Shown: positions 1 through 32,000, counted from the first letter of the stretch. The stretch: 32,000 nucleotides of DNA from Geotalea uraniireducens Rf4 (GCF_000016745.1 NC_009483.1:150001-182000), one strand, 5' to 3'. Notes: generated by a model not told the origin, from the sequence alone. Program-made: numbers and translations.

Positions 1-11
1 TGCCATCATGT

Positions 12-3000
12 TTAAATGTTCGCGATAGTGACCGGGATGGAAAAATTCCTGGTCAGGTGCCCCTTGAGCATTTCCTCGAAGTCCGCCTCGCGGTCGCCGC
101 AGTAGACCAGGGATGAGGCGATTTCAGCCGCGAGAACGGCGTACTGGTACTTTGCCGGCAGCTTGTCGAGCCGCCGGCGATACTTGTCCTCGTCCCGGAG
201 CAGCAGCGGCAGATGGGCCAGAATAGCTTGGCGAAACAACGGCTCTACGCAAAGGTGGGGGCGCCGTTGGAAGAAGTTGAATAATCTGGCGTAATGGGCG
301 TTGATCTCCAGGCTGATTGCGTCCGAAATCTCGGTATAGAGAAGGTTGCAGCCCGGTTCACGGTGGCGCCGGAAGATCAGCCGCGCCTCATCCTCTGCCC
401 GCTTTTCGAGGATTTCGATGACATCGGCCACATAGCGCTCCTTGAGGGAAAGAAACTCATCTTCGCTCAAGAGCAGATTGGCGATGATCTCGTAGGATGA
501 GGAAATCACCCCGCACTTGTTGGCGGAGGCGTCGCGCATGATGACGATTCCCCGTCTCTGCATCTGGATGCGGGCCTCCGGGGTAATGAACGAATTGGCC
601 CCTTCCACGATGGCCCGGGTGGTGGGGGTGCCGTCCTCCCGGAACAACCGGTGCCAGTTGTGCTTGTCGATGGTTTCCGGCCTGCCGCCGGCGGGTATGA
701 ACAGGTCGGTGGGTACGGAGAAGAGGAGATTGCCGAATTCCCGGTGGAACTCGTCCATGGTCACCCATTGCTCTTCGGTCCCGGCCCCGGTGCTGACTAC
801 CCGTTTGAACAGTTCACGCAGCCCGTCGGTGCGGTGCTGCCGGCGATACAGTATGAATCCGCCGGGGTGAAGCCTGGTCGGGTCGAAGGCATCCAGATCG
901 TCTTTAAGCAGGATCCGTTGCAGTTCCTCCCGCTGCACACCTTCCGGGTCAAAAATGGCTCCGCTGCCGTCCAGCATGAGCTTGATCCTGACCTGCGGAC
1001 ATTGTTCCAGCAGAATGCACATGGCGTTGCCTGCTACGTCGCCGTTGGGTCCGCCGGTGAACTTGACCGAAAAAGGGTCTCTTCTGATGTCGATGCCCAA
1101 CTCCTGCATGGTGATCTCGGCGAACTTCACCACCCCTGTCGAGGTGACCCCGTACTCCTTGTGGTTGATGCCGACCTTTTTGCTGGAAATGATGCCTATC
1201 CCCAGGATATAGCCGCGCTTCAGCGATTGGCGGGCGATCATCTCGATCATGACATCGTGCATGTTTTCGTCGGGTCCGAGCTCGATCGGCTCATCCTCCC
1301 GGTAGTAGTCCACCACGCGCTGGTCCCGTGCCGTGCCCCCTTCGGTGACGAAGATATCGAGGAAGGCATTGAGAAAGCCGAACTGGAGCTTGTACAGCCG
1401 CTGCGTCAACAGGTCCTGATCCTCCAGGTTGGCGGCATCGAGGACCACCACCATCTTCGACCCTCCTTCGTAGATGTCCTTGTTTTTCAGGTGCTGGGTG
1501 TGGGCCAGCACGTACACCTCGCGGAACAGGGTGCTGGCGGAGGTTACATAGTCGTCACGGTTCCGGGTGATGATGGTGCGCCATCCCCCGCGGGCAATGT
1601 CGGAGAAGCCGATATGGTAGCCGGCGCCGTAGCGGCCGAAGAAGAAGGTAATCCTGAAGGGGACTTCCGTCGGCAGATCCGCGATGAATTCCGGGTTCAG
1701 TTCCGCGAGATAGGCGGGATCGAGGCGGAACGCCAGCGCATGCTTTTCCGGGACGTAGAAATTGGTCTTCAGGGTATTGCGAATGAAGGTGATGCAGCAC
1801 CTGAAGATCGACCGGCGGATGTCGTCGATGTAACGGTGACCGGTGTTGTATTCCTCAATGAAGCGGGTCGTCTCCTCGAGCATCCGCCGGTAAAACTCAT
1901 CCCGCCCCTCGATGCCCGGTTCGAATCGGGCGCGGAAGAGCGCTGACAGTTGCAGGGCGATATCGGGATGGGAATGAAAGGCCCGCATCACATCCTCATA
2001 GCCGAACGGATCCGGGTGATGGTGGGCGAGGTTGGTATGGCAGAAGGAGATGAACGCGTTGACCAGGGACCCCTCCTCGCCGGTCATCACTTGCCGCGTC
2101 ACGAAGTCGCGATAGGTCGGTGAGGCTGTGGAAAGGATCTGGGTATTGTAAAGCTCCTTCTGCAGCCGGTCAAACAGCTCAGACCCCTTTGCCAGCGAAC
2201 CGGCATCCCGTTTCCGCACATAAAAAGTGCCGAGAAAATAGGGGTGGACGCCATTGGAAATGGTCAGGCAGTAGGCCCGTTTTATTCCCAGGTTGAGGCG
2301 GTTGAACACCTCCATGATCTGTACCAGGAAATCCTTTTGCGGCGGGTTGCCGACGGCAAACATGACTCTCGTCTCGCCGCGCTCCGCCGGGCTCTCGGTC
2401 TCCTCCACATCCAGGTAGATACCACCCTGCCGGTTACCCTGCTGGTAGAGCCAGAGGATCTGGGCAACCCGCTTGGGGGGCGAGATACGGATGTAGCTTT
2501 CGCTGTTGAGCCAGAGGATACGCAGAAGCCCGTCCAGCTCCGCCAGGTCGAATTGCGGATAGCGGTTCTGCAGGGCTTCGATCACGCCGGCCCTGATTTC
2601 GGGGGGGATGGCCGCATCTGTAGCCCGGACGATCTCCTGGTGCTCCTTCCGGTCGAAATCGAACCTCTGGACTTCCAGTTCATGGGATAACCCCGGCACC
2701 GTCCCGTCGGAATGGGTAAACTGGGCATAGGAGATCTCCCGCTCCTGGAGGGTTCTCAGTGTATCGTAGAGCGAGCCGGGCAGGTTCAGGCGCGCCAGGA
2801 TCAGGGTTTTTTCCCGGTCGGCCAGGATCAGCCGCTGGTTCCTGCCCAGGCTCTGGAGGCCCGCCGCAAGTGATGCAATGGCCTCAACCTCTTCCTGCAT
2901 GGTAATGGAGAAATACGGGTCCATCTGTCCCTGAAGCCAGTCCAGATTATTCTCCGACCGGCCGCCGCCCTCTGTTATCTTCTCCTGAACCTTCTCGTAC

Positions 3001-3026
3001 AGACTGTTTTCGGTCACGAAATGCAT
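12..3026 (-). CDS. Large (~1000 aa) glutamate dehydrogenase, Glu/Leu/Phe/Val dehydrogenase superfamily with a long N-terminal extension
   Basis: 1004-aa ORF. The ATG at 3026 is preceded by AAGGGAGAG and lies 17 nt after the gabD stop. The C-terminal half carries a GDH-like Gly-rich Lys motif (YEGGSK) and a dinucleotide-fold glycine motif (FTGGPNGDVAGN). The N-terminal ~480 aa has no catalytic motif, as in the large GDH classes. Confidence 0.75.
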   Translation of the reverse strand: MHFVTENSLYEKVQEKITEGGGRSENNLDWLQGQMDPYFSITMQEEVEAIASLAAGLQSLGRNQRLILADREKTLILARLNLPGSLYDTLRTLQEREISYAQFTHSDGTVPGLSHELEVQRFDFDRKEHQEIVRATDAAIPPEIRAGVIEALQNRYPQFDLAELDGLLRILWLNSESYIRISPPKRVAQILWLYQQGNRQGGIYLDVEETESPAERGETRVMFAVGNPPQKDFLVQIMEVFNRLNLGIKRAYCLTISNGVHPYFLGTFYVRKRDAGSLAKGSELFDRLQKELYNTQILSTASPTYRDFVTRQVMTGEEGSLVNAFISFCHTNLAHHHPDPFGYEDVMRAFHSHPDIALQLSALFRARFEPGIEGRDEFYRRMLEETTRFIEEYNTGHRYIDDIRRSIFRCCITFIRNTLKTNFYVPEKHALAFRLDPAYLAELNPEFIADLPTEVPFRITFFFGRYGAGYHIGFSDIARGGWRTIITRNRDDYVTSASTLFREVYVLAHTQHLKNKDIYEGGSKMVVVLDAANLEDQDLLTQRLYKLQFGFLNAFLDIFVTEGGTARDQRVVDYYREDEPIELGPDENMHDVMIEMIARQSLKRGYILGIGIISSKKVGINHKEYGVTSTGVVKFAEITMQELGIDIRRDPFSVKFTGGPNGDVAGNAMCILLEQCPQVRIKLMLDGSGAIFDPEGVQREELQRILLKDDLDAFDPTRLHPGGFILYRRQHRTDGLRELFKRVVSTGAGTEEQWVTMDEFHREFGNLLFSVPTDLFIPAGGRPETIDKHNWHRLFREDGTPTTRAIVEGANSFITPEARIQMQRRGIVIMRDASANKCGVISSSYEIIANLLLSEDEFLSLKERYVADVIEILEKRAEDEARLIFRRHREPGCNLLYTEISDAISLEINAHYARLFNFFQRRPHLCVEPLFRQAILAHLPLLLRDEDKYRRRLDKLPAKYQYAVLAAEIASSLVYCGDREADFEEMLKGHLTRNFSIPVTIANI

Positions 3027-3043
3027 GTTCTCTCCCTTGCTGG

Positions 3044-4498
3044 TTAAATCCCACCCATGCAGAGGTACTTTATTTCGAGGAAGTCATCCACACCGTACTT
3101 GGAACCTTCGCGGCCGAAGCCGGATTCCTTCACCCCGCCGAAGGGGGCGACCGCCGTCGAGATCAGGCCGGTGTTGATGCCGACGATGCCGTATTCCACC
3201 GCTTCGGCAACGCGCCAAACCCGGCCGATATCGCGGCTGTAAAAATAGGCGGCGAGTCCGAATTCGGTGTCGTTGGCCATGCGGATCGCTTCCTCCTCGG
3301 TACTGAAACGGAACAGCGGTGCAACAGGTCCGAACGTTTCCTCGCGGGCAACGGCCATATCCCCGGTTACGTCGGCCAGAACCGTCGGCTGGAAAAACGA
3401 CCGGCCCAGTTCGTGCCGTTTGCCGCCGCAGAGCACCCGCGCCCCCTTGGCTATCGCATCGGTGATGTGCTCTTCGACCTTCTCCACCGCCTTCAGGTCG
3501 ATGAGCGGACCCTGCTGGGTTTCACCCTTCAGCCCATCCCCGACCTTGAGCTTCTCCACCGCTTCGACCAGTTTGGCGGCAAAGTCGTCATAGATGCCGT
3601 TCTGGACCAGGAAACGGTTGGTGCAGACGCAGGTCTGGCCGGTATTGCGGTACTTGGAGATGAGCGCCCCCTCCACTGCAGCATCCAGGTCGGCATCGTT
3701 GAAGACGATGAACGGCGCGTTCCCCCCGAGCTCCATGGCCAGCTTCTTCACCGTGCCGGCGCACTGCACCATCAGCAGCTTGCCGATCTCGGTCGAACCG
3801 GTAAAGGTGAGCTTGCGGACGATGGGATTGCCGGTCATCTCGCCGCCGATGGCCCCGGAGGCGCCGGTGACCACATTGAACACCCCGGCCGGAACCCCGG
3901 CCCGGGCCGCCAGTTCGGCCAGCGCCAGGGCGGAAAAAGGGGTCTGGGTGGCCGGCTTGACCACCATCGGACAGCCGACGGCCAGCGCCGGCCCTGCCTT
4001 GCGGGTAATCATGGCCGCGGGAAAGTTCCAGGGGGTAATCGCGGCACAGACGCCGATCGGTTCCTTGATGACCACGATCCGCTTGTCCGGCTGGTGCTGG
4101 GGGATGGTATCGCCGTAGACCCGCTTTCCCTCTTCGGCGAACCATTCCAGAAACGATGCGGCGTAGGTAATCTCGCCGCGCGCCTCGGCCAGGGGTTTTC
4201 CCTGCTCGGCGGTCATGAGCACGGCCAGGTCCTCCTGGTTTTCCAGCAACAGTTCGAACCACCGGCGCAGGACAGCCGACCGTTCCGCGGCGGTTTTGGC
4301 CCGCCAGGCGGGATACGCGGCATTGGCAGCTTCGATGGCGCGCCGCGTCTCGCTCGCGCCCATCTTCGGAATGGCGCCGATCGTTTCGCCGGTTGCCGGA
4401 TTGGTGACCGCAATGGTCTCGCCGTTGTCGGCGTCAACCCACTGGCCGTTGATGTGACATTGCTCGCGGAAAAGGGTGGGATCTTTCAATGTAAACAT
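3044..4498 (-). CDS. gabD: Succinate-semialdehyde dehydrogenase (NAD(P)+), aldehyde dehydrogenase family
   Basis: 484-aa ORF with GGAGG 8 nt upstream of the ATG. The N-terminus is typical of GabD (INGQWVDADNGETIAVTNPATGE). It has the ALDH catalytic motifs ELGGNAP and GQTCVCTNR. Confidence 0.88.
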   Translation of the reverse strand: MFTLKDPTLFREQCHINGQWVDADNGETIAVTNPATGETIGAIPKMGASETRRAIEAANAAYPAWRAKTAAERSAVLRRWFELLLENQEDLAVLMTAEQGKPLAEARGEITYAASFLEWFAEEGKRVYGDTIPQHQPDKRIVVIKEPIGVCAAITPWNFPAAMITRKAGPALAVGCPMVVKPATQTPFSALALAELAARAGVPAGVFNVVTGASGAIGGEMTGNPIVRKLTFTGSTEIGKLLMVQCAGTVKKLAMELGGNAPFIVFNDADLDAAVEGALISKYRNTGQTCVCTNRFLVQNGIYDDFAAKLVEAVEKLKVGDGLKGETQQGPLIDLKAVEKVEEHITDAIAKGARVLCGGKRHELGRSFFQPTVLADVTGDMAVAREETFGPVAPLFRFSTEEEAIRMANDTEFGLAAYFYSRDIGRVWRVAEAVEYGIVGINTGLISTAVAPFGGVKESGFGREGSKYGVDDFLEIKYLCMGGI

Positions 4499-4542
4499 GG
4501 AATGCTGCCTCCTGTGTGAGGTAATGAATTGCGTTGTTCAAC

Positions 4543-4606
4543 GTAGGGGCGGACACGTCCGCCCAACGATCTCCAGCCGGTGAGGGCGCATGCCATGCGC
4601 CCCTAC
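4543..4606. repeat. REP-like doublet: two GC-rich hairpin units in inverted orientation with GTAG heads
   Basis: Unit 1 is GTAGGGGCGGACACGTCCGCCC (4543-4564). A 19-nt spacer follows. Unit 2 is GGGCGCATGCCATGCGCCCCTAC (4584-4606), whose reverse complement is GTAGGGGCGCATGGCATGCGCCC. The livF stop codon (CTA on the plus strand, 4603-4605) is part of the second unit's head. Related units occur at 29552-29623. Confidence 0.6.
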
Positions 4607-5313
4607 AGTCCCAGGTATGCCTCGCGGATGGTCTGGTCCGCCTCCAGCTCCTTGCCGGTTCCTTCCCCGACGATGCGGCCGTTCTCCATGACGTAGCAGT
4701 AATCGGTCACCTTCAGGGTCTGATGGACGTTCTGCTCCACGAGGAAAATGGTCAGCCCCTGGCGGTGCAGTTCCTGGATCACGTTGAACACCTCCCTGAC
4801 CATGAGCGGGGCGAGGCCTAGACTCGGCTCGTCGAACATGATCACGTCCGGGTCCTGCATCAGTGCCCGGCCGATGGCGACCATCTGCTGCTCGCCGCCG
4901 GAAAGGGTTTCCGCCGTCTGGTTGCGCCGTTCCTCTAGTCTTGGGAAAATGGAGTAGACCTGTTTCAGGGTCTGCGCCCTCTTGCCGTGGGCCCGCTTGA
5001 GATACGCCCCCACCAGGAGGTTCTCCTCCACTGTCATCTTGGGAAAGAGCTGCCTTCCCTCCGGCACGAGGGTGATCCCCTGATCCACAACCTTGTGTAC
5101 CGGCCAGCCGCTGATAACGCCGCCGTTATGCTCAATCCGCCCGGAAGCGAGCGGCGCCAGGCCGCAGATGGCCTTGAGGGTCGTGGTCTTGCCTGCCCCG
5201 TTGGCCCCGATCAGCGCCACCAGTTGCCCCTTCTTGACCGAAAACGAAATATCCCAAAGGGCCTGGATGTTGCCGTATTTTACTGAAATGGATGTAACGT
5301 CGAGTACTTTCAT
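4603..5313 (-). CDS. livF: Branched-chain/amino-acid ABC transporter ATP-binding protein (LivF type)
   Basis: 236-aa ORF with Walker A GANGAGKTT, ABC signature LSGGEQQ and Walker B VIMFDEPS. Its start overlaps the livG stop (ATGA). Confidence 0.9.
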   Translation of the reverse strand: MKVLDVTSISVKYGNIQALWDISFSVKKGQLVALIGANGAGKTTTLKAICGLAPLASGRIEHNGGVISGWPVHKVVDQGITLVPEGRQLFPKMTVEENLLVGAYLKRAHGKRAQTLKQVYSIFPRLEERRNQTAETLSGGEQQMVAIGRALMQDPDVIMFDEPSLGLAPLMVREVFNVIQELHRQGLTIFLVEQNVHQTLKVTDYCYVMENGRIVGEGTGKELEADQTIREAYLGL

Positions 5314-6041
5314 GCCGCGGCCTCTCCCAGATAGGCTTCAATAACCAGCGGGTTCTCAGCCACTTCGGCCGGTGTCCCCTCGGCTATTTTTTCACCGAAA
5401 TTCAACACCACCAGGCGATCACTGATGTTCATGATGACCCGCATGATGTGTTCTACGATCAGGATCGTCATCCCCTCTGCCTTGAGCTTCAGGATCAGCT
5501 CGACCGTACGGTCGGCCTCGGTCGGATTCAACCCGGCCACGACCTCGTCGAGGAGCAGAAACGAAGGTTCCAGTGCCAGGGCCTTGCTGATCTCCAGGCG
5601 TTTGCGCCCTGCCAGGGTAAGTCCTGAAGCGGGAATCCCGGCGCGATCAGCCAGTCCGGTTGTTTCCAGAATCCGCCAGGCATGCTTTTCGGCGTCGGCA
5701 AGTTTCGGATGGCGCAGGAACGAGGCGATCACCACGTTTTCCAGCACGCTGAGGCCCGCGAAGGGCTTGACAACCTGGAAGGTACGGCCGATGCCGAGCT
5801 TGGCCAGATCATAGGGGGGCCTGCCGCTGATGTCCTGCCCCTTGAAGACGATCGAGCCGCTCGTCGGGGCGTAATAGCCGCTGATGACGTTGAAGAGGGT
5901 CGTTTTGCCTGCGCCGTTGGGGCCCAGGAGGCCGACTATTTCTCCCTCGTGAACCTGGCAGGTGACATTATTGACCGCCATCAACCCGCCGAAGCATTTC
6001 GTGACGGAATTTACTTTCAATAGAGGTTCAGCCATATTCAT
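5310..6041 (-). CDS. livG: Branched-chain/amino-acid ABC transporter ATP-binding protein (LivG type)
   Basis: 243-aa ORF with Walker A GPNGAGKTT and Walker B LLLLDEVVAG. Its start overlaps the livM stop (ATGA). Confidence 0.9.
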   Translation of the reverse strand: MNMAEPLLKVNSVTKCFGGLMAVNNVTCQVHEGEIVGLLGPNGAGKTTLFNVISGYYAPTSGSIVFKGQDISGRPPYDLAKLGIGRTFQVVKPFAGLSVLENVVIASFLRHPKLADAEKHAWRILETTGLADRAGIPASGLTLAGRKRLEISKALALEPSFLLLDEVVAGLNPTEADRTVELILKLKAEGMTILIVEHIMRVIMNISDRLVVLNFGEKIAEGTPAEVAENPLVIEAYLGEAAA

Positions 6042-7015
6042 TTCCCTTCTTCTTGTGGCGCTTCGGTTTCGAGGTCTGTTTTCGTTTCCCGCTTGCCCGG
6101 CATGTAACGGCTCAGGAGGGTGCCCCAGAGGCCGTTGGGCATAAAGACGACACTGATTGCGATGAGAGCGCCGAGGATTATGAGATAAAGGAGCTGGTAG
6201 TCGGAGAGATAGGCCCAGAAGATGGTCTTGAAGGTAAAAATGAGCAGTGCGCCGATAACCGGCCCCAGCAGGGTTCCCATCCCGCCGAAGACGACCATGA
6301 CCACGGCCTGGTCGCTCACCATGTCCCCCAGGGTGGAGGCGGGATCGATAAAGGTGATCCAGTATGCGTAGATTCCGCCCAGTATCCCGGTGGGAATCGC
6401 CGAGAGGATGAATGACTGCATCTTGAGTTTGGTGGGATTGAGTCCCAGGGCCTTGGCCCCCAGTTCATCCTCGCGGATGGCCTTCAGTTTCAGGCCGAAG
6501 GGCGCACACTCAAGAAGGAACCAAAGGAGGATGAAGGTCCCGCCGACGACGATGAGCATCAGGTAGTAAAAGAACTGGGGGTTGAGAAAGGCGGTAAGAC
6601 GCATGCCGTCGGGTCCGCCCGTAATATCCATGGTCAGGGCCAACTGCTGGATGGCGCGGGACAGCGCCCAGGTGGCGATGGCGAAATATGGGCCTTTCAG
6701 GCGGAGCGTGGGGAATCCGGCGATCAGCGCCGCAATCCCTGCCACAACGCCACCTGCGGGGAGGGCAAGGGCAAACGGCAGGTGCGCCTGCATCATCAGG
6801 ATGCCGATCGCATACGCCCCCATGCCGAAGAAGGCCCCGTGGCCGAAGTTCAGGTAGCCGGTGTAACCCGCAATGACGTCGAACGCAATGGCCAGGCCGA
6901 CCCACATGATGGCTTCCGTAATGACCCGGAGGAAGAACGTGTCATGAATTACCAGTGGGAGGGCCAGCAGCAGGAGTACAAGCGGCAGAACCCATTTGAT
7001 GCGTATACCTTTCAT
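6038..7015 (-). CDS. livM: Amino-acid ABC transporter permease (LivM type)
   Basis: 325-aa polytopic hydrophobic ORF. It starts 2 nt after the livH stop (TGAACATG), and the order H-M-G-F is typical of liv operons. Confidence 0.88.
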   Translation of the reverse strand: MKGIRIKWVLPLVLLLLALPLVIHDTFFLRVITEAIMWVGLAIAFDVIAGYTGYLNFGHGAFFGMGAYAIGILMMQAHLPFALALPAGGVVAGIAALIAGFPTLRLKGPYFAIATWALSRAIQQLALTMDITGGPDGMRLTAFLNPQFFYYLMLIVVGGTFILLWFLLECAPFGLKLKAIREDELGAKALGLNPTKLKMQSFILSAIPTGILGGIYAYWITFIDPASTLGDMVSDQAVVMVVFGGMGTLLGPVIGALLIFTFKTIFWAYLSDYQLLYLIILGALIAISVVFMPNGLWGTLLSRYMPGKRETKTDLETEAPQEEGK

Positions 7016-7017
7016 GT

Positions 7018-7902
7018 TCAGACTCCTCTACCAAAAAGACCTCGTGGCGAGATCAGCAGGATCACGTACAGGATTGCAAATACGGCGAGCAGGGTATGGC
7101 TCGGATTGAAGTAAATCATGAAAATCGACTGGACCATGCCGAGGAGCATCGCTGCCCAGGGCACGCCGGCCAGATACCCCATGCCGGCAAGAACGACGAC
7201 GAAAAAGGCGAATATGGTGTATTCGTTTCCCATCTGCGCGCCGATGGAGAGGATGCAGCCGAGCAGCACGCCGGTCATGGCGCTGATCCCCACATAAATG
7301 CCGTATACGTACGAACCGGTCCTCTTGCTGTTGACACCCATGAGTCCCGCTGCTTCCTTGTGCTGGGCCAGGGCGCGCACCCCCAGGCCGAAATTCGTCT
7401 TCTTCAGCAGAAAGTGGAGGGCGGCCGTGATCAGCAGCGCATAAACCAGCCCGACGAGACGGACCGTCGGTATCGTCACGCTGATGCCGTAATTGTCGAA
7501 GGTGAATGACCCTTCGGAAAACATGGAGGGGATTGAGCTTGAGTAAAATCCGAACACGGTCAGGGCGATTCCCCGGAACATGATGGCGAGACCGAAGGTG
7601 AAAACCAGTCCCATCAGGAAGGGATTCCCTTTGGTGCCGCTCAGCACCCGGTGTATTACCGGTTGGACCAGATAACCGATTACGAAATACATGATAAAGA
7701 TGACCGGCAGGAAGATGAAAGGATCCAGGCCGGTCCATTTGTTCAGGTAGAAGCCGGTAAAAGCCCCGAACATGATCCATTCGCCCACGGCAAAGTCGAT
7801 GACGTGCATTACCCCGTAGGTCAAGGAGAACGCTATGGCAATGGTAATGTAGATTCCACCGAGTAATATCCCGTCGGCCAGGGCTTGCGGAAGCAGTTCC
7901 AT
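7018..7902 (-). CDS. livH: Amino-acid ABC transporter permease (LivH type)
   Basis: Polytopic membrane ORF. I place the start at the ATG at 7902 (MELLPQALADGILLGG...), which has GGAGGA 7 nt upstream. The 23-aa extension back to 7971 in the track has no SD and is not hydrophobic. Confidence 0.85.
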   Translation of the reverse strand: MELLPQALADGILLGGIYITIAIAFSLTYGVMHVIDFAVGEWIMFGAFTGFYLNKWTGLDPFIFLPVIFIMYFVIGYLVQPVIHRVLSGTKGNPFLMGLVFTFGLAIMFRGIALTVFGFYSSSIPSMFSEGSFTFDNYGISVTIPTVRLVGLVYALLITAALHFLLKKTNFGLGVRALAQHKEAAGLMGVNSKRTGSYVYGIYVGISAMTGVLLGCILSIGAQMGNEYTIFAFFVVVLAGMGYLAGVPWAAMLLGMVQSIFMIYFNPSHTLLAVFAILYVILLISPRGLFGRGV

Positions 7903-8017
7903 AAAGCATTTCCTCCAGCTAAAACTTCCAAGAAGCTTTGTTATTGGGTGTCCGGATTGCCGGGCAGTCACGATGTTCCGGGACTGCCCGGCGCAAGACC
8001 GGGATTGCGGCTTAGGC

Positions 8018-9262
8018 TCAGCGGCTCTTCCAATCCTTCATGGGGTACTGGGCAGGAGCTTCCAGTGAAGCTTTCGGCCCGACAGTCATTATCTTGCTGT
8101 TCTGGATCTGTACGGTGAGGGGGGTAAGACCGATATTGGCATGGTAGTACTGACCGCTCGTTGCAAATTTGACCCGGCCGTAAAAAGTCTGGACATCCAC
8201 CTCTTCAAGGGCCTTGATAAGTTTTGCCCGCATACTTTCGGACATGCCGGGTGTCGCGCCTATCTTCTGCAGCGCTACCTGGAAGGCGATGCCGGCAGCC
8301 GAGCAGCCGCCCTGGGTGTAGTCGCCGGGATTGTTGAAGGCCTTCCTGGAGGCAGCTGAATAGGCGGCTGCAGTCGGCCAAAGGATCTTGCTCTTGGTGT
8401 TGGCGGTTGAGGTCCAGCAGGTCGTGCCGAAGATCTGCTCGGAATCCTTGCCCACGGCATCAATGAAGGCCTTCTCGGTGATGCCGCAATGCATTAAGAG
8501 GGCTTTGGGCGTATAGCCGATCTGGCGAAGGGCTTTGACCATCTTGACATGCTCTTCGTCGTGACCGCCGAAAGCAACGACATCCGGTTTCATCCCGCGG
8601 ATGGCGGAAAGGAGCGGGGTCATATCCTGACCGGAGGGGACGATGCTGAATTTGACCACTTTCAGCCTTGCCGCTTCTGCCGCTGCCTTGTATGCCTCAG
8701 CGGTAGCCTTGGAAAAGGCGTCATTGGAGCCGATGATAGCGATGGTCTTCGGCGCCGGCTTCAGTTCGGTCAAGGTCTTGATGGAAGCAGCGCCGGTGAA
8801 GTTGATCGGCGGGATGGTGCCGAACGTATAGTAGAATTTGTTGGTCCAGATGAGGGGGGATTCGGCGGAGCCGGTAATCATTGGCACCTTGTACTTGTCG
8901 ACCACCGGGGCAACCGCGAGGGTGACGCCTGAAGAGTACGGTCCAAGGATAAAGTCGACATTCTCCTGGGTAATCAATCTTTCCGCTGCCGCAGCTCCAG
9001 CGGCGGGGTTGGACTGGGCATCAGCATAAACGAGCTTGACCGGGTATTTCTTCCCCTTGATGACGATGCCTCCTTTGGCATTCACCTCCTGGGCCCACAG
9101 GTCATAGCCGCGCTTGGTGATGTTGCCGCCGGTAGCCAGGTCTCCGGAGAGTTCCGTGATTACCCCTACCTTGAAATAGTTCCGCGCTTCCTGGGCGAAG
9201 AGCGGGGTGACCAGCATCAGGGTGCAGATGAGGGCCATTACAAACAGTACACCACGTTTCAT
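8018..9262 (-). CDS. Periplasmic amino-acid-binding protein of the ABC transporter (LivK/LivJ family fold)
   Basis: 414-aa ORF with a signal peptide (MKRGVLFVMALICTLMLVTPLFAQE), GGAGG 6 nt upstream of the ATG, and the usual type-I periplasmic binding protein pattern (KVGVITELSGDLA..GG). The substrate cannot be read from sequence. Confidence 0.85.
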   Translation of the reverse strand: MKRGVLFVMALICTLMLVTPLFAQEARNYFKVGVITELSGDLATGGNITKRGYDLWAQEVNAKGGIVIKGKKYPVKLVYADAQSNPAAGAAAAERLITQENVDFILGPYSSGVTLAVAPVVDKYKVPMITGSAESPLIWTNKFYYTFGTIPPINFTGAASIKTLTELKPAPKTIAIIGSNDAFSKATAEAYKAAAEAARLKVVKFSIVPSGQDMTPLLSAIRGMKPDVVAFGGHDEEHVKMVKALRQIGYTPKALLMHCGITEKAFIDAVGKDSEQIFGTTCWTSTANTKSKILWPTAAAYSAASRKAFNNPGDYTQGGCSAAGIAFQVALQKIGATPGMSESMRAKLIKALEEVDVQTFYGRVKFATSGQYYHANIGLTPLTVQIQNSKIMTVGPKASLEAPAQYPMKDWKSR

Positions 9263-9362
9263 GTGTTGCCTCCTTTTGAGCTACCGCCTTGATTGAGTTG
9301 TACATCTACTTTGAAAAACGATTCGGCCGAATAATAAAACAATTTTCTATGCTGTAGAACTT

Positions 9363-9378
9363 AGCACAAGTCATGCCA
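9363..9378 (-). promoter_or_regulatory. Sigma-54 (-24/-12) promoter candidate for the ABC-gabD-gdh operon
   Basis: The minus strand reads TGGCATG-ACTT-GTGCT. The GG-N10-GC spacing is exact against the consensus TGGCACG-N4-TTGCW. It lies about 100 nt upstream of the binding-protein ATG, with a sigma-54 activator gene immediately upstream. Confidence 0.6.
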
Positions 9379-9586
9379 GATATATGGGAAGTGGCGGGGT
9401 ATAGCGAGGGGCAATTTTGCCGGTGCGTTGATTACGCAGCGAACAGGACGATGGAAAGGCGGAAAATCCGGGATCACCGCACGCACCTGATGTTACAGGC
9501 AGGCAACGGCGGAGAAAGTTTAAGGCGTGATGGAAATGTCGGCAGGAAATAAATGGAAACATCATTCGTAAATAGCGTATGCATGG

Positions 9587-9620
9587 CTATCAAATTATGC
9601 ATGCATGCATAATTTGATAG
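9587..9620. promoter_or_regulatory. 34-bp perfect palindrome, candidate enhancer (UAS) for the sigma-54 activator and/or a 3' hairpin of its mRNA
   Basis: CTATCAAATTATGCATGCATGCATAATTTGATAG is its own reverse complement. It lies 38 nt downstream of the regulator stop and about 210-240 bp upstream of the -24/-12 element. Its ATTATGCA/TGCATAAT core recurs at 11544-11570. Confidence 0.45.
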
Positions 9621-9657
9621 TGTTAACCTTGACGGCGATGGGCTGAGTGCGGTTTAT

Positions 9658-11433
9658 TCAGGTCAAGCCGTACTTCTTGAGTTTGCGGGCGATGGTGGAT
9701 TGATTCACCCCCAAGACCTCAGCCATCCTGCATTGGTTGCCGTATCGCTCCACTGCCTGGGCAAGGACGTTTCGCTCTACGCTGTCGATTGCCTGTTGCA
9801 GGCTCATTTCTTCAGGCCAAGCCATGGATGCCTTGCCCGTTTCCTCCACGCGGGCGACGATATCGCCGGGAAGGTCCTTGAGATCGATCAATTCCATTTC
9901 GGACATGACAACCAGTCGCTCGCAGATGTTCATGAGCTCGCGCACGTTGCCCGGATAAGGGTAAGACATCAAAATGTCCGAGGCGGCCCGGGTAAGCCGT
10001 TTCTTGATGCCGGTCTTCGTCCCGAAAAAGTCGATGTAATGGTGAATGAGAGGCAGTATGCAGTCTTTCCGCTCCCGTACAGACGGGACATAGATGGGGA
10101 TGACTTTCAATCGATAATAGAGATCAAGCCGGAATTTCCCCTGGCTGACCATCTCCTCCAGGTTGCGGTGGGTCGCCGCGAGAATGCGGACGTCAACGGT
10201 GCGTCCGTTGGTCCCGCCAAGACGTGTGATGCGGCCGTCTTCAAGGAAGCGGAGCAATTTGACCTGCGAGGAGAGGGGGAGCTCGGCGATCTCGTCAAGA
10301 AAGAGGGTTCCCCCATCTGCCAGCTCGAAATATCCCGGCTTGCCGCCGGCTTGGGCGCCGGTAAAGGCGCCTTTCTCGTAGCCGAACAGCTCGGATTCAA
10401 TCAGGGATTCAGGGATGGCGCCGCAGTTGATCTTGATGAGCGGCTTTTTCGCCCGCAGTGAATTCTTGTGGATCAGGTCGGCGATCAGCCCCTTTCCCAC
10501 GCCGGATTCGCCGAGAATCAGCACCGACGAGTCAACGGTACTGACCTTGATCGCCTGATGGAGCGCCTTGAGCATGACGGGGCTCCGGGCTATGACCCGA
10601 TGCGACTCCAGCTCCACCTGCTGCTTCTCGATCATGTGGTGGCGGAACTGGTCTTTCATGGCCTCCTGCTCCTCCAACTCCCGTTGCAGGATATCGATCT
10701 CGGTAATGTCGCGTTCGCTCACCACGACCCTGATCAGCCGTCCGGCTGTATCGAAAACAGGGGTGCCGGTCAGGATCAGCTTGCGTCCTTCCCGCTGTTG
10801 CAGCATGTTCGCAACGTTTCCGGTTCTGAGCACCTCAAGGGTGGCCGACTTGTCGAAAACCCCTTCTGCCACCAGGTCACGCATATTGTGGCCGACGACG
10901 TCCTCCGCCTTAATATGGTTGATTCGCTCCGACGCCGGATTTATACGGAGCACATTGGCTTGCGAGTCGCAGATCCAGAGCCCGTCGGAAGAGGAGTTGA
11001 TTATAGCGCCCAATTCACTGGTCAACTCCTGAAACGTCTGCATCTGCATCGCCATTTCTTCCAGGCCCGTACTTTCCACAAAAACGCAGACGGCCCCGAC
11101 TTGCTCCTTATCCAGGAGGATCGGACTTACCCTGACCAGGTAGTTCGCTTCCCCGCCCCGTACCGACACTTCAATGCTGTGGGTGTGCTTTCTGAGGCGC
11201 TGCACGACCTTCGGCCAAAGTTCCGGCAGGACGTCGTTCAGGTGGATGCCGGGATAAGCGCCGAAATTCTCGCGGGCGCTCTTGTTGGCAAGAATGGTCA
11301 TGCCGGAGGTGTTGACGGCCAGAACCCCAACTCCCATGGCGTTTACCAGCGCCTGATAGAAATCGTCGGAATTGAGCGGCGCATTGCTCAGCGGCGAATT
11401 GATGAATAACGTCGGATCGGTATTAAAAGACAT
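9658..11433 (-). CDS. Sigma-54-dependent transcriptional activator with N-terminal PAS-type sensor region (no receiver domain)
   Basis: 591-aa ORF. The AAA+ core has Walker A GESGVGKG, the sigma-54 contact loop GAFTGA (ELFGYEKGAFTGA) and Walker B TLFLDEI. The C-terminus has a Fis-type HTH (MAEVLGVNQSTIARKLKKYGL). The N-terminal ~280 aa looks like tandem PAS. Confidence 0.9.
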   Translation of the reverse strand: MSFNTDPTLFINSPLSNAPLNSDDFYQALVNAMGVGVLAVNTSGMTILANKSARENFGAYPGIHLNDVLPELWPKVVQRLRKHTHSIEVSVRGGEANYLVRVSPILLDKEQVGAVCVFVESTGLEEMAMQMQTFQELTSELGAIINSSSDGLWICDSQANVLRINPASERINHIKAEDVVGHNMRDLVAEGVFDKSATLEVLRTGNVANMLQQREGRKLILTGTPVFDTAGRLIRVVVSERDITEIDILQRELEEQEAMKDQFRHHMIEKQQVELESHRVIARSPVMLKALHQAIKVSTVDSSVLILGESGVGKGLIADLIHKNSLRAKKPLIKINCGAIPESLIESELFGYEKGAFTGAQAGGKPGYFELADGGTLFLDEIAELPLSSQVKLLRFLEDGRITRLGGTNGRTVDVRILAATHRNLEEMVSQGKFRLDLYYRLKVIPIYVPSVRERKDCILPLIHHYIDFFGTKTGIKKRLTRAASDILMSYPYPGNVRELMNICERLVVMSEMELIDLKDLPGDIVARVEETGKASMAWPEEMSLQQAIDSVERNVLAQAVERYGNQCRMAEVLGVNQSTIARKLKKYGLT

Positions 11434-11543
11434 GAAGCGACCTCACGCGATAGGGGAATAATGGTGCATTCGGATGGAATATGTCCGGGAAGGAAAAGGT
11501 TTTTTCTCCGTTAACCCATGATGGATTCCATTCGATTTTTCGT

Positions 11544-11570
11544 ATTATGCACAAATGCATTGATTATGCA
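11544..11570. promoter_or_regulatory. ATTATGCA repeats with an internal ATGCA-N4-TGCAT inverted repeat, candidate regulator-binding sites
   Basis: ATTATGCAcaaaTGCATtgATTATGCA lies in the divergent regulator/gabT intergenic region. It shares the same 8-mer as the core of the 9587-9620 palindrome. Confidence 0.35.
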
Positions 11571-11687
11571 ATAGGGGATAATTTTGTGCCGGATTATGGC
11601 TGATTCTTCGAGAGAATTGGGCGATTTATTGGAAGAAAATTGCCATGAGCATGCTAAGTGGTTGGTATAACAGGTTTTAATGATTAT

Positions 11688-11728
11688 TGGTATGGTCTTT
11701 GATATAGCACTGAATTCAAGAATATATA
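11688..11728 (+). promoter_or_regulatory. gabT promoter candidates (weak sigma-54-like element overlapping a sigma-70-like element)
   Basis: TGGTATG-GTCT-TTGAT (11688-11703) has correct sigma-54 spacing but GA instead of the near-invariant GC at -12. It overlaps TTGATA-N18-TATATA (11699-11728). I cannot decide between them from sequence. Confidence 0.3.
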
Positions 11729-11854
11729 AATAATCAATCCCTCGGCTTGAATCACCGGCAGAGCGAGGAGGGTGGTTAGCGACAGAAGGGGAGAGCCAAT
11801 CGTGACCAGCCTCATAAATCTCTGTACACACCACCTGGAAAAGGAGTCGTACCC

Positions 11855-13171
11855 ATGTCCTCCCGAAACGAAGAATTGATGCAGTTAAAGAATCAGCATG
11901 TGCCCCAGGGTGTTGCCAACTTGAGCCCCGCCTTTATAAGTAAGGCCCGCGGCGCCATCATGGTGGATGTGGATGGCCGCGAGTTGATCGATTTCGCTGG
12001 GGGCATCGGCGTGAATAACGTCGGTCACTGCCACCCGAAGGTCGTGGCGGCCATCAAGGATCAGGCTGAAAAATATATTCACACGTGCTTCCATGTCGCC
12101 CTCTACGAACCGTACGTCGAGCTTGCCGCACGGCTTAACGAACTGGCCCCGGGCGACTTCGCCAAGATGACCATGTTCGCCAATTCCGGCGCCGAGGCAG
12201 ACGAAAATGCCATAAAAATCGCACGCTACGCCACTAAACGTCCTGCCGTCATCGCCTTCGAAAACGGGTTTCACGGCCGGACACTCATGACCATGACCCT
12301 GACGAGCAAGGTCAAACCGTACAAGCTGGGTTACGGTCCTTTTGCCCCTGAAACCTACCGCATCCCCTATGCCTACTGCTACCGCTGCCCTTTCGGGATG
12401 ACATATCCCGCGTGTAAGGCCTCCTGCGCAGACTACCTGGAGGAATTTTTCATCAACCACGTGGCTGCGGAGCAAACAGCGGCGATTATTGCCGAACCGA
12501 TCCAGGGCGAAGGGGGATTCATCACCCCCCCACCCGAATATTTTGCCAAACTCCAGGCCATCTGCCAAAAATACGGCATTCTCCTCATCATTGACGAGAT
12601 CCAGACAGGAATGGGACGAACGGGAAAAATCTTCGCCATCGATCACTGGGGCATCAAGCCCGACCTGATCACTACGGCCAAGAGCCTTGCAGGCGGGATG
12701 CCGCTGAGTGCCATAACCGGCCGCGCCGAACTGATGAACATGTCTCACGCGGGAGGTCTGGGCGGAACCTACGGCGGTAATCCGATCTCCTGCCGCGCAG
12801 CCCTGGCAGTCCTTGAAATTCTGCTTGAAGACGGCTTGCTCAACAAGGCCGACGAACTCGGCGCCAAGCTTACGGCGCGTTTCGAGGAACTGCAGAAGAC
12901 CCACGAAATCATCGGAGAGGTGCGCGGCAAGGGCCCCATGTTGGCGCTTGAGCTGGTCCGTGACAGGGAAACAAAAGAACCCGCAGGCGCCGAAGCAAAA
13001 AAGTTGACCAAGCTTTGTTTCGAAAAAGGTCTGGTGATTCTTTCCTGCGGCAATCATGGTAACGTGATTCGGGTGCTGATGCCCCTGGTCATCACCGACG
13101 AGGAACTGGGTAGAGGTATTGCCATACTGGACGAGTCCCTTCACGAGCTCTCCGCGCAAAAAGCAGGCTAA
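11855..13171 (+). CDS. gabT: 4-aminobutyrate aminotransferase (class III PLP aminotransferase)
   Basis: 438-aa ORF with GGAG 8 nt upstream. It has class III motifs (FANSGAEADENAIKIAR, DEIQTGMGRTG) and the PLP-lysine context TTAKSLAGG. Confidence 0.88.
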   Translation: MSSRNEELMQLKNQHVPQGVANLSPAFISKARGAIMVDVDGRELIDFAGGIGVNNVGHCHPKVVAAIKDQAEKYIHTCFHVALYEPYVELAARLNELAPGDFAKMTMFANSGAEADENAIKIARYATKRPAVIAFENGFHGRTLMTMTLTSKVKPYKLGYGPFAPETYRIPYAYCYRCPFGMTYPACKASCADYLEEFFINHVAAEQTAAIIAEPIQGEGGFITPPPEYFAKLQAICQKYGILLIIDEIQTGMGRTGKIFAIDHWGIKPDLITTAKSLAGGMPLSAITGRAELMNMSHAGGLGGTYGGNPISCRAALAVLEILLEDGLLNKADELGAKLTARFEELQKTHEIIGEVRGKGPMLALELVRDRETKEPAGAEAKKLTKLCFEKGLVILSCGNHGNVIRVLMPLVITDEELGRGIAILDESLHELSAQKAG

Positions 13172-13446
13172 GGGACTCGGAAAATACAAATATACCATCT
13201 CGCATCCTGGCTTCGGGCCATATTTCACTGCTTCTCAATCGCAAAATCCTCAGCGTAGCCATGCTACGCCTGCGGTTTTGCTCAATCGGCGCAGCAAAAT
13301 CTGACTCCGAATCCAGGCGCGATCTCGGTACATTAGTAATTTCCGAGTTCCTAAACATTCGACTCCCGCCATCTTTACCACGGCTATAACCATGAAAACG
13401 GCAGTTAGCCACAGGATTACATTTCAAACATCAAAAGTATGAACGC

Positions 13447-13473
13447 AAAAAAGGCCGGTTTCCCGGCCTTTTT
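13447..13473. terminator. Bidirectional rho-independent terminator shared by gabT (+) and the giant cytochrome gene (-)
   Basis: AAAAAAGGCCGG-TTTC-CCGGCCTTTTT is a GC stem flanked by an A-run and a T-run. It sits between two convergent genes. Confidence 0.75.
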
Positions 13474-13493
13474 GTGAAGCTATGCAGTAAATT

Positions 13494-16400
13494 TTACAGC
13501 TTTGTGTGACAGGATGTACATGTAATTGTCGTGTCGGTCCAGACGACGGTCTGGCCTGCTCTCAGGTTGTGACAGGAGATGTTGGAGCAGGTAGCGGTGC
13601 CGGCGTTGTACATGCTGTCTGATAGAGCCACCTTGGCGGTATCAAAGGCTGTTGTACCGGTTTTGTAGTTGCTGCCGTTACGGCTCCAGAGGCCGGAGTA
13701 GTTGCTGAAACTTCCGGTCCTGAGCTGTGCCTTGGAGATAACCTTGAGCGGTGTGGTCGGGAAGGCGATCTCCTTCTTGCCGTTGACGTGGAAGGTGAAG
13801 TCGGCGATTCTGGCATTGCCTTTGACCAGGGCGCCGTTAACCCCTTTCGTATGGCAGGTGTTGCAGAGGGCGTTCTGGTCGTTGCCGGATACCGTCATAG
13901 TTTTGTAATGACAGGTGTTACAGGTGATGGTGGTTGACTGGCCAGGGACACCATGGCTGGAATTGCCGGAAGCAGCGGCTGCCAGTTTGCCGGATGTGCC
14001 GTTAAAGACGTTGTTGTAGTGGAGACCGACCTGGTGCGCATCGTGGGCGGCGGTCTGCGGCGAGTTGCCATGGCACTTGGCACAGCGGTCGCCACCAAGC
14101 GTGGCAAAGGTCGTGGTCCAGGCGGGTGCATGGCCGTTAAGGCCGGAGACCATGGCATTTTTGCCATCACTATGGCAGTAGACGAGATCGCAGCTCTTGT
14201 CTGAACCAGAGTTGTATACTGCGCTGCCGGTATTAAGCTTACGCAGTGAGCCGGCATAGGTGCCGCCGCTTGCTGCATCGAGCTGTACCTCGATAGTACC
14301 GTTGAGGTGGTAGGTAGCCTCTGCCGTAGGTCCGGTAGGATGGCAGTTGGCACAACCGAAGCCGTATTTTACCGGTGTCCCTTCTACGCCGCTGGATTTA
14401 TTAGCTGTGTAGGAGTAGAAAGCCACCTGGCTGGCCAGATTGAGGAGACCGGCATGGGTGGTATGGGCAGCGGACAGGTTAGCCAGCGGGTGGCAGCCGT
14501 CGCAACCGAGTGATGCACTGCCCCATGTGGCTGCTTGAGCGGTGAACTTGCCGCTGCTGTGACAGCTGATGCCGGAGCAGCTGGTTGTTCCGGTGAAGTT
14601 AACCGCAACAGTGTTGTAGGTGCTGCCCTGGTTGACGCCGATGGTGCGGTTGATGTGTTGGGCAACGCTGGCAATGGTGTTGTTGGCCTGGGTCGTATTC
14701 CAGTGGCAGTTTGCACATGTTGCGCCCTTGAGAATATGAGCGGCATGGTTGCCTGTTGACAGATTTGCTGAAGTGGAACCGTGACAGCCGCTGCAGTCAA
14801 GGGTTGAACCACTGTTCCAGGTGGCGGTCGTCGTCACTGAAACCAGTGGTGCCCCGGACTTGCCGTTGCTGTGGCATGTGAAGGTGGAGCAGGATTTGTT
14901 CTTGCCGGCATAAGCACCGGAATAGTCAACGAACTTGTTGACGTGCTTGCCGTAGGCGTTGGTAGCAATTGCGGTGGCGCTGGTGAGGGTGTTGGCATGG
15001 CAGTCGGTACATGCGAAGCCTCCACCCGCAGAAGCATTGCCGATGTGGGACTTGTGAGCGCCGGAGAGCATGTTGGGTGTGGTGGCAGGATTAGTTCCGG
15101 CGATAGTCGTTGTGGCGTTGCCGTGACAGGTAGCACAGCTTGCATCCCTGGCGGTGATGCCCCAGTTGACGGTTGTACTTACACCGTTGCTGCCGCGGCC
15201 GTTGCTGTGGCAGTAGGTGGCGGTGCAGTTGGCGTTGTTGCCGGTTGTCCATTTGAAGCTCTTGCCGTCAACCGAACCGGTTGCCGGGCGTGTATAGGCG
15301 CTGTTGGCACTAGCGCCACGACCGGCGGAACTGAAGGAGAAGAAGACCGTCGCATCGGATACGGCCGTCATAGGCATGTCGGCATGCTTGCCGGTATCGG
15401 TGCCGTGGCAGGCGGAGCAGGCAAACTGGTATGCCGTCGTGCTCTGGCTGGAACTGCCGGGGGCTGCGCCGTAAAGACCGGTGGCTACCGTTGTTGTGTT
15501 GTAGTGAATGCCATGGGCGCCTGGCAGGGCGTTGCTGGCATCGTGACACTTGTTGCAGGCGAGCGGGCCGGCGGTGCCCCAGGCATCGGATGCTGCGCTG
15601 CCGTGGCAGTAGGTTGCGGAACAGGTCCTGGCCCCTGCGTTGTAGGCGCCGGAGTTATTGGTAAAGGTGCTCGGCTTGCTGAAACGAACGTCACGAGTCT
15701 TGTTCAGGTGAGTACTGCCGGCGATAACGGCATTGGTGCCGTTGACCGTCGTGTCATGGCAGTATACGCACTTGGCGGTATCCTGGGTCGGGAGGTGTTT
15801 CACGTGGCTGTTGATACCGACGGCGTCGGGAGACGGCATACCGCTCGTGTTGCCTGTGGTGCCGTGACAGCCATTGCAGCCGAGAGTGCCGCCGCTGTTC
15901 CATGCAGGAATTGCGGTTACCGGCACCCCACCCTTGCCATTGCTGTGGCAGTAGAAGGTGCTGCAGGTCCTTGTCTTGCCGGCATAAGCGCCGGAGTAGT
16001 CAACGAACTTGTTGACATGCTTGCCGTAGGCGTTGGTAGCAATTGCGGTGGCGCTGGTGAGGGTGTTGGCATGGCAGTCGGTACAGGTGAAGCTGCCGCC
16101 GGCAGAAGCATTGCCGATGTGGGACTTGTGGGCGCCGGAGAGCATGTTGGGTGTGGTGGCGGGATTAGTTCCGGCAATAGTCGTTGTGGCGTTGCCGTGA
16201 CAGGTAGCACAGCTTGCATCCCTGGCGGTGATGCCCCAGTTGACAGTTGCACTTACACCGTTGCTGCCGCGGCCGTTGCTGTGGCAGTAGGTGGCGGTAC
16301 AGTTGGCGTTACCGCCGTTGGTCCATTTGAAGCCCTTGGTATCAGTTGAGCCGGTAGCCTGACGGACATAGGCGGTGTTGGCAGAAGCGCCACGACCGGC

Positions 16401-19400
16401 GGAGCTGAAACCGAAGAAGATAGTTGCATCGGAAACGGCCGTTCTGGGCATGTCTGCATGGGCATTGGTATCAGTGCCGTGGCAGGCGGAGCAGGCAAAC
16501 TGGTATGCGGTTGAGCTCTGGCTGGAGCTGCCGGGGACTGCACCGTAAAGACCGGTGGCTACCGTTGCAGTGTTGTAGTGGATGACGTGAGCACCGGGCA
16601 ATGCATTGCTTGAGTCATGGCACTTGTTACAGGCGAGAGGACCGGCGGTACCCCATGCATCGGATGCTGCGGTGCCGTGGCAGTAAGTTGTGGAACAGGT
16701 CCTGGCGCCGGCATTGTAGGCACCGGAGTTGTTGGTGAACGTGCTCGGCTTGCTGAAGCGGACGTTACGTGCGTTGTTGATGTGCTGGCTGCCGGTAATT
16801 ATCTCACTGGCACTGTTGACGGTGGTGTCATGGCAGTACACGCACTTGGCGGTGTCCTGGGTCGGAAGATGCTTCACATGGCTGTTGACACCGACTGCAT
16901 CGGGAGAAGGCATACCGCTCGTGTTACCGGTGGTACCGTGGCAGCCGTTACAGCCCAGGGTCGTACCGCTGGTCCAGGCAGGAAGCGCCGTGACCGGTGC
17001 GCCACCCTTGCCGTTACTGTGGCAGTAGAAGGTGGAACAGGTCCTGTTCTTGCCGGCATAGAGGCCGGAGTAGTTCACCATTCCATCCACATGCAGTGCG
17101 CTGTTGGTAATGGTGCGGTTGTCAGTATTGGTGATCGTCGGGGCGTGGCAGGAACTACACTTGAAGGCGCCCCCCTGGTTCGTGTTGTTCAAATGGGCAT
17201 TGTGAGCGCCGCTCAGTTTGGTTGCAGCGGTGACTTCGTTGCCATGGCAACCGGTACAATCGGTCGGCATGGTTGCGCCATTCCATGAGGGGGCAGTGGC
17301 TGCGCCACTGTGGCAGTAGGTTGCCGAACATGTTCCAAATCCGTTGCCGGGAGTGTTGGTGGCTTGACTGTAAGTACCAGAGCCGGCAACTCCGCTGAAA
17401 GCGACATCGATATTGTAGTCTGCATGTTTTGCGGTATCTTTACCTGCCGTGCTGTGACAGATAACACAGTCGTATCCGGCATTAACGTGGGTGGCATGGT
17501 TGGCATTTGCCGGAGGATTGCCGTGACAGGCGGAGGTATCGCATGATACGAATGGCGCCCCACCCCATGCGGGAGTTACACTCGGCGTAGCCACTGCGGA
17601 AGCATCGGCAGTCTGAACCGTGCTGTGGCAGTAAACCGAACAGGTGCCGTAGCTCAAAGCTGCTGAAGACTGGTTGGCGAAGCTCTTGTAAGTGGCATTA
17701 GCCCGGAGCTTGGATGCCGGGTTCAGTTTGGTCACCACATTGCCGTTGACATGGCCGTTATCGGCAGGAAGGGTGCCGTGGCAGTCGCTGCATGCGATAC
17801 CCATGTATCCTGCAGCCGTACCGGTATGGCGGGCATGGTTGCCTGATGTCGGTGGAGCTGCCTGGGTGGTTGCATGGCAGGCGCCGCAGGCCTTGGCCGC
17901 TGCTCCGGAGGTCCAGGAAGGCACCATCATGGAGCCGTTGCTGCCGCTATAACCGCCGTGGCAGTAGAGGTTCGAACAGGTATTGTTGTTGCCGGTTGCC
18001 ATGGTGACTGTGGTTCCGGCGTAGGTGGAAGCGCCGCTGTAAGTCGCATAAGGCGTTTTCACGGCAAAATCGCCGCCGTTGAAGGTACCCTTGAAACCGG
18101 CAATGGTTCCGCCGTTGATGTTGAAACCGAACTCGATATGCTGGTTGCCCATCGGGTTTGCGGTGTAGCCCTGGTGGCAGGTTTCGCAGGTCATGCCTCG
18201 GGCATTTACATGTGTGGCATGGGCACCCGCCTCTCCTGCACCAAGGACGCCGGTTGCCGGGGAGGCAAGACCGTCGGTGCCCAGAGTAGCATTGATGGGG
18301 GGGTAGCCGTGGCAAGTGTTACAGGATGCGCCGAATGCCTTGCCATGGGCATGACAGGAGGTACAATCAGTAAGGTTGGCGCTCTTATGATTGAGGTCGC
18401 CGGTGGTCTGGTTGTATTTGTGGACGGCAGTCTGGGTGTGGCAGACCTCGCATATGCGTGCCGATGTGGTATGGCCGCCGGCGTCGCTGCCGAAGGCAGT
18501 AACGTTGTTGAATTTTACCGGTTTGAGCACTGCCGCACCGATGGTGGCCGGAATGGACTCGACCACCCGCTTGACGTTTGCCGTGTTGCGGTTGTGGCAG
18601 GTGGCACAGGTGAACTCACCATACTGGCCCCCGACAATACCCCAGCCGCTGCTGGCTGACCAGTATTTGGCGCCCAGGTTGATGCTGTTGTGGAGCAGTG
18701 GGTCGGAAAGGGGAGGATTCGTTGCCAATGAGCCGGTGACCGGACTGCCGGTCACACCGTCACCATCGCTGAAGGTAGCCTGGAAATAATAGGTGGTGTT
18801 GGGGGTCAGTCCGCTTACGGTCGTAGAGTAGAGTCCTGCACCTTTGACGGGAGCAGGTGCTGCGTTAGGGTAGCTGCCCGGACTTGTGCCATACATGATG
18901 ACACAGCTGTTGTCGTTATTGTCATCGCCGCTGAAGGCAACCTGGACGCTGATCTGTTTGTCGGTGGCGCCGAAGAAGGACATTGCCCCTGCAATGGTGT
19001 TATTCACCGACGGTGTGTAGGAAATGGACAGCTCGTCCACCCAGAGGGAGGCGGTTGAACCAACAGGAGATCCCCCTCTCGAAGTGAGGGTGATGATGAT
19101 CTGGTTGACGTTTTGGGCTAGGACTACGGCAGGAGCAGCATTCCGTAACGCCCAGGAACTGTTGGTCAGTTCTCCGGTACTGAGGATATTGACGGTGGAG
19201 GAATCCGCATATCTGAGGCTGACAGAGATGTTATCACCAACGGCCTCACTGCTGGTGGTGAGTTGTGAGTAGAGCGACACAGTATTAATTGTTGATCCGG
19301 CCGGAATGGAGACCGTCTGCGTTACTGTGCCGGAGGTCGTAACGTTTCTGGTTGTGGCGACTTTGGCAGAGCCGCTCCCACCAGTCCGTGTGGTTGCGCT

Positions 19401-19574
19401 GTCGTAGGTGGCCGTTCCGAATGTCCAGCCAGTGCTGCCGTTGAAGATGCCGTTGGTGACCATCTCCGCGCCCCAGGCGCTGCTTGCTGTTATCAACAGC
19501 AGCAACAGGAGTGCAAATTGCTGTCCTAACCATAACTTAGTGGATCGGACTCTTACAGCAGTTCGTTTGTTCAT
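13494..19574 (-). CDS. Giant secreted multihaem c-type cytochrome-like protein (2026 aa) with a CBM-like and FN3-like N-terminal head
   Basis: I place the start at the ATG at 19574 (MNKRTAV...), which has GAAGGAGGA upstream; the TTG at 19601 in the track lies inside that SD region. The signal peptide ends AWG/AE. By my count there are about 30 CXXCH and about 14 CX3-4CH sites (CSTFYCH, CTATYCH and similar). These match the Geobacter CxxxxCH...CXXCH motif family. Confidence 0.9.
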   Translation of the reverse strand: MNKRTAVRVRSTKLWLGQQFALLLLLLITASSAWGAEMVTNGIFNGSTGWTFGTATYDSATTRTGGSGSAKVATTRNVTTSGTVTQTVSIPAGSTINTVSLYSQLTTSSEAVGDNISVSLRYADSSTVNILSTGELTNSSWALRNAAPAVVLAQNVNQIIITLTSRGGSPVGSTASLWVDELSISYTPSVNNTIAGAMSFFGATDKQISVQVAFSGDDNNDNSCVIMYGTSPGSYPNAAPAPVKGAGLYSTTVSGLTPNTTYYFQATFSDGDGVTGSPVTGSLATNPPLSDPLLHNSINLGAKYWSASSGWGIVGGQYGEFTCATCHNRNTANVKRVVESIPATIGAAVLKPVKFNNVTAFGSDAGGHTTSARICEVCHTQTAVHKYNQTTGDLNHKSANLTDCTSCHAHGKAFGASCNTCHGYPPINATLGTDGLASPATGVLGAGEAGAHATHVNARGMTCETCHQGYTANPMGNQHIEFGFNINGGTIAGFKGTFNGGDFAVKTPYATYSGASTYAGTTVTMATGNNNTCSNLYCHGGYSGSNGSMMVPSWTSGAAAKACGACHATTQAAPPTSGNHARHTGTAAGYMGIACSDCHGTLPADNGHVNGNVVTKLNPASKLRANATYKSFANQSSAALSYGTCSVYCHSTVQTADASAVATPSVTPAWGGAPFVSCDTSACHGNPPANANHATHVNAGYDCVICHSTAGKDTAKHADYNIDVAFSGVAGSGTYSQATNTPGNGFGTCSATYCHSGAATAPSWNGATMPTDCTGCHGNEVTAATKLSGAHNAHLNNTNQGGAFKCSSCHAPTITNTDNRTITNSALHVDGMVNYSGLYAGKNRTCSTFYCHSNGKGGAPVTALPAWTSGTTLGCNGCHGTTGNTSGMPSPDAVGVNSHVKHLPTQDTAKCVYCHDTTVNSASEIITGSQHINNARNVRFSKPSTFTNNSGAYNAGARTCSTTYCHGTAASDAWGTAGPLACNKCHDSSNALPGAHVIHYNTATVATGLYGAVPGSSSQSSTAYQFACSACHGTDTNAHADMPRTAVSDATIFFGFSSAGRGASANTAYVRQATGSTDTKGFKWTNGGNANCTATYCHSNGRGSNGVSATVNWGITARDASCATCHGNATTTIAGTNPATTPNMLSGAHKSHIGNASAGGSFTCTDCHANTLTSATAIATNAYGKHVNKFVDYSGAYAGKTRTCSTFYCHSNGKGGVPVTAIPAWNSGGTLGCNGCHGTTGNTSGMPSPDAVGINSHVKHLPTQDTAKCVYCHDTTVNGTNAVIAGSTHLNKTRDVRFSKPSTFTNNSGAYNAGARTCSATYCHGSAASDAWGTAGPLACNKCHDASNALPGAHGIHYNTTTVATGLYGAAPGSSSQSTTAYQFACSACHGTDTGKHADMPMTAVSDATVFFSFSSAGRGASANSAYTRPATGSVDGKSFKWTTGNNANCTATYCHSNGRGSNGVSTTVNWGITARDASCATCHGNATTTIAGTNPATTPNMLSGAHKSHIGNASAGGGFACTDCHANTLTSATAIATNAYGKHVNKFVDYSGAYAGKNKSCSTFTCHSNGKSGAPLVSVTTTATWNSGSTLDCSGCHGSTSANLSTGNHAAHILKGATCANCHWNTTQANNTIASVAQHINRTIGVNQGSTYNTVAVNFTGTTSCSGISCHSSGKFTAQAATWGSASLGCDGCHPLANLSAAHTTHAGLLNLASQVAFYSYTANKSSGVEGTPVKYGFGCANCHPTGPTAEATYHLNGTIEVQLDAASGGTYAGSLRKLNTGSAVYNSGSDKSCDLVYCHSDGKNAMVSGLNGHAPAWTTTFATLGGDRCAKCHGNSPQTAAHDAHQVGLHYNNVFNGTSGKLAAAASGNSSHGVPGQSTTITCNTCHYKTMTVSGNDQNALCNTCHTKGVNGALVKGNARIADFTFHVNGKKEIAFPTTPLKVISKAQLRTGSFSNYSGLWSRNGSNYKTGTTAFDTAKVALSDSMYNAGTATCSNISCHNLRAGQTVVWTDTTITCTSCHTKL
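14907..17054. repeat. Tandem in-frame duplication, 2 x 1074 bp (358 aa each), inside the giant cytochrome gene
   Basis: The anchor string cttgccggcata recurs at 14901, 15975 and 17049, a period of exactly 1074. Segment 14901-15240 versus 15975-16314 differs at 18 of 340 positions by my hand alignment. The remainder is roughly 80-85% identical by eye, and more diverged homologous sequence extends past both ends. Confidence 0.85.
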
Positions 19575-19752
19575 GTACTTTCCTCCTTCTTTAGAATTCA
19601 ACCGTTTTCGTTTCTACGTTAAATCGCATGAAAAACTATAATGAATAGTTAATGCGCCAGACTTTTGTTGAATTAATGGCGACTAATCGTGTAAGTAGCT
19701 GCTTCCATGAGGGAATATAGGCATTTGTGAATATATAAAGATAAATTGTTAT

Positions 19753-19768
19753 AGCACTATTGGTGCCA
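19753..19768 (-). promoter_or_regulatory. Sigma-54 (-24/-12) promoter candidate for the giant cytochrome gene
   Basis: The minus strand reads TGGCACC-AATA-GTGCT. The GG-N10-GC spacing is exact, the -24 TGGCAC is perfect, and the -12 GTGCT is the same as at 9363-9378. It is embedded in very AT-rich DNA about 180 nt upstream of the ATG. Confidence 0.65.
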
Positions 19769-19802
19769 ACATTTTTTAATTAATAATATTAATTTGTAAA
19801 AA

Positions 19803-19841
19803 CAAAAAAAGAAAGGGCTGCTTGGAGAAAAGCAGCCCTTT
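19803..19841 (-). terminator. Rho-independent terminator of glmS
   Basis: A 12-bp stem AAAGGGCTGCTT/AAGCAGCCCTTT has the loop GGAGAA. On the minus strand it is followed by CTTTTTTTGTT. It starts about 58 nt after the glmS stop. Confidence 0.75.
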
Positions 19842-19898
19842 GGACATGGAGATAGCGTGATGAAAGGAGGAGAAACAGGGGGGACGTTCTGATTGTCT

Positions 19899-21728
19899 TT
19901 ATTCCACGGTCACGCTTTTTGCCAGGTTCCGCGGTTGATCGACGTCTGTCCCTTTCAGCACCGCCACATGGTAGGCGAGGAGCTGGAGCGGCACAGAGAG
20001 GAGAATGGGGGCCAGATCGTCGCTGTCCCTGGGAATTTCCACTGTGACCTCGGCCTTCCCCCGGATGTCCTCGTCGCCGGCGGAGCAGACGGCGATGACC
20101 CTTCCGCCGCGGGCAATGACTTCTTCCATGTTTGAGGCCACTTTTTCGTAGTTGCTGTTGCGGGGCACCAGGATCACTACCGGCATGTGCTCGTCGATGA
20201 GGGCGATGGGGCCATGCTTCATCTCTCCTGCCGGGTAGCCTTCGGCATGGATATAGGATATCTCCTTCAGCTTCAGCGCCCCTTCCAGGGCAATGGGATA
20301 GTTGATGCCGCGTCCCAGATAGAGAAAATCCCTTGCATTCATGTATTTGCGGGCGATGGTCTCGACCTGCGGGTTCAGCTCCAGCGACTTTTCCAGGAGT
20401 GAAGGTATCCGCACCAGGGAGGCGATCATTGCTTGCCCCTTCGCCTTGTCTATGGTGGCGATGGTACGACCGAGCTTGATCGTGAAGAGGTAGAGCGCCA
20501 CCAACTGGGTGACGAACGCCTTGGTGGAGGCAACCCCTATTTCCGGTCCTGCATGGGTGTAGATGACGCCGTCGGCTTCCCTGGCGATGGATGAGTCCAC
20601 CACATTGCAGATGGCGATGTTTTTCCCGCCCCGCGCCTTTCCCTCACGCATGGCCGCCAGGGTATCGGCGGTCTCGCCCGACTGGGAGATGAGGATAATA
20701 AGCGTTTTGTCGTTGACCACCGGGTTGCGGTAGCGGAATTCCGAGGCGATATCCACTTCAACCGGGATCCGGCAGTGGTCCTCGATGAGGAATTTCCCCA
20801 CCAGCCCCGCATGCCAGGAGGTGCCGCAGGCGATGATGTAAATCCTCTCGACCGCCTTCAGTTCGTGGTCTCCCAGGGAGAGGTCTTCCAGATAGACGGC
20901 CCCTTCTTCCTCCACCAGCCTGCCGGCGATGGTGTCGCTGATGGCGCGGGGCTGCTCAAATATCTCCTTGAGCATGAAGTGTTTGTACCCCCCCTTTTCG
21001 GCCAAAAGCGGCGACCAGTCGATGTAGCGGGGCGTTTTGACCAGCGGTGCGCCGGCAACGGTAGAGAAGACCGCCCGGCCGTCTCGAAAGACAGCCATTT
21101 CGCCGTCCTCCATAAAAATCATGTTGCGGGTATGGGAGAGGATTGCGGGAATGTCTGAGGCAACGAAATACTCGCCGTCACCCAGGCCGATTACCATCGG
21201 GGAACCCTGCTTTGCCGCGATCAAGGTGCCGGGTTCGTTTTCGCAGAGAATGCAAACCGCATAGGCGCCGCGCAGTTCGCCGAGGGCAAGGCGCACGGCC
21301 TGTTCAAAGTTGCCGGTTTCGCGCAGTTGCTTTTCCGTGAGGTGGGCGATGACCTCAGTATCGGTCTCGCTCTTGAAGGTGTGCCCGCTTGCCCTGAGTT
21401 CTTCCCGAAGTTGCAGGTAATTTTCGATAATGCCGTTGTGGACGACCACCACCGGGCCAGCCTGATGGGGGTGGGCATTGATCTCGGAAGGTTTGCCGTG
21501 GGTAGCCCAGCGGGTATGGCCGATGCCGATTGTGCCGACGATCGGTTCTTTTACCAGGAGTCTCTCCAGGTTGATCAGTTTGCCTTCGCTACGCCTGGTT
21601 TCTGCCTGGCCGTCGTGAATGGTGCAGATCCCGGCCGAATCGTAGCCCCGGTACTCCAGTTTTTTCAGTCCGTCAAGAATGATGGACGTTGCTTCCTGCT
21701 TGCCTGTATAGCCAACTATTCCGCACAT
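19899..21728 (-). CDS. glmS: Glutamine--fructose-6-phosphate aminotransferase (isomerizing)
   Basis: 609-aa ORF with the N-terminal nucleophile MCGIVGY, SIS-domain motifs and the canonical C-terminus ...LAKSVTVE. Confidence 0.95.
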
Positions 21729-21729
21729 T

Positions 21730-21783
21730 TCGAACTCCGTTCGAGGTTCTATGTTCTAAGTTCTACGTTAAGAAACTTAGAAC
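21730..21783 (-). promoter_or_regulatory. Structured glmU-glmS intergenic spacer (two hairpins, one embedding the glmS SD)
   Basis: On the mRNA strand UCGAAC-GGA-GUUCGA (21744-21730) ends 1 nt before the AUG, and the only SD-like GGAG spans its loop and 3' arm. Upstream is a 10-bp stem GTTCTAAGTT/AACTTAGAAC (21753-21762 with 21774-21783). GTTCTA occurs three times at 7-nt period. Confidence 0.35.
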
Positions 21784-21793
21784 GCAGAACTGT

Positions 21794-23167
21794 TTATTTT
21801 TTCTTCAGTTTCCATCCTTCCTTGTTCACCTGGGGAGCCCTGGCGATGGCCAGCGAATCGGGCGGGACGTCCCTGGTTACCGTCGTGCCTGCGGCTATCA
21901 GTGAGTTGCGGCCGATGGTAACCGGGGCCACGAATTGAACGTCGCTTCCGACGAAGACGTCGTCTCCGATCACCGTCCGGTGCTTTTTGACGCCATCGTA
22001 GTTGCAGGTTATGGTACCGCAGCCGATGTTGACGTTTGTACCGATGGCGGCATCCCCCAGGTAGGTGAGGTGGGAGGCTTTTGACCCTTCACCCATGACG
22101 ATTTTCTTGGTCTCGACAAAATTGCCGATTTTCACATGCTCTTTCAGCTCTGTTCCTGGCCGCAGATGGGCCATCGGGCCGATGGCGACATCATCATGGA
22201 TAACGGCGTCCATCATAACGGAGCCGGCCTTGATGGTTACGCCGTTGCCGATTTTGCATCCCTTGATGACCACGGAAGGCTCTATCAGGCAATTATTGCC
22301 GATTTCAGTGTCGCCTGAAATATGAACGTTCGGGTGGATGGTGGTGTCTTTTCCTATGCGCACACCCCGGTCGATGTAGGTTGTCTGCGGGTCGATAAGG
22401 GTTGTGCCGTCGAGCATCAAAGCCTTGTTGATCCTCCCGCGCAGCAGTTGTCCAGCTTCGGCCAGCTGGGCACGGTCGTTGATCCCCATGACTTCGGCGG
22501 GGTCAGCCACCGGAAACGCCTGACACAAAAGCCCCAGGTTCGCAGCTTCCTTGATTATGTCGGTCAGGTAGTATTCACGCTGGGCATTGTCGTTTTTCAG
22601 GTTTGGTATGGCAACGGTCAGAAAATCCGACTCCACGCAGTAAATTCCGGAGTTGATCTCTGTGATCCGCCGTTCGGCATCAGTGGCGTCCTTTTCTTCG
22701 ACAATACGCTTGATGAAGCCGTCGCCGTCCTTGACGATCCGTCCGTAGCCGTTCGGTTGCGCAAAGTCGGCGGTCAGGACGGTTATGACTGCATGGCGGC
22801 TGCGATGTTGCTTCACCATGGCCTTGAGCGTAGCGGTGCTGATCAGCGGCACATCGCCGCAAAGGATGAGCACCATGCCGCTGAAGCCGAGCAGGGCAGG
22901 CAGTGCGCAGGCGACTGCATGGCCGGTTCCCAGTTGCTCCTCCTGGACGGCGAATCGAACATCCGATTGGCCTTCAAAGAAGTCCTGCACCTTTTCCGAC
23001 TGATGCCCGGTCACGAGCACAATGTTGGACGCGCCTGCTTCACGGGCGGTGTTAACCGGCCAGGAAACCATGGGCAGTCCACCCAGTGGATGCATGACTT
23101 TAACTATATTCGACTTCATCCTGGTTCCTTTGCCGGCTGCCAGGATAACTGCAGCAAGGTTGTTCAT
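21794..23167 (-). CDS. glmU: Bifunctional UDP-N-acetylglucosamine diphosphorylase / glucosamine-1-phosphate N-acetyltransferase
   Basis: 457-aa ORF with the N-terminal nucleotidyltransferase motif LAAGKGTRM. The C-terminal half is made of hexapeptide (left-handed beta-helix) repeats. It lies directly upstream of glmS. Confidence 0.93.
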   Translation of the reverse strand: MNNLAAVILAAGKGTRMKSNIVKVMHPLGGLPMVSWPVNTAREAGASNIVLVTGHQSEKVQDFFEGQSDVRFAVQEEQLGTGHAVACALPALLGFSGMVLILCGDVPLISTATLKAMVKQHRSRHAVITVLTADFAQPNGYGRIVKDGDGFIKRIVEEKDATDAERRITEINSGIYCVESDFLTVAIPNLKNDNAQREYYLTDIIKEAANLGLLCQAFPVADPAEVMGINDRAQLAEAGQLLRGRINKALMLDGTTLIDPQTTYIDRGVRIGKDTTIHPNVHISGDTEIGNNCLIEPSVVIKGCKIGNGVTIKAGSVMMDAVIHDDVAIGPMAHLRPGTELKEHVKIGNFVETKKIVMGEGSKASHLTYLGDAAIGTNVNIGCGTITCNYDGVKKHRTVIGDDVFVGSDVQFVAPVTIGRNSLIAAGTTVTRDVPPDSLAIARAPQVNKEGWKLKKK

Positions 23168-23373
23168 TCAAGCCCCCTGATGATTGCTGAACACGCGAAA
23201 ATTTCTACATTTTTAACAATAACTCGTCGCCACGTCAAGAAATTAACAATGATTCAGAACCCGCTGGCGGTCGTGAGCGGTGCGGGACTGCAAACACATC
23301 CCCCGAGTCCGCATCTGCCAGGTTTTACCTTTACTTATCAATACGTTCCGGTTATAGTTTTGGCGGAGGGCAC

Positions 23374-23928
23374 ATGGGATTACCTGAAGACATATCTCTG
23401 TTTGAGCAAAGCCTGCATGACCTGATTACCAAATATGAACAGTACTTTCTCGGGTTGGAAAAACGTGAACCTTTAAAGCTTCTCGATGAGGTTGAAAGGT
23501 CGGCCCGGAAATACATGAATGTCAACATCGTCAACACCATGCTCAAATTCAAGTATAATTCACTCGTGGCATCCTTCAGTACCCATAAGCAGAAATGGAG
23601 CAGGATCAACCGGCTCATCGAGGATGGCAAGTATTCTCGGGATCGCTTTAAAATGGCGATGCACCTCGATAAAGGACCAGCAAAGCATTCTGCCCAGGAA
23701 GCGGCCGACAGCCTGGACGTCGAAATAGTCTATCAGCAGTACATAGAAGCACGCAAAGCCTGCAATCTGCCGATAAAGAACGTCACCCCCGAGATGATTG
23801 CTTCCGCCATCAACAAGCAAAAACCGGCCATATCAACCAAGTACAACTGTGACAGGGTCGAATTCAGGGTGGTTATCGAAGAAGGCAAGCCAAAGATAAA
23901 AGCCCGCCCCAAATCGTCGAAAGTGTAG
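23374..23928 (+). CDS. Hypothetical cytoplasmic protein (charged, helical; no family I can name from sequence)
   Basis: 184-aa ORF with GGAGG 6 nt upstream of the ATG and no signal peptide. It ends 36 nt before the radical-SAM gene, suggesting co-transcription. Confidence 0.6.
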   Translation: MGLPEDISLFEQSLHDLITKYEQYFLGLEKREPLKLLDEVERSARKYMNVNIVNTMLKFKYNSLVASFSTHKQKWSRINRLIEDGKYSRDRFKMAMHLDKGPAKHSAQEAADSLDVEIVYQQYIEARKACNLPIKNVTPEMIASAINKQKPAISTKYNCDRVEFRVVIEEGKPKIKARPKSSKV

Positions 23929-23964
23929 ATCGCTCTCTCTTTTGCCAGTAACCTGGAGAATCCT

Positions 23965-25842
23965 TTGCGTGTAGTCCTCGCCGCCGTACATACCCGCCCG
24001 TCCCCCCAAGCTGTCCCTTTGGCCAACGCCTTCCTCAAGGCATACCTGTATGCCGGTGAAGAACTTTCAGCCGGTATCCCGGTCTCGCTCGTCGATTTTT
24101 ATCTCGACTGGTCGGCGGAAGAGTGCGCGGCCGCCATACTCACTGAAAATCCCGATGCGGTAGGTTTGTCCATGTATGTCTGGAACAGGAGCCTCTGTCT
24201 GGAGATAGCAGCAGTCTTGCGCAGCCGCAGACCGGAGCTGGCCATATTTGTCGGAGGGCCTGAGGCGACAGCTGATGCGGCAGGGGTACTCAGCGACTCT
24301 TGCCTGGATTTCGTCATCACCGGGGAAGGGGAAGTGACGTTCCGCGAAGTGATGGCTCGGCTGAACGCCGGAACTTCGCTGGTCGGTACCGAGGGCGTCG
24401 CTTCATACACGGCTGGTGCCTTTGAGCATATTCCCCGCAAACCGGTGGAGCTGTTGGACACGCTGCCTTCTCCCTATCTCGGCGGATTATTGGCCCTGAA
24501 CGACCAGTGCGGCGTTCTCTGGCAGCTTTCGCGAGGGTGTGATTTTGCCTGTGATTTCTGCTTCGACCACAAGGGGGGAGCGGGTGTGCGTCGTTTCTCC
24601 CTTGAGCGGATCGCGGAGGAGCTGAAGCTATTTGCCAGGAGCAGGGTTACCCAGGTCGTTGTCCTCGATTCCACTTTCAACCAGGACATGAAAAGGGCGA
24701 AGGAAATCTTGCGGCTGATTAAAAGAATTGCGCCCCACATCCATTTTCATTTCGAGGTGCGAAGCGAATTTATCGACCAGGAACTGGCGCGACTCTTCGC
24801 GCAGATAACCTGCTCGCTCCAGATAGGATTGCAAAGTGCGGACCCGCTTATCCAGCGAAAAGTGGGCAGAATCTTCAATCCTGCGGATTTTTTAGATAAA
24901 GTTGCCCTGTTAAATGATGCCGGCGCTGTGTTTGGCTTTGATCTGATCTACGGCCTTCCCGGAGACACACTCAAGGGTTTTGCCGCCAGCCTCGATTTTG
25001 CGCTACAGCTTTATCCGAACCATCTGGACATCTTTCCTTTGGCAGTGCTCCCCGGCACGAGGCTTTTCTGCAGGGCGAGCGATTTCGGCCTCCGTTATCT
25101 GCATGTGCCGCCCTATACCGTGCTTTGCTCGCCGACTTTTTCAAAAGAGGAGATGCTTGTTGCCAAGGGGCTTGCCGCTGCCTGCGACATTTTTTACAGC
25201 CGGGGAAAGGCGGTTGTCTGGTTCAATTCGGTTCTGGCCCCCCTTAAGATGCGACCCGCGGCTTTTCTTGACGAGTTCCGATTGTGGCTGGCGGGGAAGG
25301 AGGGGGCGGGAATATCCGAGGAGCAGCTTTCCGATGCCCGGATCTGGCAAATGCAACGGGATTTCCTGCAGGATATTTTTGCTGAAAAGAAAAAAATCAA
25401 ACTGCTGCCCGCGGTTCTTGACCTGGTTGACTATCATTATTACTACGCCGTTGCCCTTCTTTCGCCGGCGCCGGAACTACCCACTGATCGAGACCTGGAG
25501 CAGATGAATCTGCTCGATGAGCCGCTCGTGTTATCACAGTCAGCCAGAATCGCACGGTTTAATTATGAAATATACGATATATTGGCATCGGGTGACATCG
25601 ACCTGCGGGAATTTACCGACTGTTTTGTTGCCGGCGGTTCATTTGCCGTTATCTATCCGCGAGGAGACGAAGTATTCACGGAATCCCTCATTGAACCCTA
25701 CTATCGATTACTCATCGGTTTAACCAAGATGCTTTCCGCCAGGGAGATCTGTGCAGGAATCGGTCTCCCTGGCGAGGAGGCGACATCATTCCTGGAATTT
25801 GCCGTCTCAGAAGGCATTGTTGTTTCCGCCGGCAAAACCTGA
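23965..25842 (+). CDS. B12-binding-domain radical SAM protein with a ~200-aa C-terminal extension of unknown function
   Basis: 625-aa ORF with a TTG start and GGAGAA upstream. It has an N-terminal cobalamin-binding-type domain (VGLSMYVWN..., FVGGPEAT) and the radical SAM cluster motif CDFACDFC (CX3CX2C). The N-terminal pattern resembles the DUF4080-type subgroup, but that is recollection only. Confidence 0.8.
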   Translation: MRVVLAAVHTRPSPQAVPLANAFLKAYLYAGEELSAGIPVSLVDFYLDWSAEECAAAILTENPDAVGLSMYVWNRSLCLEIAAVLRSRRPELAIFVGGPEATADAAGVLSDSCLDFVITGEGEVTFREVMARLNAGTSLVGTEGVASYTAGAFEHIPRKPVELLDTLPSPYLGGLLALNDQCGVLWQLSRGCDFACDFCFDHKGGAGVRRFSLERIAEELKLFARSRVTQVVVLDSTFNQDMKRAKEILRLIKRIAPHIHFHFEVRSEFIDQELARLFAQITCSLQIGLQSADPLIQRKVGRIFNPADFLDKVALLNDAGAVFGFDLIYGLPGDTLKGFAASLDFALQLYPNHLDIFPLAVLPGTRLFCRASDFGLRYLHVPPYTVLCSPTFSKEEMLVAKGLAAACDIFYSRGKAVVWFNSVLAPLKMRPAAFLDEFRLWLAGKEGAGISEEQLSDARIWQMQRDFLQDIFAEKKKIKLLPAVLDLVDYHYYYAVALLSPAPELPTDRDLEQMNLLDEPLVLSQSARIARFNYEIYDILASGDIDLREFTDCFVAGGSFAVIYPRGDEVFTESLIEPYYRLLIGLTKMLSAREICAGIGLPGEEATSFLEFAVSEGIVVSAGKT

Positions 25843-25999
25843 AAAGTTTCAATCCATTTCACCGGCAGCGAAGCCCTACCTGAATAGGTATCAGCCTGAA
25901 AATAAATAAAGCATGGTGTATACATTTTATATACATTTTTATTGCTTTTTATCCCTCCCCATATTACTATTTCTCCTATTTGCGCGTACTCATTTGATT

Positions 26000-26029
26000 T
26001 TGTTCAAAAAATAAATACTGTTTTATAAT
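26000..26029 (+). promoter_or_regulatory. Sigma-70-like promoter candidate for the CbcL-like gene
   Basis: TTGTTC-N18-TATAAT lies in AT-rich DNA about 140 nt upstream of the ATG. AT-rich context makes chance matches likely. Confidence 0.3.
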
Positions 26030-26169
26030 TATGAACACCTAAAACCTGCTGATTTAATTATTAAAACTGACAATTCTGGTAATTAGCCCCGATCTTGTAA
26101 ACATTAGTTTATCGATTGTAATACTGCGTTTTGTAAACGCTTATTTTCTTTATACCAGGAGGTTGTTTC

Positions 26170-28026
26170 ATGTTTCAGATTTTAACCAGAGTACTCCCAG
26201 CCTTGTTGCTCTTTTTGGCCGTTGTCAGGCCGGCGGCGGCAGAGCAGGGAATGGCCATTGATCCGGCCACATGCCTCGGCTGTCACAGCAACAAGATTTC
26301 TGCTGCTGCTTTTGCCGCTTCAGTCCATGGCAAAAACGCCTGTACCAGTTGTCACGTGGAGATTACGGACCTTACCAAGCATATGAAAGGTGAAGTCAAG
26401 GTCGGCAAAGTTCACTGCGAGCGTTGCCACAAAAAGGAGAACGCCGAACATTACAACAGCGTACATGTGCAGCACGACGTAAAATGTGCCGACTGTCACA
26501 CCGACATTCACACCCATACGTATTGGAAAAAAGACAAGCGGATTGTCGTCGCCAAATGTATCCAGTGCCACGACAAGCAGGCGGTTTACCGCACTTCTGT
26601 CCACGGCAAGGCGGTTGGGGCGGGGAACCAGGATTCAGCCGCCTGTAACGACTGCCATAATCTGCATGACATTCAGCCGTTGGGTGATCCGAAATCCCAT
26701 TCCAACCGCGAATTCCACACGAAAGTTTGCATGAAGTGCCACAGCGACGAGAAGATGATGCAGCGTAACGGCGTCTTCAACGTAGCGGTGAAAACCTACA
26801 TGGAGAGCTATCACGGCAAAAACTACCGTCTCGGCTTTCCGGAAAAGGTTGCAGGGTGCGCTGACTGCCATACTGCCCACGAGGTCCTCCCTGCCAAGGA
26901 TCCAAAGTCCAGCGTCAACCAGCAGAACCTGGTGAAAACCTGCTCCGTGTGCCACAAAAATGCATCATCTCTCTTTACCAAGTTTTACGCCCACGGCGAA
27001 CATACCGACAGGGAGAAATTCCCGATCCTCTACTATACCTTCATTGCCATGACCGGTCTTCTGGTCGGCACCTTTGCCGTCTTCTGGCTCCATTCCCTGC
27101 TCTGGATGTTCCGCGGTTTCGTGGAGAACCGTGAAAAAGCCGCAGCCATTATGGAAGGGCATGTTGAACATGTCGTACCCGAAGGGCACAAGATGTATCG
27201 CCGCTTCAAGAGACGGCATATATTCCTGCACCTGCTGGTCATCATCAGCTTCCTCGGCCTCTCGCTGACCGGCTTGCCGCTCAAGTTCAGCGACCAGGTC
27301 TGGGCCAAATTATTCATGCAGCTGTACGGCGGCTCCGCCAACGCTGGTCTGATCCACAGGATCTGCGCCGGGATCACCTTTGTCTACTTCTCCGGCGCCA
27401 TATTCCTGAGTATTCACTTCCTCTTCATCAGGAAGGATATCAGGGGGAACTTCCTGCAGAGGATGTTCGGTCCCGACTCGTTGATGCCGAACTTCAGAGA
27501 CATTAAAGACGTTACCGGCATGGTACGTTGGTTCCTGTTCCGGGGGCCGAAGCCGACATTCGAACGTTGGACATACTGGGAAAAATTCGACTTCATCGCC
27601 GTCTTCTGGGGTATGTTTGCCATCGGCGGTTCCGGCCTGATGCTCTGGTTCCCTGAGTTCTTCGGCTACTTCCTCCCGGGCTGGGCGTTCAACGTGGCAA
27701 CCATTGTCCACTCCGACGAGGCCCTGCTCGCAACCGGCTTCATCTTCACCGTCCATTTCTTCAATACCCACGGCCGGCCGGAGAAGTTCCCCATGGACTT
27801 CGTCATCTTCAACGGGCAGATGTCCAAGCATGAGTTCGTAGAAGAGCGTGGCGACCAGTGGAAACGCTATGAAGAACTCGGCATAACCGAGCAGTTCAGA
27901 GCCAAGCATACCAGCGGCATTGCCTATGACTTCATAGTCAAAACGTTTGGCTTCATGGCCGTTATCATCGGTCTGACCCTTGTTGTCCTGATGCTATTCG
28001 CCTTCCTGGCGGGTGGAACCCATTAG
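26170..28026 (+). CDS. cbcL: Inner-membrane quinol-oxidoreductase-type cytochrome: periplasmic nine-haem c domain fused to a HydC/FdnI-like b-type membrane domain (CbcL-like)
   Basis: 618-aa ORF with AGGAGG upstream and a signal peptide. It has nine CXXCH sites (CLGCH, CTSCH, CERCH, CADCH, CIQCH, CNDCH, CMKCH, CADCH, CSVCH). About 6 TM helices follow, with conserved His residues (HIFLH, LIHRI, VHSDE...TVHFFNTH) suited to two b haems. This is the architecture published for Geobacter sulfurreducens CbcL. Confidence 0.8.
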   Translation: MFQILTRVLPALLLFLAVVRPAAAEQGMAIDPATCLGCHSNKISAAAFAASVHGKNACTSCHVEITDLTKHMKGEVKVGKVHCERCHKKENAEHYNSVHVQHDVKCADCHTDIHTHTYWKKDKRIVVAKCIQCHDKQAVYRTSVHGKAVGAGNQDSAACNDCHNLHDIQPLGDPKSHSNREFHTKVCMKCHSDEKMMQRNGVFNVAVKTYMESYHGKNYRLGFPEKVAGCADCHTAHEVLPAKDPKSSVNQQNLVKTCSVCHKNASSLFTKFYAHGEHTDREKFPILYYTFIAMTGLLVGTFAVFWLHSLLWMFRGFVENREKAAAIMEGHVEHVVPEGHKMYRRFKRRHIFLHLLVIISFLGLSLTGLPLKFSDQVWAKLFMQLYGGSANAGLIHRICAGITFVYFSGAIFLSIHFLFIRKDIRGNFLQRMFGPDSLMPNFRDIKDVTGMVRWFLFRGPKPTFERWTYWEKFDFIAVFWGMFAIGGSGLMLWFPEFFGYFLPGWAFNVATIVHSDEALLATGFIFTVHFFNTHGRPEKFPMDFVIFNGQMSKHEFVEERGDQWKRYEELGITEQFRAKHTSGIAYDFIVKTFGFMAVIIGLTLVVLMLFAFLAGGTH

Positions 28027-28046
28027 GCATCATTAGTGATATAAAC

Positions 28047-28079
28047 AAAAAAAGGGTTGCCGGCGGCAACCCTTTTTTT
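28047..28079. terminator. Bidirectional rho-independent terminator between the convergent cbcL-like and lipoprotein genes
   Basis: AAAAAAAGGGTTGCC-GGC-GGCAACCCTTTTTTT is a strong GC stem with A- and T-runs on either side. Confidence 0.8.
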
Positions 28080-28139
28080 GTCTGTCGATTGTAACGTAAT
28101 TTCATATCTCCTTTATTCCCGTTAGCGTCCACCCCCACT

Positions 28140-29504
28140 TTACTGGAAAAAAACGGCCGATTCCCCCTCCGTGTAAACCTGGATGGAGATCTTATCCTTC
28201 TGCACCAGCACATCGCTGAATTTCAGGGTTTTGATGTTCCCCTTCAGAAGAACGTGATCCGCCAGTTGGACCTGCGCAATCGCTTTCCGGGCCATCTCGC
28301 GGGATTGTTCCAGTCTCTGCGTCAGATCCATATTGAGCTTCTCCTGAATCATGCTCTTGATCGTGCCGTGGAGAAACCAGTCGGCCGACTGCAATAAGAG
28401 GCTCTGGGTCTGCATATCGAAGTCCACATCTTCCACGGAAAAGATATTGGTTTGGGGATCGAAGCGAGGCTTGCCCGTCAGGTAAAATACCCCGTCCAGC
28501 GATCCTTTGGTCTCCAATTTAACCACGAACTTGTCGCCGTTGCCATAAAGGTCGAGATCTTTTATGACGATTGTTTTCCCGTCGGAATTAAACTCCTTGT
28601 TGAGAAGTAAAGGCGATGCAATCTTGAGAATATCCTTGTAGAAAAGATCTGCATTCATGGCGATACGGAAATTCCTGTCGATAGTGTTTACCAGCTTCAG
28701 ATTGGGTAGGGGAACCGGAGGCTTGGCTGCCGGTTCCGGGCCTACCACCAGTTCGGCAAAGGAGTTGATCCCCACACTCAATTTGACCCTGTTGTTCTGG
28801 GCGTACAGCGGGTAAAGCATGACCTCCCGCGGAGTCAGATTCAGCCAGGCGTTGTAGTTCCTGTCCAGCAGAACAGGTTTCTGTGCGGCGTTCCAGACTT
28901 TGGCAATCCGGGTCTTCAGCGGAAACATGTCATTGATCTTCTTGCTGATCAGATCGGAAAGCACCTTCTGCAGCGGCTGGGTAATTCCCTCCACGATGCT
29001 GCGCGGTTTTATGGAAAGCGGGCCGATCCCTATATCCTCGGCAAGCAGATCGCTCAGCCCCAGGTAATAGATATCCGTATTCAGTTTCCAGTCAGGGGTG
29101 ATCCTGGCGTTTGCCTTGAATTTCAGCTTAAGGGGAATGGTCGGCGTTTCGAACATGCCGTAGCTTAGAGACATGGTAATCGGCAGGGTAAAATAGAGGT
29201 AATTATCGGCGGCGCTTACGGCAATCGGCCCGTTTCGTACTATATCCGCGGTCAGCCCCCTGGTCTTGGTCGAACCCTTGTAAAGCTCCTTGCGGATCGT
29301 CTGGTTCAAGGCCTTACCGAGTTCGTCAGACGACGCTTCAATCGGCACGTTGAGACTGGACATCTCCTTTTTCAGCACCATGCGGAAGGCTTCATCCCTG
29401 GGCCTCTCGGCGGTCAATGACGGATTGACTCCAGAACAGGCCGACAGGGTTAATGCGAGTGATGCAAGGACAAGCGGCAAAAAGGTTTTCTTAAGCAAAT
29501 ACAT
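28140..29504 (-). CDS. Putative lipoprotein of unknown function (possibly DUF4403-like)
   Basis: 454-aa ORF with a lipoprotein signal peptide and lipobox (LALTLSAC). It has no TM segments or catalytic motifs. The DUF4403 resemblance is from memory, not a search. Confidence 0.7.
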   Translation of the reverse strand: MYLLKKTFLPLVLASLALTLSACSGVNPSLTAERPRDEAFRMVLKKEMSSLNVPIEASSDELGKALNQTIRKELYKGSTKTRGLTADIVRNGPIAVSAADNYLYFTLPITMSLSYGMFETPTIPLKLKFKANARITPDWKLNTDIYYLGLSDLLAEDIGIGPLSIKPRSIVEGITQPLQKVLSDLISKKINDMFPLKTRIAKVWNAAQKPVLLDRNYNAWLNLTPREVMLYPLYAQNNRVKLSVGINSFAELVVGPEPAAKPPVPLPNLKLVNTIDRNFRIAMNADLFYKDILKIASPLLLNKEFNSDGKTIVIKDLDLYGNGDKFVVKLETKGSLDGVFYLTGKPRFDPQTNIFSVEDVDFDMQTQSLLLQSADWFLHGTIKSMIQEKLNMDLTQRLEQSREMARKAIAQVQLADHVLLKGNIKTLKFSDVLVQKDKISIQVYTEGESAVFFQ

Positions 29505-29551
29505 AACAGGATTCCTCGCTTTTCGTGGCTTTGAATAAGATCAATTTCGGT

Positions 29552-29623
29552 GGGGCACACATGGGTGTGCCCGATCCCATGGCGCGGGCATAAAACAGGG
29601 CGGACACACAGGTCCGCCCCTAC
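29552..29623. repeat. REP-like doublet (GTGG-headed and GTAG-headed GC-rich hairpins in inverted orientation)
   Basis: GGTGGGGCACAC-ATGG-GTGTGCCC spans 29550-29572, followed by a 25-nt spacer. GGGCGGAC-ACACAG-GTCCGCCCCTAC spans 29598-29623; its reverse complement is GTAGGGGCGGACCTGTGTGTCCGCCC. It belongs to the same family as 4543-4606. Confidence 0.6.
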
Positions 29624-29790
29624 CGGAATATCAGCCGCATCAGCTCGGAAATCCTCATCACCTCGGGATAGTAGGAATGGATCACCATCGCGCCGATCCA
29701 GGCGATCAGAAGGGAAATTCCGAACGGTATCCAGGTGGTGCGGAAGACGTTGCCGATCCTGTCGGTCATGGCGTCGCTCTTTTCAGGCAT
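29620..29790 (-). CDS. Possible 56-aa single-pass membrane protein (below the ORF-track cutoff)
   Basis: My own translation is MPEKSDAMTDRIGNVFRTTWIPFGISLLIAWIGAMVIHSYYPEVMRISELMRLIFR*. It contains one clear hydrophobic helix, and a perfect TATAAT lies on the minus strand at 29836-29841. There is no convincing SD, and the stop codon lies in the REP head. Confidence 0.3.
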   Translation of the reverse strand: MPEKSDAMTDRIGNVFRTTWIPFGISLLIAWIGAMVIHSYYPEVMRISELMRLIFR

Positions 29791-29926
29791 CGGGGTACGC
29801 GAAAAATAGCACTTTTCGGCGAAACAGGCGAGTGAATTATATGTGATAAACTTAATTCAGGCGGGCGGATAGCGTTTCCTTCGTGCAGGCTTTCGACTGG
29901 CAGGATACGGAAGAAAAGGTGTCACG

Positions 29927-29966
29927 AAAAAAGTTAAAGGGGTTAGGCGATGTGCCTAACCCCTTT
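29927..29966 (-). terminator. Rho-independent terminator downstream of tRNA-Ala
   Basis: A 13-bp stem AAAGGGGTTAGGC/GCCTAACCCCTTT (29936-29948 with 29954-29966) is followed on the minus strand by AACTTTTTT. Confidence 0.6.
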
Positions 29967-29973
29967 ATTTTAT

Positions 29974-30049
29974 TGGTGGAGATGATCGGGATCGAACCGA
30001 CGGCCTATGCGTTGCGAACGCATCGCTCTCCCAACTGAGCTACATCCCC
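29974..30049 (-). tRNA. tRNA-Ala (anticodon CGC)
   Basis: The 76-nt reverse complement is GGGGATGTAGCTCAGTTGGGAGAGCGATGCGTTCGCAACGCATAGGCCGTCGGTTCGATCCCGATCATCTCCACCA. It folds as a cloverleaf with the G3:U70 alanine identity pair, anticodon loop TTCGCAA, T-loop TTCGATC and an encoded CCA. Confidence 0.92.
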
Positions 30050-30117
30050 TCTGGCAGTAAACTCATTACTTCAATCGTTTATATACAGGAAATAATGGCG
30101 CTTGAAAAGCGAAAAAA

Positions 30118-32000
30118 TCACGCATGTAAAGGAAGAATCACCGTAAATTCTACGCCTGTTCCGGGTTTGTTGTTTATGTGGATCTTGCCGCCGTGATTGG
30201 TGATTATTCTGTTGGCAATGGGGAGTCCCAAGCCGGTACCGGTATCTTTGGTCGTATAGAAGGGGTTGAAGATGTTGTTCAGCACTTCCAGTGGAATTCC
30301 ACCGCCGGTGTCTGCAATTTTTATTGAAATCGCCTTGCTTCCGTCAAGAACAGAGGGCGCGACCTTTATGTTCAAATTCCCTCCGTTTTTCATGGCTTCC
30401 TCGGCGTTCAAGAAGAGATTTATGAAAACCTGCTTCAATTGCTGACAATCACCGAGAAATGTGGCGATATTCCTGGGGAAATTTTTGTGAATCTTTATGT
30501 TCCTTTCTTTGAGTGACAGCTGGACCACTGCAAGGGCATCATTGATGATTTCGCTTATATTGCAGAGGGTGTAGCAGATGGTGGTCTTTTTTGAAAAGGA
30601 GAGAATATCGGTAAGCATTTTCTCCAGCCTCAGCACTTCCCTTACGATCAGATCGGCACATTCCCGTTCACCGGAAGGTGGCGGCAGCTTATTCGCCAAG
30701 CGCCTGGCAAAACCGCCAATTGCGACGAGCGGCCCCTTCAGTTCGTGGGCAATGCCTGCCGCCATTTCTCCGATGGTAGCCAGCCGCTCACCCTGGATAA
30801 GTCGTTCCTGCGCTTCGCACAACTCACGGTTGGTGTCTTCGACCCGGTTATAGAGGATGGAATTTTCAACAGCCATGCCTGCCTGGTTGGCAAAAAGCTG
30901 GAGGAAACGAAGATCTTCCTGGGTAATGGGGTTGCCTTGAATGGTGTTATCGACAACGATCACGCCTACGACCTGTTCTCTTGCTATGAGCGGCGCAACA
31001 GCAAAAGAGGTGATGCCGAAGCGCCGTATAAAGTCCCGATCAACATGCTTTTCCCTGGCAGCTTTGGCAACAAAAATCAGCCTTTTTTCAAGAACTGCCG
31101 CTGAAGCCACGTTTGAAGTCCTGTTCAATTCCAGACGACTGGCCATGACATGGCGGCTGAATTCGGACTCTCGCTGACGGACCATGTCATTCTCCGATAT
31201 GTCCCAGCGGCTTGCCAATATGTCTTCAATCTCGGCAAACGGGGTGATCAGACCTGTGGATGTTTCCCTTGTTACCCCCAGCATCCCCTGCATGACACAG
31301 GAGCGCTCGTTTATCAAAAAAAGCATGGCGCGGTCAAAAAAGGGGTTTGCACCAGAGGTCAGAGCGGACAGGATCAGGTGTATCAGCTTGTTGAGTTTGA
31401 TGGTGGAGAGCATGGTGTTGCTGACGCGGTAGAGCAGGGATAGTTCTTTGATCTTTTTATCGTTCTCGGCCGAGAGGCTCGACAACTGCTGAAAGTTGGC
31501 GGCGCCGGCCAGCGCGTTGGAAATGAGCAGGGCCATGCTCTCAAAGAGAGCGAGGTCCTCCTCGTCGAAGGTTCTGCAATGGCCGTCATCGTCACGTTTG
31601 CCGAAAAAAGTCATGGTGCCCAGCGTATCCGTTTCGAAATGAAGCGGTACACAGACGTAAGAGGGGGGGAGTTTCCCCTCGGAACCGACGTCGCCGGCCA
31701 GGTGCGGAATGTTGCTGCTTAAAACCTGTTCGGAACAACTTTTTTCGATTTGCAGCAGATCCTTCAGATACGGCCTGAGTTTGTGCCGGCAGGATTTAAA
31801 CAATCCGGCCGGCAGCCCGCTCGTTCCGGTAAGTCTGACCGTCGTGCAGCAGGAAACGGAAAGTTTGTTGCACGCCTGAAGGACCAGAGGAATAAGGTCC
31901 TCCGGTGGGATGAATCGATTGAGTAGCTGACCCAATTCGCTGAGAACGGTCAAATCCCGTACGGTCCTGTTCGATACGGACGAAAGGCAGATGCCCTGAA
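30118..32000 (-). CDS. Cytoplasmic GAF-domain sensor histidine kinase (5' end probably outside the window)
   Basis: H-box AAGIAHELKGPL, N-box NLFLNAEEAM, G1 DTGGGI and G2 GTGLGLPIA are present, with GAF-like repeats upstream. The frame stays open from the TTG at 31953 to the window edge, so the N-terminus is likely truncated. No response regulator is visible. Confidence 0.85.
   Translation of the reverse strand, partial: QGICLSSVSNRTVRDLTVLSELGQLLNRFIPPEDLIPLVLQACNKLSVSCCTTVRLTGTSGLPAGLFKSCRHKLRPYLKDLLQIEKSCSEQVLSSNIPHLAGDVGSEGKLPPSYVCVPLHFETDTLGTMTFFGKRDDDGHCRTFDEEDLALFESMALLISNALAGAANFQQLSSLSAENDKKIKELSLLYRVSNTMLSTIKLNKLIHLILSALTSGANPFFDRAMLFLINERSCVMQGMLGVTRETSTGLITPFAEIEDILASRWDISENDMVRQRESEFSRHVMASRLELNRTSNVASAAVLEKRLIFVAKAAREKHVDRDFIRRFGITSFAVAPLIAREQVVGVIVVDNTIQGNPITQEDLRFLQLFANQAGMAVENSILYNRVEDTNRELCEAQERLIQGERLATIGEMAAGIAHELKGPLVAIGGFARRLANKLPPPSGERECADLIVREVLRLEKMLTDILSFSKKTTICYTLCNISEIINDALAVVQLSLKERNIKIHKNFPRNIATFLGDCQQLKQVFINLFLNAEEAMKNGGNLNIKVAPSVLDGSKAISIKIADTGGGIPLEVLNNIFNPFYTTKDTGTGLGLPIANRIITNHGGKIHINNKPGTGVEFTVILPLHA

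What the first reader, a model, noticed from the sequence alone, without database searches (positions are those of the whole stretch)
13494..19574. Giant secreted multihaem protein: a CBM-like and FN3-like head on about ten [CX4CH-CXXCH-CXXCH] triads
- **Head domains.** After the signal peptide (cleavage about AWG/AE) comes a ~150-aa segment. It begins NGIFNGSTGW and ends LWVDELSISY, the pattern of CBM4/9/22-type beta-sandwich binding modules. An FN3-like segment follows (GLTPNTTYYFQATFSDGDG).
- **Haem-site count.** The rest holds about 30 CXXCH and about 14 CX3-4CH sites by my count.
- **Triad order.** After five canonical sites the motifs fall into a strict order. Each module is one C-x4-CH (CSTFYCH, CTATYCH, CSATYCH), then about 20 aa with a conserved Trp, then a CXXCH, then a second CXXCH. 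This repeats about ten times at roughly 120-aa spacing.
- **Known family.** The C-x4-CH...CXXCH pair is catalogued as the Geobacter motif GSu_C4xC__C2xCH. I know of no established structure or function for it.
- **Composition.** The protein is rich in Thr, Ser, Gly, Ala and Asn and has few charged residues.
- **Inference.** A binding module fused to up to about 44 redox sites suggests a substrate- or surface-anchored electron conduit.
- **Context.** The gene is a stand-alone unit between housekeeping gabT and glmS, bracketed by terminators and AT-rich DNA.
Basis: partly seen in the sequence, partly recalled or inferred. Interest (0 to 1): 0.8.

Follow-up and report, generated by a model that had tools for sequence, protein, structure and literature searches.

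The report
Catalogued 44-haem Geotalea cytochrome
This is a real, intact gene for a roughly 230 kDa exported protein with 44 haem-binding sites, but it is already in the databases as a member of a known, functionally uncharacterised family of giant Geobacter-type cytochromes.

Summary
The ORF at 13494-19574 (-) encodes 2026 aa with exactly 30 CXXCH, 13 CX4CH and 1 CX3CH. 88 of its 89 Cys lie in these motifs.

- **Identity.** It is identical to ABQ24336.1/WP_011937065.1 of Geotalea uraniireducens Rf4, named "CxxxxCH/CxxCH domain c-type cytochrome". The G. daltonii orthologue is already annotated "cytochrome c, 44 heme-binding sites".
- **Family.** TIGR01904 and PF09698 each match 13 times.
- **Head.** A confident model (pLDDT 89) shows a jelly-roll sandwich plus an FN3 domain. 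Foldseek matches CBM16/22/4 and FNIII pairs. Pfam's CBM_4_9 does not hit this protein.
- **New here, repeat phase.** The repeat reads best as 13 triheme modules, HxxH-CXXCH-H-CX4CH-W-CXXCH, which has the c7 order of sites. There are enough conserved His for all-bis-His ligation. The modules group into about 360-aa nine-haem super-units.
- **New here, duplication.** Two super-units are a 1074-bp tandem duplication that is evolving in concert.
- **New here, promoter.** A sigma-54-type promoter is conserved in all five orthologous loci, although the neighbouring genes differ.

The most likely function is a single-polypeptide haem wire for extracellular electron transfer. This is inferred, not shown. 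The repeat could not be modelled (pLDDT 48), and I found no experimental data.

The parts
13494..19574 (-). Whole gene, 2026 codons plus stop: 44-haem c-type cytochrome, identical to ABQ24336.1/WP_011937065.1 of Geotalea uraniireducens Rf4
19470..19574 (-). Sec-type signal peptide, residues 1-35: basic n-region, L-rich core, AWG|AE cleavage site, no lipobox Cys
   Evidence: Read from the sequence. The mature start [AT]EMVTNG follows unrelated leader peptides in more than 15 homologues. No signal-peptide predictor was available.
18990..19469 (-). N-terminal jelly-roll beta-sandwich, residues 36-195 (CBM/MAM-like fold)
   Evidence: AF2 pLDDT mostly above 90. Foldseek matches CBM16 2zex at TM 0.65, CBM22 4xup at 0.59, CBM4 3k4z and MAM-Ig 2c9a. 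No Pfam hit for this protein.
18705..18989 (-). FN3-like Ig domain, residues 196-290; it contains the only Cys outside a haem motif (C224)
   Evidence: AF2. FNIII-pair hits. Pur_ac_phosph_N E 1.5e-5, below threshold. FN3con E 3e-4.
18615..18704 (-). Conserved 'LLHNS...GGWG.xGGxYGE' cap that joins FN3 to the first haem site, residues 291-320
   Evidence: Conserved in dozens of homologues right after the FN3 domain. It is disordered in the apo model.
18264..18614 (-). Lead-in segment with four canonical CXXCH sites (323, 375, 404, 418)
13497..18263 (-). Thirteen triheme modules, residues 438-2026, each HxxH-CXXCH-H-CX4CH-W-CXXCH, with one extra CXXCH in the last module. They group into four nine-haem super-units of about 360 aa (526-817, 826-1203, 1193-1560, 1551-1896).
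14892..17039 (-). Tandem duplication of one nine-haem super-unit, 2 x 1074 bp (residues 846-1203 and 1204-1561): 85% DNA and 88% protein identity
19753..19768 (-). Sigma-54-type promoter element TGGCACcaataGTGCT, about 180 nt upstream of the start codon
   Evidence: present in all five orthologous loci despite different neighbouring genes. 2 matches in the window against 0.13 expected.
19581..19590 (-). Ribosome-binding site AGAAGGAGGA, ending 6 nt before the ATG
19812..19841 (-). Terminator of upstream glmS (12-bp stem plus T-run), which isolates the cytochrome gene from glmUS
13447..13473 (-). Intrinsic terminator of the cytochrome gene, starting 21 nt after the stop codon: -18.4 kcal/mol, z -4.0, followed by a U-run

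Best explanation
The gene encodes a Sec-exported holoprotein of about 230 kDa from Geotalea uraniireducens. It belongs to the CxxxxCH/CxxCH (TIGR01904/PF09698) family of giant Geobacterales cytochromes.

**Shown here**
- 44 covalent-haem motifs.
- A jelly-roll plus FN3 head.
- A four-haem lead-in, followed by 13 repeats of a triheme module.
- Each module has the order HxxH-CXXCH-H-CX4CH-W-CXXCH. This is the order of distal histidines and haem sites in cytochrome c7.
- Each module therefore supplies three haem sites and three conserved distal His.
- The modules are nested in nine-haem super-units.
- The gene is monocistronic, with a conserved sigma-54-type promoter and its own terminator.

**Inferred**
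- All haems are bis-His and low-potential, and they pack edge to edge into one continuous chain.
- By scaling from a published 27-haem, 350 Å model of a comparable wire-like cytochrome (not shown to be a relative of this protein), the chain would be tens of nanometres long.
- After maturation by the Ccm system in the periplasm, the protein is placed at or beyond the outer surface.
- There it carries respiratory electrons to insoluble or distant acceptors such as Fe(III)/Mn(IV) oxides, U(VI), humics or partner cells.
- The lectin-like head and FN3 spacer tether one end to a surface, a polysaccharide matrix or a partner protein.
- Expression is switched on by an unidentified enhancer-binding protein acting with RpoN.
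For: - **Motifs and Cys use:**
- **Family HMMs, 13 copies each:**
- **Exact database identity and the '44 heme-binding sites' orthologue:**
- **Module alignment:** 12 invariant columns (H, H, CxxCH, Cx4CH, W, CxxCH) across all 13 modules.
- **Family-wide conservation:** the same His, Trp and Cys are invariant in 29 super-units from distant relatives.
- **Distal ligands:** 47 non-motif His for 44 sites, with 13 HxxH.
- **c7 resemblance:** PF14522 Cytochrome_C7 scores 97.5 bits against a cut-off of 24.8. It covers nearly the whole profile in 7 of 10 single modules.
- **Head fold:**
- **Recurrent architecture:** the same head sits on other giant cytochromes, with FN3 or Big_5 spacers.
- **Promoter:** the sigma-54 element is conserved in five orthologous loci.
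- **Terminators:**
- **Assembly:** an independent metagenome assembly gives the same 2026-aa architecture.
- **Literature:** wire-like predicted structures and a predicted extracellular location for giant, uncharacterised Desulfuromonadia cytochromes (PMC11492766).
Against: - No localisation, expression or haem-content data exist for this protein in the held literature.
- The AF2 model of a nine-haem unit was unusable (pLDDT 47.6), so haem packing and the c7-like fold are not shown.
- Profile searches of the PDB gave only motif-level matches.
- No porin or other secretion partner lies nearby.
- The hematite-binding motif [ST]P[ST] is not enriched: 2 found against 3.9 expected.
- The CBM_4_9 HMM does not hit the head.
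- Another G. uraniireducens strain reportedly has no cytochrome with more than 27 motifs (PMC9961858). The gene is therefore probably dispensable.
Confidence: 0.55

Rival explanations
1. The protein stays in the periplasm and works as an electron store or capacitor, or as a membrane-to-membrane bridge. This role has been proposed for the c7-polymer cytochrome GSU1996. On this reading the head only docks it to a periplasmic or outer-membrane partner.
For: - It has only a Sec signal peptide, with no lipobox, no C-terminal sorting signal and no adjacent porin.
- It has the c7-like order of sites.
- The 2024 survey lists electron storage as one reason for long haem-count tails. It also notes many long cytochromes predicted to be periplasmic (PMC11492766).
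Against: - By scaling from the published 27-haem, 350 Å model, a 44-haem chain would be several times the cited periplasm width of about 170 Å (PMC11492766).
- Jelly-roll plus FN3/Big_5 heads and a Thr/Ser/Asn-rich, low-charge composition are typical of surface or secreted proteins. That point is inference from general knowledge.
Confidence: 0.25
2. The protein is matrix-anchored. The CBM-like head binds the cell's own exopolysaccharide and so fixes the haem wire in the biofilm matrix, rather than binding a mineral substrate. This is a variant of the best explanation with a specific ligand.
For: - The nearest single-domain fold matches are carbohydrate-binding modules: CBM16, CBM22 and CBM4.
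- 2 of the homologous heads weakly hit CBM_4_9.
- No mineral-binding motif is enriched.
- From memory: cytochrome anchoring by the Xap exopolysaccharide is described for G. sulfurreducens.
Against: - No HMM-level CBM membership for this protein.
- Equally good fold matches go to MAM and ephrin-receptor domains, which bind proteins.
- No polysaccharide genes lie nearby, other than housekeeping glmS and glmU.
Confidence: 0.15
3. The giant ORF is an assembly artefact: a repeat expansion or a chimera. Alternatively it is a decaying, unexpressed gene.
For: - It contains a 2 x 1074-bp tandem repeat.
- In Geotalea sp. SG265 the orthologue is cut by a contig end.
- In one metagenome contig the N-terminus is split into a 68-aa ORF plus a 1930-aa ORF.
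Against: - The repeat copies differ at 15% of bases, and the longest identical run is 68 nt.
- The sequence is identical to a protein of a 5.1-Mb genome record.
- An independent groundwater metagenome assembly gives the same 2026 aa at 95% identity.
- G. daltonii (76% identity) and a third lineage (79%) keep the same 30+13+1 motifs.
- Between the two copies, 86 codons differ synonymously and 42 non-synonymously.
- All haem and distal-His columns are invariant.
- The RBS, promoter and terminator are intact.
Confidence: 0.03

Closest known systems
CxxxxCH/CxxCH domain c-type cytochromes (TIGR01904 / Pfam PF09698 GSu_C4xC__C2xCH). A published table of NIT-SL11 homologues points to G. sulfurreducens OmcG, OmcH, OmcM, OmcN, GSU2884 and GSU0702 as likely members.
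   Same: - It is a direct member: 13 domain hits far above the curated cut-offs.
- NCBI gives it the same name.
- The G. daltonii orthologue is annotated with 44 haem sites.
- It has the same repeated CX4CH...W...CXXCH unit and, like some relatives, Ig-like N-terminal domains.
   Different: - It has more copies, 13. From memory, the family description cites 3-8 per G. sulfurreducens protein.
- It carries a jelly-roll head.
- It is a single-gene unit rather than part of an omc cluster.
- The G. sulfurreducens proteins themselves were not compared here. Their link to the family rests on the CX4CH counts tabulated for their NIT-SL11 homologues (PMC9961858).
Polymers of cytochrome c7-type triheme domains (GSU1996, GSU0592; PpcA as the monomer)
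   Same: - Tandem triheme modules with the c7 order HxxH-CXXCH-H-CXXCH-CXXCH.
- PF14522 matches at 97.5 bits, with near full-length coverage of single modules.
- The concept of a wire in a single polypeptide.
   Different: - The middle haem uses CX4CH.
- Modules are 104-197 aa as segmented here. From memory, c7 domains are about 70-80 aa.
- No conserved Met that could give the His-Met haem described for GSU1996 (from memory).
- No detectable pairwise or PDB-profile similarity.
- Membership of this fold is therefore not established.
Predicted single-chain 'nanowire' multihaem cytochromes of Desulfuromonadia (AF2 atlas, PMC11492766)
   Same: - Large, predicted-extracellular, wire-like cytochromes that are not encoded in a porin-cytochrome operon.
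- Built of modules joined by flexible segments.
- That study counted CXXXXCH sites as well.
   Different: - The published representative has 27 haems (G. metallireducens). Whether this protein falls in that cluster could not be checked, because no supplementary files are held.
- The head domain and the promoter are not discussed there.
Polymerising cytochrome nanowires OmcS, OmcE and OmcZ
   Same: The proposed job is the same: long-range extracellular electron transfer along stacked haems.
   Different: - Those are filaments made of 4-8-haem subunits, whereas this is one 44-haem chain.
- No sequence similarity to any solved structure at E <= 0.01.
Shewanella MtrC/OmcA decahaem surface cytochromes
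   Same: - PF22113 (MtrC/MtrF domains II/IV) matches at 80 bits over 9 stretches.
- Both combine beta-sandwich domains with multihaem domains.
   Different: - The family models fail: TIGR03507 has E 0.93 and 7.8 bits against a cut-off of 209.
- No lipobox and no partner porin.
- The beta domains sit at the N-terminus rather than being interleaved with the haem domains.

Membership tests
TIGR01904 / PF09698 CxxxxCH/CxxCH domain c-type cytochrome | HMM score above the curated cut-off | tested here: met
   TIGR01904 scores 361.9 bits against a cut-off of 27. PF09698 scores 176.3 bits against 21.7. Each matches 13 stretches.
TIGR01904 / PF09698 CxxxxCH/CxxCH domain c-type cytochrome | Several CX4CH...CXXCH pairs per protein | tested here: met
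   There are 13 pairs. The Cys, His and intervening Trp are invariant in all 13.
TIGR01904 / PF09698 CxxxxCH/CxxCH domain c-type cytochrome | Covalent haem c actually attached at the CX4CH and CXXCH sites | not testable with these tools
   This needs haem staining or mass spectrometry. CX4CH haem binding is an accepted motif (PMC11492766, Background).
Cytochrome c7-type triheme domain polymers (GSU1996-like) | c7 order of ligands and sites: HxxH, CXXCH, H, CXXCH, CXXCH | tested here: met
   All 13 modules show HxxH-CXXCH-(H)-CX4CH-CXXCH. The middle site has four spacer residues instead of two.
Cytochrome c7-type triheme domain polymers (GSU1996-like) | Match to the Pfam Cytochrome_C7 model | tested here: met
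   The whole protein scores 97.5 bits against a cut-off of 24.8. In 7 of 10 single modules the match spans about positions 2-67 of the 67-position profile. Single-module E-values are weak, from 8e-6 to 0.06.
Cytochrome c7-type triheme domain polymers (GSU1996-like) | Demonstrable similarity to a solved c7 or GSU1996 structure | tested here: not met
   PDB phmmer and two profile searches return only motif-level hits and no c7 structure. The AF2 module model is too poor for a fold search.
CBM4/9/16/22-type carbohydrate-binding module (head) | Beta-jelly-roll sandwich fold | tested here: met
   AF2 pLDDT is above 90 over residues 36-195. Foldseek matches CBM16 2zex (TM 0.65, rmsd 4.6), CBM22 4xup (0.59) and CBM4 3k4z. 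It also matches MAM and ephrin-receptor domains.
CBM4/9/16/22-type carbohydrate-binding module (head) | Match to a CBM family HMM | tested here: not met
   No CBM family hits this protein at E <= 1. Among the 44 sequences scanned, only 2 homologous heads reach CBM_4_9, at E 0.0017.
CBM4/9/16/22-type carbohydrate-binding module (head) | Binds a carbohydrate | not testable with these tools
   This needs binding assays with the recombinant head.
Fibronectin type III domain (second head domain) | FN3 fold and HMM match | tested here: inconclusive
   The fold is supported by a seven-strand model and by FNIII-pair hits such as gp130, Dscam and Tie2. The HMMs are below threshold: Pur_ac_phosph_N scores 25.9 bits against 30. 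fn3 hits 4 of the 44 scanned sequences, at best E 0.013. FN3con has E 3e-4.
MtrC/OmcA decahaem family | Match to the family models TIGR03507 or TIGR03508 | tested here: not met
   TIGR03507 scores 7.8 bits against a cut-off of 209. TIGR03508 scores 22 bits against 192.
Sigma-54-dependent gene | GG-N10-GC promoter element (TGGCAC-N5-TTGCW) upstream, conserved among orthologues | tested here: met
   TGGCAY-N6-TGCT is present upstream in the window and in L001-L004, although the flanking DNA is otherwise diverged. The window has 2 matches against 0.13 expected. Dependence on RpoN itself was not tested.

The most novel reading that the evidence does not exclude
The protein would be a fixed-length haem wire of about 50 nm made from one polypeptide: 13 c7-like triheme modules that use a CX4CH middle haem. 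A lectin-like jelly-roll/FN3 head would tether one end to a polysaccharide or partner surface, and an RpoN-dependent switch would turn it on. That would make it an alternative to polymerised OmcS/OmcE/OmcZ filaments and the first mechanistic model for the whole TIGR01904 family.
Probability: 0.3. Interest if true: 0.6.

Novelty: already known. Interest (0 to 1): 0.3.

Why it matters
- **Unstudied class.** Giant single-chain cytochromes are common in metal-reducing Geobacterales, yet none of the CX4CH family has a solved structure, a measured haem count or a tested role.
- **Target choice.** G. uraniireducens matters for uranium bioremediation, and published work cited here reports low-conductivity pili, so its extracellular electron route is open. 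This gene is compact, has its own promoter and is conserved across several Geotalea lineages, which makes it a practical target for cryo-EM and knock-out work.
- **Use for modelling.** The module definition given here (three haems plus three distal His per repeat, nine-haem super-units) could guide haem-aware modelling.
- **Use for genetics.** The conserved sigma-54 promoter is a lead for working out how the gene is regulated.
- **Limit.** The finding itself adds no new kind of system.

Tried and rejected
- **AF2 of one nine-haem super-unit** (residues 826-1203, 29-row alignment): mean pLDDT 47.6. I did not run a fold search on it, because matches to a poor model would be meaningless. Haem-to-haem distances could not be assessed.
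- **PDB sequence and profile searches** with the whole protein, the super-unit profile and the module profile: nothing, or only generic CXXCH-level hits to reaction-centre cytochromes and NrfA.
- **Riboswitch search.** I looked for a GEMM/c-di-GMP riboswitch, because such elements are reported upstream of Geobacter omc genes. Rfam finds only a tRNA in the window.
- **TRF tandem-repeat search:** nothing found, because its longest period is 500. The 1074-bp repeat was found by the repeat finder and by self-comparison.
- **Hematite-binding motif [ST]P[ST]:** not enriched.
- **Word-indexed search with the head alone:** it missed the obvious orthologues. The exhaustive search recovered 326 relatives.
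- **Literature searches** for accessions, probable locus tags, TIGR01904 and '44 heme': no paper found. The Holmes 2009 transcriptome paper is not held, and the supplements of the 2024 survey are not held.
- **Genome-collection scan:** it returned only one locus (Geotalea sp. SG265), because the peptide patterns it used were too specific.
- **NCBIfam scan of the alternative 'MGK...FMYQGWYRP' leader of paralogues:** no model matches.

Full report
**1. The observation**

The minus strand carries one long ORF at 13494-19601. A strong Shine-Dalgarno sequence, AGAAGGAGGA, ends 6 nt before the ATG at 19574. The product is therefore 2026 aa and starts MNKRTAV.

88 of the 89 cysteines lie in these 44 motifs. 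The one exception is C224, in the head. By my arithmetic, this composition would give about 0.2 CXXCH by chance.

The composition claim also holds. T+A+G+S+N make up 56% and D+E+K+R 9.3%.

The context is as described:
- gabT is convergent on the plus strand, and glmS-glmU lie upstream on the same strand.
- The flanks are AT-rich.
- A 12-bp terminator follows glmS.
- A hairpin of -18.4 kcal/mol plus a U-run starts 21 nt after the cytochrome stop codon.

**2. Identity**

The protein is identical, residue for residue, to ABQ24336.1/WP_011937065.1 of Geotalea (Geobacter) uraniireducens Rf4. NCBI names it "CxxxxCH/CxxCH domain c-type cytochrome".

The G. daltonii FRC-32 orthologue ACM19410.1 (76% identity) is annotated "cytochrome c, 44 heme-binding sites". 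Pfam PF09698 (176 bits) and TIGR01904 (362 bits) each match 13 times. The family assignment is therefore correct, and it is already in the public annotation.

I found no paper that mentions the accession, the probable locus tags or the family accession.

A 2024 survey of Desulfuromonadia cytochromes (PMC11492766) covers comparable proteins:
- It describes clusters of uncharacterised cytochromes that are predicted to be extracellular and wire-like. One representative has 27 haems and a modelled length of 350 Å, and is not encoded in a porin-cytochrome operon.
- It reports haem-motif counts of up to 87 per polypeptide.
- It counted CXXXXCH motifs as well as CXXCH.

**3. Not an artefact**

The only large DNA repeat is a 2 x 1074-bp tandem duplication (residues 846-1203 and 1204-1561). 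The copies are 85% identical in DNA, and the longest identical run is 68 nt.

An independent groundwater metagenome contig (L001, 125 kb) is fully syntenic and encodes a 2026-aa protein at 95% identity. G. daltonii and a third lineage (P0004, 79%) keep exactly 30+13+1 motifs.

**4. Anatomy of the head**

An exhaustive phmmer search with residues 36-320 found 326 relatives. These fall into two parts:
- Residues 36-195 recur at the N-terminus of other giant cytochromes. Examples are P0018, P0019 ("26 heme-binding sites", G. daltonii), P0021-23, P0042 and P0053. They also occur on a few FN3-rich proteins that are not cytochromes.
- Residues 196-290 form an Ig-like unit, often repeated in other proteins. 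In dozens of them it is followed directly by the motif LLHNS...GGWG.xGGxYGE and the first CXXCH.

AF2 with a 44-row alignment gave a confident all-beta, two-domain model: pLDDT 89.2 and pTM 0.75. The cap was disordered.

Foldseek against the PDB gave two kinds of match:
- Two-domain matches: MAM-Ig of RPTPmu, the beta-sandwich region of the GH85 endo-beta-N-acetylglucosaminidases, ephrin-receptor ectodomains and meprin.
- Single-domain matches: CBM16 (2zex, TM 0.65), CBM22 (4xup, 0.59), CBM4 (3k4z), and FNIII pairs from gp130, Dscam and Tie2.

At the HMM level the support is thin:
- No CBM model hits this protein.
- Two homologous heads reach CBM_4_9 at E about 2e-3.
- The FN3-type models are below threshold, at 25.9 bits against a cut-off of 30.
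- FN3con in the PDB matches at E 3e-4.

The protein-binding MAM and ephrin-receptor domains match as well as the CBMs do.

**5. Anatomy of the cytochrome part**

Self-comparison shows four super-units of about 360 aa at residues 526-817, 826-1203, 1193-1560 and 1551-1896. Each has nine sites. The same nine-site unit aligns end to end in distant relatives, often as adjacent pairs. In a 29-sequence alignment all nine motifs are invariant or nearly so (at least 90% of sequences). So are one Trp per triad and several His.

This gives 13 modules of the form HxxH-CXXCH-H-CX4CH-W-CXXCH, with 12 columns invariant in all 13. This phasing accounts for two things:
- The protein ends on a CX4CH-CXXCH pair.
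- There are 13 HxxH motifs and 13 TIGR01904 hits.

The site count then works out as 4 lead-in sites, plus 13 x 3, plus one extra CXXCH in the last module, which makes 44. There are 47 non-motif His, so every haem can be bis-His.

HxxH, CXXCH, H, CXXCH, CXXCH is the order found in cytochrome c7. That statement is from memory of PpcA. Pfam Cytochrome_C7 scores 97.5 bits for the whole protein against a cut-off of 24.8. In 7 of 10 single modules tested, the match spans roughly positions 2-67 of the 67-position profile. Several modules also match the Class III cytochrome model.

The c7 link remains at the level of pattern and HMM:
- Single-module E-values are weak.
- PDB profile searches give only motif-level hits.
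- hhalign against PpcA aligned 11 columns.
- AF2 on one super-unit failed, with pLDDT 47.6.

**6. Evolution**

Within each of four lineages, the two duplicated super-units are 88-93% identical to each other. They are only 76-85% identical to their counterparts in other lineages. This points to gene conversion or repeated unequal exchange, with the copy number held at two.

The genomic position is not conserved:
- In G. daltonii the orthologue lies between a pyridine-nucleotide-disulphide oxidoreductase gene (part of a hybrid-cluster-protein/ferredoxin cluster) and a small unannotated ORF followed by a 2-hydroxyacid dehydrogenase gene.
- In L004 it lies between a helicase gene and tRNA-synthetase fragments.
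- In Geotalea sp. SG265 there is no glmS or gabT within 6 kb upstream.

A paper on G. uraniireducens NIT-SL11 reports at most 27 motifs per cytochrome. The gene therefore seems to be absent from that strain (PMC9961858).

**7. Regulation (new here)**

About 180 nt upstream of the start codon lies TGGCACcaataGTGCT (19768-19753). This is a near-consensus sigma-54 -24/-12 element.

The same TGGCAY-N6-TGCT element is present upstream of all four other orthologous loci. The surrounding DNA there is largely unalignable, and the neighbouring genes differ in L002-L004. In the window the pattern occurs twice against 0.13 expected. The second site precedes the ABC-transporter gene next to a PAS-sigma54 activator at 9658-11433.

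No Rfam riboswitch is present. The gene is thus a self-contained unit, probably RpoN-dependent. Its activator is unknown.

**8. Interpretation**

These points are shown:
- The protein is exported and belongs to the TIGR01904 family.
- It has 44 sites and 13 regular triheme modules.
- It has a jelly-roll/FN3 head.
- Its gene is a monocistronic unit with a sigma-54-type promoter.

These points are inferred:
- All haems are bis-His and form a continuous chain.
- The protein sits outside the cell or on its surface.
- It takes part in extracellular electron transfer.
- The head acts as a tether.

The main rival is a periplasmic store or bridge. Arguments against mineral targeting are that [ST]P[ST] is not enriched and that no porin partner lies nearby.

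**9. Verdict**

The object, however, is an already catalogued member of a known but unstudied family. It is of modest interest. It is a good experimental target, not a discovery.

Noticed in passing
window 19753-19768 (-); L001 9808-9823; L002 5833-5848; L003 7700-7715; L004 2598-2613: A sigma-54-type promoter element, TGGCAY-N6-TGCT, is conserved upstream of every orthologue of the giant cytochrome gene. The flanking DNA has diverged, and the neighbouring genes differ in L002-L004.
   Followed up: yes
window 9363-9378 (-), with the regulator at 9658-11433 (-): A second sigma-54-type site lies upstream of the branched-chain/urea-type ABC transporter operon (8018-9262 and downstream). It sits right after a PAS-domain sigma-54 enhancer-binding protein (best match PrdR-like). 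This regulator probably serves that amino-acid operon. Whether it also acts on the cytochrome gene is unknown.
   Followed up: partly
window 14892-17039 (-) and the matching regions of P0003, P0004 and P0005: The two tandem nine-haem units are more alike within each lineage (88-93%) than between lineages (76-85%). This points to concerted evolution, by gene conversion or unequal exchange, with the copy number held at two.
   Followed up: yes
window 26170-28026 (+): A second multihaem cytochrome (618 aa; c3/c7-type Pfam hits, partial DmsE-family match) lies 6.6 kb away. It is next to a B12-binding radical SAM gene (23965-25842), a gene for a protein with the MXAN_5187 C-terminal domain (23374-23928) and a DUF4403 gene (28140-29504). 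The arrangement is conserved in the metagenome contig L001.
   Followed up: partly
Paralogues P0007, P0010, P0019, P0021 and P0022, N-terminal about 45 aa: Many related giant cytochromes do not have a plain signal peptide. They carry a conserved leader, MGK..(I/L)RG.S..AK..L....T.L.S.FM(Y/H)QGWY(R/K)P, which is followed directly by the same jelly-roll head in three of them (P0019, P0021, P0022). No NCBIfam model matches it. It may be a lineage-specific anchor or sorting signal.
   Followed up: partly
L004 2854-3060 and 3020-8812: In one metagenome contig the orthologue's N-terminus is split into a 68-aa ORF and a 1930-aa ORF. This is either a frameshift made during assembly or a real pseudogene.
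   Followed up: no
L002 (Geotalea sp. SG265, NZ_JAKZFT010000027.1), contig end at 8435: The SG265 orthologue is cut off by a contig end about 620 residues into the cytochrome part. This is probably a short-read assembly break at the internal repeats.
   Followed up: no
window 11885-13228 (-): A 447-aa ORF runs antisense to gabT and matches no NCBIfam family. It is almost certainly a spurious shadow ORF. Long plus-strand ORFs inside the cytochrome gene, such as 14871-16349, are likewise shadows of its skewed composition: GC skew on the plus strand is +0.14 to +0.21.
   Followed up: partly
window 12-3026 (-) and 3044-4498 (-): A large NAD-specific glutamate dehydrogenase (1004 aa) and a 484-aa ORF whose L001 counterpart carries an aldehyde dehydrogenase domain (PF00171) lie downstream of the ABC transporter. 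Together with gabT this looks like a glutamate/GABA catabolic neighbourhood that has nothing to do with the cytochrome.
   Followed up: no
window 29974-30049 (-): A tRNA-Ala (anticodon CGC). It is the only Rfam or ARAGORN hit in the window.
   Followed up: yes
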